From IMG/VR virus record IMGVR_UViG_3300025644_000002: a DNA stretch of 64,000 nt; one strand, 5' to 3'. The notes under the pieces are model-generated. The model was not told the DNA's origin. It saw nothing but the letters and a program-made list of their open reading frames with translations, and did no database searches. This stretch comes from a virus. Lineage: Duplodnaviria; Heunggongvirae; Uroviricota; Caudoviricetes. Shown here piece after piece: positions 1-64,000 of the stretch (position 1 is its first letter; each line of letters starts with the position of its first letter). Position numbers and translations under genes: made by a program.

Positions 1-1
1 A

Positions 2-147
2 AAGTACAAAAGCACTATTGTTGGGGCTGGAGATTCTTTTAGAGTGATAGATGTGATATATAGCTATAGACTAGAAGATGATAATGATACTTTTATAGAC
101 ACCCACACCGAGAGCATGCCTGTTGATGTTTTGGTGCAGGCTATATG
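2..147 (+). CDS. 3' end of a gene that starts upstream of the window (…VIDVIYSYRLEDDNDTFIDTHTESMPVDVLVQAI, stop TGA 145-147)
   Basis: Open frame from the window edge to TGA at 145-147; a hairpin plus T-run follows. Confidence 0.3.
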
Positions 148-157
148 ACGGATAACC

Positions 158-197
158 GAGAGAAGCTAACGCTTTTCTCTACCTTATTTTTTTTATC
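158..197. terminator. Bidirectional rho-independent terminator (AGAGAAG…CTTtTCTCT hairpin + T8)
   Basis: Inverted repeat followed by TTTTTTTT, lying between convergent genes. Confidence 0.4.
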
Positions 198-473
198 TTA
201 AATTGATATCTTGCTAGTACGGGGGTTCACCAGGCCCTGCCGAGCAATAGGTTTTCTCGTAGGTATCACCTCTTTGGCCTTTAAGTAGAGTCCTTCACTT
301 ACCCTTGTTTTGCTAATCATATCGTTCTCATCTTCAAAAGGATACATACCAATATCCCTCATTAGCATCTCTATTACCCTTTCGTTTGGAGTTTCCCATA
401 CCCAATTGCCATGAAACATTGCCTTGGCAAATAGTTTTACTATCGTCGCTAATTTCCTTTCTCTTGGCCTCAT
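198..473 (-). CDS. hypothetical protein (91 aa from internal ATG; start overlaps upstream stop as TAATG)
   Basis: ORF track 198..506; an internal ATG at 471-473 overlaps the TAA of the upstream gene, a translational-coupling arrangement. Confidence 0.4.
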   Translation of the reverse strand: MRPRERKLATIVKLFAKAMFHGNWVWETPNERVIEMLMRDIGMYPFEDENDMISKTRVSEGLYLKAKEVIPTRKPIARQGLVNPRTSKISI

Positions 474-664
474 TATATTACAATCTCGGTTTCTTCCAGT
501 GCCCATTTCAGAGCAGATATTCTACATGTCATTCGAAAAATATTCTCTGATACAATTTCTCTATTTATAGCAATATTTGGACGACCTAATAAGTCGCCGG
601 CGCGCTGACATGTTAGACTTTCTAGTCTCTCTATTTCGTCTATTAATTCTTGTTTAGTTTTCAT
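473..664 (-). CDS. hypothetical small protein (MKTKQELIDEIERLE…)
   Basis: ORF track; coupled to the downstream minus-strand gene. Confidence 0.4.
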   Translation of the reverse strand: MKTKQELIDEIERLESLTCQRAGDLLGRPNIAINREIVSENIFRMTCRISALKWALEETEIVI

Positions 665-772
665 ATTAAATGTGGTTATATCTCTTTCTTAAATATAGAT
701 ATGTTTTTGGGGTAGAGTCAAATATTAGTTCCCATTGATTGTTCTTTTTACGAAGGAATTAGTATTATATAT

Positions 773-783
773 GGGTATAAGAT
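773..783 (+). promoter_or_regulatory. GGGTATAAGA promoter-like box, ~45 nt upstream of the 826 gene
   Basis: One copy of a motif repeated 9-10 times in the 1-20 kb early region. Confidence 0.4.
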
Positions 784-825
784 ATATAGAGAATGTCATA
801 ACACTAAAAAAATGAAAGGAAAATC

Positions 826-1557
826 ATGAAGTGTCATATCTTTGAGGAAAGATACACTAACAGGATGAAACTACCTGTATCTCGTAAGACAGTTCAGAAA
901 CAGATGGAAGAATTCCCATACTGGGGATTCGCCCACTTAGCTTGTACACTTTTCGGACAATTTAGAAATCTTATGATTACTAAAGAAGATGAAAAGGTTG
1001 GCTTTAAGGGCACCGATTGTTGGACCAATATATGGCTATCACGAACTACTAAGTTCGCAAGTGTCGTAGTTAATGCTGCATGGAATTATCTCAAGTCATA
1101 TAAGTTTGAGAAACAGGCAGACCTTTTACGTCCGATAGTCTTTTTATTTGATCCTGAAGAGGTAATACGTCACGGAATACTGCAGTATGAAACTCCCAGA
1201 AAAAACATAGTTCGGCCGGAACATTTAGTTGATACCCCTATGGAACACCACGTTCCTGGATGGTATAATAACTATAACCTACAGCCGAAGTATATAATAG
1301 TTGGTGAGAATAAATACTCTAGGGGAGACATATCCCCCCGCTTACGTAGTAAGCTTGAAGAGTTATTCCCGAAAAGTGTAGTTATTATTATGAAAGGTAA
1401 TTCTAATAATTCGTCCCCATTAGCGTTAGGAGCTAAACAAAAAAGTCTTCCAGACGGCACACAGTCCTCTGGTGAAGATAAATGTGGATATTATGAATGG
1501 TTAATAATGAGAGCGATACTAGCTTATGAAACTAAGTTTTGTTCGGAAAAAGGGTAG
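826..1557 (+). CDS. hypothetical protein (243 aa)
   Basis: ORF track; a promoter-like box lies upstream; stop is TAG. Confidence 0.5.
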   Translation: MKCHIFEERYTNRMKLPVSRKTVQKQMEEFPYWGFAHLACTLFGQFRNLMITKEDEKVGFKGTDCWTNIWLSRTTKFASVVVNAAWNYLKSYKFEKQADLLRPIVFLFDPEEVIRHGILQYETPRKNIVRPEHLVDTPMEHHVPGWYNNYNLQPKYIIVGENKYSRGDISPRLRSKLEELFPKSVVIIMKGNSNNSSPLALGAKQKSLPDGTQSSGEDKCGYYEWLIMRAILAYETKFCSEKG

Positions 1558-1562
1558 CTCCT

Positions 1563-1589
1563 TTTTTTACCTTAAAAAGGGTATAAGAA
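1563..1589 (+). promoter_or_regulatory. T-run + ACCTTAAAAAGGGTATAAGAA terminator/promoter cassette
   Basis: Full-length motif copy; TATAAATA is also present at ~1605-1612 upstream of the 1638 gene. Confidence 0.45.
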
Positions 1590-1637
1590 GTATAGAAGAC
1601 AATCAATATTTATAAATAATAGAAAGGAGTCAGTAGT

Positions 1638-1982
1638 ATGTCATGGAAGCCGATGTGGGAATTGGAATACTGGTACGAACGTAAATTAGAGACAAGAGCT
1701 AAAGAAATTGAAGCTAATAAACTGGCCATTAAAAAAGCCTTAATTCAACGTGATATAATACTTAATAAAGAAATATACACTGCTTCTACAGTGATACCTG
1801 TTCAAATAAGTAAGAGTTATTCTGGGGGAATTATAGACGTTATATATGCTATGCAGGCGCTTGCCAATTTAGCAAATACGGCTGTTACTTGTGTTCATCA
1901 TAACATACGTTTTGCCGTTGATAAAGACACTAATATACAAAAGAAGTATAAACAACTAATGGAATTTTTGCTGAGCAAGTAA
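1638..1982 (+). CDS. hypothetical protein (114 aa)
   Basis: ORF track; RBS AAAGGAG upstream. Confidence 0.5.
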   Translation: MSWKPMWELEYWYERKLETRAKEIEANKLAIKKALIQRDIILNKEIYTASTVIPVQISKSYSGGIIDVIYAMQALANLANTAVTCVHHNIRFAVDKDTNIQKKYKQLMEFLLSK

Positions 1983-2017
1983 TTTCAATACCAAACTAAT
2001 TAAATGAAAGGAAGCAT

Positions 2018-2404
2018 ATGATAGCTCGCTGGGTCGCTTGGATAGATAATGGGCAATTCTTAAGGATGGACACGCGTCCATACATTGATATAAGCACTAG
2101 AGCTTTTAAAGAAGTAGTGTTAAAGATTTTAACAGGTAATCCTGACCATATTCACATTGTTCCTGTGCACTTTAATCCTGATTTGAGATTCTGGCTAATG
2201 TCTAGAGGTTTTGGTGATACTATAGTCTCCGGAAATCTTCAGGCACAGTATCTAAGGGATGGAAGCATTGTAATTCAATTAACACAAACTATGAAATTAA
2301 AGAAAAATAGCACTAATAGCTATAAACCTTGTAAGGATGTGATTCTTACATTTAGTTTAGCTCGTAGTGAGCTTGATGAATTAGTACAAAAATTTTACAA
2401 TTAA
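2018..2404 (+). CDS. hypothetical protein (128 aa)
   Basis: ORF track; RBS AAAGGAAG upstream. Confidence 0.5.
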   Translation: MIARWVAWIDNGQFLRMDTRPYIDISTRAFKEVVLKILTGNPDHIHIVPVHFNPDLRFWLMSRGFGDTIVSGNLQAQYLRDGSIVIQLTQTMKLKKNSTNSYKPCKDVILTFSLARSELDELVQKFYN

Positions 2405-2422
2405 TAAAAGAAAAGGAAAATA

Positions 2423-2926
2423 ATGTTACACACAAAATCACAATTCACTAAAAAGAGATATGCCATAGCTATAGTATTTGTCGTATCCATTATGGTAGCA
2501 ATTTTTACTGGAGTGCTCAACCAAGGGCTTAGCAGTTATAAAGAGCCCGTAAATAGTCAATTGATATCCGTTGAAGTTGTCTACATCACCGACGAAGTAG
2601 ATACTCTTGTATATCATTCAGTGCTACCTCCGACTCCAAAGAACCTATGGTTAGAGGGTCGAATACTTGCAATTAAATACCCGGTATCAGAAGCTGAAAA
2701 GCAATACTTGAGCGTATTTCAAGACGAAGATTATGTGCCTACGTTTGGAGATCTTTTTTCTTTAGACGATTTTATTGGAAATTGTGAATGTGGGGGATTT
2801 CTTGATTCTGATGGAGATGGCGTGTATGCTACTTCGACCCGGGCTTCGGATATACACATTTACCCTAGTGATGTACCTGATAATGTGAGAACAGATTTTA
2901 GCCATGTAGTGTGGTTTAACAAATAA
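2423..2926 (+). CDS. hypothetical membrane-anchored protein (N-terminal TM helix)
   Basis: ORF track; hydrophobic segment AIAIVFVVSIMVAIFTGVL. Confidence 0.5.
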   Translation: MLHTKSQFTKKRYAIAIVFVVSIMVAIFTGVLNQGLSSYKEPVNSQLISVEVVYITDEVDTLVYHSVLPPTPKNLWLEGRILAIKYPVSEAEKQYLSVFQDEDYVPTFGDLFSLDDFIGNCECGGFLDSDGDGVYATSTRASDIHIYPSDVPDNVRTDFSHVVWFNK

Positions 2927-3102
2927 TATAAGAAATGGAGAAATAGAGAGAATATGGATACAGAGATAATAAAAGATGTGTTATCGTGCTTCGATTTTGA
3001 GGAGCTTTTAGCATTTTATAATGACTTTGAAAATTGGTGTGAGGCCGAAGGTCTGCCTCCGTGCGATCAAAATTTTGCAACATTTGTAAATGAGGAAGGC
3101 TA

Positions 3103-3585
3103 ATGGACAAAAATAAAATAATTATTAGTCACGCAAAAAATGGGTATATCATGCATACCTTTACGGGTCCGCTGCTACTAGACACCATTAATAATGTTGC
3201 AAACGAGGTGGTACTTTGGTTAGACGACAACGGCTATTTCTATAGCGCTAAGTTTCCTCCCAAATATAATTTCTTAATATTAGATAGGGAAGAAATTGGA
3301 GGGTCGCATAGCTATTGGGGTGTTGGTAAAGAAGGGTACCAAATTCACGATATTAGGATAGAAAGAGTAAATAATGGAGTTATCGTACATGTAGGTTGTC
3401 AACTTTTAGTATTTTCAGACTTGACTGACTTTATAGAAAATTTGACTCTGTATTTAACTAATCCTGAGGCCGCCACTAAGAAACTACTGCCCGATTTGGA
3501 TATGGAAGTACCTTATGAAGCTGATGAGCATTGTATTGAGGATTGTAAGTGTGCTGACCGCGTAGAGGATAGAGATAAATTTTAA
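3103..3585 (+). CDS. hypothetical protein (160 aa)
   Basis: ORF track. Confidence 0.5.
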   Translation: MDKNKIIISHAKNGYIMHTFTGPLLLDTINNVANEVVLWLDDNGYFYSAKFPPKYNFLILDREEIGGSHSYWGVGKEGYQIHDIRIERVNNGVIVHVGCQLLVFSDLTDFIENLTLYLTNPEAATKKLLPDLDMEVPYEADEHCIEDCKCADRVEDRDKF

Positions 3586-3606
3586 TAAATAACAAAAAGG
3601 AAAATA

Positions 3607-3864
3607 ATGGATTTTAAATCATTATATGAAGCGCCGTTTATGGCCAGAATAGTCATAGGGTTGGTACTCTTGCTCATTGGTTACTTTGTAATCTTTGTAC
3701 TTAAGATAGCCTTCTCTGTGTTATGGCTCATTTTCGGACTAATAGGAGCTATCGTAGTATTACTAGTGATAGCTGGTATTGGAGTTTGGGTTGTACATGG
3801 AAAGGATACAGCTGATGTTCTCGAAGATTGGGAACGCGCATTTAGTATCTGGTGGAGAAAGTAG
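3607..3864 (+). CDS. small membrane protein (two TM helices)
   Basis: ORF track; highly hydrophobic sequence. Confidence 0.45.
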   Translation: MDFKSLYEAPFMARIVIGLVLLLIGYFVIFVLKIAFSVLWLIFGLIGAIVVLLVIAGIGVWVVHGKDTADVLEDWERAFSIWWRK

Positions 3865-3865
3865 G

Positions 3866-3967
3866 ATGCTAGTAACTATTGTAATCATTGTGTGGATAGT
3901 CTTCATTGGCTATCACGGATGGAAATGGGTTTATGCCTGGAACTCCAATAGGAGTCGTAAAAAATGA
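3866..3967 (+). CDS. small hydrophobic peptide (33 aa, MLVTIVIIVWIVFIGYHGWKWVYAW…)
   Basis: ATG at 3866 directly after the TAG of the preceding gene; ends TGA, overlapping the next start as ATGA. Confidence 0.3.
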   Translation: MLVTIVIIVWIVFIGYHGWKWVYAWNSNRSRKK

Positions 3968-4149
3968 CAGGAGTTATTGCTCTAGTCATTGGATGTTGTG
4001 TAGTTGCTGGTAGTGTTTTATACGCTGGCTATTTTGAAAAGCCGTGTAAAAAATGCTACTGGTATAACTGCAGTTTAAAACGCTGTTTACAATCTGTTAA
4101 TTGTATTAGCAGTTGTAAATGGTTTCGAAGCAAAGATAACCTATGGTAA
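3964..4149 (+). CDS. small Cys-rich membrane protein
   Basis: ORF track. Confidence 0.4.
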   Translation: MTGVIALVIGCCVVAGSVLYAGYFEKPCKKCYWYNCSLKRCLQSVNCISSCKWFRSKDNLW

Positions 4150-4161
4150 GGAGATAAAATT

Positions 4162-4413
4162 ATGGTTAGGATGCGAATAGCTTTTGACGATTCTTCGAAA
4201 ACGAATCTAACCTTTTCCACCAATCACGTCCCTAATGTGGGACAGGATATATGCGCTCATAAGGCAGCCTGGAGAGTATACGTAGTTGTATGGAATTATG
4301 AGGGTATAACAGAAAATGATCGATGGCAAGATGCTCGAGATTTCGCTATTGATGTGACTATAGGAGTCAAACCGATTCCAGGTCATTATCAATTTGAAGT
4401 GCACAATCTTTAA
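4162..4413 (+). CDS. hypothetical protein (83 aa)
   Basis: ORF track; RBS AAGGAG upstream. Confidence 0.45.
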   Translation: MVRMRIAFDDSSKTNLTFSTNHVPNVGQDICAHKAAWRVYVVVWNYEGITENDRWQDARDFAIDVTIGVKPIPGHYQFEVHNL

Positions 4414-4492
4414 TTTTCTACTGCGGAACCGCTTATGCAGTAGCATAAAGTGAGAAACTATAAAAAAGAGCTAGTGTAACAACCCGCTAGTT

Positions 4493-4521
4493 CTTTTTTT
4501 ATCTTAAAATGGGTATAAGAA
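4493..4521 (+). promoter_or_regulatory. T-run + ATCTTAAAATGGGTATAAGAA cassette
   Basis: Copy of the repeated motif. Confidence 0.45.
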
Positions 4522-4763
4522 TACTAGAGTTAAACATAAACTAAAAATGAAAGGAAGATTATGGCTGCTCAAAATAATGAGGCGTTTGACGTCTTATCCC
4601 CAGAAGCTGTTGCTCGCCGTAGAAGCTTTTTACGCCAGCTACAGAATAAGAACCAGAAACAAGATATCAAAAACGGTAAGTACAAAGGCTGTAGAGGTCA
4701 TTTGTATTTCCAGTCCAGGGGCAAGGTTAATTCCTGTTCCTGAGATAAAAGAAAGAGTTGTAC

Positions 4764-4792
4764 CCTCCCCTCCGGGGGAGGTGTATTTTTTT
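4764..4792 (+). terminator. Rho-independent terminator (CCTCCCC-TCCG-GGGGAGG + T7)
   Basis: Perfect 7-bp GC-rich stem followed by a T-run, immediately preceding a promoter motif. Confidence 0.6.
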
Positions 4793-4813
4793 ACCTTAAA
4801 AAGGGTATAAGAA
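4793..4813 (+). promoter_or_regulatory. ACCTTAAAAAGGGTATAAGAA promoter-like box
   Basis: Copy of the motif; followed by a 39-aa ORF at 4854..4973. Confidence 0.45.
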
Positions 4814-5099
4814 TAATAGAGCAAACAATAACTAAAATAACGAAAGGTATATCATGGCAATTAGCAATCTTGAAAAACTAAAATTATTGGATTATTATCT
4901 CGCCATACAAGTCCTTCTTCAAAGAAATAGGAGCTTGCGTAAAATAATTAAATTTTGAAAAAGGAAGCGTTCCTCCTAACAAAACGCACAAGCTGAAAAC
5001 AGAAGGTCGAAGCTGTAGAAGGTCTTATAAAAAAAGTAGCGTATATGATTGTATCCTAACGGATATAGCTGCTTTTTTAACTTAAATATATACTCTTTT

Positions 5100-5124
5100 T
5101 TTTACCTTAAAAAGGGTATAAGAA
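5100..5124 (+). promoter_or_regulatory. T-run + ACCTTAAAAAGGGTATAAGAA cassette
   Basis: Copy of the motif, ~45 nt upstream of the 5167 gene. Confidence 0.45.
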
Positions 5125-5166
5125 GTATAGATACAAGTCAATCATAAATTATGAAAGGAAACTATT

Positions 5167-5601
5167 ATGAAAAACTTAATAAAGGTTGCCCTATTTGATT
5201 TAATAATAATCATTGGAATAGGTTGCCAAGTACAGGCTAAAGATAGAATACACCCTCAAAGCGTAACAGTTGGTCCGTTTTATAGCTATACAGTTAGTTA
5301 TACTTCCTTCGATCCAACCGTCGTTGAAACCCAATCTTCATATGCTACAATATTCGTAGACTTGGAAGATGGGCATTATTTTGAGGGAGAGCATATATTA
5401 ATAGTACGTGATCGTTTAAATGACACAGTGGATCTCTTCGAGTTTGATACGATTCACTGGGATGCTGATAGAGGCGCTTGGATTTATTATAAAGATAATG
5501 TATTCATAGGGGGATATAATCCTTACTATGATATAGTATCTCTTTTAGTAAGTGACGATATAGTGCTTATCTTTGAAGCTGCTCAGGATGAAAAAAACTG
5601 A
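5167..5601 (+). CDS. putative lipoprotein / secreted protein (signal peptide with GIGC lipobox)
   Basis: N-terminus MKNLIKVALFDLIIIIGIGC. Confidence 0.45.
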   Translation: MKNLIKVALFDLIIIIGIGCQVQAKDRIHPQSVTVGPFYSYTVSYTSFDPTVVETQSSYATIFVDLEDGHYFEGEHILIVRDRLNDTVDLFEFDTIHWDADRGAWIYYKDNVFIGGYNPYYDIVSLLVSDDIVLIFEAAQDEKN

Positions 5602-5617
5602 TTAATAACTACAAAGA

Positions 5618-5650
5618 GAACGGTATAATGCCGTTCTTTTTAAATTAAAA
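5618..5650 (+). terminator. Rho-independent terminator (GAACGG-tataat-GCCGTTC + T-run)
   Basis: Inverted repeat plus TTTT after the 5167 gene. Confidence 0.45.
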
Positions 5651-5740
5651 AAAAGGAATGATCGATGAATACACAAGATGCAGAAACGATCGGAAACATC
5701 TCCAGAGAGCTTGAGAAGCAGGCTTTGAGGAGTATAGCTG

Positions 5741-6283
5741 ATGGGTAAAATAATTGATGTACTTGCCCGACAACATGAGAAGCAAATGCTATATCATTGG
5801 TATGAAAGTTACTGGATGATTGATATTCATGGAGTGATTTGCCATCCTAATTATGATTTAGATAAGTTAGAGTTGAATTTTGTTAATAAATTCGCATGTA
5901 CCTGTTTGCAGATGCTTACTTTACGTGACGATACTAGATTAATATTATATACTTCTTCTTATCCTGATCAAATACTAGAATACCTAAAGATATTGGAAGG
6001 GCACCATATTAAGTTTGATTATATAAACGAAAATCCAGAAGTACGTTCATACGAGGACTTTGGCTATTATGAAAACAAGCCTTATTTTGACATATATCTG
6101 GACGACAAAGCCGGCTTTCACCCAAACGAGTGGTTAGATATTATACAGTTTTTAAGCTGTAATAGCGCGCCGAATCCGGAATGGAAAAACCCTAACCGTA
6201 AGAGACTGACTCCTGCGGAGATTAGTGCTCGCCGAAGACGGGTAAAAAGTAATGTAAGTGAGCAAATAATAGAGGGAAAATAA
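5741..6283 (+). CDS. hypothetical protein, possible HAD-like nucleotidase
   Basis: ORF track; weak DxHG motif (MIDIHGV). Confidence 0.35.
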   Translation: MGKIIDVLARQHEKQMLYHWYESYWMIDIHGVICHPNYDLDKLELNFVNKFACTCLQMLTLRDDTRLILYTSSYPDQILEYLKILEGHHIKFDYINENPEVRSYEDFGYYENKPYFDIYLDDKAGFHPNEWLDIIQFLSCNSAPNPEWKNPNRKRLTPAEISARRRRVKSNVSEQIIEGK

Positions 6284-6284
6284 T

Positions 6285-6710
6285 ATGAATTTTGTATACT
6301 TGATATCAGATAAATGGGAAGCTGTAGATCGGGGATTAATGGAAGACTCACGTCGAATTAATCTTTATGCTGACGGAGTAGCCATAGGTTGTAGAAGATT
6401 TAATAAATCTGTGCTAATGAAGGTTATTAGCAAACTAAGAAGATACCCTTTTGGGTGGTTTAATGTATTCATAAAGAGAGACTGCAATGGGCATTACTTC
6501 TATAAAAAACGATATGTGTCTATACCTGAAAGAGAAACTAGGCTTAAAGTTCGTTATGGGTTTGTAAATGTATACATATTATTACAAACTAAGTGCCAAT
6601 GGCACACATACCCTAGTTGGGTTACTCAAGAAAACTTTCATTTTAAAAGAAAAGTTTTTAAAGAAATGAAAAAAGCTATAGAAACTCACGAGAGTACTTG
6701 GCCTCTATAA
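6285..6710 (+). CDS. hypothetical protein; outlying member of the 10.5-12.3 kb paralog family
   Basis: Shares the IGC…SVL…FG…RLKVRYGF motif arrangement with ORFs at 10568-12265. Confidence 0.45.
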   Translation: MNFVYLISDKWEAVDRGLMEDSRRINLYADGVAIGCRRFNKSVLMKVISKLRRYPFGWFNVFIKRDCNGHYFYKKRYVSIPERETRLKVRYGFVNVYILLQTKCQWHTYPSWVTQENFHFKRKVFKEMKKAIETHESTWPL

Positions 6711-6932
6711 AATGTGGAGAAGTGGTGAAATTGGTAAACACGCTAGAGGATAGCCGAAAAATAAATATGACTATTAAGGCTTGAGACTGGTGGGTAATGA
6801 GTGTCTATTCTTATGACATCCCTTGGGGGATGGTAGGTATGACTAAGCAAGAAGTTATCGATGATGGACCTGTTAGTATCCACCCAGTTGAAGTTAACGA
6901 ATAATTATGATGAATAGCAAAAAGGAAGAAAA

Positions 6933-7190
6933 ATGTCATTAGCAACCGCAAAATGTATAACCTGCCTTAAAGAAGACGCTACTTGTTTTAGTGGGCATGT
7001 TTGTCGTGGTGAAGACCAAATAATTGCCGGGTTTTGTCGTGAATGTTTTGACGACGATTCACACCCGTCTTTAAACGAGCCGTTAGACGAACCTTGCATA
7101 GGGCATTTGGGAACGTGGACCCCTGAAATGGGAGAGCAGCCCTTTGGCGAAATAGGTTATTTTGAAGTAGAGAGTGGGTGTCATGAGTAA
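6933..7190 (+). CDS. Cys-rich small protein
   Basis: ORF track; multiple CxxC pairs. Confidence 0.4.
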   Translation: MSLATAKCITCLKEDATCFSGHVCRGEDQIIAGFCRECFDDDSHPSLNEPLDEPCIGHLGTWTPEMGEQPFGEIGYFEVESGCHE

Positions 7191-7422
7191 AGACACTATA
7201 AAAAGTAGGACACTTTCCGCCCCCGTAGAGTTGGGATTACAAGAAATGGTGTATGATTATGGAAATTTAACACTAAGAGAGCATGCCGGTGGTATTTTCA
7301 ATACCGCAAAGGACCAAATAAAACGTGGTTATAGGCATACCAGGTTAAACCCTGTTGATAAGAACTGTAAAAGGTTAGTGATTAGGGTAACTGTAAAAGT
7401 AGAAGAAGTAGAAGATCTATAA
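7174..7422 (+). CDS. hypothetical protein (82 aa)
   Basis: ORF track. Confidence 0.4.
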   Translation: MGVMSKDTIKSRTLSAPVELGLQEMVYDYGNLTLREHAGGIFNTAKDQIKRGYRHTRLNPVDKNCKRLVIRVTVKVEEVEDL

Positions 7423-7451
7423 TGTTCGATAACAATTAGGAGAAAAATAAA

Positions 7452-8054
7452 ATGTATCCGAAAGAAATTCCTATATATGAGCGCGCCTGGATGGTTGCGG
7501 AAGCTGCTCATCGTGGGCAAAGCTATGACATATACCCTTATAAATTTCATTTAAAACAGGTGGTTATAGTTGCTGAATCTAATTTTATACCGGCGTATAC
7601 GCAAACTGCTAGCGATCTCCGAAGGTATATAATGCTAGGTTGTATATTACATGATGTTATTGAGGACTCTGAGATAACTTATGAACAGTTATTAAAAGAG
7701 TTTGGCGAAACTGCAGCGCAAATAGTAAGAAACGTATCAGATTCTCCAGGATACAATAGAGCTAAAAGAAAAGAATCAGTATATGTAGCTTTAGAGCAGA
7801 CAGACATAATTAGTAAAATGTCTTTATATGTAAAATTATGTGATCGATTTGCTAACATGGTATTTAGTGGGTCTCATAGTAAACGCCGTTTTAATATGTA
7901 TATAAAAGAATATCCTATAATTTCTGATCGTTTGAGTTCTACGTGTAATGTTGTTAATGAGAAAACTATAGAAGTAGACACAGAAATGAACCGAATGTTA
8001 ATGAATATTTGGGGATCTTTAAACGAATTAGTTATAGAATTGGAAAAACAATGA
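7452..8054 (+). CDS. HD-domain (p)ppGpp hydrolase-like protein (small alarmone hydrolase)
   Basis: AEAAHRGQSYDIYPYKFH…HDVIED matches the RelA/SpoT hydrolase HD motif. Confidence 0.55.
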   Translation: MYPKEIPIYERAWMVAEAAHRGQSYDIYPYKFHLKQVVIVAESNFIPAYTQTASDLRRYIMLGCILHDVIEDSEITYEQLLKEFGETAAQIVRNVSDSPGYNRAKRKESVYVALEQTDIISKMSLYVKLCDRFANMVFSGSHSKRRFNMYIKEYPIISDRLSSTCNVVNEKTIEVDTEMNRMLMNIWGSLNELVIELEKQ

Positions 8055-8311
8055 CAAAACTAGAAAAATTAAAAGAACAATATACCAAACTTGAAGCTGC
8101 ATCTTGGAAAATAAAGGATGATACATATAGGGTAGTGTTTTACGACACAGATGGGAAGGTAGTTCATTCATATAATCGAAAGAGTTCTGCAGAGCTGTTG
8201 AATGATATAATAGCTGCAGCAAGATCTGCGCTAGACGATAGCCTCATACTTATAGAAGATGAGATTGCCGTAGAGTCGCACAAAACGGGTAAAAAACTAG
8301 GTGGATATTAA
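8009..8311 (+). CDS. hypothetical protein (100 aa)
   Basis: ORF track. Confidence 0.4.
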   Translation: MGIFKRISYRIGKTMTKLEKLKEQYTKLEAASWKIKDDTYRVVFYDTDGKVVHSYNRKSSAELLNDIIAAARSALDDSLILIEDEIAVESHKTGKKLGGY

Positions 8312-8334
8312 AAGACTTAAATAAAGGAATAGTA

Positions 8335-8529
8335 ATGAAAAAAATAAAGATATTACTTCTAATGAGTATATTTGTATTTATTGGTTGTAAAGAGGCTGAT
8401 AGGATTTGGGTCGTCAAGCAACAAGCTATAGACGCCTGTATTAGGGCTGGAGGGATACCTATAACAAGCTCGTACAATAGAGTTACAGATTGTATACTTC
8501 CTCATGAACCTTGTTGTGAGGAGGATTAA
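8335..8529 (+). CDS. small lipoprotein (lipobox FIGC)
   Basis: N-terminus MKKIKILLLMSIFVFIGC. Confidence 0.45.
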   Translation: MKKIKILLLMSIFVFIGCKEADRIWVVKQQAIDACIRAGGIPITSSYNRVTDCILPHEPCCEED

Positions 8530-8531
8530 TT

Positions 8532-8870
8532 ATGGAACCATCGCAAAGATTATTGATAGTTATTAGGGACATGCTTCTTGATGCAGAAAAGGTGTTTAGA
8601 TTAAAACCTAAGCATTCTCTTGGAAATACTTGGGGAATTTGTAATTATATAAGTGAACACCTCTTGTTCCATACGTTAGTTGGGAACGATAGACACGCAG
8701 TTAATGATTGGCTCTTTGACAGGTTCCCTGATTACGACAGTGTGTATAAGTTCACTCACGGTAGAACTCAAGTACATGCTTGGGCTATCCAGGCTGAGGG
8801 GCATAACTATGAACGCTCTGATTGGTGTTTGGCGGAATTGTTGAAATTACCATTATTGATCAAGGAGTAG
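8532..8870 (+). CDS. hypothetical protein (112 aa)
   Basis: ORF track; stop is TAG. Confidence 0.45.
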   Translation: MEPSQRLLIVIRDMLLDAEKVFRLKPKHSLGNTWGICNYISEHLLFHTLVGNDRHAVNDWLFDRFPDYDSVYKFTHGRTQVHAWAIQAEGHNYERSDWCLAELLKLPLLIKE

Positions 8871-8873
8871 ACT

Positions 8874-9059
8874 ATGAAAACAAAAAAAGAGATCCAGGAT
8901 AAGTTAAAAGAGCTTAAAGGGGATGAAAGGTTGGGGTATCCAGCGGCTACCGTATTTGCAAATGCACCACTAGCACTTATACAGCTGGGCTTAGAGTCCG
9001 AAATAGGTATACTAAAGTGGGTGTTAAAAGATAAGGAGAAAGAAAAATGTCAACAATAG
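8874..9059 (+). CDS. hypothetical protein (61 aa)
   Basis: ORF track; RBS AAGGAG. Confidence 0.4.
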   Translation: MKTKKEIQDKLKELKGDERLGYPAATVFANAPLALIQLGLESEIGILKWVLKDKEKEKCQQ

Positions 9060-9325
9060 TTACTACGGTAGATACAGTTCTGCCGACCCCTAGAGAGAAG
9101 ATATTTATCCAGGGTAGGTACTACCTCGGAATACACAGTGATATAGTGGTAGTGGTTCGCTGTGCCAACACCAGCAATAAGGAGCTTTTGGGTATGTGTA
9201 TACACTATAGTTATGGGGAAGAACTTGGCGGCACAGTATATACAAATGGGTTAATAACAAACGTATGGGATCATACAACTTTCGTAGAGTTTTTCGGCAC
9301 TGTTACTATAACACAGGTCCCGTAG
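9047..9325 (+). CDS. hypothetical protein (92 aa)
   Basis: ORF track. Confidence 0.4.
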   Translation: MSTIVTTVDTVLPTPREKIFIQGRYYLGIHSDIVVVVRCANTSNKELLGMCIHYSYGEELGGTVYTNGLITNVWDHTTFVEFFGTVTITQVP

Positions 9326-9360
9326 GCTTTTAAAATATAAATGATTATGGGAGAAAAATA

Positions 9361-9765
9361 ATGAGACAATATATAAAAACAATATGGGAGACTGCCGATA
9401 TTACTGGTGGGCTGTATATTGTGCATACAGATAGAGTAACTCTTGACGATAACAGAAGTATTACTAGTATGTTATACAAAATAGGCTGGCATGTAGACTA
9501 CCTTGCAATAAAAAATCGTAAAGAAGATGACGACGACGTGGCCATTAGTGGCCGAGGCGATTACTGTTTAATATCCATGTCTGATGGTATGGTTGCTGCA
9601 GTTCATCCTAGAGCTAAATTTGCAGAACACTTAAACAGTAGCGGCCTTTTCAGACTTGCAACTAAAGATGAAGTTTTAAGAGGGTTGGCTGCCGGTGAAG
9701 CTAACTTTGCAGAAGGGCGCGAGTTTGTAGGAATTATAGATGAACTTAAAGGGCTTAGGAAATAA
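9361..9765 (+). CDS. hypothetical protein (134 aa)
   Basis: ORF track. Confidence 0.5.
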   Translation: MRQYIKTIWETADITGGLYIVHTDRVTLDDNRSITSMLYKIGWHVDYLAIKNRKEDDDDVAISGRGDYCLISMSDGMVAAVHPRAKFAEHLNSSGLFRLATKDEVLRGLAAGEANFAEGREFVGIIDELKGLRK

Positions 9766-10032
9766 ATGCAAGTACTAATATTAACCTCTGGTAGTGGGAA
9801 TTGGGAAGGTATCTATATTAATGGAGAGCTTCATGACGAGGGACATACCCTTGGCGATGGTGATTCTAGGTTATATTTAATGAAAGTAGCAGAAGGCTTC
9901 AATTTTAAAGTAAAAGATATTACCGTTGACGAAGTTACAGATGAAGATGACTCCTATTTATATAAAATGGGAAGATTTCCAAAATTACTAGAAGATTTGC
10001 CTGATGGCAACACATATATAGGAGACTTATAA
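9766..10032 (+). CDS. hypothetical protein (88 aa)
   Basis: ORF track. Confidence 0.45.
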   Translation: MQVLILTSGSGNWEGIYINGELHDEGHTLGDGDSRLYLMKVAEGFNFKVKDITVDEVTDEDDSYLYKMGRFPKLLEDLPDGNTYIGDL

Positions 10033-10502
10033 TGACTGAATTTCAAATGTACAAAGAGTCCTTCAAAAGACCTAAAAATTATTTTGAACTAAGTTCCCAA
10101 GAGCAGTGGGACCTCGATAAAAACTTGGGTATAGAAGATTGGGAGGGGTGTAACATGACCTTTGCCCAACAACAGCGATACTGGGCCCATTATGACGCAA
10201 TACCGGCCAATACGAACGGTAACAAGGACTCTTATATGACCGTAAATATTGATTCTATTAGGTCAATTGGGACTGCATTAGGATTAGGGCCCGTAACAAG
10301 GGACCCATTTCCTTTCGAAGGTAGCGGATCAACCTGGAAAAGTCTAGAATTTGAAGGACTTGGTGGACAGTTATTTAGATTTCATACTAATATGATATAT
10401 GAAGAACTACTCACAGAGATGGGTAAGGCTCTTATGTTAATAGGAAAAATGCAAAAATGTATAGAAATAAAACAAGTTTTATCTACTAATAATATTTACT
10501 AA
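10032..10502 (+). CDS. hypothetical protein (156 aa)
   Basis: ORF track. Confidence 0.5.
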   Translation: MTEFQMYKESFKRPKNYFELSSQEQWDLDKNLGIEDWEGCNMTFAQQQRYWAHYDAIPANTNGNKDSYMTVNIDSIRSIGTALGLGPVTRDPFPFEGSGSTWKSLEFEGLGGQLFRFHTNMIYEELLTEMGKALMLIGKMQKCIEIKQVLSTNNIY

Positions 10503-10567
10503 TTAAAAGAAAACTCAAATTATTGGAGGCAACAAGATGTCGCATATCAGCCGAGGAGTAAGAAGTT

Positions 10568-10954
10568 ATGTTTGAGACCCGTCCGCACAAGAAAGCCCGT
10601 CGAAGCGTGTGTGCTCACTATAGTGTATACTCTATGCGGTTTACCGACGCGGGTGGCGGATCTTATTTAAAAGTAGGATGTGAAAGGTATGGGGTAGAGT
10701 TATTGGAAAAGATAATACATCGTTCTAAAGGGCTATTTGGTAAGTTCTCTATAGAAATAGTCCATACGGATATTTTTTACGTAGAAGGCGTTAACACAGC
10801 TCCACATCGTGCATATTTAAAGGTTAGTTATAGTCCTAGAAAACTAAGAATACAAAAGATTTATCAAGGTTGGGGATTTTCAGAAGCTTCTGTGATAGAA
10901 GATCTTGTATTCTATAAATCAGACCTAAAAAAAGCATGGAAGGCGTTAATATGA
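10568..10954 (+). CDS. paralog family A member 1 (KVGC…LL.KI domain protein)
   Basis: Tandem paralogs sharing VGC……L.K(I/V)……FG……(K/R)(I/L)R(I/V)……GWG……L.(F/L)K.SDL(K/R).(V/L)W. Confidence 0.5.
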   Translation: MFETRPHKKARRSVCAHYSVYSMRFTDAGGGSYLKVGCERYGVELLEKIIHRSKGLFGKFSIEIVHTDIFYVEGVNTAPHRAYLKVSYSPRKLRIQKIYQGWGFSEASVIEDLVFYKSDLKKAWKALI

Positions 10955-11439
10955 GACACGCAGAATACTATAATAGCCGCCTACCCCATAAGCTAGGTAT
11001 AAGGTTATGGGAGTCTGAAAAACACGGTATGCTTGTAAATATAGGCTGTAATAATTTTCACAAGTCTGTATTAGAACTCGCCCTAAGAAAAGTTATGTGG
11101 CCATTTGGCCGAGGTGATTTGTATATACGCGATCGTGGTGGCATTTTTGGGCTTAGCACCCGTGAAACCCCGAGTCCTGGAGTTAGTGCCACACTTCTAA
11201 AAATGAGTTGGGGTCTTAGGAAGGTAAGAATAAGAAAAATTATTGTTACTACTGGCTGGGGTATAAACTACGACATAGTTTTGCAGGATCTTGTATTTAA
11301 AAAATCAGATCTTAGAGAGTTATGGAGAGAGTTATTGGTTAGAGAGCGGGAAGCTGCAAAGCTTCAGCTAAAAGCTGATACGTTAACCGCTAATAATATC
11401 AAAGAGGATTTACAAAAAGATAAGGAGACAATTTTATGA
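10936..11439 (+). CDS. paralog family A member 2
   Basis: Same motif set as above. Confidence 0.5.
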   Translation: MEGVNMRHAEYYNSRLPHKLGIRLWESEKHGMLVNIGCNNFHKSVLELALRKVMWPFGRGDLYIRDRGGIFGLSTRETPSPGVSATLLKMSWGLRKVRIRKIIVTTGWGINYDIVLQDLVFKKSDLRELWRELLVREREAAKLQLKADTLTANNIKEDLQKDKETIL

Positions 11440-11837
11440 TGCAAGAATATAAATGGACTGCAGATGAACAGTTAAAGAGTATGCAGGTTACTAGAGGTAT
11501 TATCGTAGATACTGAGGTTGTAAAGGTAGGTTGCCTATGTTTCGGCATAAGTATTTTGGATAAAATAGTTTCCTCAATGAGATATTTACCGTTTGGGGAA
11601 TTTAGGCTTGCTATAGAAGATGTTGTTGATTTAAAACTTTATGATTTTTCCGAAAATGTTCTATATAACGCTCGATTAAATGTTCGGTTTGGGCCTAAAA
11701 TTGTAAGGGTCGCTGTTGAAGGGATCAGCTGGCAAGGTTCTTGGTGGCCTGTAAACACCGTCTATTTTAAAAGGAAAGTTTTAAAGGACATGTGGGCTTA
11801 TAACCGGAGTATAGTAGCTATTATGGAGAAGTTGTGA
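11436..11837 (+). CDS. paralog family A member 3
   Basis: Same motif set. Confidence 0.5.
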   Translation: MMQEYKWTADEQLKSMQVTRGIIVDTEVVKVGCLCFGISILDKIVSSMRYLPFGEFRLAIEDVVDLKLYDFSENVLYNARLNVRFGPKIVRVAVEGISWQGSWWPVNTVYFKRKVLKDMWAYNRSIVAIMEKL

Positions 11838-12265
11838 TGAATGATAAATGGCCTTGGAAAGTCAAGGAACGCATAGGAGCGCTCGATCATGAGGTTATTA
11901 ATAGGAATATTGTACCGCATCATGAAGGATTAAGGGTTGGTTGTCATATATATAAATACTCAGTTTTAAAACAAGTGCTTGATAAATTGAAATATTCACC
12001 TTTTGGGAGAATTAAGATAGGTTTAGCATGGCCTGGGGGCACGGATACCTATACATTATCTCCCGAAGGAATTTTAACCCGTATGCGCCTACATGGAACC
12101 TATGGGCCTAAAATCTTACGGATTAGGCTTGAAGTAGCTATTCAGGGCTATGGTTGGGATATTATAAATACCGTGACTCTTAAGAGAAGTGACTTAAAAG
12201 AAGTATGGGCCTGCCATAAGCACCGGGAAAAAATGTTGAAATCTGGGGAAAAAGTTTTAAAATAA
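11834..12265 (+). CDS. paralog family A member 4
   Basis: Same motif set. Confidence 0.5.
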   Translation: MMNDKWPWKVKERIGALDHEVINRNIVPHHEGLRVGCHIYKYSVLKQVLDKLKYSPFGRIKIGLAWPGGTDTYTLSPEGILTRMRLHGTYGPKILRIRLEVAIQGYGWDIINTVTLKRSDLKEVWACHKHREKMLKSGEKVLK

Positions 12266-12463
12266 AAAAAAATAAATTAAAAAATTTTAAAATAAAAAAT
12301 CTCATATAGGAAAAATTTTAAACCCTTCAATTTAGTTTTATTCTGTGCATTTGGATAGGGGGCATGATATGGAACCTTAATCCGCAAGATCGAGTTTAAA
12401 ACGTTAATAATTAAGTGTATGATGCTCATATTAGTCAAAAATGGGCTATTTTGGCCCCAAATA

Positions 12464-12474
12464 GGGTATAAGAA
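12464..12474 (+). promoter_or_regulatory. GGGTATAAGAA promoter-like box
   Basis: Copy of the motif ~80 nt upstream of the 12555 gene. Confidence 0.35.
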
Positions 12475-12554
12475 TGATGCGCCAGAGGATACAATGAGAA
12501 AAATCCATGTCTGGCGTTAATTAAACAACTAAATAACGTAAAAGGAGACATAAC

Positions 12555-12761
12555 ATGTCTGATGAACTTAAGGTCGTTGAGACCCCAGAAGTAGGTTATT
12601 TTCGTAAAGCAGTTAATGGTATTAAAGCCGTTGCCTCAAAACCCGCAGTGAAAAACACTGGATTAGTAGTCCTAAGTGTTGCAGCTGGGGCATTTGGATT
12701 ACGAGCCTATGATAATCGCAATACAGACCTTCCATCCTTGGAAGAATCTGCTATCGATTAG
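12555..12761 (+). CDS. hypothetical small protein (68 aa)
   Basis: ORF track; RBS AAAGGAG. Confidence 0.4.
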   Translation: MSDELKVVETPEVGYFRKAVNGIKAVASKPAVKNTGLVVLSVAAGAFGLRAYDNRNTDLPSLEESAID

Positions 12762-12832
12762 TAATTACGTTGTGTAACACGTCAGTTGCACAAAAGGAGA
12801 GTGAAAGCTCTTCTTTTTACCTTAAAAAGCTA

Positions 12833-13165
12833 TTAATTGCTATTATTATCAATATTATTAAAGTTATTTAAGCCATCTAGCTCCATATGATCGAATATAA
12901 GTCTATTATCCTTATAATCTAATGTACTGCCAAGAAGATACATAGCAGTTTCCGAATCCATGGTGTGTGCATAGTCATCATCATACACTATATTTTTAAT
13001 ATCTTTTATGTCTTTATATGTAAAATCGAAGTGTGCCATCTCAGTTTCGTAATTTGGCGCCAACTTTATGTTTAATATGTGGGATTTTGGGTGATTTAAG
13101 CTAATTTTCTTAGTTTCTAACTGTATTGCAGCTGCTTTTGTAATCGAGAGAGGCGAATTGTGCAT
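12833..13165 (-). CDS. hypothetical protein (110 aa), start of the minus-strand late module
   Basis: ORF track; TAA stop. Confidence 0.45.
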   Translation of the reverse strand: MHNSPLSITKAAAIQLETKKISLNHPKSHILNIKLAPNYETEMAHFDFTYKDIKDIKNIVYDDDYAHTMDSETAMYLLGSTLDYKDNRLIFDHMELDGLNNFNNIDNNSN

Positions 13166-13287
13166 TATTTTTATACTGATTTAATACTTTATTCTTCAAA
13201 TTGTCTTTTATAGAGAGACCCCAGTGTATTATCATTGGAATTACCCCCTTTCTTTAATATAGTTAGATTCTAGGTATTATACAAATA

Positions 13288-13755
13288 TTAATTAGCGATA
13301 GTATCAGGTATTATCACTGGTTCAGGCTGAACATTTTCTATTTTTGGTGTATATTTATCTGAATATGGATACCAAGTGTCTGGTATGACCTGAGATAAGA
13401 AAGAGCCTATAACAAATGTCATAACTAGCCAGAATAACCGTGAAACGTTCGTATTAGCTTTTTTGACTAATTTGATCTGGTCTAACGTTTCTTCTTTCTG
13501 TAATTTGCCTACATATACCGTAGCTTCATTCATTTTGTGAATTACGCCGGTTTCAGGATCTAGAAGTCTTCTTTTAATCTCAGACATATCATTCTTAATG
13601 CCCCCAACTGTCTCTTTTAAAGTATCTACATTATCTTCTAATGATTTAAACTTACCGTTAGTAAAAGTCACTAACGTCTTTTCATGCTCATCCACTTTGT
13701 CTCCGATTTTAACGAAAAACTCTTCTCAGCTCATTGGTCCTTTTTTATCAGTCAT
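13288..13755 (-). CDS. membrane-associated structural/assembly protein; N-terminal extension contains an in-frame TGA (13726-13728)
   Basis: ORF track 13288..13695; the same frame stays open upstream through one TGA to an ATG at 13753-13755 that has an AGGAA RBS. Confidence 0.4.
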
Positions 13756-13784
13756 TCTAATATTCCTATTTTATAATGTGGAGA

Positions 13785-14201
13785 CTAAGCTCCAGGGTAT
13801 CCTAACTCTTGTGGGATTGTTATTGCGATTATCTTCGTATCTTCTAAAGCTACTCCAGAATGCATAACCTCATCTTTAAGAATTACGCAGTCTTGATAAG
13901 AATAGATTACGTCATCTACTCCTTCTTGTGTAATTCTTATACTCCCCTTTAATATGATTCCATACTCTACTATTGGATTTTCGTGAGTATGTGGTGGAAA
14001 CTCTGTTCCTTCTGGCAAAGATAATATCATTACTGATCCATCTTCTTCGTTATAAATACTTCGCCCTATAGAATCTGCCCCTGCAGTAGACTCGTACGCC
14101 TTTTCATATACAACCTCGTCTACGCCTTCTTGATCATTCTGGCTAACCACTAATTTCTGCAATGAAGTCATCTGTCGCGCCATATCCCCTAAAGATCTCA
14201 T
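13785..14201 (-). CDS. cupin-like protein (138 aa)
   Basis: FPPHTHENP…E…ILKG resembles the cupin metal-binding motifs; ends TAG. Confidence 0.4.
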   Translation of the reverse strand: MRSLGDMARQMTSLQKLVVSQNDQEGVDEVVYEKAYESTAGADSIGRSIYNEEDGSVMILSLPEGTEFPPHTHENPIVEYGIILKGSIRITQEGVDDVIYSYQDCVILKDEVMHSGVALEDTKIIAITIPQELGYPGA

Positions 14202-14209
14202 AGTATCTC

Positions 14210-15538
14210 CTAATTAGAGTACAGTTTGTTAACGCCCATAAGCAACAGTACTATTTTAGTTACTGAATCCATGGCGTTCTTTACGGCTTCCTCCGGAAGA
14301 TGCCTCATACCTAACCTAGTCATAAGCAGCATTTTGGCTAATTCACTCATAATCATCTCATATTGAGGTAATAGAGCTATGTATTCTATAATATTCTGTT
14401 TGTTGATAGCTCCAAGAGACAATACAGCATCTACAGTGCTTTTATCAGATAAAACCGCAGCCTCTTTTACTAAGTCTACTTTTAACATCTCTATGTCATT
14501 AGTACTATCTTCATAAGTTTCTGCTATTTTATCAATAAACACTTTTGGAGGTATAGGAGCTTCAATTGGACAAGCAATTAGCATTTCAGTGCCTTTCAGC
14601 AACATTGCCGCCTTATTTATATCAGTCTTGGTTGCTCCACAATGAATTAATGATCATTCTGCCTCTGAGAGGCTTAAATCACGTAATTCATGGCTGTTTT
14701 CTGCATATTTAGAGAACTCTGCACCTTTTAAGTAATAAAGGCCTACAGAGTCTTTTCCAACTGTGTGTTTATTTACTTTAACAGTATGTGGTATTTCATT
14801 TTGTAAGTATGATCCTAGCTTAATGAAGCTCACGTCCTTAGATAAATACCAACTAGATTCTTTTTCTACATATTTTGCTTCAGAAGTAGTTGTGTTGTCG
14901 ATGTAATAAGATACTTTTTCTCTTCCGGCCCATCCTGTAACTTTTAATGGGGTATCTTGATTATCCTCGCTAACTTCAGAAACTTTTCTTAATTCTTTGC
15001 CTAATTTAACAAACTTTGCTTCTTTAGGTAGTAACTTTCCGCCATTCTCTGAGTCCATCAGACTCTTAACAGGCATTTCAGTCAGGTAATACGCAATCTT
15101 CTGCAATCCATCCCAACCTGCTACTTGTACTTGTTTATTGCTAGAAGCTTCTAAGTCTTGTAATAGTTCTCTAATCTCAAAAGGCTTAGTGGCACTGCCA
15201 TCAGGCATAACTCACGCTCCGAAATCTCCTATTTTAGGAAAATCTCCGTCTATTTCTACATTTTCTGAAGACTTTTGTCCTAATTTCTCTAAAATAACCC
15301 AATCTTTATTCTTACTGATGCTAAGATACCCTGGACCTCCGTCTAGTTTATAAAGATTTGAAGAATATGACGATACTTTGTCCATTCCTAGTACTTCAAA
15401 AGGTTCAGAGACTGATTCTCCAAATTTTCAAACGCCAAGATCACCAACTTGTGGTTGGTCTTCTTCTAAAGTAAATGCTTCAGCCGTTTTCACATCATTT
15501 CTACTAAAATCATGATAATCTTTGTCCGATGTTACCAT
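14210..15538 (-). CDS. structural (baseplate/tail) protein, ~442 aa, with three in-frame TGA codons (15428-30, 15212-14, 14654-56)
   Basis: ORFs 14654..15208 and 14210..14605 plus the upstream frame form one continuous frame broken only by TGA; ends TAG at 14210-12. Confidence 0.55.
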
Positions 15539-15650
15539 AAGGTGTCTATCAGTGTCCCAAATCTTGTAGCAATTAGCATCTACAGACTCAGCAGTCTTTT
15601 CTTGGAAACTTGAAGCAGTTAATATCTCAAATTCTTCAGCTTCTGAAGCC

Positions 15651-16387
15651 TTAATAGGGAGTTCTCATACAAAATCTATGTTAGAATTAGCTTGTTTAAC
15701 TGTGTGATTACCTAAAGAGTCTTTAATAACTAACTGTCTATCTATATCAAGGTCCCTAATGAAAGAATCCACGATTTCTTCTTGACTCTCTGTTTTTGAC
15801 GCTAGTTTGTCTAAAACGTCTAATCTTCCGGTCTTTTTGAAGTTATTATGGATTTCTGGGTTGTTTTTAACAGTATTTAGTATTTCAACAACGGCTTTTT
15901 TGTCTATATGCTCAATTTTGTCAATAAATGAAGCTATTTTAGCAGGTCGTTCTTGTGAACTAGACTCGCTAGCTGAATTGTTTATACTCCCATCAGGAGA
16001 ATACTGTAATTGTGAGAACATGTCCAGTCCTGATTTAGGAGGAGACGACGCTACTCCTACAAATGCTCCTGGCGAAGTTAACATAGTTCTTAACACCTCA
16101 GTATTAAGTGGTAAAGTTCTTCCACCTGCCATAACTATGTCTAAAGGAGATAATTTCCAATCTTTGATTACTACTGGTATGGATGCCCCGGATATCTTTA
16201 ATACCCCTACCGCATATCCCTTTGTACTATCTTTTTTCTTCCACTGAACCACTGCAGGCTGATTTTGAGCGAACGGATATTGTTCGTAAAAATACGTAAT
16301 TACATTTCTAACCCACTTCGTTGCGTCCATATCCACTGAGTATGACGCTGTTTTAGTAAAAGAGTTCTTTATAAATAAGTTGTCCAT
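15651..16387 (-). CDS. structural protein (~240 aa); frame ends at TGA 15666-68, then ELPY, then TAA 15651-53
   Basis: ORF track 15665..16399; ATG at 16385-87 with a TGGAGA RBS. Confidence 0.5.
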
Positions 16388-16467
16388 TATTATCTCCAAT
16401 TAATCACTAACTTTGTTTCTTCTAACATTTCAATATAACTAAGCTTAGGTTTTTAGTCAAGTATTAT

Positions 16468-17010
16468 CTACGTTATAGTCCATACTACTGTAAGTACTAC
16501 ACCACTTGCCGACGTTCCTGTCATTTGAAACTTTATTTGTTTTACATAGTTATGGATACTAGTTGCCAAGTCTTCACAAAAGATCTCCACAGTTTGGGCT
16601 ATTAACTCTGCATTGCTGCTACCTCATGTGGGTGTTATAAAGGGTATTATTGGTCCTACAGGAGTATAAGTTATAAATCCTACTGCTGTAGGTACTAATG
16701 TAGTAGCTTCCGCTAGTAAATCTTCATCAGATATACCTCTAGACCCTGAAATCTCCGCCAATGGGTTAGATATAAAAGTTAAAGATACATCAACCTCTGG
16801 TCATTCGGGTATAGTTATTTCTACATTAGAAAAGTTTGTAGTGATTCCAGTAACTCCTACTACAGCCTCGCTCATATATTCACTAATAATCTCCCCTAAC
16901 CTGATGCTTTTTTCATCAACTGTATAAGCTATTCGGTTATCGCCTTCTAAATAATAATACTTATAAAACTCCGCGATTAGCTCAGTCTTTAAATTAGTTT
17001 CACTTAACAT
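16468..17010 (-). CDS. structural protein, 180 aa, with two in-frame TGA codons (16801-03, 16624-26)
   Basis: ORF 16801..17010 continues in the same frame through two TGAs to TAG at 16468-70; the start overlaps the upstream TAA as TAATG. Confidence 0.5.
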
Positions 17011-18569
17011 TATTCTGATAAAGTCTTCACAGTATAAATATTCTCATCCAAAGGATCATAAATACTTGGCTGAATTATTGGAGGTGACGAAGGTCCCACT
17101 CCTGTACCATGTGTATGTCCCGCGTATAATTCTGTAACAAACTCTTTAGTAACTAACGTCTGACCCTCTGAGCCTCCGAGATACACATTTTTACCTTCAG
17201 GCACGTCAAGAGTTATTCCGCTGCTATCCAAAGTTATAGTAAGAGTAGTATCTCCTAGATTCAGTTTAACAGTGTATGCCTCATTATTTAACGTCTTTGT
17301 CAATTTCAACTCTGGAGTTGCAACATCCCCGGACTGCACTGTTGTCTTTAATATATCTGTACCGCCAAACTCTTTAGTATACATTTTACCATTAGTTGTG
17401 GTTTCTAGCTGATGGATGTGTCTTCCTCATATTCTACCCGTGTTTAACTTGCCAAAACTACTTACATATTGCTGTTTAATTCCGGTGTTGATAAAAGTAT
17501 AATCGTAACCTTGCCCAGCTTTCCAGGCTGTAGCATCAAAAGTTCCATCATATATTTGATGTCTATATAACTCTCCCGCTAAACTCCCGGACTCTAATTT
17601 CCCAAATCTATTTATCATTGAGCTATTATTATTTGTTACTGCTCGTTTAAATACCCAATGAAATAAAGAACCTGCCGGGTGTTCTTCTCCTATATCAAAT
17701 AGATCTGTAGCCCCTTGATACCCTAGATGTAACTTAGTATAGGTATTCTTCTGTTTAGAACCTCCAGTAGCTTGTCTAGTCTCTAATTGATACAAATGGG
17801 AATAAGGCGTGCCTTTTAAATTCTTAACATGAGGTATGTATCCAGACTTTATAATAGTTTGATCTGTGAATTGGTGCTTGAAAGGAATACTGCGGTGAGT
17901 CTCAGTGTTTTCTGAGATATGGTCAAGATACCCAGTAGTATCATCAAACTTTGAATATACTTCTAAATGTGATGTAGCTCCTTTATCTATTCCTGCAGAT
18001 TTCTTAGGATGATATGAGTCTCTAACAAAATTAGTTGCGCTTCGTCTTTCATATCGTTTAGTTGTAATATTTAGTTTCTTATAAGCTCCATCCAAAGTTA
18101 TTTCAGCGAAGGCGTTAGAAAACCAACTAAAGAATCCATCTGGAGCCATTAGGAAGTTAGTTTTGTTCTTTCCACCTATTTTTAATAACACTCCCCCCTC
18201 TGGTACAGCTTCTGCAGATAAACCGCCGAAGGCCGAAGATAGTCCTGAGGGGATATAAGTAAGAATCTGTGCAACATTATTTCATTTGTCCAAGGCCACC
18301 AAACACTCCTGATTTTCAGGAGGCACTGATACTACTCCCGACCCAAATGCAGAAGTTGGTATAAATATCGGAGGTAACGCCAAATACGTCTTCTCAGGAT
18401 CTGTCTCATCTATTGCCTGAATATATATGTCTTTTTTATCTAGGGCGTTTACATCAGGACTCTCTACTGAAACTACCCTAGCTCTAAATACTTCATAATT
18501 TCTTTCCATACTTGAATATAACCCAATGTCTTTTAAAAAACAATATTTTCTGGTATAAGAATTTCGCAA
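17010..18569 (-). CDS. baseplate central spike protein, gp5/VgrG-like (OB-fold N-terminus), ~519 aa, with two in-frame TGA codons (18282-84, 17427-29)
   Basis: Three track ORFs (18282..18569, 17427..18191, 17010..17384) are co-linear in one frame, separated only by single TGAs. The N-terminus (ALPPIFIPTSAFGSGVVSVPPENQECLVALDK*NNVAQIL) aligns with the T4 gp5 OB-fold (PTTSAGKGMGGVFSLPRVGTEVLVSFLDGDPNRPIIL). An alternative ATG start lies at 18507-09. Confidence 0.6.
18552..18563 (+). promoter_or_regulatory. TGGTATAAGAAT promoter-like box facing the 18.6-19.7 kb non-coding region
   Basis: Same box as the early promoters, on the plus strand; no plus-strand ORF follows. Confidence 0.35.
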
Positions 18570-18589
18570 TCAAGGCTTAGCCTTAATTA

Positions 18590-19690
18590 GCACCTGGGTG
18601 GTATGACATCCAGTTAAAGATAACCCCAGCAATGGGACTAAAAGCAGTCGGGTCTGTGAAATTATACCTGGCATTGCGTTGTTCTCCTTCGGGAGTGCAA
18701 ACATTTATACACTGCGAACTTCTATTTATCTTGTAAAAAATAGTCCAACACTCCAGGCTAACTGCGAGGCGTGAAGGTCGAGATACGTATCCCCTGAGGG
18801 GTAGGCAGAAATGTCTGTATAGTAATCGCAAGATATCCTGTCTGTCAAGCGGGTTATCAATTATATAGTTTGTCGGGATCAAGATATTGAGGCCTTCATT
18901 GGCTTCTAAGTCAAGAAGAGACAACTACTATGATGAAGGATCGGAGGCTGTCATGGCTAATGACTTACGAGGGCGAGTGGCATTATGTGGCTGAAAACTA
19001 CGTAACCACAACCGGGAACGCGTCCTCCCAATCACAGAAAAACCATAATGTAGCTCAGTTGGTAGAGCAACGGAATATTAATCCGTAGATCACGAGTTCG
19101 ATTCTCGTCATTTATAATGAAAGCAATTAGATTCCTGGCTGCTTATAATAAAAGATCACTAATATCGGCCTGTATAACGTCGAGCTCTGCGCCTCGCAAG
19201 GGTTGCAGCAGTATTTATAAGGAAGCGGTTAAGCTTGGCGGCAGCTAAGATAGTCGTGAAATTGTAGAGTTAATGTAAGTGGAAAGACCTGGCTCCATAC
19301 CTGGAGCTGTGATTGGTGTATTACGACGACGTAAGTCTGCGTGGAAACGAGGGGAATTGAAATGATCCCTTTAAAGATATACCGTACTAACTGTATTCTC
19401 AGGAAAAGTACAAACTTCATAAAACTGGGCCAAAGACGTAATAAAAACGTTGGGTGTCTATCCGAAGGAGTTGCAAGGCTAGAGCCTTCAATTTGGAAAA
19501 GAATTTAAGATAGGGCTTCCTACTTAACGTAGGTGGTGCGGGGATTAATAAGTCTCGCAAAGGGAGTTGCATCCCTCGGAAGAAGAGTTTACCCCTCAGC
19601 CACTCTCATCTTCCATAAAAAGAATACCAGGAAAGCCACCTGAAAAATTGGCCTTACGCCCGTGCACTCTGTGCCATCTTACAAGCGTAT
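18590..19690 (+). ncRNA. Candidate structured non-coding RNA region (~1.1 kb, hairpin-rich, higher GC)
   Basis: No ORF of 60 aa or longer on the plus strand. Hairpins include CTCC-TTCG-GGAG (UUCG tetraloop), GCTCCA-tacc-TGGAGC and GGGA…TCCC. A promoter box lies upstream and a tRNA-like gene is embedded. Confidence 0.35.
19044..19116 (+). tRNA. tRNA-like gene with canonical D and T arms, anticodon loop ATATTAA (formal anticodon AUU) and an imperfect acceptor stem
   Basis: GTAGCTCAGTTGGTAGAGC D-arm, ACGGA/TCCGT anticodon stem, ACGAG-TTCGATT-CTCGT T-arm; acceptor pairs poorly. Confidence 0.35.
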
Positions 19691-19691
19691 T

Positions 19692-19724
19692 CTTTTTTTT
19701 ACCTTAAATTTGTAGGTATAAGAC
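19692..19724 (+). promoter_or_regulatory. T-run + ACCTTAAATTTGTAGGTATAAGAC cassette
   Basis: Variant copy of the motif. Confidence 0.4.
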
Positions 19725-19766
19725 CTATGACAATATTTAACCCTATAACATTATTTAATAAATACC

Positions 19767-19778
19767 GGTATAAGAATA
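19767..19778 (+). promoter_or_regulatory. CGGTATAAGAAT promoter-like box upstream of the 19803 gene
   Basis: Copy of the motif. Confidence 0.4.
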
Positions 19779-19802
19779 CTGGAATACACAGGAGACCCAT
19801 CA

Positions 19803-19988
19803 TTGACTAAATTCGATTTAAACAATCTCTTCGATAAAGAGGTTGTGTTCAAAATTAATAAAGCCTTACGTTCTACAAAATCAAACAAAGAACTAGAACT
19901 AAAAGTTATTATCTCTAAATACATGAAACAATTACCTAAAGACGTAAGCTTATCTGATTTTGCTAAATATCTTATCGAAACTAATTAA
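19803..19988 (+). CDS. hypothetical small protein (61 aa)
   Basis: ORF track. Confidence 0.4.
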   Translation: MTKFDLNNLFDKEVVFKINKALRSTKSNKELELKVIISKYMKQLPKDVSLSDFAKYLIETN

Positions 19989-20007
19989 CAAATAAAAAGG
20001 AGCAGTA

Positions 20008-20694
20008 ATGCTTAAAACTATTACAGACAAATTAACATATGAACTTGCTAAAGAATATATGTCCCTGCAACATAGAATGGGGGACATACATACTCCAGTT
20101 ATTATACAGAGAACTATATTCGGCGATGTTTCGATAGGGTATGTGTTGTCTACAGGAAAATACACAGCTTATTCTCGTAGCTATACAGGCTTACCTCCTA
20201 CCAAAACGATTCACCATTATGAGTTTCCAGAAGAATTAAAGCCTACAGTGTTAAGTAAAAGTGGTACAGCAATTTACGCAGCTTTTAGAAATCATTTTTT
20301 AGTGTATCATCATGAACTTTCCGATTATATATATATTTCCAAAAACTTGATACGTAAGATAGGCCTTCCTACTAAAGTACTGGTACCCTGCGAAGGTGAT
20401 GTTATATTATTTGAAGATACCCCACATACTATAAATTATGTAACTCTTCAAGAAAATAATAATCTTTTCAATTATTCTATAGCCACCACTCGGGGCTACG
20501 ATCGTGAGGTATCTATGAGCTTTGTAAATTCTTGTGAATTTTTACAAACCAAAAGACCACCTCGATTGTTCGGGTATCACGCCAGATTTACTAATGAGGG
20601 TTCTCAGTCCCGGATTGTTCAAATTGGATGTCATAGGATCACTAAATCCTTGTGGGACGTGTTACTTGAATCCGCCAACAACGATTATTTTTAA
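20008..20694 (+). CDS. paralog family B member 1
   Basis: Shared motifs: YxFPEEL.P.VL…NLIRKIGLP.KV..PCEGD…CEFLQ…P.RLFGY…GC……LW..LL. Confidence 0.5.
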   Translation: MLKTITDKLTYELAKEYMSLQHRMGDIHTPVIIQRTIFGDVSIGYVLSTGKYTAYSRSYTGLPPTKTIHHYEFPEELKPTVLSKSGTAIYAAFRNHFLVYHHELSDYIYISKNLIRKIGLPTKVLVPCEGDVILFEDTPHTINYVTLQENNNLFNYSIATTRGYDREVSMSFVNSCEFLQTKRPPRLFGYHARFTNEGSQSRIVQIGCHRITKSLWDVLLESANNDYF

Positions 20695-20715
20695 ACTATT
20701 AAAAAAGGAATAAAT

Positions 20716-21432
20716 ATGCTACAACATATTATTAACAAATATCATCTATCCTTAGTACAAGCTTATCTGCATTTATATGACGAAGTTCTGAGCGGATACA
20801 ACACTTTTAAACTTAAAGACATCTCAATACAGCGAACTCAGGAGGGTGCTGTGTTTATGTGGTTCTCTAAACCCGGCTTCCCTATGAATCAACAACTGCC
20901 TTATAGAACCTGGCACTCAACTCATATAGGGGACCTCGCGCCCATCAAAAAGCTAAAAACTTACACATACCCTGAACACCTCATACCTAACATTATTTAT
21001 GATAAGGATGGAACAAACGATTATATTGTTGCCGACATAGGAGAAGCCTACTTATTACTACACGGAGATGAAATCTGGGTATTTACAAAAAACCTCATTA
21101 GAAAAATACGACGAAGCGACCACACCAACCAACCCTGTGAAGGTGACGTAGTAAGAACTAAAACTGGTGAGATGGTTATGATCTTGGACGCCTGCATAGC
21201 GGGTAATAAACTAATGATGAGATGTACTAGAATAGTAGATGATTATGAAATAGGCATAGAGTACACAGACCTATTAGATTGTGAGTTTTTACAAGACCCT
21301 ACTCCCAAATTTCTATTTGGTAGTAATTGTACAACTTACAATAAAGAAAGAAATGCTATATCAAATGTAGGTTGCCAAGATATTGACCCCAAATTATGGG
21401 ACTTACTTCTAAAAAACGCAATGAAAGGATAA
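20716..21432 (+). CDS. paralog family B member 2
   Basis: Same motifs. Confidence 0.5.
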   Translation: MLQHIINKYHLSLVQAYLHLYDEVLSGYNTFKLKDISIQRTQEGAVFMWFSKPGFPMNQQLPYRTWHSTHIGDLAPIKKLKTYTYPEHLIPNIIYDKDGTNDYIVADIGEAYLLLHGDEIWVFTKNLIRKIRRSDHTNQPCEGDVVRTKTGEMVMILDACIAGNKLMMRCTRIVDDYEIGIEYTDLLDCEFLQDPTPKFLFGSNCTTYNKERNAISNVGCQDIDPKLWDLLLKNAMKG

Positions 21433-21433
21433 C

Positions 21434-22255
21434 ATGAATCTCAAAGACCATCCCCAAATAGCTAATCTAGCAGTAGAAGACTATATGTCAAGGCTCTATT
21501 ATCTTATGTCTAGTCAGCAAAGCATTGACGAGTTAATAGGTCATCTACGAATATGTACTGATATCAATAATAATGTTGTAACAGTAATGCAACAAGACAG
21601 CGTATCTGTAGACACTCCTCATCTATTACTATATAGCTCAGGAGCTAAATTATCTCACTCAGCCTTTAATATATACTACCCCAGAGAGTTAGTACCTAAA
21701 GTGTTGTTCAGCTCTAAAGACTTTGTGTTTGCAATGTTGAAAGGTGCATTTATAGTATATTCTGCTACAGATGCTCGATCAATTATGTTTTCTAAAGATC
21801 TTATAAGAAAGCTATACAACCCCTCAAAAGTTACAACTCCTTGTGAAGGTGATATTGTTCAAATACCTGGAAATGTTGGAAATGACGAGCTATGTGTAAT
21901 AATCGATAGCGCTCTGGACTCTTATTTAGAGCCAATATTTCGAATACACTCCTTAAAAAACTACAGCGATGAGTATGAGAACGAGACTCACCTAATTCCG
22001 GGTAAGAGCACATTCTTCTATCCAGGGTTCAACTACAAACACCTACAAGACCCAAAACCTCAAAGGCTTTTCGGATACAACATAAGATACAGAGAAAACG
22101 GTACCATCAGAAAACTAGGATGTATGAACTTACCTGAAGCAGCCTGGCGTGGGTTAGCTCACATAGCTAACAAACAAGATTCAGTAACTTATGAGTCAGT
22201 CTATGTACCTTGTGCTGAAGATTTAGTATCAAAAGCAGACACCACAACCAAATAA
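21434..22255 (+). CDS. paralog family B member 3
   Basis: Same motifs. Confidence 0.5.
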   Translation: MNLKDHPQIANLAVEDYMSRLYYLMSSQQSIDELIGHLRICTDINNNVVTVMQQDSVSVDTPHLLLYSSGAKLSHSAFNIYYPRELVPKVLFSSKDFVFAMLKGAFIVYSATDARSIMFSKDLIRKLYNPSKVTTPCEGDIVQIPGNVGNDELCVIIDSALDSYLEPIFRIHSLKNYSDEYENETHLIPGKSTFFYPGFNYKHLQDPKPQRLFGYNIRYRENGTIRKLGCMNLPEAAWRGLAHIANKQDSVTYESVYVPCAEDLVSKADTTTK

Positions 22256-22259
22256 TACT

Positions 22260-23360
22260 ACTACATCCTGAAGAAGAATAATTGGCCGTAATTGGCCGTG
22301 CTATCTTTTTCTTCTCGAAAGGCCATTAAACTTCCTGAATGTTCCGTTAGCATATATATCAATAATGCGTACTAAGGAGAACACAAGTTGGTTGCTAGCA
22401 AACCGCTTGTAATTAACTTTAGGAAAAAGTAGGCTTGTAGCCTGCACGGAACACCATTTACACCATCACTTACACCATCATTTATATACTAAAAAGACAA
22501 GCGTATCCTAATTAAGGAAATATTTCCAAATTCTAAACTACACTTTTTTTTATCTATAACATCAGTATTTTTAAGCATTTATAGCAATTACCAATTTCAT
22601 TACTACACGTTACTACACCTATTTTCAAAAGTGTAGTTTGGATATATTCTTTATTTACATACACTTATCAATACTAAACTACATTACTACACTTTTAGGC
22701 CAAAACTAGAGGGTCCTTAATCAGAAAAAAAAGAGATCGACAATTTATAAATATTTGCTGACGTGTCTCTCCTTCCAGAAAGCGTAGTAATCGTAGTAAT
22801 CGTAGTTTAGACCAAATAAGTTATTGTTATTATATATACATATATTTTTTTACTATGTGTAGTAATGGTGTAGTAATGGATTCAAAAGTGTAGTTTGGAT
22901 TTTTTATACTTTTCTCTTATCTTTATTATTTACCTATACTTACACCCAATTTCGACCAAAATGGCACTGGTAAGCAAAACCCCCAAACTGGTAAGCCAAC
23001 CCCCCTAAAGTGGTAAGCGAACGCCCCAAACTGGTAAGCAAAACATCAAAAGTGGTAAAAAAACCATCAAAAAAAGCCAGTGTATTTCTATTTTAGATAG
23101 AGCAAGCAGCTATATAGGTTACCCATATGTTGTGCAGAACTATATCGTACACAAGCTATATACCCATTACACAACATATAGGTCTTACCAAAACTACACT
23201 TTTCTTTACCACTTTGAGCACTTTCGTTACCACTTTCGACCAATTGCTTACCACTTTCAACCACCTTTTGACCACTTTTGCGCTCTTTTTACCAATAAAT
23301 TGTCCCAAAACACACAAATTATTACAAAAATTACAATCAAAATTAACCAGGAACTCACTA
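22260..23360. repeat. Iteron-rich non-coding region (candidate replication origin / regulatory hub)
   Basis: TAATTGGCCG x2 at 22281-22301; AAAGTGTAGTTTGGAT x2 plus inverted AAACTACAC copies; GTAGTAAT(C/G)G repeats; 5 copies of (C/G)TGGTAAGC at 21-22 bp period (22960-23075); inverted ACCACTTTC repeats at 23205-23290; TATAAATA at 22753. Confidence 0.5.
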
Positions 23361-23362
23361 AA

Positions 23363-23959
23363 ATGACACACACGTCCGAATATACTTCATTATATAACTC
23401 CTATTTAAAAACCGGTGATGTAGTACTAGTTACTCACCGAACATCACGCCACTTTGCAGGGAACCCATATTCCTGGGAATACTATATGCACCCAGCAATA
23501 GGTCATGTATTTATCGTAAACAAATTAGAATATAGCGGTATATCTCTTAAGATGCATCCAAAATATAGTATTATATTAAAAGATACCGTAGATACTGAGG
23601 AGTACGAAGCAATTGACTACGCTAGTAACTATCTATACCCGCTATGGAGTCTACAAAAGATAGTACCTCCACATCCAATGTATCCAAAAAACCCAGATGT
23701 ACTCAAAGCTGTAAGTAATGAAATTCGTAGAAATCTAAGTACAACATTAGATAAAAATATGATAGAACAAATAGATTCTATAAATGTAAGCATACAAATG
23801 AGACAATCAATTGAATATATAGACTTAAATTTTGTTGTTGACAAAGATGGCACCTTGGCTCCTCCAAAGCCAGCTGATGTATCTTGCACTTATCCAGAAG
23901 ATGGACCATTAAACAAGCCATCACAAGGATATGAGGTAACCCCTTCTCTCTTTACTTAA
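23363..23959 (+). CDS. paralog family C member (SH3-like GD.V.V…W…MD..IG module)
   Basis: ORF track 23132..23959, but the first ~77 aa are a low-complexity translation of the repeat DNA; likely start is ATG 23363 (MTHTSEYTSLYNSYLKTGDVVLV). Confidence 0.45.
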   Translation: MTHTSEYTSLYNSYLKTGDVVLVTHRTSRHFAGNPYSWEYYMHPAIGHVFIVNKLEYSGISLKMHPKYSIILKDTVDTEEYEAIDYASNYLYPLWSLQKIVPPHPMYPKNPDVLKAVSNEIRRNLSTTLDKNMIEQIDSINVSIQMRQSIEYIDLNFVVDKDGTLAPPKPADVSCTYPEDGPLNKPSQGYEVTPSLFT

Positions 23960-24040
23960 ACATATAGTAAATTATACTTTCAGAATAATAAACAATATTA
24001 ATTCAACACACTAACTTAACATATTAAAGGAAACACAAAT

Positions 24041-25003
24041 ATGAATAACACCCCCAAAAATATCATATTAAGAAAGGCTTATGAAACTTTACAAAGTTCG
24101 TATCTAAAGCCAGGAGATATAGTAGAAGTCCTAAATCCATACACAATCAACAGCCCCTCAGACACTAGCGACATTAGTAAAAAGCTAGGCTGGTCAACGG
24201 ACTGGATACCAGAAATGGATGTAACAATAGGGCATAGATTTATAGTTGAAGGTATACATATAATAGACTCGCCTGAAACACTATCAAACGCTCCTTTCGG
24301 GCACAGACGTTCCTACGTGAATGGCGTAACTTTATGCGAAGATCCAATTTGGTATTCCGAAAGAGGCATATTTACACATACAACTGAAACAATATTAGCA
24401 GCAGTTAAATGCTATTTCCCTATATGGTGCTTAAAGAAGATAGAATTAGAAGAAACTACCAGCGTCTGCAGTAGTAATAATTATACTTCTTTATTAGTTC
24501 CTAAGTTAATTTCTGAAGTAATTGCAGAAGACGTACGTAAAGAGGAAGATAGCGTATTTGGCGCCGTACTTCAAGACCTTTCTATAAAAGAAGCTTACTC
24601 AATATTATTAGAGTCTTATATACACGCTGGTGACTCAGTAAAGATAGTTACTAAAGTGCCAGATGAATATTTGGGAGCTAAAGCTTGTTGGATTCCTAAT
24701 ATGGATGAAGCAATTGGTAGATTTGCTATTGTAGATCGCGTAGATATACATAATGCTCGTGTATGGTTAAAACCTAATCTCGACATTACCGACAAACGTA
24801 GTATATTTGCAGATGAAAGTTTAGTAAAGTGGTCATATCCCTTATGGTCATTAGAAGTAAACCCTAAAATACCTACACATGCTGAGCTATCTGAAGCTTT
24901 TATTAAAACAGTTGGAATGCCAGCTGATGACTACTATGACCATAATGACAGTATAGATAATACGTATAACAACTATGGCGAATCTAAACTATTTTCTGAC
25001 TAA
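24041..25003 (+). CDS. paralog family C member (two copies of the module)
   Basis: SYLKPGDIVEVLN…W.PEMD..IGHRFIV and SYIHAGDSVKIV…CWIPNMDEAIGRFAIV. Confidence 0.5.
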   Translation: MNNTPKNIILRKAYETLQSSYLKPGDIVEVLNPYTINSPSDTSDISKKLGWSTDWIPEMDVTIGHRFIVEGIHIIDSPETLSNAPFGHRRSYVNGVTLCEDPIWYSERGIFTHTTETILAAVKCYFPIWCLKKIELEETTSVCSSNNYTSLLVPKLISEVIAEDVRKEEDSVFGAVLQDLSIKEAYSILLESYIHAGDSVKIVTKVPDEYLGAKACWIPNMDEAIGRFAIVDRVDIHNARVWLKPNLDITDKRSIFADESLVKWSYPLWSLEVNPKIPTHAELSEAFIKTVGMPADDYYDHNDSIDNTYNNYGESKLFSD

Positions 25004-25007
25004 GCTA

Positions 25008-25047
25008 TCAAGCTATCAAGCTATCAAGCTATCAAGCTATCAACCTG
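25008..25047. repeat. Tandem repeat (GCTATCAA) x5
   Basis: gctatcaagctatcaagctatcaagctatcaagctatcaa. Confidence 0.7.
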
Positions 25048-25205
25048 ACGGAGTCTGGGTCTAGGAACCGAGGAACCGTCTCTAACCAAAAATGTGTATT
25101 ACCTATGGATCTTCCACCGCCGAAGCGCGAAACACAGCCATAAGTATATATGACATCAAACATAAACAACATTTATTATAAACAATAAAAATAAGGAAAA
25201 GTCAA

Positions 25206-25844
25206 ATGACTAACGAACGAGAATTATATAGACGATTTACTGAAAACTGCAATATTAGAGTCAGGGATAAAGTAAGAGTCATTAGAACGGCTAAAACTGG
25301 CGAAATGGGGTACGGCTGTGTTTGGACAACGGACATGAACAGTACAGTGGACCATATTTATACAGTAACAGCTGTAGACCCTAGACAGGGAATTATGTTA
25401 GATACACCAGCCGGAACTAGATGGTATCCATGGTTTGTACTAGAACCAGATACAAACACTAACTCATTATATGGAATTTTTGAGGAATACCACGCAAAGT
25501 GTGAGCTGAAAACAGGCAATTTAGTAAAATTAGTCAGAACTGCAGAAGAAGATGAATATGGATGGGCAGAGGAGTGGCCTGAAGAATTAGACGATTGTGA
25601 TGTTGGCGATTTATATAGAATTACTAATAAAGATCACAATAGTTATGAAATTGAAGACCTAGAGGGAGATAACCCGTACTGGGTACCTTGGTTTGTTTTA
25701 GAGTTTGTGGAAGACGTAGCCCTAGTCTTTGATGGATCTATTATGCACTTCCACAAAGAGTATGTAAGGGTTGGAAACCTAACTATATCCAACGATCAAT
25801 TATTAACTGTTGCCAAAAAACAAGGCATCATTGCCAGAAACTAA
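25206..25844 (+). CDS. paralog family C member (two modules)
   Basis: Module repeats plus C-terminal VGN.TISNDQLLTVAKKQGII. Confidence 0.5.
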   Translation: MTNERELYRRFTENCNIRVRDKVRVIRTAKTGEMGYGCVWTTDMNSTVDHIYTVTAVDPRQGIMLDTPAGTRWYPWFVLEPDTNTNSLYGIFEEYHAKCELKTGNLVKLVRTAEEDEYGWAEEWPEELDDCDVGDLYRITNKDHNSYEIEDLEGDNPYWVPWFVLEFVEDVALVFDGSIMHFHKEYVRVGNLTISNDQLLTVAKKQGIIARN

Positions 25845-25873
25845 TAAATCTTTTAAAATAAAGGAAACAAACA

Positions 25874-26281
25874 ATGAACAATAGCGAAACAAGCGCAAAA
25901 CTAAGTATGGCCTACATGACTTTAAGCGAGGCCACTGACTTCGAAGTAGGAGAATCTATTAAAGTTGTTAGAACAGCTGAAGATGGTGAAATGGGTTGGG
26001 GAGACAGCTGGATCCATGAGATGACCGAGGCTGTTGAAGAGGAGCATATCCTTAAAATAACAAATCTAGGCAAAAACTCTAACACAGGAATAGAGTTATC
26101 AGACGGTAATTCATATCCTTTCTTCGTTCTTATGAGAGTGGAGCCAGAAGAAATAGAAGAGGAAACCTTGTATATAGGTGAACATGAAGTAGTCTTTAGT
26201 GAGGATGATATCCAGGTAGGATGCCAATGTATCGATAATGATACTATTAAAATTGTACTAGAACGACAAGGCTTACTGTAA
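25874..26281 (+). CDS. paralog family C member
   Basis: C-terminal VGCQCIDNDTIKIVLERQGLL. Confidence 0.5.
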   Translation: MNNSETSAKLSMAYMTLSEATDFEVGESIKVVRTAEDGEMGWGDSWIHEMTEAVEEEHILKITNLGKNSNTGIELSDGNSYPFFVLMRVEPEEIEEETLYIGEHEVVFSEDDIQVGCQCIDNDTIKIVLERQGLL

Positions 26282-26905
26282 ATGATTGACTATAATATAA
26301 TCCCTAAAAATACTTTAGTGTCTATAACCCACGTTGGGCAACAATATAGTGGCTATGAAGAAATGGCGAGAAAACTTGGTCTCGATAAATACCAGGAATA
26401 CCACTCAGTAGGAGCTAATGGTGACTTGGGAATAATTATGGATTCAGCAATTAATCCCCAGGACCAAAATATTACTATATATGGAGTACAACTTGATTCA
26501 GGACTACAGGGATTATTTAATCAAAATGGAATAAAAGCAGAAGCTCCTCATGGAGTAGCTTTCAGAGAAGGCGATTTCGCACGTATTCATGCGGATAAAG
26601 AATGGCGTAGTTGGCATGGATACATGGACGAATATATAGAAACTGTTACAACGGTATGTGAGGTGTCGGGTCCACGTTATTACCGCGGTATAAACGCCAT
26701 GGATGTGTTATTACAATCGGGATTAGAGGGAGGTCATTTGTTTAGAGCTGGCTTCTGTTCCAGAGTGTTAGATGTTAAAACAACTCCATTAATATTCCTT
26801 GACGGCGACGTAATAGTCTTTGAAGACACAGGATTGAGTATAGGAAATCGTAAAGTACCAAATGAAACACTTATAGCAATCGCAGAAAGACAAGGATTAC
26901 TATAG
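26282..26905 (+). CDS. paralog family C member
   Basis: C-terminal IGNRKVPNETLIAIAERQGLL. Confidence 0.5.
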   Translation: MIDYNIIPKNTLVSITHVGQQYSGYEEMARKLGLDKYQEYHSVGANGDLGIIMDSAINPQDQNITIYGVQLDSGLQGLFNQNGIKAEAPHGVAFREGDFARIHADKEWRSWHGYMDEYIETVTTVCEVSGPRYYRGINAMDVLLQSGLEGGHLFRAGFCSRVLDVKTTPLIFLDGDVIVFEDTGLSIGNRKVPNETLIAIAERQGLL

Positions 26906-26914
26906 AATAATTAG

Positions 26915-26955
26915 GGGCGCCAGATAATTCTGTGCGCCTCTTTCTATTTTTAACT
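26915..26955 (+). terminator. Rho-independent terminator (GGCGC…GCGCC + T-run)
   Basis: aggggcgccagataattctgtgcgcctctttctattttt. Confidence 0.45.
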
Positions 26956-26981
26956 AAAAAGGAAAACAACAATGAAAAACA

Positions 26982-27191
26982 ATGAGTAAAGTAGGAAACA
27001 ACAGCGGAAAAGATTATATTCTATGTTGTTGTATATGCTCTTCAACTAGAAAGGACATCCACATGGTGGGGCATCGTAATAAAGATAACCACTTAATAGG
27101 CTTCCTTTATGTATGTGATGAACACACTAAACAAGTAGAAGGAAAAAACTTTCAAGTAAAGTTCGTAGATGAAAAAGAGGAGACTAAATAA
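26982..27191 (+). CDS. small Cys-rich zinc-finger protein
   Basis: CCCICSS…CDEH. Confidence 0.4.
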   Translation: MSKVGNNSGKDYILCCCICSSTRKDIHMVGHRNKDNHLIGFLYVCDEHTKQVEGKNFQVKFVDEKEETK

Positions 27192-27888
27192 TATGGGAGA
27201 CGGAACCCCACTAGGTGATCGTATGAAAGATTATGAAGCTACCTATAAATACAAGCTTCACAAAAGAATGCCAGTAATAATAAGAGTAGACGGTAGAGCG
27301 TTTCACACTCTTACAAGAAAATTATATGGAAGAGGATGGTCTACCGGATTCTCTGCAAATATGATGGAAACTGCTAGGGCTTCTATGGAAGATATGCAGT
27401 CAACAAAGTTTTGCTATGGTCAATCTGATGAGATCAGTTTTTTATTAACGGATTATAAAACTCATAACACACAGTCGTGGTTCAATAATTCCATACAGAA
27501 AATAGTATCAATTACAGCAGCTATCGTAAGCACTAACTTTTATTCAATAACTGGCGAAAAAGTGCAGTTTGATGCTAGAGCTTTTAATTTGGCAAAAGAT
27601 GAAGTGACAAACTATTATATCTGGAGACAACAAGATGCTATACGCAACGCTGTCCAGATGGTAGGAAGAGAGCATTTCTCTCAGAAAGAACTTCACATGA
27701 GAAGTGTTGAGAATATAAAACATCTTCTATCCAAAAAGATAGGAATTAATTTTGATGACTTCTCTAGTTTAAGACGACAAGGGTACTGTATAGACAATAA
27801 CCACCCAGATATGAATATCCCAGTGTTTGCCTCAGCTAGGGGTAAAGATTACATTGAAAAACATGTATATTTAATAGAAAATAATTAA
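27169..27888 (+). CDS. Thg1-like protein (tRNA-His guanylyltransferase family 3'-5' nucleotide polymerase)
   Basis: VIIRVDGRAFHTL ~ Thg1 VVVRLDGRNFHRF; CYGQSDEISFLL ~ AYGQSDEYSFVF; YYIWRQQDAIRNA ~ YLSWRQADCHINN. Confidence 0.7.
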   Translation: MKKRRLNNMGDGTPLGDRMKDYEATYKYKLHKRMPVIIRVDGRAFHTLTRKLYGRGWSTGFSANMMETARASMEDMQSTKFCYGQSDEISFLLTDYKTHNTQSWFNNSIQKIVSITAAIVSTNFYSITGEKVQFDARAFNLAKDEVTNYYIWRQQDAIRNAVQMVGREHFSQKELHMRSVENIKHLLSKKIGINFDDFSSLRRQGYCIDNNHPDMNIPVFASARGKDYIEKHVYLIENN

Positions 27889-28609
27889 GGAGTGAAAAAG
27901 AAATGAAATTAGAATTAAGTGTAGGAATGGTAGTTGAAACAAAGAGTGAAGGAAACTCAATAATTATACACGACCCTACAGAAAATGGATAAACAGATGA
28001 AAAACTATTATAAAGGAGCATAGTATGGTAATTGATTTCACCCCAACAAGTTACAGACTAACTAGAGAAGAGCTCGACCTAATTTTACATACTAAGCAAC
28101 GAAAAAAGTGGTTTTGCTGGCATAGCTGGATCTATTGGACTTTTGGAATGGCTACAAAAAAGCACAGGGTATGTGAAAAATGTTTTAAGAAACAAAAAAA
28201 TCGAAGTGTTGTAAAAGAAAGCCCATATTGGCACAAAGAAACATATTTTATCAAGGGGACCTAACAACAATGGAAGACTTCATAGAATGGTTAATAGAAG
28301 AAGGGCATCTAAGTCATTATGGACCGACAACTCAGTTAGATTGTGAGTTTTCAGCAGGTGAATTAGATTGCCTATATGAACAGTATACCAGAGAAACTGG
28401 AGGAGACTAAATGAAAAATGATTTAACACAGATTGAAAAAGATTTGCTAAAAAGTATTAATTTCTTTCATGACAAAAGATACAATTATAAAAATCTTATG
28501 GAGTGGGGCAATATTGAAGAAAAGGTGAGGGCGAATTTACAAGAAGGCGAAATAATATATAAAGCCTTAGATTTGTATGTTGCTATTAAACCCTAAATAA
28601 GGAGAAATA

Positions 28610-28870
28610 ATGGAAAATAATTGGAAACTTGATAATATAAGTATCAGGTTTAAACAAGGATATGGTTGGGAAAAGAAAGAACATAAACGACATGATAGAT
28701 ATGAAGGTACAATATCCTTTGTTAACGAAGAGGACGAATCATTCTGTTTTAATATTCCTGAGAATTATACTCAACAGTATTTAGATATTATGGCTAACGA
28801 CATAGTTAGATGCGCTACAGATCTAGGCAAGAGGCTTGCTGAGTCTATTAAGCCGAAGGAGAAAGAATGA
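28610..28870 (+). CDS. hypothetical protein (86 aa)
   Basis: ORF track; one of a run of small overlapping early-type ORFs at 28.0-30.5 kb. Confidence 0.4.
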   Translation: MENNWKLDNISIRFKQGYGWEKKEHKRHDRYEGTISFVNEEDESFCFNIPENYTQQYLDIMANDIVRCATDLGKRLAESIKPKEKE

Positions 28871-29175
28871 AATTAACAAAACTAATGGAACAGTATTTGA
28901 GAGAGGAAAATGTAAGAGCTCAATATGAAGCCGGAGAATCTGGTAATTTTTATTGGGAAACTCCTTTCGTGGTATGGTTGGTGGATAAGATACCAGAACC
29001 AAAAGAAAAATGGGAAAGCTGTGAATGTGTGTGTCATACGAAATATCAAAAACATAAATATCATAGGACATGCTGCTATACCGAATCAGAAAAAGGAAAA
29101 TGTTCAGAATTAGGTGATTTTTTTTACTTGAAAGAACCATATAATAAGCAAAAGGGGAGAACTCATGAATACTGA
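28867..29175 (+). CDS. hypothetical Cys-rich protein (102 aa)
   Basis: ORF track. Confidence 0.4.
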   Translation: MKLTKLMEQYLREENVRAQYEAGESGNFYWETPFVVWLVDKIPEPKEKWESCECVCHTKYQKHKYHRTCCYTESEKGKCSELGDFFYLKEPYNKQKGRTHEY

Positions 29176-29413
29176 AATAGTTCGCACAACTAAAGGCGGG
29201 TGTGCAATAAGAAAAATAAAACATAACTTTCACGAATTAAAAGAAGCTATTGATACTATAAACTATTTCAACAAAATGGATTTTAACCAGTTTGTTGATG
29301 AAATGGAACATTATGTCTGCGATAAATACTCGAAAAAAGACAGAGATTCTTTCAAATTTACCGGGTTAAGTAATGTAGACTTTTTCAAAATGGGAGGGAT
29401 CCGTTCCGAATGA
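29165..29413 (+). CDS. hypothetical protein (82 aa)
   Basis: ORF track. Confidence 0.4.
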   Translation: MNTEIVRTTKGGCAIRKIKHNFHELKEAIDTINYFNKMDFNQFVDEMEHYVCDKYSKKDRDSFKFTGLSNVDFFKMGGIRSE

Positions 29414-29760
29414 GCACCCCAATGACTTTTGTAAAACGAATGAACAAAACCCTAATGATCTATACTAATGCTGAAATATTAAGAAAAATAGTAAAAGGTG
29501 AAATCTTAGAATATAAGGTAGAATTTCTCCCTAAATGTGGAGAAGTCCTTATGAAGTTAGAACCCGGCACTATCCCGGTAGAGTTCGATGAGGTGATGTT
29601 CTACATGGGGGTATCTTATGCTACTTATAAAGAAGATGCCTCTAGTTATGTAACTCGCAAGTGGATAAACACTAAAATATTATTTGAGGATACTACTATT
29701 TACTATGTTGTAGTTTTAGGAGATATCTTACGACAAAACCTGAGAGATGTAAAATTATGA
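29410..29760 (+). CDS. hypothetical protein (116 aa)
   Basis: ORF track. Confidence 0.45.
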   Translation: MSTPMTFVKRMNKTLMIYTNAEILRKIVKGEILEYKVEFLPKCGEVLMKLEPGTIPVEFDEVMFYMGVSYATYKEDASSYVTRKWINTKILFEDTTIYYVVVLGDILRQNLRDVKL

Positions 29761-30008
29761 ACGACATAAAGCCTCTTCAACAAATTCTTAAACTTACAAA
29801 GGCAGATAGAGTAGAGCTTTCTCTTAGAAAAAATGCAGACGGTATCTTAGAAGTTAGAGTTTTCTGGTTTACTCCTGGAGAAGAGATGGTTTCCTTTTCT
29901 CAACATTTAAATATGGCTAGTTTCGTATCTGAAAAACTTTCAATGGATTATGCCAGTAGATACTCGGCATTAGCTAACAGCGAACGCCAAAAATATAACA
30001 ATAAATAA
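29757..30008 (+). CDS. hypothetical protein (83 aa)
   Basis: ORF track. Confidence 0.4.
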   Translation: MNDIKPLQQILKLTKADRVELSLRKNADGILEVRVFWFTPGEEMVSFSQHLNMASFVSEKLSMDYASRYSALANSERQKYNNK

Positions 30009-30249
30009 GGTATAAGAAAAAGGAGATAACATGAAGTTAATGCAAAACTTATTAAAAGTAGTGCATCATAAAAATCAAGAAGATCGATTGGGAGCCTGTT
30101 TACCGGTAACCATGTACGAACTTGAGTCGTTAGTAAGGGCTGCTATAGCTTTAGACGACGGAGAAGCAATAGATACAATTAGTATCGAACGAGCAACTGC
30201 CAGCTCAGGAATAGAGGCAGAAGCATAAAACAACTAACCATCTAGACCG

Positions 30250-30486
30250 ATGAGTACAGTAAACATAAAAGACAACTTATTCCTAATACTGAAAACTGAA
30301 GATATTGACAAAGGTCTAGAGCCTGATGAACGCTTAGTTCTGCAGGCAATAATAATAAAAATACAAAAATATAGAGAGAAAACAGGAAGAGAAGCAGCAC
30401 CTAATTATTGGGTTGTAAATCAGGATGAAGAATATTCTGGAATGATTATAGAACAAATAATTAAAGGCGAAGCTTTAAAGAATTAA
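30250..30486 (+). CDS. hypothetical protein (78 aa)
   Basis: ORF track. Confidence 0.4.
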   Translation: MSTVNIKDNLFLILKTEDIDKGLEPDERLVLQAIIIKIQKYREKTGREAAPNYWVVNQDEEYSGMIIEQIIKGEALKN

Positions 30487-30507
30487 GAAAAATGGAAGGA
30501 GGTTAAG

Positions 30508-30804
30508 ATGTTATCATGGATAGTAGGATTTCTAGTTATATGTTTTTTAGTACCGTGGTATTTTCAAGCAATTGGATTACCAAGATGGAAAACAGAAGCT
30601 ATATATTGGGAGTTAATAGCAGTATTCTGTTTATTTGCCAGTATATGGATATCTAGAGACCTAGTTCATCATAAAATGGAAAACAGTTCGGAGATGGCTG
30701 CACGCGAGTACAACTTGTGGGTCAATCACGTTCAGTTTGATAATGAATATTACTACGATTGGTGGATTCCAGACGAAGTAGACACGTTAAAATACAAGGA
30801 GTAG
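30508..30804 (+). CDS. membrane protein (98 aa)
   Basis: Two hydrophobic helices. Confidence 0.45.
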   Translation: MLSWIVGFLVICFLVPWYFQAIGLPRWKTEAIYWELIAVFCLFASIWISRDLVHHKMENSSEMAAREYNLWVNHVQFDNEYYYDWWIPDEVDTLKYKE

Positions 30805-30810
30805 TGTAGT

Positions 30811-31338
30811 ATGAGTTATTTCATGATAGACATAGAGTCTGACGGGGAATGCCCTGGAATATTCTCTATGGTAGAGTTTGCAGCAATAAGGGTCACGGAA
30901 GCGAAGGACGAGTCCGTCCACGAGCGCCTAAGGCCTATTACTAACCTATGGAAACCTGAAGCTTTAGAAAAGATAGGGGTAACTAGGGAAGAAACTCTTG
31001 GATACGGAGATCCTGAAGAAGCTATAAAAACTTTAGCAGAGTTTGTAAAAGAAACTTCAAAAGGAAGGCCGATGTTTATATCTGATAACAATGGGCATGA
31101 TTGGCAGTTCATAAATTATTACTGTCATAAGTACTTAGGGATAAATCCCTTTGGGCACTCAAGTGCAAACCTAGGAAGTCTTTTTAAAGGGTTGGTTCAA
31201 ACTCCTTTTGAAAACTTCAAACACCTGAGAGATACTCCTCATACACATAGCTCTATCGATGACGCTATGGGTAATTTGGAAGCGTTTCTAAAATTAATAA
31301 AGACTTATAACCTTCCGGGATATTTAGATAAGGAGTAG
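30811..31338 (+). CDS. DEDDh-type 3'-5' exonuclease (DnaQ/RNase T-like)
   Basis: Exo I motif MIDIESDG and Exo III motif HSSIDDAMG. Confidence 0.6.
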   Translation: MSYFMIDIESDGECPGIFSMVEFAAIRVTEAKDESVHERLRPITNLWKPEALEKIGVTREETLGYGDPEEAIKTLAEFVKETSKGRPMFISDNNGHDWQFINYYCHKYLGINPFGHSSANLGSLFKGLVQTPFENFKHLRDTPHTHSSIDDAMGNLEAFLKLIKTYNLPGYLDKE

Positions 31339-31346
31339 TAACATAC

Positions 31347-31538
31347 ATGTTCGGATTACTATTTTTACGAGGGATTATTGGACTACTGATAGTCATAATG
31401 TTATATTATGCTTTAGTACCAAAAGAGGTTCGTAAAGTAAATAAATTAACAAGAGAACTAGGGGATTTACAATTAGGCAACCGCCTGAAAGAACAAATCG
31501 CTAGCCTCAAAGACGCCATAACAAAAGAAAAAGGATAA
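31347..31538 (+). CDS. small membrane protein
   Basis: ORF track; hydrophobic N-terminus. Confidence 0.4.
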   Translation: MFGLLFLRGIIGLLIVIMLYYALVPKEVRKVNKLTRELGDLQLGNRLKEQIASLKDAITKEKG

Positions 31539-31541
31539 CGC

Positions 31542-32465
31542 ATGAACAAAGCGCTAGGCATTTTAATAGCTATAGTCGTTGTAGTGCTCTGGGGTACATT
31601 CTCAGCTGCATACACGCTAGACGCTAATGAACAAGCAGTCGTGCTCCGTTTGGGGAAGTACAATAGTACTACCGCTGTTGGAGGACTACAATTTAAGATT
31701 CCGTTCGGGATTGATGAAGCATACAAAGTGAGAACTGAGTATGAATATAAAGCCGAATTTGGATTTAGAACTGTATCTGCTGGTAAAAATACCAACTACA
31801 ACAAAAGCGGATTCGTCGAAGAATCAGAAATGCTGACAGGGGATTTAAATATTGTGTACCTACAATGGGTTGTACAATATAAGATTAATGATCCTTATCA
31901 GTATTTGTTTGCCACTAGAAACCCTGAAGAGCTCTTGCGAGACGGTTCGGAAAGTGTAATGCGTTTAATGGTAGGGGATCGCTCCTTCTATGAAGTATTA
32001 CAAAAAGATCGTGTAGCTATAGCCAATACGGCCAAGACTCACCTGCAGGATATGCTAACATTATATGAATGCGGCATTATCGTAGAGTTGGTTCAGTTGA
32101 AAACTGTTGATCCACCTCCGCTAGTTCAGGCTGCCTTTAAAGAAGTAAATTCTGCTGAGCAAACGCAGGAGACTACTATTAATGAGGCCAGGGAAGACTA
32201 CACCAAGCAGGTAACAGAAACTGAAGGTGAAGCGGCAAGACTGGTTGAGGAAGCAAATGGTTATGCTATCGAAAGAGTTAACGAAGCTAAAGGTAACACA
32301 GCTTGGTTTACTGCAGTATATAATGAGTATAAAGTAAATCCTAAGGTAACTAAGGACCGTTTATATTTTGAAACAATGCAGAAAATTCTACCGACAGCAG
32401 AAAACGTTTGGTTTATTGATGAAAACATTTCAGCACTACCACACTTTAATTTGGGAGGCAACTAG
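31542..32465 (+). CDS. hflK: HflK-like SPFH/band-7 protein
   Basis: N-terminal TM helix, QAVVLRLGKY…FKIPFGIDE…, long coiled-coil; typical HflK layout. Confidence 0.65.
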   Translation: MNKALGILIAIVVVVLWGTFSAAYTLDANEQAVVLRLGKYNSTTAVGGLQFKIPFGIDEAYKVRTEYEYKAEFGFRTVSAGKNTNYNKSGFVEESEMLTGDLNIVYLQWVVQYKINDPYQYLFATRNPEELLRDGSESVMRLMVGDRSFYEVLQKDRVAIANTAKTHLQDMLTLYECGIIVELVQLKTVDPPPLVQAAFKEVNSAEQTQETTINEAREDYTKQVTETEGEAARLVEEANGYAIERVNEAKGNTAWFTAVYNEYKVNPKVTKDRLYFETMQKILPTAENVWFIDENISALPHFNLGGN

Positions 32466-32467
32466 TT

Positions 32468-33427
32468 ATGGAATTGACAGTTAAAAAAGGGGCTTTCATA
32501 TTCCTCTTTATGTTCCTGCTTTTTGGATTCTTTAGCGGTTTATACGTTATCGATGAAAAAGAACAAGTGGTGATTACTCAGTTTGGTAAAATTCGCGGCG
32601 AAGCGATTACTGACGCAGGGGTTCACCTGAAGATTCCTTACATTCAGAATAAGCATGTTTATGACAAACGTATTCTGGAATGGGATGGGGATGCCGAAGA
32701 ATTACCTACAAAAGATAATAAATATGTCTTTATTGATGTATTTGCCAGATGGAGAATTAGTGATCCTCAGGAATATCATAAAGCTGTAGGTGGTCGTGAA
32801 AACCAGGCACAATCTCGAATTGATGATGTAATAGATGGTAGCTCACGTGACATAATTGCTGAGCATGTAATGTCTCAAATTGTACGGTCTAGTAATCGGG
32901 AGATGGTGTTACGTTCGCAGGAAACCTCAGATACAAATACTGAAGATCAGGGCACCGAGTCCAGCTTCATGCAACCAGGAATCCGAGACGAAATTGTGGC
33001 TAAAATCCTGGCAATGGCTCAATCAAAACTAGCCGAACGTAAATTAGGAATCGAAATTATAGACGTTCAGCTGAAACGGGTAAATTTTACCAATGTAGTC
33101 AAGAAAAAGATACAGGATAGAATGGTTTCAGAGCAGTCACGAATTGCTCAGAAATATCGCGCCCAGGGGCAGAAAGAGAGACAGGAATTAGCTGGAAGAC
33201 GAAATAACAAAATAAAAAATCTAATGTCTGAGGCTTATAATGAGTCTGAGATGATTAAAGGTACAGCTGATGCAACAGCTACCAAGATCTACGCAGAAGC
33301 TTATGGCGCAGATCCAGACTTTTATAATTTTGTGAAATCGTTGGAAACGTTGGAGAAAGCGGTAACACCGTCGACCAACATAATGATGACCAGCAGAAAT
33401 GGTGTCTTAAAAGTATTGTTTGAATAG
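32468..33427 (+). CDS. hflC: HflC-like SPFH/band-7 protein
   Basis: EQVVITQFGKI…HLKIPYIQ…, immediately downstream of the HflK homolog. Confidence 0.65.
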   Translation: MELTVKKGAFIFLFMFLLFGFFSGLYVIDEKEQVVITQFGKIRGEAITDAGVHLKIPYIQNKHVYDKRILEWDGDAEELPTKDNKYVFIDVFARWRISDPQEYHKAVGGRENQAQSRIDDVIDGSSRDIIAEHVMSQIVRSSNREMVLRSQETSDTNTEDQGTESSFMQPGIRDEIVAKILAMAQSKLAERKLGIEIIDVQLKRVNFTNVVKKKIQDRMVSEQSRIAQKYRAQGQKERQELAGRRNNKIKNLMSEAYNESEMIKGTADATATKIYAEAYGADPDFYNFVKSLETLEKAVTPSTNIMMTSRNGVLKVLFE

Positions 33428-33451
33428 ATACTAGAAGCCACATTTAAAAGA

Positions 33452-33492
33452 TTAGAAAGAGAGCGGTGCAATATCCGCCCTCTTTCTTTTTA
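33452..33492 (+). terminator. Rho-independent terminator
   Basis: agagagcggtgcaatatccgccctctttcttttt. Confidence 0.45.
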
Positions 33493-33504
33493 GATAAAAA
33501 ATTA

Positions 33505-33579
33505 GGGATGGTAAGCAAAATTGGTTAATGCGACAGGCTGCAACCCTGGACTGTGTCGGTTCGAATCCGACTCATCCCT
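33505..33579 (+). tRNA. tRNA-Cys (GCA)
   Basis: Hand fold: acceptor GGGATGG/TCATCCC, anticodon loop CTGCAAC, T-arm GTCGG-TTCGAAT-CCGAC. Confidence 0.65.
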
Positions 33580-33629
33580 CAATACTTACGATAAGTATTT
33601 TAATTAATAAAAATAATAAGGAACACAAA

Positions 33630-33809
33630 ATGAATTTTAAATTTTTCGGAGCATTAAGATTACTACTGAACTTCTTGACAGGAGTATTTGTAATAGCTGG
33701 AGGAATTATACTACCTAGTACTCCTATTACGATAGCGGGCTGCCTTTTATTAGCAGGGTGGTTAGCCGCGTTTATAGAACGTTACGATTCCCACTATAAA
33801 GGCTGCTAA
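33630..33809 (+). CDS. small membrane protein (MNFKFFGALRLLL…)
   Basis: Track ORF 33528..33809 starts inside the tRNA; likely ATG at 33630. Confidence 0.4.
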   Translation: MNFKFFGALRLLLNFLTGVFVIAGGIILPSTPITIAGCLLLAGWLAAFIERYDSHYKGC

Positions 33810-34123
33810 TGTTAACTACAACATTTACAGTTCACATAATACTAGTTGTATTGCTAGTTCATTGGGTAGCAGATTTCTTGTTTCAAACACAGGAAATGGC
33901 TTCAAAAAAACATGAACACTGGGGCATTCTAATTTTACATTGTGTAGTATATGCCACTGTATTGACGGCGTTTATAATGCTAGCGCCCTCTCTTGGCACA
34001 ATAATAACTATTTCATTAGGAAATGCAGCGCTATGCTGGTCTTTATTATTTATGTCACATTTATGGATAGACGCTGTTACTAGTAGAATAGTAAAAAAAA
34101 GCATTTGCTTTAAACAAAATTAG
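33809..34123 (+). CDS. membrane protein (104 aa)
   Basis: ORF track; multiple TM helices. Confidence 0.45.
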   Translation: MLTTTFTVHIILVVLLVHWVADFLFQTQEMASKKHEHWGILILHCVVYATVLTAFIMLAPSLGTIITISLGNAALCWSLLFMSHLWIDAVTSRIVKKSICFKQN

Positions 34124-34208
34124 GTTTATGTTTAATACTATAGGTTTTGACCAGTTCCTACATTTTGTAGCACTACTATTAATATTAACACTCATAATAT
34201 AAAAACTG

Positions 34209-34280
34209 TGGAGGCGTAGCTGAGTGGTTTAGCAGCGGCCCTTTAAGCCGCCGACGTAGGTTCGATTCCTACCGCCTTCA
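34209..34280 (+). tRNA. tRNA-Lys (TTT) with C33 instead of the universal U33 (anticodon loop CCTTTAA)
   Basis: Hand fold: acceptor GGAGGCG/CGCCTTC, D-stem GCTG/TAGC, anticodon stem GCGGC/GCCGC, T-arm GTAGG-TTCGATT-CCTAC. Confidence 0.6.
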
Positions 34281-34509
34281 CGCCCCCATTAAAAAGGAAC
34301 CAAATGAAAAAAAATAATTGTTTATAATCATGAGCATACAGTAGATGACGCTGTTGCCAAAAGATATGAAGAGTTAATGGATAATCTTCGAGAAGGTTAT
34401 GATAAACTATTAAATTCAGGAATGTTTTTTGAAATTTATCCAGAGCTTACAGGAAACTGGAAAGAAGATGAAGAGGCTTATTTAGCAAAATCAACCAATA
34501 AAAGATAAA

Positions 34510-34761
34510 ATGAAAAAGTCAATTACAATAAATGTGTATATGCAAGACGGAAGAGTATTCAAGTATGAAGTAAGTGATTCAGCAGTGGCTCGAGAGCATG
34601 CACATAGAATAATAACAGAAGGATGGCGTAACGTTGAAAATGGAATTATGAGTTATTATCCAGTTCATCAAGTATTAAAAGTAAGCTTTGAAATGGAAAA
34701 ACTGGATGTTTTAGCTGGTAAGTATCACGCCTCTTCCATTGATTATCCAAAAATGACCTAA
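34510..34761 (+). CDS. hypothetical protein (83 aa)
   Basis: ORF track. Confidence 0.4.
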   Translation: MKKSITINVYMQDGRVFKYEVSDSAVAREHAHRIITEGWRNVENGIMSYYPVHQVLKVSFEMEKLDVLAGKYHASSIDYPKMT

Positions 34762-34772
34762 TAAATTAAATC

Positions 34773-34845
34773 TGTAACGTAGCTCAATTGGTGGAGCGCT
34801 GCACTGTTAATGCAGTGGTTGCGAGTTCGAGTCTCGTCGTTACAG
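34773..34845 (+). tRNA. tRNA-Asn (GTT)
   Basis: Acceptor TGTAACG/CGTTACA is perfect; anticodon loop CTGTTAA. Confidence 0.7.
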
Positions 34846-34864
34846 CAATCAAAAAAGGAAACCT

Positions 34865-35164
34865 ATGGAATTACAAGACGAAATTAATATACTGACTGAT
34901 AAACAGCTGCACAAATTGAATACTAAACGCCTACTATCTTACTATAAATCGATTCGAAATAAGCTACGAAAAACTTGTATGTTTTACTGTTGCGAATTCA
35001 GATGCGAAGTTCTATGGTATGAAGACAAGGATGGAGTTGTTACATCGAGTTATAAAAATGTAACAGATGAAGAAGCTAAGGCTTTAAAGAAGTTAAGTGA
35101 TGATTGGGAAGCCTTCGTTAAACATGTAAAAGCTATTCTAAATACTAGAGAGCATGTCAACTAA
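34865..35164 (+). CDS. hypothetical protein (99 aa)
   Basis: ORF track. Confidence 0.45.
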   Translation: MELQDEINILTDKQLHKLNTKRLLSYYKSIRNKLRKTCMFYCCEFRCEVLWYEDKDGVVTSSYKNVTDEEAKALKKLSDDWEAFVKHVKAILNTREHVN

Positions 35165-35507
35165 ACTAAATCAAAAAAAAACAATAATGATAACTAAAAT
35201 ATGGTACAGTGTACAAAACGGTGGGGATGGAAGTGCTTATCCACAATTAATGGAAAGTGAAAAATTAGCTGAACTAGATCAAGAACATATGGATGAAGGT
35301 TGGGGTGAACCTTGTATCGGTTCAATTCGAATTGAGCATGACGGCCCTATTAAAATTCTCAACAACATTCAAACTGCACAAGAAATAAAAGAAGAAATGG
35401 AAAGAGTTTATAGTAACTATAGTGAGGCTAAAGAAGAGCCTAAAAAATACGAAGCTGTATGTAAACTAGTACAAAAACAAAAACAAAAGGAAACAGAAGA
35501 TGATTAA
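35154..35507 (+). CDS. hypothetical protein (117 aa)
   Basis: ORF track. Confidence 0.45.
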   Translation: MSTKLNQKKTIMITKIWYSVQNGGDGSAYPQLMESEKLAELDQEHMDEGWGEPCIGSIRIEHDGPIKILNNIQTAQEIKEEMERVYSNYSEAKEEPKKYEAVCKLVQKQKQKETEDD

Positions 35508-35856
35508 TATGAAATATAAGAAGACATTATTACTACTAATACCTGCAATAATGTTCTTACTTCACATAGAGGGACTAATATTCTTTTTCATAACTTTAAC
35601 TACTATAGCGTTAATAACATTAGTTATTATACATATAGTAAAGTTAGCGACGACGGACGATTCTTCTGCTATAGATATAAATACCAAGTCAACAGAGATG
35701 TTAAAATTTACTGAAAATTTTTGCACTTCTAAAGAACTAATAATAATAACTTTTGGAACTGCGTTAATAAGTATGTTAGCCGGATTTATGGGTACTGGGA
35801 TTCTTTGGGTAATTACAGCTATCTTAATAATAATACCGAGATATTTATTTAATTAA
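35500..35856 (+). CDS. membrane protein (118 aa)
   Basis: ORF track; multiple TM helices. Confidence 0.45.
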   Translation: MINMKYKKTLLLLIPAIMFLLHIEGLIFFFITLTTIALITLVIIHIVKLATTDDSSAIDINTKSTEMLKFTENFCTSKELIIITFGTALISMLAGFMGTGILWVITAILIIIPRYLFN

Positions 35857-35869
35857 CCAATAAACTACT

Positions 35870-36151
35870 ATGAGTAGAGCTTATGCTTGGATTATAACCG
35901 AAAGCCATCTTGAAAGTTTAAAAGATGAATTAGGAACATTAGGCCCAGGAGGGGCTGTATATTCCGAAGAAGAAATTACAGAATTCGGCAGAAAATTCGA
36001 AATGTATGACGATGATGATATATTATATTACACCGGATATATTTGCGGAGAATACGACGGATTTGAACCACTAGACGATTTTGGTATGCCCAACGCAGGG
36101 TGCACTAGTATCAAACTAGATAGTGGGCATGGAGACATGCTTACGCTATAA
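35870..36151 (+). CDS. hypothetical protein (93 aa)
   Basis: ORF track. Confidence 0.45.
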   Translation: MSRAYAWIITESHLESLKDELGTLGPGGAVYSEEEITEFGRKFEMYDDDDILYYTGYICGEYDGFEPLDDFGMPNAGCTSIKLDSGHGDMLTL

Positions 36152-36287
36152 ATATAATAGTTGGTTATATTAAAAATAATAGTTATATTTAAGAGACCTG
36201 ATAATTGTATCAGAGTGTCATATTAAATATGTGGCATTTGAGTGTGGCAATTCCACACAAATTTGACGTAAACACAAGGTAACAATA

Positions 36288-37139
36288 ATGAATATAAAAA
36301 CCAACCTTACAATTCAAAAGAATCGTTTAAAAGTATATAGCCAATTAGATGTCTGGAATGGCATAGAAGCAACTTATTACTTAAATGATAAAGACGAATT
36401 TGAAATCGAACTTACTAACTTAGAAACTTCTTCCTGTAAATTGAGGATAAAACTTAATGGAAAATATATTTCCAATGGCGGGCTTGTGCTTGACCCTGGA
36501 CAGCATTATTTTCTGGAACGACATATCGAAGTAGATCGAAAGTTTGAATTTTCAACATATAACGTAGAAGATACTGAGGAAATAGACAAAGCTATAGCCG
36601 AGAACGGATTACTAGAGATAGAGTTTTATCGAGAGTCATTTCCTATCGAGCATAAATACTGTAGCCCATACACTAATCCTAATGTCTACCCAAGACCGTT
36701 TACATGGGAAGGTGATATACTAACCAACGATAATACTTGGTGGACCGACCTTGCTGGCGAATTCACGGGAATTAGCGGCATGTCAGCGCCAAGTATGTAT
36801 AGCGCTAGGGGCACAAGATGCTCAAATCCAGCAGAGCCTCAAATGGCTATGGGTATGATAGAAGATAGTGGCGAAGTACTTACAACCGCATGCTTTGCAA
36901 GCGCGCCTATGAAAGAGACGGGTAGAATTAAACAAGGTAGTCATTCAGAACAAAAGTTCGGAAGAAGCTATCAAAAATTTGAGCATACTCCCTCTCATGT
37001 AGTAACCTATAAATTATTACCTATGTCATTAAAACCTATTACGGTAAATGATTTAGAGAAACGTTATTGCCAAAAATGTGGACTTAGACGAAAAAAGTCT
37101 ACCTGGATATGTTGTCCAGCGTGTACAACTAGATATTAA
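36288..37139 (+). CDS. hypothetical protein with a C-terminal zinc ribbon (283 aa)
   Basis: CQKCG…CCPAC at the C-terminus; TATAAATA at 36148-36155 upstream. Confidence 0.5.
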   Translation: MNIKTNLTIQKNRLKVYSQLDVWNGIEATYYLNDKDEFEIELTNLETSSCKLRIKLNGKYISNGGLVLDPGQHYFLERHIEVDRKFEFSTYNVEDTEEIDKAIAENGLLEIEFYRESFPIEHKYCSPYTNPNVYPRPFTWEGDILTNDNTWWTDLAGEFTGISGMSAPSMYSARGTRCSNPAEPQMAMGMIEDSGEVLTTACFASAPMKETGRIKQGSHSEQKFGRSYQKFEHTPSHVVTYKLLPMSLKPITVNDLEKRYCQKCGLRRKKSTWICCPACTTRY

Positions 37140-37142
37140 TAT

Positions 37143-37170
37143 ATAAACGGGGTTTCGGCCCCGTTTTTCT
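37143..37170 (+). terminator. Rho-independent terminator (CGGGG…CCCCG + T5)
   Basis: acggggtttcggccccgtttttc. Confidence 0.5.
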
Positions 37171-37182
37171 TTATGGAGATTT

Positions 37183-38199
37183 ATGACTAGCAAAATAGAA
37201 GTAGATAAAAAACAAATTGATAAATTTAGGAAAAAAGAGATTACAAGTTCAGAATTATATAATAATAGTGAACCTGAAACTTTTTTATCCGAAGATAGCC
37301 AGAATAGCGCCCTACTCCCCGAAGATAAAAACCTAAATCTTGAAAACGTAACCTCTGGATATTTAACCAATGAACAAGGAACTTTTTTACCAGCTTCAGC
37401 TTTTGTAAAAATTTTACCAGCAGGGTATTATGAAGTATTAGAATCTAGAGGAGCCGCCGTAGAGTTCTTAAATATTGAGCTAGAAGCCTCGGACCTAATT
37501 TTATTTAGTAATTCAATAGCTGAAGAAATATTATTAGAATTAGGAAAATTTTGGAAACTTGGATCAGCTTATAAAGCTTGGGGAGAAAGCCATAAAAGAG
37601 GAATTCTAATTTATGGTGGAGACGGCTCAGGAAAAAATAGTACAATGAAAATAGTAATGTCAAATTGTATTCAAAAAGGATATTTAGTATTTGATAGCTC
37701 TTTTGTAGTATCAGAAGGTATTACTAGAATAAGAGATATTGAGGGGAATAGGCCCATACTTGTTATAATTGAAGACATTGACAGAATTATAATGGATCCA
37801 GTAGCTGAAGCAAAGATTCTGGATTTACTAGATGGAATAGGAGTAATAAATAATGTTGTATTTTTAGCTACAACTGCTTATCCAGAACGGCTTCCTACAT
37901 CTTTAAAAAATAGACCTTCGAGGTTTGACAGGGTTATGCACCAGGATTACCCAGATGAAATTACTCGTAAAAAATATTTACAATTAAAGAGTAGTTTAAA
38001 GGGTAAAGAATTAAATACTTGGGTAAAAGATACTAATAACTGGTCTTTCGCACATATTAAAGAACTCATAGTAAGCGTCATAATGTTAGATACAGATTAT
38101 AAAGTATCAATAGACAGAATTAATAAACTAAGGCAAGAGGTAGCTACGTCTGAAGTAGCAATTTCTTCTCATAATATAGGCTTTAAAACAAAAAGGTAA
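37183..38199 (+). CDS. AAA+ ATPase
   Basis: Walker A GGDGSGKNST, Walker B ILVIIEDID. Confidence 0.55.
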   Translation: MTSKIEVDKKQIDKFRKKEITSSELYNNSEPETFLSEDSQNSALLPEDKNLNLENVTSGYLTNEQGTFLPASAFVKILPAGYYEVLESRGAAVEFLNIELEASDLILFSNSIAEEILLELGKFWKLGSAYKAWGESHKRGILIYGGDGSGKNSTMKIVMSNCIQKGYLVFDSSFVVSEGITRIRDIEGNRPILVIIEDIDRIIMDPVAEAKILDLLDGIGVINNVVFLATTAYPERLPTSLKNRPSRFDRVMHQDYPDEITRKKYLQLKSSLKGKELNTWVKDTNNWSFAHIKELIVSVIMLDTDYKVSIDRINKLRQEVATSEVAISSHNIGFKTKR

Positions 38200-38202
38200 A
38201 TA

Positions 38203-39276
38203 ATGAATACAGTCCTAACAGTTTTAGAAACCCAAATAAAGGAAGGGTGGGTAAAGCGAAGAAAACATCCAGAGTTTCCACTTTGGATATATAATTATAC
38301 CCATGCCACACAGTATGCTCGAAATTGGAACGATACCACTACTAGATGTAGGGGTCTTATACTAGATGAATATGGAACTGTAGTAGCCAACCCTTTTAGA
38401 AAATTTTTCAACTATACAGAATTAGAAGGACTAGGTATCGAGCTCCCAGATGACCACTACAGCATTTTTAATAAACTAGACGGATGTCTATTTATAATGG
38501 TTATGTGGAGGGGGCATTTAATTAAATCTACAAGAGGCTCTTTTGATAATGAATATATTACAGAGGCCAATGTAGTCTTAGAAGAAAAATACCCTGACCT
38601 TACTATAAGGGAGGACTTCACATACTGCTATGAGTTCTTAACACCTACTCTTAAGAAAGGGGGGATGACCTGTATCACCTACCCAGAGAGCGACCTAAGG
38701 CTATTGGCAGTACGCGATACGTTTACTGGCAGAGAGATAGGGTTGCACGCTGTTACTACTTGTATACCAAGAACAGAGCTATATGAACATGATTGCGATG
38801 TAAGTGAGTTATATAATGTACCAAATCAAGAAAACAAAGAAGGATTTGTGTTAGCATATGATAACGGGTTCAGAGTTAAAGTAAAATTTGACTGGTATGT
38901 AAGACATCACCGTATATTGCAGCTTTGCAATGATAAAACGGTATGGAAATACTTATCAGATCCAGAATTAGATATACAAGAGTTAATTGATATTGTACCA
39001 GATGAATACTATAAATGGCTTCATACCTCTATAGATAACTTTAGAGAGAATTATGTGATATTAGCAAACACTGCTTGTAAACAATACATGCACCTTATAA
39101 CTAGTTTCCCAGAATCAATTGATATGAAAAAACGAACTTCCAAAGCAGTAGCAGAAAAAGTCATAAATATTGGAAATAAACAAATAATTTCTTTAGTATT
39201 TACAATGTTACAAGGGAAAAACATAAAGCCCTTAATTTGGAAATATTTAAAACCAAAACAAACGGAGAAAAAATGA
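38203..39276 (+). CDS. rnlA: RNA ligase 1 (T4 RnlA-like)
   Basis: Motif I FNKLDGCL; EGFVLAYDNGFRVKVKFDWYVRHH ~ T4 Rnl1 [24 protein letters not shown]. Confidence 0.65.
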   Translation: MNTVLTVLETQIKEGWVKRRKHPEFPLWIYNYTHATQYARNWNDTTTRCRGLILDEYGTVVANPFRKFFNYTELEGLGIELPDDHYSIFNKLDGCLFIMVMWRGHLIKSTRGSFDNEYITEANVVLEEKYPDLTIREDFTYCYEFLTPTLKKGGMTCITYPESDLRLLAVRDTFTGREIGLHAVTTCIPRTELYEHDCDVSELYNVPNQENKEGFVLAYDNGFRVKVKFDWYVRHHRILQLCNDKTVWKYLSDPELDIQELIDIVPDEYYKWLHTSIDNFRENYVILANTACKQYMHLITSFPESIDMKKRTSKAVAEKVINIGNKQIISLVFTMLQGKNIKPLIWKYLKPKQTEKK

Positions 39277-39437
39277 AAAATCCCGGATTCATACTATTTA
39301 TAGTATTACTTGTCCTAAAGTTAGTTGGAGTCATTACATGGAGTTGGTGGTGGATAACTGCCCCGCTGTGGCTTGGCTTCGTCTTATTATTTTTAGCTGT
39401 AGGCGGTATAGCTGCAATTGCAAGTTGGCTCGATTAG
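39237..39437 (+). CDS. small membrane protein
   Basis: ORF track; two TM helices. Confidence 0.4.
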   Translation: MEIFKTKTNGEKMKNPGFILFIVLLVLKLVGVITWSWWWITAPLWLGFVLLFLAVGGIAAIASWLD

Positions 39438-39939
39438 ATATTTACTAATACTACTCACAAATATATGTTTATGCGTTGGAGCCTTACCTGAGGAATGGAA
39501 AGCTTTAACAAGCCATCAACAAGAATCAATACGGGCATCCTATGAATATGGGGTGCCCTTTGATTTAGGGTGGACATTAGCTGCTATTGAGTGGCAAGAA
39601 TCTGCAGGAGGTAAATACCTTGTAAATTTGCAAGACCCTTCCGCAGGAGCTCACCATATCAATATCAACACATATATGAGTAGACATAGAGATGAGATAG
39701 AGGACACACCCTTTAATAGGAATGTAGTGGCCCAATGGCTCATAGATAGTCACATACTTAGTTGTAGAGAAGCAATAACTGAACTAACCTATTGGAAGAA
39801 TGAGAGACATAATGGTAGCTGGTCCAAAACTGTAAGATCCTACAGGGCGGGCAATCGCTGGGAGTCTCCAGCAGGTTGGCAATATTATAAAAGTATAACA
39901 GCCAGAATAAACTTTTTAAAACAAGAATGGAAATTATAA
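39418..39939 (+). CDS. hypothetical protein (173 aa)
   Basis: ORF track. Confidence 0.45.
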   Translation: MQVGSIRYLLILLTNICLCVGALPEEWKALTSHQQESIRASYEYGVPFDLGWTLAAIEWQESAGGKYLVNLQDPSAGAHHININTYMSRHRDEIEDTPFNRNVVAQWLIDSHILSCREAITELTYWKNERHNGSWSKTVRSYRAGNRWESPAGWQYYKSITARINFLKQEWKL

Positions 39940-39940
39940 A

Positions 39941-41005
39941 ATGAGACATTTAGCAACAATCCAACTCATAGCTAATTTAGAGCCTATCTCTGGAGCAGAT
40001 GTAATTGAAAAAGCAACTGTAAAAGGCTGGCATCTAGTAGTTAAGAAGGGGGAATTTCAAATAGGTGATAAATGCGTCTACTTTGAAGTGGACTCTTTGT
40101 TGCCAGAAATAGAGCCGTTTGAATTCTTAAAGAAAAACGGTGTCAAAACAATAGATGACGGCACAAGAGGTTATCGCTTACGAACTATAAAATTGCGTAA
40201 GCAAATTAGTCAAGGGCTAGCCATGCCATTAGATACTTTCGAAGAGCTCGCCGATGGCCCCGAAGTGGGAACAGACGTAAGTGAACTTTTGAAAGTAGTA
40301 AAATATGAAGCACCCATTCCAGCATGCTTAAGTGGCCAGATTAAAGGCCACAGACCTTCCTGGATTCCTAAGACGGATGAAGAACGTGTACAGAATCTTG
40401 TAGATGAAATAAAAGAATGGGCAGGAACAGAGTGCTACATAACAGAGAAATTAGATGGATCGTCATCTACCTTTTATTATGCACCTAACTACCGAAAAGC
40501 AACACCTTTCGGAGTATGCAGTCGGAAGCTTGACCTAATAGAGAATGACAAAAATTCTTTCTGGAAAGTCGCTAGAGATATTGACGCAGAAGAGAAAATG
40601 TCTAAACTTGGTATAAATGTAATTTTCCAAGGAGAATTACTGGGGCCAGGGATTCAGAAAAATAAATACAAATTGTCTGCTACAGAAGTAAAAATGTTTA
40701 ACGCTTTTACTATACAAGATGGTGGCTTTGGAAGTATTGAGAGCTTTCTAAATCTTATATTTGGGGACTACACAACTGAGGGGGAAGTTCGCGTACGAGG
40801 GTTAGATAGAATATTTAATACTGTACCTGTCCTTAATCCAAAGATGGTGTTAAACCATACAGTAGACGAATTAGTAGAGCTTTCTAAAGGCCCAAGCCTT
40901 CTAAATCCTGATATCCCAAGAGAGGGAATTGTGATTAGAGCGAGAGATGGTAGCTTTAGTTTTAAAGTAATTAACCCTGACTTCTTAATTAAGTTTGGAG
41001 AATAA
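39941..41005 (+). CDS. rnlB: RNA ligase 2-like nucleotidyltransferase (Rnl2 family) with an extra N-terminal domain
   Basis: Motif I TEKLDGSS; FQGELLGPGIQKNKYKL ~ T4 Rnl2 FGEFAGPGIQKNVDY; motifs EGIVIR and SFKVINPDF. Confidence 0.6.
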   Translation: MRHLATIQLIANLEPISGADVIEKATVKGWHLVVKKGEFQIGDKCVYFEVDSLLPEIEPFEFLKKNGVKTIDDGTRGYRLRTIKLRKQISQGLAMPLDTFEELADGPEVGTDVSELLKVVKYEAPIPACLSGQIKGHRPSWIPKTDEERVQNLVDEIKEWAGTECYITEKLDGSSSTFYYAPNYRKATPFGVCSRKLDLIENDKNSFWKVARDIDAEEKMSKLGINVIFQGELLGPGIQKNKYKLSATEVKMFNAFTIQDGGFGSIESFLNLIFGDYTTEGEVRVRGLDRIFNTVPVLNPKMVLNHTVDELVELSKGPSLLNPDIPREGIVIRARDGSFSFKVINPDFLIKFGE

Positions 41006-41389
41006 ATGAAAAGTAACCAGCTTTTAAAAACACTGAAAGATGGCGATATAGTATTAATGGTGCTTCCTGGGTTATATGAGCCTTCAGTGTTAGAGATATG
41101 CCAACTCAAAAATACTAAATTCATTCCAAAGGGTGAGGGGCGCTCTTTCGACTGGTTAGACTTTGACTCTGACACTTTGTATGTAAATACTCGCGTACAT
41201 AGTTCACAGTTAGGTGAATCAGCTGGAAACTGTTTGTCAATAACAGAAGTGATAGCTCCCGAGCATCTTGAACAATTTGCACGAAATAAAGATATGTGGA
41301 AAGCATCTTTATACCAATACTCTGACGTTGAGTACAAACACGCCCAGAGTACGGCGGAGAGTTCTATAAAGTTATGGGATAGAGACTAA
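41006..41389 (+). CDS. hypothetical protein (127 aa)
   Basis: ORF track. Confidence 0.45.
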   Translation: MKSNQLLKTLKDGDIVLMVLPGLYEPSVLEICQLKNTKFIPKGEGRSFDWLDFDSDTLYVNTRVHSSQLGESAGNCLSITEVIAPEHLEQFARNKDMWKASLYQYSDVEYKHAQSTAESSIKLWDRD

Positions 41390-41413
41390 GCCATAAATAA
41401 AAGGAAATACAAA

Positions 41414-42328
41414 ATGAGACAAGTAATAATACTACGGGGGTTACCCGCAAGCGGTAAGACTTCGTATGCCGTAGATATGATGGATAAAATGCCAGATACA
41501 TACAAACGTGTAAATAGGGATAGTCTACGAAGCATGGTTGATGGTGGAGTATACTCTAAAGGAAATGAGAAAATAATTAAAGCAATTAGAGACTCTTTAA
41601 TCTTTAGATACTTAGATGCCGGAAGATCAGTATTCGTAGATGATACAAACTTACACAGCTCAAATGAGGAGCATATTAGAAAAATAGTGGCGGACTATAA
41701 CATTTTACGGGAAGTTAAGCACGACGTATTAGTTGTGGTTAGAGAATTCCCTACAGATGTATTTGATGCCATTGATCGAGACGCATTACGTACAGGATCG
41801 GCCCATGTAGGCTCTAAAGTTATTTATGATATGTACAGTAGGTTTCTAAAGAAAGATGAGCCTCACGACTATCCTGAGCCTCCAGGCACGGTTGAGTTGG
41901 TAGACGGCTTACCTAAGGCAATCATTTGTGACTTAGACGGCACGATGGCATTCCTTAAAGGCCGTAACCCTTATGACGCCTCTACTTGTGAGAACGATAC
42001 TTACAATGCGATTTTGGGGGAAATTCTTCACGTTATGGACAAACAGGGATACCAAATAATCTTTTTATCTGGAAGATCGGAAAAATACCTTTCAGAAACT
42101 AGACAGTTTTTGAAAGCAAACCTTCCGTTTCCTCATTGGAAGATGTTCATGAGACCATTGTTTGAGCATAATATAAGAGATTCAATTCTTAAACGCAAAC
42201 TTTATGATGAACACGTTAAAGATAAATACAACGTATTTTGCGTGTTTGATGATAGAGACCAAGTAGTTGGTCTATGGCGTAAAGACTTAGGTCTACAATG
42301 TTTCCAAGTAAACTACGGAAACTTCTAA
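41414..42328 (+). CDS. pnk: polynucleotide kinase / 3'-phosphatase (T4 Pnk-like)
   Basis: N-terminal P-loop GLPASGKTS; C-terminal HAD motif ICDLDGT. Confidence 0.65.
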   Translation: MRQVIILRGLPASGKTSYAVDMMDKMPDTYKRVNRDSLRSMVDGGVYSKGNEKIIKAIRDSLIFRYLDAGRSVFVDDTNLHSSNEEHIRKIVADYNILREVKHDVLVVVREFPTDVFDAIDRDALRTGSAHVGSKVIYDMYSRFLKKDEPHDYPEPPGTVELVDGLPKAIICDLDGTMAFLKGRNPYDASTCENDTYNAILGEILHVMDKQGYQIIFLSGRSEKYLSETRQFLKANLPFPHWKMFMRPLFEHNIRDSILKRKLYDEHVKDKYNVFCVFDDRDQVVGLWRKDLGLQCFQVNYGNF

Positions 42329-42382
42329 ATTAATAAACTGACGAAATAATAACATACAAGTTAGAAAAGGAAAAAAAACAAA

Positions 42383-43246
42383 ATGCAAAAATTGCACTTC
42401 TTAATAATTGATCCACAAAACTCTTTTATGGATCGAAACAATGATTTAGTCTTACTTCAAAAAGCCGGCATAAATTTGGCGGATATAGGATTACGACTTC
42501 CAGAACCAGAATTACCGGTACCGGGGGCTTATGAGGACTCTGAGAGGTTAGCTATGGTGCTTAACCGCTTAAGAGGTAAAATTACTGGGATCCACGTGAC
42601 GCTAGATACCCACCAATTGTTGGATATTTCGCATCCATTATTTTGGATGAATAGTGCTGGAGAACATCCGGGCCCGTTTACACTTATAAGTCTAGACGAC
42701 TTAAACGGATCAGTTTGGACACCGACTAGCCCAGATCGAATTCCAAGAGCCAGAGCTTACCTGCAAGCTCTCCAAGACAACGACAGATACCTTCTGTGTA
42801 TATGGCCACCACATTGTAAAGTGGGCACATGGGGCCACAATGTAGTAGATGTTGTAAACGCAGAACTTGAAGCCTGGGAAGAAAGCAGAAAACGCAGAAT
42901 AAACTATGTTACAAAAGGACACAACCCTTGGACAGAACATTACTCTGGCGTTATTGCTGATGTACCTGACGATGAAGATCCTACTACGCAGTTAAACGTC
43001 ACTCTTTTAAAACTTTTAAAAGACGCAGACATAATTGCCCTTTCAGGTCAGGCTCTATCACACTGTGTAGCTAATACAGTTAAAGATATTGCAGACAACT
43101 TCGGAGAAGAGAATATCAAAAAACTAGTACTGCTTGAAGACACTTCTTCAAATGTTACTGGGTTTGAGAAATTGGGTACCGACTTTGTAACGGAAATGGT
43201 TTCACGCGGTATGCAGATCTGTAAAGCTGAAGACTTTTTGAAATAA
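42383..43246 (+). CDS. isochorismatase-family hydrolase, putative nicotinamidase (PncA-like)
   Basis: LIIDPQNSF resembles the isochorismatase/nicotinamidase N-terminal motif; fits the NAD salvage set. Confidence 0.45.
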   Translation: MQKLHFLIIDPQNSFMDRNNDLVLLQKAGINLADIGLRLPEPELPVPGAYEDSERLAMVLNRLRGKITGIHVTLDTHQLLDISHPLFWMNSAGEHPGPFTLISLDDLNGSVWTPTSPDRIPRARAYLQALQDNDRYLLCIWPPHCKVGTWGHNVVDVVNAELEAWEESRKRRINYVTKGHNPWTEHYSGVIADVPDDEDPTTQLNVTLLKLLKDADIIALSGQALSHCVANTVKDIADNFGEENIKKLVLLEDTSSNVTGFEKLGTDFVTEMVSRGMQICKAEDFLK

Positions 43247-43276
43247 ACAAACACACAAAGATAAAGGAGATTATCA

Positions 43277-44041
43277 ATGGTAGATACCATGCAAAGTGTG
43301 GACTTATTAGGAGCTGGAAATTTTAAGTTTTCAGCAATAGGCTTAGATGAACTAGAAGCCTCCGAATATACCTTAGTAGGTATAGTCGTTGACATTACCG
43401 GATCAGTGGGCGGTTATGAAACTATGTTACAAAAGATGATTGAAGAAATAGTGGGGGCATGTAAAATGTCTGCACGTTCTGAAAATCTACTTGTTAGGGT
43501 AACACTGTTTAATAGTCAGACTGATATTTTGGAAATCCATGGATTTAAGCCTGTAAACGATATAGATTTAAGTGAGTATTCAGGGAAATTAGTACCTGAC
43601 GCAGCTACTAACCTGTTTGATGCCACTTATGATATGATCGGATCAATTGAACAGTATGGTAAATCCCTAGCGGACCAGGAATACAGTGTAAATGCTGCCG
43701 TGTATGTTATTACAGACGGAGATGATAATTCTTCGACTATGACAGCCACTAATGTAAAGGACAGAATACACTCCATTAAACGTGCCGAAGAATCAATTGA
43801 ATCTTTAATTTCCGTATTAATCGGGATAGGCACAGACGGCAACCATGGTTGGGGCTCTAGGGTTTCACAACTATTAAAAGAGTTTAAAGATGATGCAGAC
43901 CTCACGCAATATATTGATGCGGGCAATGCAAATGCTAAAACTCTTGCAAAATTAGGGAATTTCATTAGCCAAAGCATTAGTTCACAGAGCCATTCACTTG
44001 GCACTGGCGGACCTTCTGCTCAAGCTAGTATGAAATTCTAA
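43277..44041 (+). CDS. von Willebrand factor A domain protein (TerY-like)
   Basis: MIDAS DITGSVGG…TDGDDN. Confidence 0.55.
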   Translation: MVDTMQSVDLLGAGNFKFSAIGLDELEASEYTLVGIVVDITGSVGGYETMLQKMIEEIVGACKMSARSENLLVRVTLFNSQTDILEIHGFKPVNDIDLSEYSGKLVPDAATNLFDATYDMIGSIEQYGKSLADQEYSVNAAVYVITDGDDNSSTMTATNVKDRIHSIKRAEESIESLISVLIGIGTDGNHGWGSRVSQLLKEFKDDADLTQYIDAGNANAKTLAKLGNFISQSISSQSHSLGTGGPSAQASMKF

Positions 44042-44072
44042 CTTACAAAACGTACGTAAGAAACGGCGTAAC

Positions 44073-44140
44073 GGGGCGGTATCTCAGCAGGGTAGAGTTA
44101 GGGGATACCCTAGACATTGGTTCGAATCCAATCCGCGCTG
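44073..44140 (+). tRNA. tRNA-like gene (68 nt) whose anticodon arm is replaced by a TAGGG-GATA-CCCTA tetraloop hairpin
   Basis: Acceptor GGGGCGG/CCGCGCT, D-arm, canonical T-arm ATTGG-TTCGAAT-CCAAT, but no 7-nt anticodon loop can be folded. Confidence 0.35.
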
Positions 44141-44169
44141 TTACGTTCGTTCTTATTAAAAGGAAAACT

Positions 44170-44949
44170 ATGAACATAGATTCACATTTTATTCAAGGGG
44201 CCACTCATCGGGTTTGTGAAGATTATACACTTCATGGGGAAACAGATGAGATAGCTTATATTATTGTATGTGATGGGTGTTCAAGCGCTCCTCACACAGA
44301 TTTTGGAGCTAGATTAATAGCCCATAGTGTAGAACAAGCCATTAGAGAATTTGGAGAGCTGACTCGTCAAAAATTAGAGTGGCAACTTCAATTATGTAAA
44401 GGTTATACTGATGTCCAAGGCCTGGACCGCCGTATGCTGCTGTCAACTGTGTTGGTAGCTATCTATAATAAAGAAAAACAAAGCTTTTATATTCTTATGG
44501 CCGGAGATGGACATTGTTTCTTAGATTCAAAAGAAGGACCGCTTCATATAGATATTCAATCACCTCATAATACTCCATACTATCCTGCGTATAACATTAC
44601 TCGAAAAGATCAGGAAGAATACAAAGAGTGTTTAAAGGACAAAGGACAAACAGTTGTTCACATGAATGATGGTGACGAGGATCCTACCAATGTAGCATTA
44701 GAAACTGGAATGCCCTTTATATTTCAGCCTGATTACCCGATAGCTTCGGTAATTTTAACTACTGATGGTATAGACCAAGTAATAGATAGGGATACTGGAG
44801 AGAGAGTAGTGATTGATGATATCATCACTCATTTCCCAAGTGCCGCAGGAGCATTCGCTGTAAGAAAACTAAGGTTTCTTAAGAAAACCTGGAATAGAAA
44901 TTATATTACTAACGCAGACGATATTGGAATTGCTGGAATAATATTATGA
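44170..44949 (+). CDS. PP2C-family Ser/Thr phosphatase
   Basis: VCDGCSSAPHTDFGA ~ PP2C xDGxGGxxxG motif; sits between the vWA and kinase genes. Confidence 0.5.
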   Translation: MNIDSHFIQGATHRVCEDYTLHGETDEIAYIIVCDGCSSAPHTDFGARLIAHSVEQAIREFGELTRQKLEWQLQLCKGYTDVQGLDRRMLLSTVLVAIYNKEKQSFYILMAGDGHCFLDSKEGPLHIDIQSPHNTPYYPAYNITRKDQEEYKECLKDKGQTVVHMNDGDEDPTNVALETGMPFIFQPDYPIASVILTTDGIDQVIDRDTGERVVIDDIITHFPSAAGAFAVRKLRFLKKTWNRNYITNADDIGIAGIIL

Positions 44950-46637
44950 AGGTTTTAGTACAAGGAAAGGGGCAAGTATCATTATTAGACTCTAATTTTG
45001 TAGCTCAAGGTGGAGAGGGTAAAGTATATGTAAAAGGTGGAAGAGCTTATAAAATATTTCATGACCCAAAAACTATGATACCTGAAGAAAAAATTAGGGA
45101 ACTGTCAGTTCTTACTAAGAATACCATTATAAAACCTGAGAATTTAATTTACACTACAAAAAACACGTTAATAGGATTTATGATGCAGACTGTACCTCAG
45201 TCTATTCCATTACCAAGAATGTTTACATCTGCGTATCTTAATAGAAACAATTTAAATAACGATACCGTTACTAAATTAGTTACAAATATTAAGGATACAA
45301 TTAGTCATGTGCACGATCATGACATAATAATGGTCGATGGTAACGAATTAAATTATTTAATAGAAACTAGAAAGCATACTACTGCTTATTGTATAGATGT
45401 AAACTCATGGCAAACTCCTAATTATCCAGCTACAGTAATTATGCCCTCTATTAGAGATTGGCATGCTACAGAATTCACAGAAATTTCAGATTGGTTTTCC
45501 TTCGCTGTAATAGCTTGTCAACTGTTTATAGGAATTCACCCATATAAGGGAAAGAATTCTCACTTTAAACGAGCTACATTAGAAGAACGTATGAGAGCAA
45601 ACGTATCAATCTTTAACCCTGAAACGCGTGTTCCGGGCGCAGTAAGGGACTTTACAAATATACCTAAGAGTTATTATGATTGGTTTAAAGAAGTATTTGA
45701 AAATGGTTATAGAAGTACTCCTCCAGACATGAAAGGGCAGTACATTATACTTCCAATAACTCCTATAATAACAACACACACCGGAAGCAAATATTTTACA
45801 ATACAACAATTAAACGATTATCCTGGCGACATAATTGACTGCACTTATTTTGGTAGACAGTATATAATATATACCAAAAAAGATGTTGTCATATATAACA
45901 ATAATAGTTATATTAAAGATACCACCTCCAAGGTTTTTTCACACAGTATGTCTCAAAAGACGTTTCTTGTGAAAACTAAGGATGAATCTTTAGTATACAG
46001 ATCATTGGAAGATAGCCAATCTCCTTATCATAGTACAAATATTAAGGTTGAAAAAACTATGATATACGAAAATAGGCTATATGGCGTAAACAAGGATAGA
46101 TTTTTTGAAATAGATGTATTAGATACCGGCTCAAAGCCTACGTTTTATATTTTAAATACTTGGGAAATATTCAATAATTCTACAGAAATGTTAGATGGAG
46201 TATTATGTTCTAGTATTTTAGGTAAAACTCATTTATATTTACCATACGCACCCAACAAATGTGCAATTGTAGCAATTCCTGAACTAGATAAGTACAAGAT
46301 AATTGATGCAAAATGCCGAGACAGGGTTTGTATGATAATAGGACAATCAGGCAGCAAGTATGATAAATTTATTATCGTATTCGATGAAAATTTCAAAAAA
46401 TATGATATAAGAATCTTGAAGGACGCAGATAATATGTTGAATTTTATCTGCCTACCTAACGGATTAACTATAAGTATACATGAAGATGGCGCTTTAGAAA
46501 TGTTTCGCGCTAAGGCTTCAAGTGATGTGCAGGTCTACAAAGACTCTGCCATCAAGTCGTCGATGACACTGGCCCACGAGGGCAATATTGTTCGGTTCTA
46601 TGAAATGAATCGGATGTATCAACTAAAAATGAAATAA
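44946..46637 (+). CDS. eukaryotic-like Ser/Thr protein kinase
   Basis: Gly-rich loop AQGGEGKVYV, AYKIF (VAIK-like), DWFSFAVIACQLFIGIHPYKG (DxWSxG…P). Confidence 0.55.
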   Translation: MKVLVQGKGQVSLLDSNFVAQGGEGKVYVKGGRAYKIFHDPKTMIPEEKIRELSVLTKNTIIKPENLIYTTKNTLIGFMMQTVPQSIPLPRMFTSAYLNRNNLNNDTVTKLVTNIKDTISHVHDHDIIMVDGNELNYLIETRKHTTAYCIDVNSWQTPNYPATVIMPSIRDWHATEFTEISDWFSFAVIACQLFIGIHPYKGKNSHFKRATLEERMRANVSIFNPETRVPGAVRDFTNIPKSYYDWFKEVFENGYRSTPPDMKGQYIILPITPIITTHTGSKYFTIQQLNDYPGDIIDCTYFGRQYIIYTKKDVVIYNNNSYIKDTTSKVFSHSMSQKTFLVKTKDESLVYRSLEDSQSPYHSTNIKVEKTMIYENRLYGVNKDRFFEIDVLDTGSKPTFYILNTWEIFNNSTEMLDGVLCSSILGKTHLYLPYAPNKCAIVAIPELDKYKIIDAKCRDRVCMIIGQSGSKYDKFIIVFDENFKKYDIRILKDADNMLNFICLPNGLTISIHEDGALEMFRAKASSDVQVYKDSAIKSSMTLAHEGNIVRFYEMNRMYQLKMK

Positions 46638-46649
46638 TCAAGACAACAA

Positions 46650-47036
46650 ATGAGCAATTTATACTCAAAATTAAGTGACGATAAAAAATATGATGCAGTA
46701 GACTTCGTACTGTACTGGAACGAGCCAAACGTAATGGTTGAGCTATTAGTACCAGGTTATCAGGCTTCTAACATTAAAATTAGAATAGCTAAGGCTGGAA
46801 CTGCGTTCGGCAATTCGCCTTCAACTCATGACCGCCTGTTAGTGACAGCTGGACCGGATAAAGAGATTGGTAAAGGAACTTTCTGTAAAGGTTTCTATAA
46901 CGAATTTCCATTACAGAACGGTGAACATTTTAATTATGGAAAATTAACTAGTTCGCTAGTTCGTGGTGTTTTAACCATCGCCATACCTGTAAAAGGGAAA
47001 TTCACTCCACAGGAGTTCACAGTTAGCGAAGGCTAG
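46650..47036 (+). CDS. Hsp20 / alpha-crystallin-family small heat shock protein
   Basis: …GKLTSSLVRGVLTIAIPVK C-terminal alpha-crystallin-like beta strands. Confidence 0.45.
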   Translation: MSNLYSKLSDDKKYDAVDFVLYWNEPNVMVELLVPGYQASNIKIRIAKAGTAFGNSPSTHDRLLVTAGPDKEIGKGTFCKGFYNEFPLQNGEHFNYGKLTSSLVRGVLTIAIPVKGKFTPQEFTVSEG

Positions 47037-47100
47037 CGCTTCTATGTAGATCGTCAATAAAAGACATTATAAAGCTTAACCGCTTTATATCTTTGAAATT

Positions 47101-47140
47101 AGGCCCGGCGATCACTCGCTGGGTCTTTTTTTTAACAATT
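47101..47140 (+). terminator. Rho-independent terminator (CCCGGCGA…TCGCTGGG + T9)
   Basis: ggcccggcgatcactcgctgggtcttttttttaac. Confidence 0.5.
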
Positions 47141-47161
47141 ATTAACAATAGGGAATTATAA

Positions 47162-47839
47162 ATGAGATTATTAATGAGAGCGTTAGTAGGAAGTAGATTG
47201 CATGGGTTAGATACTCCTATAAGTGATTTCGATTATAAAACTGTATTTATTGAGACTACTTCAAATATTTTAGCTTTACCAGAGCACCAGCCCAGCGATC
47301 CAAAGGATCCAGCAGATACCTGGGAATTAGCTAGATTTCTACATTTCGCATTAAGAAGTAATCCTACAATTCTGGAAACTTTTAAAGCGACATTTACTAC
47401 AGAAAACGAGAACTGGTGTGAAGAGTTAAGAAGTCTATTTCCAGACGTTTGGAGTTCTAAATTAGTTTTCCACTCGTACAGGGGTTATGCTCAATCGCAA
47501 CGCAAAAAGCTTTTAGAAAATGATGAAGCCCTTAGTAATGGAAATGTAGAATTAGATACCATTAGAAAAAGAAAATCATCAGCGGCCTGGTTAAGAATGT
47601 TATATAATGGATACGAACTATTACAAACTGGCGATTTTACAGCCAGAATAGCTGATACAGAAGTAGGCATTCTTTGCAGAAAATATAAGGAAGGCGAATC
47701 TACTATACCAGAGGTTATAAAAACTTGTAGCTCTTGGGAAGAAAAACTAGAAGACGCGTTTAATAAGTCTACAAAAAAAGAAGCTAACTCAAAATTAGTA
47801 AATGATTTTCTATTAAAAATAAGAAAAGTTTCTTGGTAA
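47162..47839 (+). CDS. minimal nucleotidyltransferase (Pol-beta superfamily)
   Basis: GSRLHGLDTPISDFDY matches GS…SDxD. Confidence 0.45.
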   Translation: MRLLMRALVGSRLHGLDTPISDFDYKTVFIETTSNILALPEHQPSDPKDPADTWELARFLHFALRSNPTILETFKATFTTENENWCEELRSLFPDVWSSKLVFHSYRGYAQSQRKKLLENDEALSNGNVELDTIRKRKSSAAWLRMLYNGYELLQTGDFTARIADTEVGILCRKYKEGESTIPEVIKTCSSWEEKLEDAFNKSTKKEANSKLVNDFLLKIRKVSW

Positions 47840-47840
47840 T

Positions 47841-47911
47841 GCGGCTATCGTCTAATGGTAGGACACAACCTTGCCATGGTTGGAATGTCGGTTCAAATCC
47901 GTCTAGCTGCT
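47841..47911 (+). tRNA. tRNA-Gly (GCC)
   Basis: Acceptor GCGGCTA/TAGCTGC, anticodon loop TTGCCAT. Confidence 0.65.
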
Positions 47912-47932
47912 CAAATAAATAGAAAGGGCAAC

Positions 47933-48202
47933 ATGAGTTATAAACACAATCAACGACAACACGCTGTAAAAAGATTTGAAGAGCGTTATGATATTACGTT
48001 GACCAAAAAGCTAAGAAAAGAATTATTGAATAGAATTAGGAACGAGTATAACGACCAAGGAGTAAGCGTTCTAGAAAAAGTAGGACACAGGTTAGTTATG
48101 ATTATTGAGCAAAATAGCATTAGATACAAAGTAGTATATGATAAGAAAACTAATGAAATTGTCACAGCTTTACCAATTAAAGCGGCTATGGTCCAACGGT
48201 AA
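47933..48202 (+). CDS. hypothetical protein (89 aa, MSYKHNQRQHAVKRFEERYDI…)
   Basis: Track ORF 47855..48202 begins inside the tRNA; ATG at 47933. Confidence 0.45.
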   Translation: MSYKHNQRQHAVKRFEERYDITLTKKLRKELLNRIRNEYNDQGVSVLEKVGHRLVMIIEQNSIRYKVVYDKKTNEIVTALPIKAAMVQR

Positions 48203-48252
48203 GACTTCTGACTTCCACTCAGACGATGAGAGTTCGATTCTCTCTAGTTGCT
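48182..48252 (+). tRNA. tRNA-Gly (TCC)
   Basis: Acceptor GCGGCTA/TAGTTGC (two GU pairs), anticodon loop CTTCCAC; overlaps the 3' end of the preceding CDS. Confidence 0.6.
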
Positions 48253-48274
48253 CAAATAAAACCAATAAAAAACA

Positions 48275-48670
48275 ATGGCAAGTTATGAAAAGAAAACAGT
48301 TAAAATAATAATAGCACACCCGTATGATTATGATGATCTAGAAGGAAAACTTGAAGACGTACAAGAGGTACTAAGGCACATCATAGCTCTTTCTAGACAA
48401 CAGACAGGGGTAGACAACCCAGATGTGAGGTTTACCGCAGTTTGTAGCCAGTTCAACTCGTGGGACGATAGGATAGAGCTCGACGAATTAGAGGTTAGCG
48501 TGAGTCGAAAAGAGACGGATGAGGAATTTACTATTAGAACGAATGTATTAAAAGATAGAGCAAAAAAATCTGAAATAACTAGAAAGCGAAACGCGACAAG
48601 ACGGAAGAATAAGAAAGAAAAAGACGATTTTGAGCTTTATAAACAATTGGAAAAAAGATTTAAAAAATAA
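48275..48670 (+). CDS. hypothetical charged protein (131 aa)
   Basis: ORF track. Confidence 0.45.
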   Translation: MASYEKKTVKIIIAHPYDYDDLEGKLEDVQEVLRHIIALSRQQTGVDNPDVRFTAVCSQFNSWDDRIELDELEVSVSRKETDEEFTIRTNVLKDRAKKSEITRKRNATRRKNKKEKDDFELYKQLEKRFKK

Positions 48671-48679
48671 GGAAAGCTA

Positions 48680-48919
48680 ATGTCACAAAAATCAAACTCT
48701 AACAAACAGGGTAGAGACAAAATAAAATGCCAACGATACCTGGGGCGTGAAACACGGGAAATGAACATAGCAAGACGAATTGTAAAATTTGCAACAAGCA
48801 AACCAGGGCACAAAGGTAAAGAGGTTAAAATTGCGTTACATATGGCTAGTCAAAATAAACAGCCTGTAATTACAAAACTACATGTAAATCGTATTTTAAA
48901 ACAAAAGAACCTTCTATAG
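48680..48919 (+). CDS. small basic protein (79 aa)
   Basis: ORF track. Confidence 0.4.
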   Translation: MSQKSNSNKQGRDKIKCQRYLGRETREMNIARRIVKFATSKPGHKGKEVKIALHMASQNKQPVITKLHVNRILKQKNLL

Positions 48920-48956
48920 AAGATTCTAGTTTTTTGACATAGAGAGAAAAAATTAA

Positions 48957-49029
48957 TGGGGGCTCATCCAACGTAAAGGACGTCTGCAGAGGCAGGCGAA
49001 TGTGGGTTCAAATCCCACACCCCCAACCA
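48957..49029 (+). tRNA. tRNA-like gene with encoded ACCA, a canonical T-arm, and a 7-bp CGTCTGC/GCAGGCG + AGAG tetraloop hairpin in place of the anticodon arm
   Basis: TGGGGGC…ACCCCCA-A-CCA; GTGGG-TTCAAAT-CCCAC; no 5+7+5 anticodon arm can be folded. Confidence 0.35.
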
Positions 49030-49031
49030 AC

Positions 49032-49103
49032 GCCGTGGTCGTCTAATGGTAAGACGCTCTTAGTCCGCTAAGAGAAATGGAGGTTCAACTCCTTCCCTAG
49101 GCT
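49032..49103 (+). tRNA. tRNA-like gene with a non-canonical anticodon arm (CTCTT-AGTCCGCT-AAGAG, 8-nt loop, or a 6-bp stem with 6-nt loop)
   Basis: D-arm TCGTCTAATGGTAAGACG, T-arm GGAGG-TTCAACT-CCTTC, acceptor GCCGTGG/CCTAGGC with 2 mismatches. Confidence 0.35.
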
Positions 49104-49112
49104 CTAATTTAT

Positions 49113-49185
49113 AGGGTGGAAGTGTTAATGGTAACACGCCGGCCTGTCACGCCGGAGACTGCGGGTTCGATCCCCGTGCGCTCTG
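49113..49185 (+). tRNA. tRNA-Asp (GTC)
   Basis: Anticodon arm CCGGC-CTGTCAC-GCCGG; acceptor AGGGTGG/GCGCTCT (2 GU pairs, 1 mismatch). Confidence 0.6.
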
Positions 49186-49210
49186 CGAAATAAAAAGAAA
49201 GGACAACGTT

Positions 49211-49447
49211 ATGATGGGAATTATAGTACTTCTCATACCAGTGGGAATTATATTTGGGCTTGGAACTATGTTCCTAGTAATGTCGCTAATGCCAAAGTAT
49301 ACAAAGAAAGCCGGATGGGCAAAAACATATGGACTAGCTTGTTATGCCATTTGTGGAATCGTGTGGTATCTTTTAATACTTTCATGGGCCGAATCAGAAG
49401 TAGTCATGGCAGAAGAAGAAAAACAAGCAACAGAACAAACAGAATAA
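49211..49447 (+). CDS. small membrane protein (78 aa)
   Basis: ORF track; two TM helices. Confidence 0.45.
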   Translation: MMGIIVLLIPVGIIFGLGTMFLVMSLMPKYTKKAGWAKTYGLACYAICGIVWYLLILSWAESEVVMAEEEKQATEQTE

Positions 49448-49453
49448 ATTAAT

Positions 49454-49527
49454 GGGGTTGTAGCTCAGTCTGGGAGAGCAACTGCTTTGCACGCAGAGGG
49501 TCAGGGGTTCAAATCCCCTCTTCTCCA
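49454..49527 (+). tRNA. tRNA-Ala (TGC)
   Basis: Anticodon loop TTTGCAC; D-arm TAGCTCAGTCTGGGAGAGC; acceptor GGGGTTG/CTTCTCC has T5-T68 and T6-T67 mismatches. Confidence 0.55.
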
Positions 49528-49539
49528 CTCATTAATAAC

Positions 49540-49611
49540 GGCGCATTCGTCTAATGGCTAGGACACCAGGTTTTCAGTCTGGGTACAGGAGTTCGATTCT
49601 CCTATGCGCTA
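49540..49611 (+). tRNA. tRNA-Glu (TTC)
   Basis: Anticodon arm CCAGG-TTTTCAG-TCTGG; acceptor GGCGCAT/ATGCGCT. Confidence 0.65.
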
Positions 49612-49637
49612 CGAAGGTAACAAACCAGAAAAATAAA

Positions 49638-49874
49638 ATGACAAGACAGAAGAATTTATGTGGAAAGACCAGACCTCTTGACAACCCATATGAAATATGG
49701 AGAACTTTAGATCAGTCTTGGGAATGGAAAGTTTTAAAAAAATGGCAAATAGATGATAACAAAGAAGGCGCTAGATGGTTTTGCGGAGTTAAGTCTCCCT
49801 ATACTTATGGCAGCTATGAATTGGGAGATGTATTTGTACATGAAATAATAGCGGTAGCTAGGAAAGTTAGGTAG
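49638..49874 (+). CDS. hypothetical protein (78 aa)
   Basis: Track ORF 49554..49874 begins inside tRNA-Glu; ATG at 49638. Confidence 0.4.
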   Translation: MTRQKNLCGKTRPLDNPYEIWRTLDQSWEWKVLKKWQIDDNKEGARWFCGVKSPYTYGSYELGDVFVHEIIAVARKVR

Positions 49875-49886
49875 CTAAATAGGTTT

Positions 49887-49959
49887 AGTGCGGTGACCGG
49901 GGGCGAGGCTCTTGGGTTTTGGAAACCTGGGAAGGTGGGTTCGACGCCCACTCGTGCTA
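49887..49959 (+). tRNA. tRNA-Pro (TGG) with an aberrant D-arm
   Basis: 73 nt fits standard numbering; anticodon arm TGGGT-TTTGGAA-ACCTG; T-arm GTGGG-TTCGACG-CCCAC; D-stem does not pair. Confidence 0.45.
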
Positions 49960-49981
49960 CAGAAAAAAAAGAGAAATAATT

Positions 49982-50167
49982 ATGAAACAAGAAACTAAAG
50001 ATAAAATTACTACCGGGCTTTTCCAAGTAATTGACACCTTTTTAAAAGGAGTACTATTCGGAATAAATACCCGTATAGCCCCAAAAATGACATGCCATAG
50101 TTGCGGACTATTAGCAACCAAAGTTTATAAAGGACGCTGGGAGTGTGAGTGCGGGAGACGTTGGTAA
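49982..50167 (+). CDS. small zinc-ribbon protein
   Basis: CHSCG…CECG; track ORF 49919..50167 begins in tRNA-Pro. Confidence 0.4.
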   Translation: MKQETKDKITTGLFQVIDTFLKGVLFGINTRIAPKMTCHSCGLLATKVYKGRWECECGRRW

Positions 50168-50388
50168 TGAATAAATTAACTCAAGAGGAAATGAAAACCC
50201 TCTTTCAAACAACAAATAAAATGGGACTAAACAACCCCCTCTGGAGACGTGGGCAATGTATTTTTAATGCACTTTATATACTTTATCCGGAAGTAGCAGA
50301 AGAGATTAGAGCTACAGCAATGGATCCATTTTACCAGGATAGTAGAATAGCTGCCTGTATAAACCACATTACAAAGGATGAAGGATGA
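50149..50388 (+). CDS. hypothetical protein (79 aa)
   Basis: ORF track. Confidence 0.4.
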   Translation: MRETLVMNKLTQEEMKTLFQTTNKMGLNNPLWRRGQCIFNALYILYPEVAEEIRATAMDPFYQDSRIAACINHITKDEG

Positions 50389-51092
50389 AAAATAAAATAT
50401 TTGTACTGGGAGACGTACATGGTAATTACCAGGGCATGCTCCAATGTTTCGAACGTTCTAACTTCAATTATGAGGAGGATACATTAGTCTTTCTTGGCGA
50501 TATAAATGACGGGTGGCCAGATACGGCAAAGTGTTTCGAAGAACTTTTAAAGATTAAGAATTTAATATAGGTTATAGGTAATCACGACGTATGGCTACTT
50601 GGGTGGTTAGAATATGGACAAACTCCCTCATTGTGGACTAGACAAGGTGGTATGGCTACAATTGCCAGCTACGTGTCAGCCCCACTAGAATGGAGAACTA
50701 AGCACCTACATTATCTACGTAACAAAACAGTATTTTACCACATCGATGATGAGAACAAAATCTACGTACACGGAGGATTCGATCAAAAGGTCCCTATCCG
50801 GGATCAGGATCCGTATAATTTGTATTGGAATCGTCACATCATTGAAGTGGCAAAAATTTACGTAACTCAAAAGCGTGAATTTAAAGATTATAAAGAGGTA
50901 TTCGTTGGGCATACAACTACAGGAATGTTTGGAACGGATAAACCTTTAAATATTTCCAATCTATGGATGTTAGACACCGGATCAGGTTGGGAAGGAAAAC
51001 TTACTATCATGGATGTAAATACGCATGAGTACTGGCAATCAGACTTATCAGAAGATTTATATCCGAACGACTACCATGGAAGAGAACGATAA
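50385..51092 (+). CDS. ApaH / PP-lambda-type metallophosphoesterase interrupted by a single in-frame TAG (50568-50570)
   Basis: Motif 1 GDVHG and motif 2 FLGDINDGWPD lie before the TAG; motif 3 VIGNHD lies immediately after it in the same frame; VHGG and GHT follow. Track ORFs 50385..50570 and 50631..51092 are the two halves. Confidence 0.6.
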
Positions 51093-51099
51093 TTAAGTT

Positions 51100-51182
51100 G
51101 GGCAGCTGGCCGAGCGGTCAAAAGCGCCAGATTGTAGATCTGGTCCCTACGGGGTTCGGAGGTTCGAATCCTTCTCTGCCCA
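51100..51182 (+). tRNA. tRNA-Tyr (GTA), class II
   Basis: Anticodon arm CCAGA-TTGTAGA-TCTGG; long variable arm; acceptor GGGCAGC. Confidence 0.65.
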
Positions 51183-51213
51183 CACTTTTAAATAATAAAA
51201 ATCAAACTAACAA

Positions 51214-51675
51214 ATGAAAAACACAAACCAAATAATTTTCTCCGCAAAGAAGCCATCAGGCTATGATCAATATTTTTCTAATTTTGCACATTCCCCTATT
51301 ACTATAGAAGGTATTGAATATCCAACAGTAGAGCATGCGTTTCAAGCACATAAAACATTTAATAACACAATACGTAAAGAAATAGCACAGTTAAAAACCC
51401 CTGGCAAATCTAAACGTGCGGGTAATAAAGTAAATCTTCGCCCAGATTGGGAAGAAGTAAAATATGACATTATGGTTATGTGCTTAAGAGAAAAATTCAA
51501 AATAGATCTTTACAAAAAGATTTTACTATGTACACAAGATGCAGAATTAATAGAAGACGCGGCTGAATGGAACGACGCAATATGGGGCATCGGAAAAAAT
51601 GGTAAAGGTACAAACCTTTTAGGAAAAGCATTAATGAAAGTAAGAAAGGAACTAAAAGAAAATGAATGGAAGTAA
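51214..51675 (+). CDS. NADAR-domain protein (YbiA-like)
   Basis: EYPTVEHAFQAHK…W…NLLGKALMKVR matches the NADAR/DUF1768 signature. Confidence 0.55.
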   Translation: MKNTNQIIFSAKKPSGYDQYFSNFAHSPITIEGIEYPTVEHAFQAHKTFNNTIRKEIAQLKTPGKSKRAGNKVNLRPDWEEVKYDIMVMCLREKFKIDLYKKILLCTQDAELIEDAAEWNDAIWGIGKNGKGTNLLGKALMKVRKELKENEWK

Positions 51676-51997
51676 AAAAGGATTTACAATAATAGAACTA
51701 ATTATTGTTCTAGTAATTGCAGGGATTATAGGCTCAGTGGCAATACCAAAGCTTTTTAATTCTGGTGTTATAGATGCGAATGGTACGAAAACAGAATTAG
51801 GTTATGGAAATGATTCTAGAACTACCTATACTCTTACAGTTTATGACAAAGCTTATAATATTAAATATGACAAAGAATACTTAGCGGATCGTGTGTCAAT
51901 AGGTGACAACAAACTAACTTTTTTTGTCAATGGCGAAATAGTTCAAGTAATTAATATTCCCGAGGCACGTTGGGAAATACTCGAGAAGGTTTATTAA
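51662..51997 (+). CDS. prepilin-like protein (type IV pilin-type N-terminus)
   Basis: KKGFTIIELIIVLVIAGIIGSVAIP class III signal/pilin N-terminal helix. Confidence 0.45.
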   Translation: MNGSKKGFTIIELIIVLVIAGIIGSVAIPKLFNSGVIDANGTKTELGYGNDSRTTYTLTVYDKAYNIKYDKEYLADRVSIGDNKLTFFVNGEIVQVINIPEARWEILEKVY

Positions 51998-52135
51998 TGA
52001 GTGAGGTTATACTACCTTTAGAAGCTACCATAGATGAGGATTTACAACTTATTTTGGAAACCAAATTTGGAAATGGCAGACTAACCCTTACAGATATACT
52101 TCTATTACAAATTTGTAGAAAACTCGATAAACTTA

Positions 52136-52429
52136 ATGGAGAGGAAACAGATGTTTAAATTAAAAGTAGATGACGTTATAACGGTACGAGCTAGTACTGG
52201 CGAAGACCACATTCCGTCATACTGGACACAACGTAGGTGGGCAATAACTAAAGTTAGTCCCACTAAAATAGACGTTCAAGGATACGATAACTACGGTTGG
52301 AGAAAGATAGCAGAAAGACACTTTTTATTGAAAGACTATGCTATCGAGCGTTGTATAATAGAGGTGGTTGACGGTTCTTCCAGCCTAACCGTATTACGTA
52401 CAATACACTCTGGAAAGGATACCAAATAA
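52136..52429 (+). CDS. hypothetical protein (97 aa)
   Basis: ORF track. Confidence 0.4.
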   Translation: MERKQMFKLKVDDVITVRASTGEDHIPSYWTQRRWAITKVSPTKIDVQGYDNYGWRKIAERHFLLKDYAIERCIIEVVDGSSSLTVLRTIHSGKDTK

Positions 52430-53574
52430 TGTTAATTAATTCAATTTTAGATAACGACATATATAAATTTACACAACAAATGTTTGTTTGTCAGCAATTT
52501 CCAAACCTGGAAGTAGAATACAAGTGGATATTGAGAACTCCAGTTGAGTTTAGTGACTCGTTTGCTACAAAATTGATAAGCAATATTAACGCAATGGGAT
52601 CACTACGGTTAACTGATTCAGAAGCAACTTTTTTAAAAAAGAAATGTTATTATTTCACTCCCGTGTATAGGGACTTTTTAAAAGGGTATGCGTATGACTC
52701 TTCTGAAGTAGAAGTAATTTATGAACCCGGTAAACAACATCAATTTGAGATATGTATTAGAGGTCCCTGGTATAGGACTATACTGTGGGAAGTACCTATT
52801 ATGGCTATTATTTCAGAGATGTCTAATGGGGAATTAAGCCCGCTGTATGAGTTAGAAAAACAGAATATAGAAAAATTGAGAATTATACACGATAATCATT
52901 TAAGCGTAGCCGACTTCGGAACTAGACGAAGGCACTCTTATGACGTACATGATAAAACTCTTAATATTTTAAAGCATGGATTGGTAGGAACCTCTAATGT
53001 TCATTTTGCCAAAAAATATAATTTAACCCCAACAGGTACACAAGCTCACGAAGTATATATGGTCTTATCACGCCTATACGGTTACAAGATGGCAACTACT
53101 ATGGTATTAGAGAAATGGGTAGAAGTGTTTCAAGGAAGTCTGGGAACAGCTTTACCAGATACCTTTACTACAGACGTTTTTCTTAAAGAATTTGCCATGA
53201 AGTATTCTAAACTATTTGACGGTGTGAGGCAAGACAGTGGGGACCCGCTTGTGTTTGCTAACAAAATTATTAACCACTATGAGCATTTAAACATTGATCC
53301 GAAAAGTAAATTAATAATCTTTTCAGACAGTTTAAATCTCGAAAAAGCGGTACACATCGAAAAAGAAGTGAATAAGCACATTAAAACGGCTTACGGAATT
53401 GGTACCAACTTCACTAATGATACAGACGTTACACCATTGAATATGGTAATCAAAATTAACGCTGTTAAATTAAATGATGTATGGGAACCAGCTATTAAGT
53501 TGTCAGATTCCCCGGGAAAACATACAGGCGATCCAGACGAGATTGCGTTATGTAAACAAATATTAAAGGTTTAA
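52429..53574 (+). CDS. pncB: nicotinate phosphoribosyltransferase (PncB)
   Basis: LDNDIYKFTQQMFV, GPWYRTILWEVPIMAIISE, FGTRRRHS, TPTGTQAHE, RQDSGDP, KLSDSPGK all match E. coli PncB blocks. Confidence 0.75.
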   Translation: MLINSILDNDIYKFTQQMFVCQQFPNLEVEYKWILRTPVEFSDSFATKLISNINAMGSLRLTDSEATFLKKKCYYFTPVYRDFLKGYAYDSSEVEVIYEPGKQHQFEICIRGPWYRTILWEVPIMAIISEMSNGELSPLYELEKQNIEKLRIIHDNHLSVADFGTRRRHSYDVHDKTLNILKHGLVGTSNVHFAKKYNLTPTGTQAHEVYMVLSRLYGYKMATTMVLEKWVEVFQGSLGTALPDTFTTDVFLKEFAMKYSKLFDGVRQDSGDPLVFANKIINHYEHLNIDPKSKLIIFSDSLNLEKAVHIEKEVNKHIKTAYGIGTNFTNDTDVTPLNMVIKINAVKLNDVWEPAIKLSDSPGKHTGDPDEIALCKQILKV

Positions 53575-53576
53575 AT

Positions 53577-53606
53577 ACGTGGGGGCCAAGCGTCCCCACT
53601 TTTAAA
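53577..53606 (+). terminator. Rho-independent terminator (GTGGGGG…TCCCCAC + TTTT)
   Basis: cgtgggggccaagcgtccccactttt. Confidence 0.5.
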
Positions 53607-53610
53607 TAGA

Positions 53611-53694
53611 GCTGGTGTTACCTGAGCGGTCGAAAGGTCCTGATTTGTAATCAGGTGACGAAAGTCCACGTAGGTTCGAATCCTACCATCAGCC
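53611..53694 (+). tRNA. class II tRNA (Ser-like body, GAAA-capped variable arm) with anticodon loop TTTGTAA = anticodon UGU
   Basis: Acceptor GCTGGTG/CATCAGC, D-stem ACCT/AGGT, anticodon stem CCTGA/TCAGG, variable arm TGACGAAAGTCCAC, T-arm GTAGG-TTCGAAT-CCTAC. Confidence 0.45.
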
Positions 53695-53695
53695 C

Positions 53696-53780
53696 GTTGT
53701 CGGTGGCAGATTTGGTAATGCACTCGGCTGTGACCCGAGTTGGAGTTGCTCCTCATGCGGGTTCAAATCCCGTCCGACAC
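53696..53780 (+). tRNA. tRNA with a GUG (His) anticodon, a possible G-1, a T1:C72 mismatch and an unusually long variable arm
   Basis: Anticodon arm ACTCGG-CTGTGAC-CCGAGT; variable hairpin GGAG-ttg-CTCC; T-arm GCGGG-TTCAAAT-CCCGT. Confidence 0.45.
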
Positions 53781-53804
53781 CCCAATTAACTTAGGAACTA
53801 AAAA

Positions 53805-54161
53805 ATGAAAAATCCAAAATATATAGTCAGGCCAGACGATTCCTATATATGGGAATTAGACGAATCAAACAATTGCTATAGAAGCTATAAACCTATAAAA
53901 TATTCAGACGGCACAAGAGCAAACGCTCATGACAACTACACCTTTAAACGTTTAACAGAAATTTATGACTTTTTTCCTATTGAAGAAGACGAATTAGCGA
54001 AATATGAAGCTAAATGCAAGGATCATTATGCCTTTGTTGGTTGGCAGATCAGATCAGACGGTCACGGAGGGTGCAAAGGCGGAACTCGAGCCGAGTATGA
54101 GATATATTTGGAAAGAGTTGAACGTTACCAGAAATGGAAAAAAGAAGAAGGAATTGAATAA
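53805..54161 (+). CDS. hypothetical protein (118 aa)
   Basis: ORF track. Confidence 0.45.
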   Translation: MKNPKYIVRPDDSYIWELDESNNCYRSYKPIKYSDGTRANAHDNYTFKRLTEIYDFFPIEEDELAKYEAKCKDHYAFVGWQIRSDGHGGCKGGTRAEYEIYLERVERYQKWKKEEGIE

Positions 54162-54665
54162 TTGAAAGTAATATTTTTAGATATCGACGGCGTACTCAAT
54201 AATCGTGAGTCGGTACATAAACGACATGAAGAAAAGTTAGGAAATGTATGGCTTCCAGACATAACGCTAGTAGAACGCTTAAAGCAAATAATTGACGCAA
54301 CTGGAGCACAAATAGTAGTATCCTCAACTTGGAGACTTCATGGTGATTCATTTATGTTTAGACATCTATTTGCTGCCTTGGGATTCAATTTACCCTTCGT
54401 AATAGGGAAGAGTACCCCAAGACTACATAAAAGAAGAGGCATAGAAATTCAACAATGGCTTGATGAGCATAATGCCGAATACGACGCAGATCCTGAGTTC
54501 TCTAAAGAACATTACCACGAAAGAGCCGATTCCTTCATAATTTTGGACGATGACTCAGACATGGAGCATTTAATGGATCGACTAGTACAAACAAAAACAG
54601 ATTTAGGTCTACAAGATGAGCATGTAGAACAAGCAATTAAATTATTAAATACTCCGGCGGGGTAG
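54162..54665 (+). CDS. HAD-superfamily phosphatase
   Basis: Motif I FLDIDGVLN; TTG start per track. Confidence 0.5.
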   Translation: MKVIFLDIDGVLNNRESVHKRHEEKLGNVWLPDITLVERLKQIIDATGAQIVVSSTWRLHGDSFMFRHLFAALGFNLPFVIGKSTPRLHKRRGIEIQQWLDEHNAEYDADPEFSKEHYHERADSFIILDDDSDMEHLMDRLVQTKTDLGLQDEHVEQAIKLLNTPAG

Positions 54666-54727
54666 CTCAGGGGTAGAGCGGTGGATTGAAGATCCACGCG
54701 ACGGTGGTTCGATTCCATCTTTCGCCA
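54656..54727 (+). tRNA. tRNA-Phe (GAA)
   Basis: Anticodon arm GTGGA-TTGAAGA-TCCAC; D-arm TAGCTCAGGGGTAGAGC. Confidence 0.65.
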
Positions 54728-54821
54728 CAGACTCATCTGCCATCGCTTGCGTGTAAGAGCAGAAGGAGATGGGAGCGCGCAATATAATAACTGCAGAAAA
54801 AAGTATCGCGTCGCTCTTTAC

Positions 54822-54914
54822 GGAGAGGTGTAAGAGAATGGTATTCTGCCGGTCTTGAAAACCGGTGCGCCCCCGCAAGGGGGTCTGCAGGTTCGATCCC
54901 TGTCCTCTCCTCCA
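54822..54914 (+). tRNA. tRNA-Ser (TGA), class II, CCA encoded
   Basis: Acceptor GGAGAGG/CCTCTCC is perfect; anticodon arm CCGGT-CTTGAAA-ACCGG; variable arm GCGCCCCCGCAAGGGGGTC. Confidence 0.7.
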
Positions 54915-54987
54915 GGGCCTTTAGCTCAATTGGCTGAGCAACACACTCATAATGTGTAGGATGCTGGTTCGAGTCCAGCAGGGCCCA
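54915..54987 (+). tRNA. tRNA-Met (CAT), elongator type
   Basis: Acceptor GGGCCTT/AGGGCCC; anticodon arm ACACA-CTCATAA-TGTGT. Confidence 0.7.
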
Positions 54988-55035
54988 CAAAAAAAATGGT
55001 TAGGTGATGTAATTGGGAAACATCTTCGCGTAGTA

Positions 55036-55120
55036 GGCTGTTCGACTCAGTAACACTTCAGTAGATATACTATATAGTGGACGCATGGTGCGTATGCAGG
55101 TTCGAGTCCTGTCCTAGCCA
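55036..55120 (+). tRNA. class II tRNA-like gene or pseudogene (85 nt) with no foldable anticodon arm
   Basis: T-arm GCAGG-TTCGAGT-CCTGT, variable hairpin ACGCA-tgg-TGCGT, acceptor GGCTGTT/CCTAGCC with 2 mismatches; the anticodon region is ATATACTATAT. Confidence 0.25.
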
Positions 55121-55297
55121 CTAATAACAAAGAGGATAAATGAAAGAAAAGAAAGAAAAACCACAAGTCACATGGACTGGGTTTCTAAAATTATGGGCTA
55201 TTGGAGATGATCAAAAACGAGCCAAAGAAAAAGCTAAATTGTTAAAAACTTATAACAATATCCAAGATGATTTAAACAGTAAAAAAGGAAAGGAACA

Positions 55298-55696
55298 GTG
55301 ATAAACAGAGTATTTTTAGGAGGCACTTGCGCACATACAACCTGGAGGAATCAAATAATTCCTCAACTAACTATAGACTACTTTAATCCAGATGTGGAAG
55401 ACTGGACAGAGGCGTGCCAAGCAATAGAAATGGATGAAAAAGACAATAAATGTAATGTACATTTTTATCTTATTTCTAAAGAAATGCAAGGAGTATTTTC
55501 CATAGCAGAAGTTGTAAATAGCGCACACACCCACGGCAAACGAACTATATTGCACGTTAGGCCTGATGGATTTGATAAAGGACAGCTCAAAAGTTTAAAA
55601 GCTACTGTAGAGTTAGTAAATGCTGCAGGAGGAATAGCTTACATAGATAACAACATACACAGGGCGGTTACCATATTAAACAACTGCTTTGCTTAA
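55298..55696 (+). CDS. hypothetical protein (132 aa) adjacent to the NAD genes
   Basis: ORF track; GTG start. Confidence 0.4.
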   Translation: MINRVFLGGTCAHTTWRNQIIPQLTIDYFNPDVEDWTEACQAIEMDEKDNKCNVHFYLISKEMQGVFSIAEVVNSAHTHGKRTILHVRPDGFDKGQLKSLKATVELVNAAGGIAYIDNNIHRAVTILNNCFA

Positions 55697-55713
55697 TTTA
55701 AAAAGGAAAACAG

Positions 55714-56505
55714 ATGAAACTTAGACAAGACATAATTGACTTACAAGATTTTATAAAAAGAACAGTAGAAGATGCAGGTGCTGATGGGGTAGTCATAGGA
55801 TTATCTGGAGGAGTAGACTCCGCAGTAATTGCGGCTTTAGCTCAAAGAGCTTTAGGGCCAGAGAAGGTTATGGCGGTGTGGCTGCCTTACCATGAAACAG
55901 TTATTCCCTCAATATCTAATTTATTTCATGGAGCTGATAATATACTAGCTCTTGCAAAACATCTCCAATTAAACCTTAATTGTATAGATATTACCACTTC
56001 TGTAGACGCCATGATAGAGGGTATGACTTATATCCAAACAGAGGCAATAACTACCCTCACAAAAGGGAATATGAAAGCCCGGGCCCGCATGTCTGCACTG
56101 TACCTGCTAGCAAATAGTACCAATAACCTCGTAATAGGAACAACTAACAAGTCTGAATACGAAATAGGGTACTTTACTAAATATGGAGACGGTGGAGTAG
56201 ATTTTGAACCATTGTTAGAGTTTTACAAATTTGAAGTTAGAGAAATAGCTAGAGAATTAGAGCTACCTAACGAATATGCAAATGCGGTAGCTTCTGCGGG
56301 ATTATGGGAAGGACAAACTGATGAACAAGAATTTGGATTTACATACCAAGAACTAGATTCTTATTTGATTTGGTGGAGTACTATGGACTGTGAAAATGTA
56401 CCATCTCCGGTTTCTGTAGAAGTTATGAATAATATCGAAAGTATGATAAACAATAGCCGTCATAAACGCGATAATATTCCAAGCTTTTTAAGGGACATAG
56501 CCTAA
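55714..56505 (+). CDS. nadE: NH3-dependent NAD+ synthetase (NadE)
   Basis: PP-loop GLSGGVDSAV. Confidence 0.7.
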   Translation: MKLRQDIIDLQDFIKRTVEDAGADGVVIGLSGGVDSAVIAALAQRALGPEKVMAVWLPYHETVIPSISNLFHGADNILALAKHLQLNLNCIDITTSVDAMIEGMTYIQTEAITTLTKGNMKARARMSALYLLANSTNNLVIGTTNKSEYEIGYFTKYGDGGVDFEPLLEFYKFEVREIARELELPNEYANAVASAGLWEGQTDEQEFGFTYQELDSYLIWWSTMDCENVPSPVSVEVMNNIESMINNSRHKRDNIPSFLRDIA

Positions 56506-57098
56506 TGCCAAAAATTAAGATTAAATTTGTATCAGACGCTTTAATAGAGCCCCAACATGTAATAGCTGAAACATTAAATCTAGAAAATGAAGCTGGAGAA
56601 ACTACTGATTGGGAAATAGTTAGAAGAATTGGAAACCAAAAGTCTGTAGCGGGAGTATTTCATGACCGCTCTGGAAGATTCTTACTAATTAAGGAGTGGA
56701 GACCTGCGTTAGATAACTACATTTGGTCATTTCCAGCAGGTATGATAGAAGAGGGAGAAACTCCAGAAGACGCTATGCGTAGAGAATTGTTGGAGGAAAC
56801 TGGATATGAAGTAGACGGGGCTTGTAGAGTATTTCCTGCAGCCATCAATACCGCAGGAATGTCAGATGAAGCAACTCATTTAGTAATGGGAGCTTTAGGA
56901 AGTTACTTACCAGAGCAACAGTCGTTAGGAGACTTTGAAGATATAGACCAAATAATCTTAATTAATGGTTATAATTTACTTAGTTTCATAGCCTCTGAAA
57001 AAGCAAAAAAAGTAGAAATCTCAAGCAGACTTCTGTCATTTGCAGCAGGATTATCTTTTATGGAATCTCCAAATTACGAATATATAAGGATGAAATAA
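56505..57098 (+). CDS. Nudix hydrolase
   Basis: Nudix box PAGMIEEGETPEDAMRRELLEETG. Confidence 0.65.
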   Translation: MPKIKIKFVSDALIEPQHVIAETLNLENEAGETTDWEIVRRIGNQKSVAGVFHDRSGRFLLIKEWRPALDNYIWSFPAGMIEEGETPEDAMRRELLEETGYEVDGACRVFPAAINTAGMSDEATHLVMGALGSYLPEQQSLGDFEDIDQIILINGYNLLSFIASEKAKKVEISSRLLSFAAGLSFMESPNYEYIRMK

Positions 57099-57634
57099 TG
57101 AGAACAATTCACATATACGGGGGGTCATTTGATCCTCCTCACTTGGGACATATGGCAGCTGTTGAATACTTAAATAATAAAATATATAACTCCGAATACC
57201 CTAGTTCAGATTTATTACTTATTTGCCCGTCATTTAATCCCTTTAAAATAGAACAACCTCTTCAAAGCGATTACAACGACAAAGTAGCAATGTGTGCTAA
57301 AGCTTTCCCAAATAACTTTATATTACATTATAACCATACGTATATGATGAGTTTAATTAATCATATACAGATTATGTATTATAATGTGAATATTGTAATT
57401 TATGTAGGCGATGATGATACTGGGTTAGAAGTTCATAAGTGGCAGGATATTGATGAAATTAAAAAATGCGCAGCTATAGAGTCGATTGATTTAGGAAAGA
57501 TTTCAGAGTATACTCACGCAAGTAGCGGTAAAGTTAGAGAACACATTTGTAAAGCTGAGTATGAGTTGGCTGGAAGATTACTCGACGGAAGTATCTTTGG
57601 CTATATTATAGGACATCAACTATATAAAGAATAA
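57098..57634 (+). CDS. nadD: nicotinate/nicotinamide mononucleotide adenylyltransferase (NadD-like)
   Basis: GGSFDPPHLGH (HxGH nucleotidyltransferase motif). Confidence 0.65.
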   Translation: MRTIHIYGGSFDPPHLGHMAAVEYLNNKIYNSEYPSSDLLLICPSFNPFKIEQPLQSDYNDKVAMCAKAFPNNFILHYNHTYMMSLINHIQIMYYNVNIVIYVGDDDTGLEVHKWQDIDEIKKCAAIESIDLGKISEYTHASSGKVREHICKAEYELAGRLLDGSIFGYIIGHQLYKE

Positions 57635-57637
57635 ATT

Positions 57638-58021
57638 ATGGAAAGAATAATTACAGAAGAATATCTAATAGAAAATCCCACACACATTTTTGTGTTTGGA
57701 GATAATTTATTACGAAAAGGTAAAAAAGGTGCTTCAGAGCTTAGAGACCTCCCTAATGTCCTTGGGTTTATTACAAAAAAGTATCCTAATTATAAAGATA
57801 GCTCATACTACCATCCGGAAGAATACAAAACAGTTTTTGAAAACGAATTTGATATGTTAACAGCTATGATACAAGTCAAACATGATAACATATTCCTCAT
57901 ATCAAAACTAGGAAGCGGGTTGGCTAATAAGTACGGTATCTGGGAAAAAATCATTTGTAATAGACTAAAAGAATTAATTGAAGTAGATAATGTAGAATTC
58001 TTATTTGATTTTGAGAATTAA
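57638..58021 (+). CDS. hypothetical protein (127 aa)
   Basis: ORF track. Confidence 0.45.
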   Translation: MERIITEEYLIENPTHIFVFGDNLLRKGKKGASELRDLPNVLGFITKKYPNYKDSSYYHPEEYKTVFENEFDMLTAMIQVKHDNIFLISKLGSGLANKYGIWEKIICNRLKELIEVDNVEFLFDFEN

Positions 58022-58250
58022 AACCACTATACTTAAGTATATAACCAGTATACAAAATAAAGGAGCAGTTATGCAAAAAATGATAAGGGTGGGAAGTTGT
58101 TCCCAATGCCCTAAATGGACTGGATGCCCTCTAATCAGCAAACTGTCAGAACCGGATAAATGGACGTTACAATTTGGAGAAAAGGCGGACTTTAAAAATA
58201 GAGGTCTTTTAAAAGGTTGTCCATTGGAAAATGCTCCGGAAAAGAAATAG
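58005..58250 (+). CDS. hypothetical Cys-containing protein (81 aa)
   Basis: ORF track. Confidence 0.4.
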   Translation: MILRIKTTILKYITSIQNKGAVMQKMIRVGSCSQCPKWTGCPLISKLSEPDKWTLQFGEKADFKNRGLLKGCPLENAPEKK

Positions 58251-58322
58251 ACGCGGGAAGGATGTTGGCTTCCGGAAAGGACTCATAACTCTTTCAACGC
58301 GGGTTCGATCCCCGCTCCCGCT
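58251..58322 (+). tRNA. tRNA with anticodon loop CTCATAA (CAT; Met or Ile-lysidine type), C1-T72 mismatch
   Basis: T-arm GCGGG-TTCGATC-CCCGC; acceptor CGCGGGA/TCCCGCT. Confidence 0.5.
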
Positions 58323-58326
58323 ACAA

Positions 58327-58378
58327 GGCTCTCAGTGCACAAAACCGTGGCCTCATGAGCTGAGGTTGAGAGCTACCA
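58327..58378 (+). ncRNA. armless mini tRNA-like gene (52 nt): 7-bp acceptor stem GGCTCTC/GAGAGCT + A + CCA around a single CTCATGA-containing hairpin
   Basis: Lies between two CAT tRNAs; has no D- or T-arm. Confidence 0.3.
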
Positions 58379-58392
58379 ATTTAAAAATCAAA

Positions 58393-58470
58393 CGCGGGGT
58401 GATAGCAGTCTGGTAGCTTGCGAGGCTCATAACCTTGAGGTCGGGGGTTCGAATCCCTCCCCCGCAACCA
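58393..58470 (+). tRNA. initiator tRNA-fMet (CAT), CCA encoded
   Basis: CGCGGGG…CCCCCGCAACCA with a C1-A72 mismatch, as in E. coli tRNA-fMet; anticodon loop CTCATAA. Confidence 0.7.
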
Positions 58471-58529
58471 ATTCATTGTCGGAAGGCAATAATCCTATTA
58501 GTTAATAAGGTACAATAAACCTAATAGGC

Positions 58530-58603
58530 GCGGTGTAGAGCAGAGAATAGCTCGCCCCCCAGGCAGGGGGGAGGACACAGGTTAAAGTCCTGTCACCGCA
58601 ACC
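58530..58603 (+). tRNA. initiator-like tRNA-like gene with a C6/G6 anticodon stem, loop AGGCA/CAGGCAG (no U33) and T-loop TTAAAGT
   Basis: CGCGGTG…CACCGCA-A-CCA mirrors the fMet acceptor; D-arm GAGC-AGAGAATA-GCTC. Confidence 0.3.
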
Positions 58604-58606
58604 AAT

Positions 58607-58707
58607 AGTTAGGTCGTCCAAATAGACTAAGACATGTGAAAAACGGGTGGCGTGAACAGTCACTGGCGATTAGTAACATATATAGGTTTAAGTCCTATCC
58701 TAACTGC
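58607..58707 (+). tRNA. 101-nt tRNA-like gene with a perfect acceptor stem (AGTTAGG/CCTAACT), T-loop TTTAAGT and internal GTGA-acag-TCAC hairpin
   Basis: Too long for class I or II; no foldable anticodon arm. Confidence 0.25.
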
Positions 58708-59300
58708 TAGAGGGGAAGTTATCCGGATATATGCTGATGCATATCAGCGCAGGTGCAAGATCCTGTACTTCCCCACCAATTAACGCGAGTTCGTCTAAGT
58801 CTAGGAACCTCTTTGTTAGAGAGGGAATGTAGTGTAATAAACTACACTCGCGACCAAATTATAAGTAGGAAGTAGGCTTAGAAGCAGCCATCTTTTAAAG
58901 AGTGATAACTCATGCTCTAAACATGACGTAGCAGTTGGATAAAATCTACCTCCAGGGAAAAGGCATTGGGGGCTGTAGCTAGGAGTGCCTCCTAGTTGTC
59001 TTTGGCGTAACAGCACACTATTTATATACATTAATTAAACTTTCAAGTTGCCTTGAGGGCACAGAGGATGTACGATTGGAACAGAGGATGTATCGCACAC
59101 AGCGATCTGTTGAGAGGGCCTACGCTATCGGGTTGATCACCGATCGAACTAACGCCAAACATTCATGAGATCCTCGGTGAGCGACCTGAACAACTTGAAA
59201 CACCTTTACCCAGTAGCAATACTGGAGAAGAGTCGTCGAATAGAGCCCCAAGATCCCTTCTATTCGGCGATTTAGTTTATAACTGATAACTTAACCAAAA
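58708..59300 (+). ncRNA. Candidate structured non-coding RNA region (~0.6 kb)
   Basis: Nested stems GGGGAAGT…ACTTCCCC (58712-58774) around GCTGAT-gcat-ATCAGC; CGCGAGT…ACTCGCG (58785-58851); direct repeat ACAGAGGATGTA x2; a T-arm-like ATCGG-GTTGATCA-CCGAT; no plus-strand ORF. Confidence 0.3.
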
Positions 59301-59306
59301 AATAAA

Positions 59307-59666
59307 ATGATACAAATTAAAACATATAAAGATTATACTAACCCAGTAGTCCCTACCTATTCAGAAAAAACTTGGCAGATAGAAGCCCTAACACTAATAC
59401 GAGGAGCTATAGTACAGGCAGGACTCCGCGACTCATGCGATGTTAATAAGTATGCCCAAATAATAGATCCTGACATAATTAGCATATTACATGGGACTCC
59501 GTATGCTAATATGGATATCACGGGCCCTTGTATGGCAGTGGCTTATACACTACATTCCATATCTAGTACTTATATACAATGCGGATATAATGATAATGTA
59601 ATATCCATTAGATTAGACCATGCAGGAACCTGGGCAAAATTTGTGGAAGAGTTTAAGGAGCTATAA
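59307..59666 (+). CDS. hypothetical protein (119 aa)
   Basis: ORF track. Confidence 0.45.
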   Translation: MIQIKTYKDYTNPVVPTYSEKTWQIEALTLIRGAIVQAGLRDSCDVNKYAQIIDPDIISILHGTPYANMDITGPCMAVAYTLHSISSTYIQCGYNDNVISIRLDHAGTWAKFVEEFKEL

Positions 59667-60218
59667 ATGAAGCCTAAAAGAATTAAAGGTATATCTCCTG
59701 CAATAATGCTGACAAACCCAAAGTTTGCAGTTAACGTTGGAGCTACAGTTAGGGCAGCGTCATGTTGGGGAGCAGAGCAAGTTTATTGGACTGGACATAG
59801 AGTGCAGCATCCAGATGAATGGACAGAAAAATATAGACTTCCAAGGGAAGAACGTATGAAGGGATACAAAGAAGTATCTATGCATAGAGTTGATACGTTA
59901 AAACATACATTGAAAAATTTTAGCGAAGACACAGTTCCGGTAGCAATAGAATTAAGGCCTGGATCTGAAATGTTATTTGATTTTGAACATCCTGAAAACG
60001 CAGTGTATGTATTCGGCCCAGAAGATGGTGGGCTGGATTGGAAAACATTACAACATTGTCATCGATTTGTGGTACTACCCACGGCCCACTGTACTAATTT
60101 AGCAGCAGCCGTAAATGTAGTATTAGCTCATCGGAAAGAACAAAGATTTAAAAAGGGGTTAATTCCCGATATTTATGATTCTTTACAAGAGGATCGTGGA
60201 TTTATAGGTAACTGCTAA
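59667..60218 (+). CDS. SpoU/TrmH-family RNA 2'-O-methyltransferase
   Basis: IMLTNPKFAVNVGATVRAASCWG, VYVFGPEDGGLD and TAHCTNLAAAVNVVL match SPOUT motifs 1-3. Confidence 0.55.
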   Translation: MKPKRIKGISPAIMLTNPKFAVNVGATVRAASCWGAEQVYWTGHRVQHPDEWTEKYRLPREERMKGYKEVSMHRVDTLKHTLKNFSEDTVPVAIELRPGSEMLFDFEHPENAVYVFGPEDGGLDWKTLQHCHRFVVLPTAHCTNLAAAVNVVLAHRKEQRFKKGLIPDIYDSLQEDRGFIGNC

Positions 60219-60586
60219 TGAAAGTAAAAATAGTTTGTAAAACGTGCGAGGGTAAGGGTAAATATGACGCTAAAGGTTTAGTACCGTGGCCAATTCCTTG
60301 CCCTACCTGTGAAAGTAAAGGATATGACTTAGCTACCATTTGGGAAATAGATAACTACGATCAGTATTGTAACGGTTGTAAATACTTGGTAGATACTCAT
60401 GAATATACTGCAAATGGGCAGGGAATACAGTACATGCAGTATTGCTGTAAGGTAACAACTTTTCCAAAAATTGGAGGCGAAAACTGCTTTACTACTTTTG
60501 GAGATATACCAAGTCCGAGATGGTGCCCAGGAAAGGAACTAATTCCCAAAGATACAAAAATAACGATAACAATCAAAAATAATTAA
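60218..60586 (+). CDS. Cys-rich zinc-finger protein (122 aa)
   Basis: CKTCEGKGK…CPTCESKG. Confidence 0.45.
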   Translation: MKVKIVCKTCEGKGKYDAKGLVPWPIPCPTCESKGYDLATIWEIDNYDQYCNGCKYLVDTHEYTANGQGIQYMQYCCKVTTFPKIGGENCFTTFGDIPSPRWCPGKELIPKDTKITITIKNN

Positions 60587-60954
60587 TGAAAGACAATCGC
60601 CCTAATATTCGACAACTGAAAACGACGACAATATATTATAGAATTGTGGAAGAGTATAAGGGCGGAGTACGCACACTATTCCATGGAACAAACCGATCTA
60701 GACACTTAGAGCCTAATAAATGGCTAAAGTCTGATCAGAAACCAATAAAGGATGGAAGTCATGCTACGGTATATACTTCAGGTTGGCATTTATTGCCTAC
60801 GAAAGAAGCTGCGGAGGCCTTCAAAAAAGCGCAGTTTAAAACACGTCTCAACAAGCTCAAAATAATCCCTGTGCAAGTTAGGGGACTTATTTGGCCAAAA
60901 ATACATTCTCGAGCAGATATATGGCTTGCGGAATGGATAAAATATAAAAAATAA
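60586..60954 (+). CDS. hypothetical protein (122 aa)
   Basis: ORF track. Confidence 0.45.
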   Translation: MKDNRPNIRQLKTTTIYYRIVEEYKGGVRTLFHGTNRSRHLEPNKWLKSDQKPIKDGSHATVYTSGWHLLPTKEAAEAFKKAQFKTRLNKLKIIPVQVRGLIWPKIHSRADIWLAEWIKYKK

Positions 60955-60966
60955 GAAAGGAAAAAT

Positions 60967-61341
60967 ATGTTCTCATTTATACAATTAGGGAATATACAAA
61001 TAAAAAACGGATTTAGCGTTATGATTCTATGGTATTGCATTTTTCTTGCAATAGGGCTCTTAACTACCTCTGTGGAAATAATAGTATGCAATTTTATATT
61101 TGCAGGGTTAGGGTTACTCTCAATTAGCGCATATAAAACCGCAGGGGTACAGTATAGTCAACAGTTAAGTTTGACTTCAGCTAGTTTAAAAGTTATTGCC
61201 GCAATAGCAATAATCTTAATAGCTAAATACATAATAATCTTACATATTGTAGGGGTGGCTTTTTTAGTACCAGCTTTTGCAGCGCTTTATCACTTTATAG
61301 AGGCTGGATACGTTCAACACTTATTATTAAATGCATCTTAA
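60967..61341 (+). CDS. membrane protein (124 aa)
   Basis: Multiple TM helices. Confidence 0.45.
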   Translation: MFSFIQLGNIQIKNGFSVMILWYCIFLAIGLLTTSVEIIVCNFIFAGLGLLSISAYKTAGVQYSQQLSLTSASLKVIAAIAIILIAKYIIILHIVGVAFLVPAFAALYHFIEAGYVQHLLLNAS

Positions 61342-61347
61342 TAAACT

Positions 61348-61421
61348 GGTCCGGTAGCTCAATTGGTTAGAGCACCCGGCTGATAACCGGGAGGTTGATG
61401 GTTCAACTCCATCCTGGACCA
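61348..61421 (+). tRNA. tRNA-Ile (GAT)
   Basis: Acceptor GGTCCGG/CTGGACC; anticodon arm CCCGG-CTGATAA-CCGGG. Confidence 0.7.
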
Positions 61422-61602
61422 CATATTAAGGCGGTGGCGAAAGATAAAGAAAACAATTGATTTAACCAAAACTAATAGTTATATTTAAAAATGAAGAAGA
61501 ATTACATAATGCAATTTAGCTAGATTTGTTTGCGAGGTCCTCCTTGAAACTTAGATTACATAAAAATACAAGTAACTAAGTAACAAACTTCAAGGAGAAG
61601 AC

Positions 61603-61881
61603 ATGAACAAAACAATTTTAGAAATTAAAGAAGAACAAAAAAGTTTAGGAAAGGGGATCAGAGATCTCAAAAAGGAAAGAAAAGGAAATGGATCAGATTG
61701 GCAATTACAGTGTAATATTGAGACAAAGTCTACAGAGTTTAGACATAGGCATATTGCGCGCTGTGAGCTTAGAGGTCGCACTCGTGAGCAGATCGAGAGA
61801 CATACCAAAAATCCCCCAAATGAAACTAGAATAACATTATATAAAGAAGAATACGTCGAAAGAATTCAGGAGGGGTCATAA
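61603..61881 (+). CDS. hypothetical basic protein (92 aa)
   Basis: ORF track. Confidence 0.4.
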   Translation: MNKTILEIKEEQKSLGKGIRDLKKERKGNGSDWQLQCNIETKSTEFRHRHIARCELRGRTREQIERHTKNPPNETRITLYKEEYVERIQEGS

Positions 61882-61883
61882 TC

Positions 61884-62180
61884 ATGTCCCCTTTTTTATT
61901 TATATTATGTAGAAAGGATTTAGATCCAGTTTACGCAGCAGTCCAAGGAGGGCATGCAGTTGCAGAAATTTTACTTAATGGCAACACACAGGAATGGAAT
62001 AACGATTATCTCATTTATCTTGCAGTTCGGGATGAACAGGAGCTCGAAAAATGGCAATACAAACTTTCATCCCGGGATGTTAGTCATTCCTCTTTTTATG
62101 AGCCTGATTTAGACGGGCAACTAACTGCTATTGCAGTTGAAAATAATAATAAATTATTTAAAAGCTTAAGAACCTTATAA
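61884..62180 (+). CDS. PTH2-like (peptidyl-tRNA hydrolase 2 family) protein
   Basis: ILCRKDLDPVYAAVQGGHAVAE resembles the PTH2 VRxDL…GK…AQxxHA motif. Confidence 0.35.
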   Translation: MSPFLFILCRKDLDPVYAAVQGGHAVAEILLNGNTQEWNNDYLIYLAVRDEQELEKWQYKLSSRDVSHSSFYEPDLDGQLTAIAVENNNKLFKSLRTL

Positions 62181-62183
62181 ATA
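62176..62183 (+). promoter_or_regulatory. TATAAATA (T4-type late-promoter-like box) immediately upstream of the CUA tRNA
   Basis: ttataaatagtggctgggtagc. Confidence 0.3.
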
Positions 62184-62185
62184 GT

Positions 62186-62261
62186 GGCTGGGTAGCTCAA
62201 TTGGATAGAGCGGGGGACTCTAAATCCCTGTCAGCTACAGGTTCGAGCCCTGTCCCGGCCA
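62186..62261 (+). tRNA. putative amber suppressor tRNA (anticodon CUA, loop CTCTAAA)
   Basis: Hand fold: acceptor GGCTGGG/CCCGGCC (1 GU pair), D-arm TAGCTCAATTGGATAGAGC, anticodon stem GGGGA/TCCCT, U33 present, T-arm ACAGG-TTCGAGC-CCTGT. Confidence 0.65.
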
Positions 62262-62265
62262 CAAT

Positions 62266-62348
62266 GCCTTCGTGGTGGAAATGGTATACACGGCGGTCTT
62301 AGACACCGTTGGTTGAAAGATCTTGAGAGTTCAAGTCTCTCCGAAGGT
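62266..62348 (+). tRNA. tRNA-Leu (TAG), class II
   Basis: Anticodon arm GCGGT-CTTAGAC-ACCGT, long variable arm, acceptor GCCTTCG/CGAAGGT. Confidence 0.6.
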
Positions 62349-62393
62349 ACAGTGACATGTGTCACGATAATAGAATAATAAACAAGGAGAAAT

Positions 62394-63143
62394 ATGAAAA
62401 AGATACTTTTGCTATGTGTAACGCTGTTTACATTTACAATGGCCCAGTTCCCTACATTTGATACTACTGTTTCGCAGGATATCACTATTAGTGGGGATTT
62501 TGAAACCTTTTTAAATGTTAGCGATAGCGATTCACTAACAAACGATCTTGGCTATCTGGGATTCCAACTTCAAGGCGAAAATTGGAACCTGGGCCTCAAC
62601 ATTGAGAGTCAATTGGTCAATGTAGAAGAAGCCAACATCCGTTTTGGATTGTTTACAGTAGGACTACAACCACTTCCTTATGGAAATGCTTGGGCCTTAC
62701 ATAGACCTTCTCAAAGCAACTTCTATTCTACTCCTAGAATGCACGACGTGCAAACTGGAGTTTTAGTAGGAGATAGAGATTTTGGAATTTTCTATCAGAA
62801 CAACGATAATTATTGTTGGAGAATTGCTCCAAACTTTAATGATCTTTTAGGAATAGACACGCTTCAGTTAGGATATTCAGATAGTAACGCCCCCGGCGCA
62901 GAACCTATTTGGGATTTTAATACAGAAGCTTCATTTTTCAATATGACTGAAAAAGTTCAGTTTGAATACGTTGAAGATGAGATTCTTTGGTATACTACTT
63001 CACTTCAGTGGGGTAATATGGTAGGTTTATATGGCGAAATGGATGACGAAGCCCTTTGGGGTATTGGTTATAAATTCGGCAACGCCTATTTAGTATACGA
63101 AGACGGAGAGTCTAAGATATTGGCACTATCTGTCGAATTCTAA
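62394..63143 (+). CDS. secreted protein with signal peptide (249 aa)
   Basis: N-terminus MKKILLLCVTLFTFTMAQF. Confidence 0.5.
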   Translation: MKKILLLCVTLFTFTMAQFPTFDTTVSQDITISGDFETFLNVSDSDSLTNDLGYLGFQLQGENWNLGLNIESQLVNVEEANIRFGLFTVGLQPLPYGNAWALHRPSQSNFYSTPRMHDVQTGVLVGDRDFGIFYQNNDNYCWRIAPNFNDLLGIDTLQLGYSDSNAPGAEPIWDFNTEASFFNMTEKVQFEYVEDEILWYTTSLQWGNMVGLYGEMDDEALWGIGYKFGNAYLVYEDGESKILALSVEF

Positions 63144-63165
63144 AGAAAGTGTAGCGGGGCCTATA

Positions 63166-63196
63166 CCTCGACGAGCGGGTGAAAAGCCCGCCCTTT
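63166..63196 (+). terminator. Rho-independent terminator (GCGGG-tgaaaa-GCCCGC + CTTTGG)
   Basis: agcgggtgaaaagcccgccctttgg. Confidence 0.4.
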
Positions 63197-63271
63197 GGCT
63201 CCTTAGCTCAGTCTGGGCAGAGCACCTGGTTTACATCCAGGGTGTCGGCGGTTCAAATCCGTCAGGGGTCA
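63197..63271 (+). tRNA. tRNA-Val (TAC)
   Basis: Anticodon arm CCTGG-TTTACAT-CCAGG; T-arm GGCGG-TTCAAAT-CCGTC. Confidence 0.65.
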
Positions 63272-63294
63272 CAAATTTAAGAAAAGGAAAACAA

Positions 63295-64000
63295 ATGAAA
63301 ACTACAATAGTAGGAGGCAACTGGCAAGAACCAATTTTTGGAGATAAAACTTTAAAAAAAGAATCAAGTATTATAATTAAATTAGCACGCTTTTTTGAGG
63401 TTCCTACAGTTTATAATGGTGGAGATGTCAAAGATTTACCTGAAAAGGTTGACGGGCTTACAATTTGGATGCCTAATATTTCTAATGCAGTAACTAAGCA
63501 GTATCCAATAAAAAAAGTAGGTTCTTGCTTAATTGTTTCTAAAGTGGTTCGTAGGGCGGAAAGCACAGAGAGGTTAATAGAAAAAGCTCTAACAGGCCAC
63601 CATAAATATTTTGAGGCTGTTCAACGAATTTTTAAAATGCGGGCAAATGCAGTAATTGCAATTGAAAATACTCCTAATTTTAAAACTTTTAGTCTTATTG
63701 ACGCTTTAGGAAATATTTGGATAACTACTTGTAATACTTCAGCATTAGCTAATACTATTCATACATTTTATAACTGGAATAGTCAGCAAAAAAGAGTTTC
63801 TACACCAAAACATACTGAAATTGAAGAATTTATGCATTTAGTAAGAGAAAATGCAAAAAATATAATGGAAGGAACTTCCGATAGATACTTTGGCAACTGT
63901 AGCACTAGATGTATGTCTACATTTCCATCTGTAAGAAGTGAAAGCGGTTGTTTAGTTTCCCCTCGTAACGTTAGTAAACTTGAGTTAGAAGCTGGAGACA
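63295..64000 (+). CDS. hypothetical protein, 5' portion (runs off the window end)
   Basis: ATG at 63295 after an RBS GAAAAGGAAAA; open to the end of the window. Confidence 0.45.
   Translation, partial: MKTTIVGGNWQEPIFGDKTLKKESSIIIKLARFFEVPTVYNGGDVKDLPEKVDGLTIWMPNISNAVTKQYPIKKVGSCLIVSKVVRRAESTERLIEKALTGHHKYFEAVQRIFKMRANAVIAIENTPNFKTFSLIDALGNIWITTCNTSALANTIHTFYNWNSQQKRVSTPKHTEIEEFMHLVRENAKNIMEGTSDRYFGNCSTRCMSTFPSVRSESGCLVSPRNVSKLELEAGD

Follow-up and report, generated by a model that had tools for sequence, protein, structure and literature searches.

A canonical tRNA gene with the amber anticodon CUA in a large uncultured marine/aquatic phage that keeps TAG as a terminator

The classical amber suppressors, namely the E. 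coli supF tRNA-Tyr and supE tRNA-Gln with the anticodon CUA and the psu1+ tRNA-Ser of phage T4, are single-base laboratory mutants of known tRNAs; they suppress only partially in competition with release factor 1, and TAG stays a terminator. Phage-encoded suppressor tRNAs and the recoding of stop codons have been described many times, chiefly in gut phages. The recoded phages described by Borges et al. include the code 15 phages Lak, crAss, Garnet and Topaz and the code 4 phages Jade and Agate; their suppressor tRNA matches the recoded codon, with TAG read as Gln (bioRxiv 10.1101/2021.08.26.457843). The zeta crAss-like phage Lera (Echekvirus) has an opal-recoded genome with both tRNA-SUP-TCA and tRNA-SUP-CTA; it shows 0 in-frame TAG codons, and its rare TAG terminators always have another stop close behind (PMC12386605). 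With Lera, the combination of opal recoding and an additional amber suppressor in one phage is already on record.

The phage analyzed here is uncultured and large, with contigs of up to 212 kb in dozens of marine/aquatic metagenome samples. Positions refer to the window, a stretch of 64,000 nucleotides, and the analysis covered about 90 kb (90.5 kb) in total, out of a genome of at least 212 kb. In existing bins the contig figures as 'Candidatus Scalindua'. A plus-strand module following the standard code contains 28 tRNA genes, covering all 20 amino acids, and a tmRNA; together with genes for Thg1-like, Rnl1, Rnl2-like, PNKP, RlaP and SpoU proteins they make up a translation and RNA-repair island. 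The island also includes aberrant tRNA-like genes at 49032..49104 (6-nt anticodon loop), at 48957..49029 (a minihelix) and, inside a GOLLD RNA, at 19045..19116.

With Lera, this phage shares the reading of TGA as Trp in part of its genes, judged by Trp at aligned homologue sites, a large tRNA block and an extra CUA suppressor although TAG is not reassigned (PMC12386605). Lera is a gut phage, however, and no sequence similarity between the two was detected; unlike Lera, the present phage ends ~17% of its gene models with TAG, has one TAG-split gene, and has no tRNA with the anticodon UCA among the 28 tRNAs in 90.5 kb. With the phages of Borges et al. it has in common a low GC content, TAA as the dominant stop, and recoded and standard-code modules that lie apart, with the suppressor tRNAs in the standard-code part. 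In contrast to those phages from the gut, its CUA suppressor accompanies a recoding of TGA, its TAG site aligns with Tyr, Leu or Phe and not with Gln, and its CUA tRNA lacks Gln-type identity features.

The CUA tRNA gene lies in a co-directional array with gaps of 4-5 nt to the upstream ORF and to the tRNA-Leu gene:

61884..62180, plus strand: 98-aa ORF, function not assigned, stops 5 nt 5' of the CUA tRNA
62176..62183, plus strand: TATAAATA octamer, judged not to be a promoter for the CUA tRNA
62186..62261, plus strand: tRNA gene with anticodon CUA (ARAGORN; Rfam RF00005, 58.9 bits with alignment)
62266..62350, plus strand: tRNA-Leu (UAG anticodon), 4 nt (CAAT) 3' of the CUA tRNA

ARAGORN called a tRNA at 62186..62262 (+) with the anticodon cta, and the RF00005 score of 62186..62261 (58.9 bits) compares with a gathering score of 29; the alignment covered the full model (1-71) with 0 non-canonical pairs flagged. 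The gene specifies a canonical cloverleaf of 76 nt with a class I body (G1-C72, U4.G69, A73), the anticodon 34-36 at 62220-62222, an anticodon loop of 7 nt (C32-U33-C34-U35-A36-A37-A38) and a stemless variable region of 7 nt. U8, A14, G18G19, U33, A37 and the T-loop UUCGAGC are all found. CCA is not encoded, A73 being followed by CAAT and then by tRNA-Leu. An earlier sequence-only reading had folded this gene by hand and assigned it the anticodon CUA; ARAGORN and Rfam agree on the anticodon, and the Rfam alignment reproduced the anticodon stem (GGGGA/UCCCU) and loop (C-U-C-U-A-A-A). Together with tRNA-Leu it seems to form a tandem unit for tRNA processing. Neither a distinctive promoter nor a distinctive terminator was found next to the CUA tRNA, which, to judge from the sequence, is probably co-transcribed with the 98-aa ORF. 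The protein of this ORF recurs on 50 contigs and gave no match in a Pfam search.

The intact fold bears on the possibility that this RNA does not decode at all, being either a relic or pseudogene without aminoacylation or an RNA that serves host tRNA-targeting nucleases as a decoy or spare body. An island rich in tRNA-repair enzymes and aberrant tRNA-like genes, as well as the unusual length of the variable region, would suit such a role. Unlike its aberrant neighbours, however, the CUA tRNA has a flawless cloverleaf with all universal tertiary nucleotides, and its Rfam score ranks seventh among the phage's 21 tRNA matches, above the middle. Its A36-A37-A38 loop also argues for decoding, since such loops are typical of tRNAs for U-starting codons. 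We consider a non-decoding RNA quite unlikely. A tRNA-Pyl was likewise ruled out by the architecture. ARAGORN prints this label for any CUA anticodon, and the anticodon is the sole likeness: tRNA-Pyl combines a very small D-loop with a 6-bp anticodon stem and a 3-nt variable loop and is devoid of G18G19 and T-psi-C, whereas in the CUA tRNA the D-loop has 9 nt, the anticodon stem 5 bp and the variable region 7 nt, with a normal G18G19 and the T-loop UUCGAGC. The sequence examined showed no pyl genes.

As to the amino acid carried, the sequence-only reading had named Trp, Gln and Lys as candidates. Bacterial tRNA-Trp is characterized by A1-U72 and G73, and bacterial tRNA-Gln by a weak 1-72 pair (U1-A72 or a mismatch) together with G73; the phage's own tRNA-Trp(CCA) (A1-U72, G73) and tRNA-Gln (U1.U72, G73) show these features, and the CUA tRNA with G1-C72 and A73 shows neither set, although its anticodon loop CUCUAAA is only one base apart from the Trp-type loop CUCCAAA. 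Bacterial tRNA-Lys has a class I body, A73 and U35, with C or U at 34 and U at 36; the CUA tRNA has A73, G1-C72, C34 and U35, but A at position 36. Taken together, A73, G1-C72, the class I body, C34 and U35 would fit a Lys-type tRNA and exclude the bacterial Trp and Gln types. The list of three candidates is apt only in part: A73 and G1-C72 contradict Trp and Gln, and none of the three residues ever occurs at the homologue column aligned with the phage's TAG site described below. The long variable arm of the class II type (Tyr/Leu/Ser), to which bacterial tRNA-Tyr, tRNA-Ser and tRNA-Leu belong, is absent, and the tRNAs that the phage has for Tyr, Leu and Ser measure 84-93 nt. Among annotated phage tRNAs, the CUA tRNA is 81.5% identical to the tRNA-Lys(CUU) of Streptomyces phage Shaeky and equally near a tRNA-His (83%) and a tRNA-Trp (81%). 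When it was compared with the phage's own and with annotated phage tRNAs, His, Lys, Trp, Asn and Arg appeared mixed, and no isotype was called. The anticodon loop is the same as that of supF. Unlike the classical suppressors, the CUA tRNA gene occurs naturally, and none of the phage's other tRNAs is an obvious parent of it.

The only gene found in 90 kb to require decoding of UAG lies in the plus-strand module:

50385..51092, plus strand: calcineurin-like metallophosphatase of 235 codons, interrupted by a single TAG at 50568-50570

The sequence-only reading had pointed to a split phosphatase, and the gene does contain one in-frame TAG (50568) between its catalytic motifs. The TAG is codon 62, in the context ...KNLI*VIGNHD..., after the GDxHG/GDxxDG motifs and before the GNHD motif. 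The gene belongs to the plus-strand standard-code module, where TGA is a true stop, and its start and the TGA stop upstream share bases as ATGA. A related phage has an orthologue without interruption (67% identity over 98% of the length) that carries TAT at codon 62, and the aligned column in 119 homologues contains Y77, L26, F13, P1, M1 and A1; Gln, Lys and Trp do not occur there (0/119). This test of a Gln alignment rests on a single site. Judged by the alignment, Tyr, Leu or Phe would suit the site best. Lys, suggested by the identity elements of the tRNA, is absent from this column, which counts against the explanation proposed below. The single full-length 235-aa phosphatase on record with Gln at this position (P0287) turned out to be an artefact of code-15 gene calling across the TAG.

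The TAG was found in 4 of 4 assemblies read (window, L002, L003, L095). The close version of the phosphatase is on record solely as split calls, with a 61-aa fragment on 43 contigs and C-terminal fragments on ~50, and TAG is the sole allele recorded across dozens of samples. Since the sampled copies are nearly identical, this fixation says little about selection. Because codon 62 is the sole codon of the phage found to need the CUA tRNA, production of the complete enzyme would hinge on the tRNA that the phage itself encodes.

A single in-frame TAG is thin evidence; it is one base away from TAT and could have arisen from it as a nonsense mutation that is tolerated. The suppressor might be idle or directed at the host, for example causing read-through of TAG-terminated host genes during takeover or acting as a standing buffer against nonsense mutations, with the phosphatase TAG an incidental change from TAT that is either tolerated or disabling. 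The numbers at the site suit this account, as there is only one such TAG in 90.5 kb, the codon of the nearest relative (TAT) is one transversion off and Tyr occupies the column in 77 of 119 homologues. Precedent comes from zeta crAss-like phages including Lera, which keep CUA suppressors with 0 amber-suppressed genes, and for which the authors proposed host-weakening roles (PMC12386605). What speaks against it is the state of the gene, as the phosphatase frame is otherwise intact on either side of the TAG, continuing beyond it for 173 codons free of stops, and none of its catalytic motifs is lost; no allele other than TAG was recorded in the dozens of samples. We regard an idle or host-directed suppressor as possible, though somewhat unlikely.

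TAG is not reassigned in the ~90 kb of the phage genome examined and is still a working terminator, including in genes of the TGA=Trp module. It ends 22 of 131 gene models (~17%), 17 of 111 on the plus strand and 5 of 20 on the minus strand when TGA is taken as sense there. The search for in-frame TAG codons in 90.5 kb yielded no further credible case, which leaves the phosphatase as the sole gene needing UAG decoding; a reassignment like that of code 15 is not what these counts describe. The median distance past a TAG to the next non-TAG stop was 8 codons, compared to 7 for any stop after TAA, so back-up stops are not clearly in excess. At three TAG stops (8868, 30802, 65620) suppression would fuse the next gene in frame. 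These junctions were rejected as read-through candidates, as each has an SD-like sequence and the ATG of a separate gene within few codons. An efficient suppressor would lengthen 22 phage proteins, which counts against the explanation proposed below.

The sequence-only reading had further held that other genes of this genome need decoding of TGA, and this was supported. Of the 20 minus-strand gene models, 14 contain in-frame TGA, and the genes tile end to end once TGA is taken as sense. The following examples are relevant here:

14210..16387, minus strand: 725-aa gene with in-frame TGA at 15667, 15430, 15214 and 14656 and a TAG stop at 14212-14210
16468..17010, minus strand: 180-aa gene with in-frame TGA at 16803 and 16626 and a TAG stop at 16470-16468
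17010..18569, minus strand: gene of ~500-520 aa with in-frame TGA at 18284 and 17429 and a TAA stop

In homologues of the 725-aa protein, the four TGA sites align with W in 34 of 52, F24/W8, F32/W14 and W in 52 of 52 sequences, respectively, and on these alignments TGA would be read as Trp in a distinct minus-strand gene set. The recoded proteins, which the sequence-only reading took to be structural, gave no match in PHROG, Pfam or PDB sequence searches; the C-terminal ...GHTHGTGVGP... of the 17010..18569 product is, we presume, reminiscent of a spike HxH motif. The phage's tRNA-Trp has the anticodon CCA and G24 and therefore is not of the Hirsh type. Two genetic codes are present, cleanly divided by gene module. 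TAG terminates three genes with in-frame TGA (16387..14210, 17010..16468 and window -14421..-15023), and in 16387..14210 it is the first stop.

These data allow an assessment of the proposal that both stop codons are reassigned under temporal control, with TATAAATA as a T4-type late promoter driving the CUA tRNA and TAG acting as stop early and as sense late. TATAAATA does adjoin the tRNA gene at 62176-62183, one TAG-split gene is known here, a distinct gene set truly appears to decode TGA as Trp, and suppressor-timed late expression has been proposed for recoded phages (bioRxiv 10.1101/2021.08.26.457843). The TAA stop (62178-62180) of the 98-aa ORF, however, falls within TATAAATA, and only 2 nt lie between its end (62183) and tRNA base 1 (62186). 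Transcription from T4 late promoters begins ~6 nt downstream of the motif. A start at this distance would lie inside the acceptor stem, at tRNA base 4-5, so the placement is not that of a T4-type promoter. In the window, TATAAATA occurs 22 times compared to 12.6 +/- 3.4 times in shuffles, with at least 22 copies in 1 of 100 shuffles; it is barely enriched and near chance frequency. AT-rich leaders such as ...ttaataaact and ...aaattaat also precede other tRNAs of the phage. The block from 12.8 to 18.7 kb is the home of the TGA-containing genes. None of the six minus-strand gene starts in this block has a minus-strand TATAAATA in the 100 nt upstream of it (0/6); a sigma-70-like TTGACT-17-TATATT lies upstream of the 725-aa gene, and the Pfam matches listed for called genes include no gp55-like late sigma factor. 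We conclude that TATAAATA before the CUA tRNA is a stop codon in AT-rich DNA and that the idea of a late promoter does not stand. Codon usage contradicts the remainder of the proposal: TAG terminators are not depleted, three TGA-containing genes end in TAG, and the sole in-frame TAG lies in the module where TGA is a stop. Temporally controlled dual reassignment is very improbable.

On balance, we think that the gene encodes a genuine, canonical amber-suppressor tRNA within a tRNA/repair island, co-transcribed with its neighbours and acting as a partial decoder of UAG, without reassignment of TAG. The restriction to partial, site-limited decoding follows from TAG still being a working terminator. 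The CUA tRNA would be transcribed together with the neighbouring plus-strand ORFs and tRNAs, without a late promoter of its own, cut out by RNase P, trimmed at its 3' end and provided with CCA. A host synthetase would then charge it, and it would decode UAG in competition with release factor 1. A bolder version, in which the phage operates two read-through systems, a module-wide TGA=Trp code and a UAG switch inserting a residue other than Gln (Tyr, Leu or Lys) at phosphatase codon 62, seems unlikely to us. If it were true, synthesis of the phosphatase would be gated by accumulation of the phage tRNA, and the phage would represent either the beginnings of a second reassignment observed in a natural genome or a case of a dedicated timer of translation.

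Relatives of this locus were sought in several collections. In a blastn search of 7.9 kb against 50,697 phage records, tRNA segments were the sole matches. Exact-pattern scans of IMG/VR with the CUA tRNA did not recover the phage itself; their hits were an unrelated high-GC phage (L001), whose Gln-like CUA tRNA has an identical 21-nt anticodon arm, and a degenerate tRNA-Ile-like sequence (L008). With NadE as anchor, no relatives combining the phosphatase and the CUA tRNA were found in viral_contigs, and a suppressor tRNA was absent from all 80 loci retrieved from metagenome_contigs (≤44% identity). The 249-aa protein encoded downstream has homologues that led only to an unrelated T4-like marine phage.

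For annotation, the practical consequence is that the standard code fragments genes of this phage and that code-15 callers invent a Gln in the phosphatase. Beyond the systems described so far, the present case adds an abundant uncultured large marine/aquatic phage with two codes split by module and a 'spare' amber suppressor with exactly one visible client codon. With one client codon and codes separated by module, it provides a tractable natural case in which to distinguish whether such a suppressor is idle, directed at the host, or the first step to a second reassignment.

Joining the window to the overlapping loci L096, L009 and L004 of the same phage, with zero mismatches, gave 90.5 kb with 28 tRNA genes, which between them serve all 20 amino acids and include the CUA tRNA. 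In the window, ARAGORN predicted 22 tRNA genes, every one on the plus strand, including a tRNA at 62186..62262 (+) with the anticodon cta; its label 'Pyl' we take to be merely ARAGORN's name for this anticodon. The Rfam tRNA model matched 62186..62261 over its full length with 58.9 bits (gathering score 29) and no non-canonical pairs flagged. The Rfam alignment showed an acceptor stem GGCUGGG/CCCGGCC with a single U4.G69 wobble, a D-arm GCUC-AAUUGGAUA-GAGC and an anticodon stem GGGGA/UCCCU with the loop C-U-C-U-A-A-A, bearing out the hand fold and CUA anticodon of the sequence-only reading. The variable region has 7 nt, the T-arm is ACAGG-UUCGAGC-CCUGU and the discriminator is A73. CCA is not encoded, A73 being followed by CAAT and tRNA-Leu (UAG anticodon) at 62266. 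Folding without constraints gave an unremarkable MFE (z = -1.3), as is common for single tRNAs; this has no bearing on the tRNA call. The CUA tRNA gene is genuine and, judged by the anticodon, its product is almost certainly a suppressor. A tRNA-Pyl identity was ruled out by the ordinary G18G19, T-loop, D-loop size, 5-bp anticodon stem and variable loop.

CUA tRNAs were also present in two unrelated phages from IMG/VR. That of the high-GC phage L001 (333..408, minus strand) is Gln-like (U1-A72, G73) and has a 21-nt anticodon arm identical to that of the window's CUA tRNA; that of the 174-kb phage L008 (1968..2065, plus strand) is a 98-nt class II tRNA beside tRNA-Ser(CGA).

The CUA tRNA might also be a non-decoding relic or decoy. 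We regard this as improbable, as its structure is flawless, in clear contrast to the genuinely aberrant tRNA-like genes nearby.

Structured and tRNA-like RNAs (window coordinates)
18968..19405, plus strand: GOLLD RNA (RF02032) match, 124.8 bits (gathering score 150), E = 3.3e-34, whole model
19045..19116, plus strand: tRNA-like sequence embedded in the GOLLD-like RNA, Rfam only (58.7 bits), no ARAGORN call
48957..49029, plus strand: tRNA-like minihelix, acceptor-like UGGGGG/CCCCCA, perfect T-arm GUGGG-UUCAAAU-CCCAC, encoded ACCA
49032..49104, plus strand: odd tRNA, Rfam 38.3 bits, acceptor-stem mismatches

The GOLLD match has a TGA-recoded block of the minus strand on one side and the plus-strand module on the other, and is part of a non-coding stretch reaching to about 20007. 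The tRNA-like sequence within its variable insert has the anticodon loop AUAUUAA (nominal AUU) and a poorly paired acceptor stem. The minihelix, without D-arm or normal anticodon arm, lies directly 5' of the odd tRNA, whose anticodon loop GUCCGC has 6 nt (8 nt with the closing pair open) and for which ARAGORN gives a 2-base 'anticodon' cc.

Trp, Gln and Lys had been proposed as amino acids for the CUA tRNA, and its loop does differ by one base from the Trp loop. In the phage itself, tRNA-Trp(CCA) carries A1-U72 and G73, and tRNA-Gln(UUG) carries G73 and a mismatched U1.U72, as is canonical for bacterial tRNAs of these two identities. With G1-C72 and A73 the CUA tRNA is therefore neither Trp-type nor Gln-type. 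The class I body, A73, C34 and U35 would fit a Lys-type tRNA. Among the synthetic E. coli amber suppressors of Normanly, Kleina, Abelson, Miller and McClain (1990), many A73 CUA tRNAs were reportedly charged by LysRS. The class II Tyr, Leu and Ser bodies of bacteria were excluded by the 7-nt variable region. The best matches within the phage were Phe, Arg and Ile tRNAs (66-70%), and those among annotated phage tRNAs were tRNA-His (83%), tRNA-Lys(CUU) (81.5%) and tRNA-Trp (81%).

The octamer TATAAATA at 62176-62183 had been taken for a late promoter of the CUA tRNA. It occurs 22 times on both strands of the window versus 12.6 ± 3.4 times in 100 dinucleotide-preserving shuffles, one of which reached 22. 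The copy at 62176 includes the TAA stop codon (62178-62180) of a 98-aa ORF (61884..62180) and is separated from tRNA position 1 by 2 bases. The TATA box of a T4 late promoter has its centre near -10, and transcription starts about 6 bases downstream. A T4-type promoter at TATAAATA would thus initiate at tRNA base 4-5, which makes an intact acceptor stem impossible. Comparable AT-rich leaders follow TAA stops before other tRNAs of the array (ttaataaact, aaattaat, ataattaagtt). The 100 nt upstream of each of the six minus-strand gene starts in the 12.8-18.7 kb block contain no minus-strand copy, and a sigma-70-like TTGACT-17 nt-TATATT with GGAG stands in front of the recoded gene for a 725-aa protein (16387..14210). 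A consensus scan beside the CUA tRNA found no distinctive promoter or terminator. From these sequence features we conclude that a stop codon within AT-rich DNA accounts for TATAAATA; most probably the CUA tRNA shares a transcript with the genes around it.

In the plus-strand module TGA keeps its stop function. It ends 14 gene models, overlapping the next start as ATGA or GTGA in about half of these ORFs, and no credible in-frame TGA was found in any plus-strand gene of the joined 90.5 kb. On the minus strand, same-frame ORFs form chains separated solely by TGA. Read with TGA as sense, these genes form an end-to-end tiling, and TGA occurs within 14 of 20 models, in the following regions (negative coordinates lie upstream of the window start).

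12.8-18.7 kb and -5.3 to -17 kb (L009, L096), minus strand: TGA-recoded regions

An exhaustive HMMER search with the 725-aa protein returned uninterrupted homologues of 650-780 aa (32-42% identity) and also the phage's own standard-code fragments of this protein. Its four TGA sites align with W 34/52, F24/W8, F32/W14 and W 52/52. Because of the tiling and the Trp residues at aligned positions, TGA is evidently Trp in the minus-strand modules. The assertion that other genes of this phage require TGA decoding thus holds; their designation as structural is unproven, since PHROGs, Pfam and PDB sequence searches with the recoded proteins gave no match. The tRNA-Trp has a CCA anticodon and a wild-type D-stem. 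The 90.5 kb yielded neither a UCA-anticodon tRNA nor a release factor or TrpRS.

Of the gene models, TAG terminates 17 of 111 on the plus strand and 5 of 20 on the minus strand. Three TGA-containing genes stop at TAG (17010..16468, 16387..14210 and -14421..-15023), so that TAG must terminate exactly while TGA is read as sense. Beyond the TAG stop of 16387..14210 follow an in-frame TGA and a further TAG, the first TAA being about 60 codons on. These genes contradict the idea that TAG is read in late genes, and of the supposed dual stop-codon reassignment only the TGA part survives. A late promoter combined with dual reassignment conflicts with both motif geometry and TAG use in recoded genes, leaving temporal control unsupported and this model very improbable. 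A coding-potential screen, in which every TAG with 30-50 stop-free codons on either side was considered (window size varied by region), yielded one credible in-frame TAG in 90.5 kb. The TAG junctions at 8868, 30802 and 65620 were rejected as read-through sites: they are ordinary gene boundaries, and a few codons after each comes an SD-like sequence with an ATG.

The single TAG is codon 62 of 50385..51092 (+), which encodes a 235-residue calcineurin-like phosphoesterase (Pfam Metallophos, E = 9e-12). It lies between the GDVHG/GDINDG and GNHD motifs, confirming that the phosphatase gene is split by an in-frame TAG. The gene starts at an ATG that shares bases with the TGA stop of the ORF before it, which places it in the standard-code module. 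The nearest orthologue, P0001 on the related tRNA-rich phage fragment L005 (67% identity, 98% of the length covered), lacks the interruption and reads TAT at the matching codon. L005 shares the NADAR gene immediately 3' of the phosphatase and also carries a DUF7831 gene. In 119 homologues the aligned column contains Y 77, L 26, F 13 and P, M and A once each; Q, K and W did not occur. While the identity elements of the CUA tRNA point to Lys, this single client codon would point to Tyr, Leu or Phe. The phage tRNA-Tyr(GUA) (51100..51183, plus strand) begins 8 nt past the phosphatase stop, and the TAG aligns mostly with Tyr; this adjacency is probably a coincidence.

Codon 62 was TAG in all four assemblies read (window, L002, L003, L095). 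A public 235-aa gene call with Gln at this codon (P0287, L095 479..1186) is a code-15 artefact, as the DNA has TAG. Apart from this entry, every recorded gene call of the close phosphatase version is split, with the 61-aa fragment found on 43 contigs and C-terminal fragments found on about 50. TAG fixation is unusable as a selection test because the copies are nearly identical. As its sequence stands, a functional enzyme would need UAG decoding; the TAG may alternatively be a recent TAT-to-TAG nonsense mutation.

On balance, we lean towards a functional amber suppressor with the phosphatase as client. The CUA tRNA would be produced within plus-strand transcripts of tRNAs and ORFs, be charged by a host enzyme and partially read UAG in competition with RF1, TAG not being reassigned. 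The phosphatase would be the sole visible client, its full-length synthesis depending on the phage CUA tRNA. The main rival, an 'idle or host-directed' suppressor as in Zeta crAss-like phages with an incidental phosphatase TAG, appears less likely.

The 90.5 kb also carry NAD-salvage genes and densely set RNA/tRNA repair or modification genes interleaved with tRNAs.

Further features (window coordinates)
27169..27888, plus strand: Thg1-like
30811..31338, plus strand: RNase T-like exonuclease
38203..39276, plus strand: Rnl1
39941..41005, plus strand: Rnl2-like ligase
41414..42328, plus strand: PNKP
44170..44949, plus strand: PP2C
44946..46637, plus strand: kinase-like protein
47162..47839, plus strand: RlaP
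59667..60218, plus strand: SpoU methylase
~70387..70758, past the window end (L004 17994..18365): tmRNA, tag peptide GRPAVKLAA, closing the tRNA array

Shine-Dalgarno sequences, ATGA start-stop overlaps, the tmRNA and the class II tRNA-Tyr indicate a bacterial host. A 114-aa ORF (L009 3510..3854, minus strand; window about -5321..-5665) represents one mitochondrial carrier repeat (Pfam Mito_carr, E = 1.2e-14), a family unusual in phages. Resemblance to GenBank phage genomes was limited to tRNA segments, and searches of IMG/VR gave no copy of this phage. Exact-protein look-ups placed the phage in 45-84 blocks of a public-assembly collection, with contigs up to 211,738 bp. One NCBI copy, labelled 'MAG: Candidatus Scalindua sp.', is apparently a phage contig that was assigned to a bacterial MAG by mistake.

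There are good published descriptions of phage suppressor tRNAs and of recoding confined to modules (bioRxiv 10.1101/2021.08.26.457843; PMC13037316), and standard-code jumbo phages too carry suppressor tRNAs (PMC8386662). Phage Lera has TGA recoded to Trp, TCA and CTA suppressors and zero amber-suppressed genes, so that the pairing of TGA=Trp recoding with an extra CUA suppressor is already published (PMC12386605). The window's phage differs from Lera in lineage and habitat, in using TAG as a common terminator, which is rare in Lera, and in having one TAG-split gene and no UCA tRNA found in 90.5 kb. It is of value mainly because it offers a tractable case in nature in which to study the role of 'spare' suppressor tRNAs.
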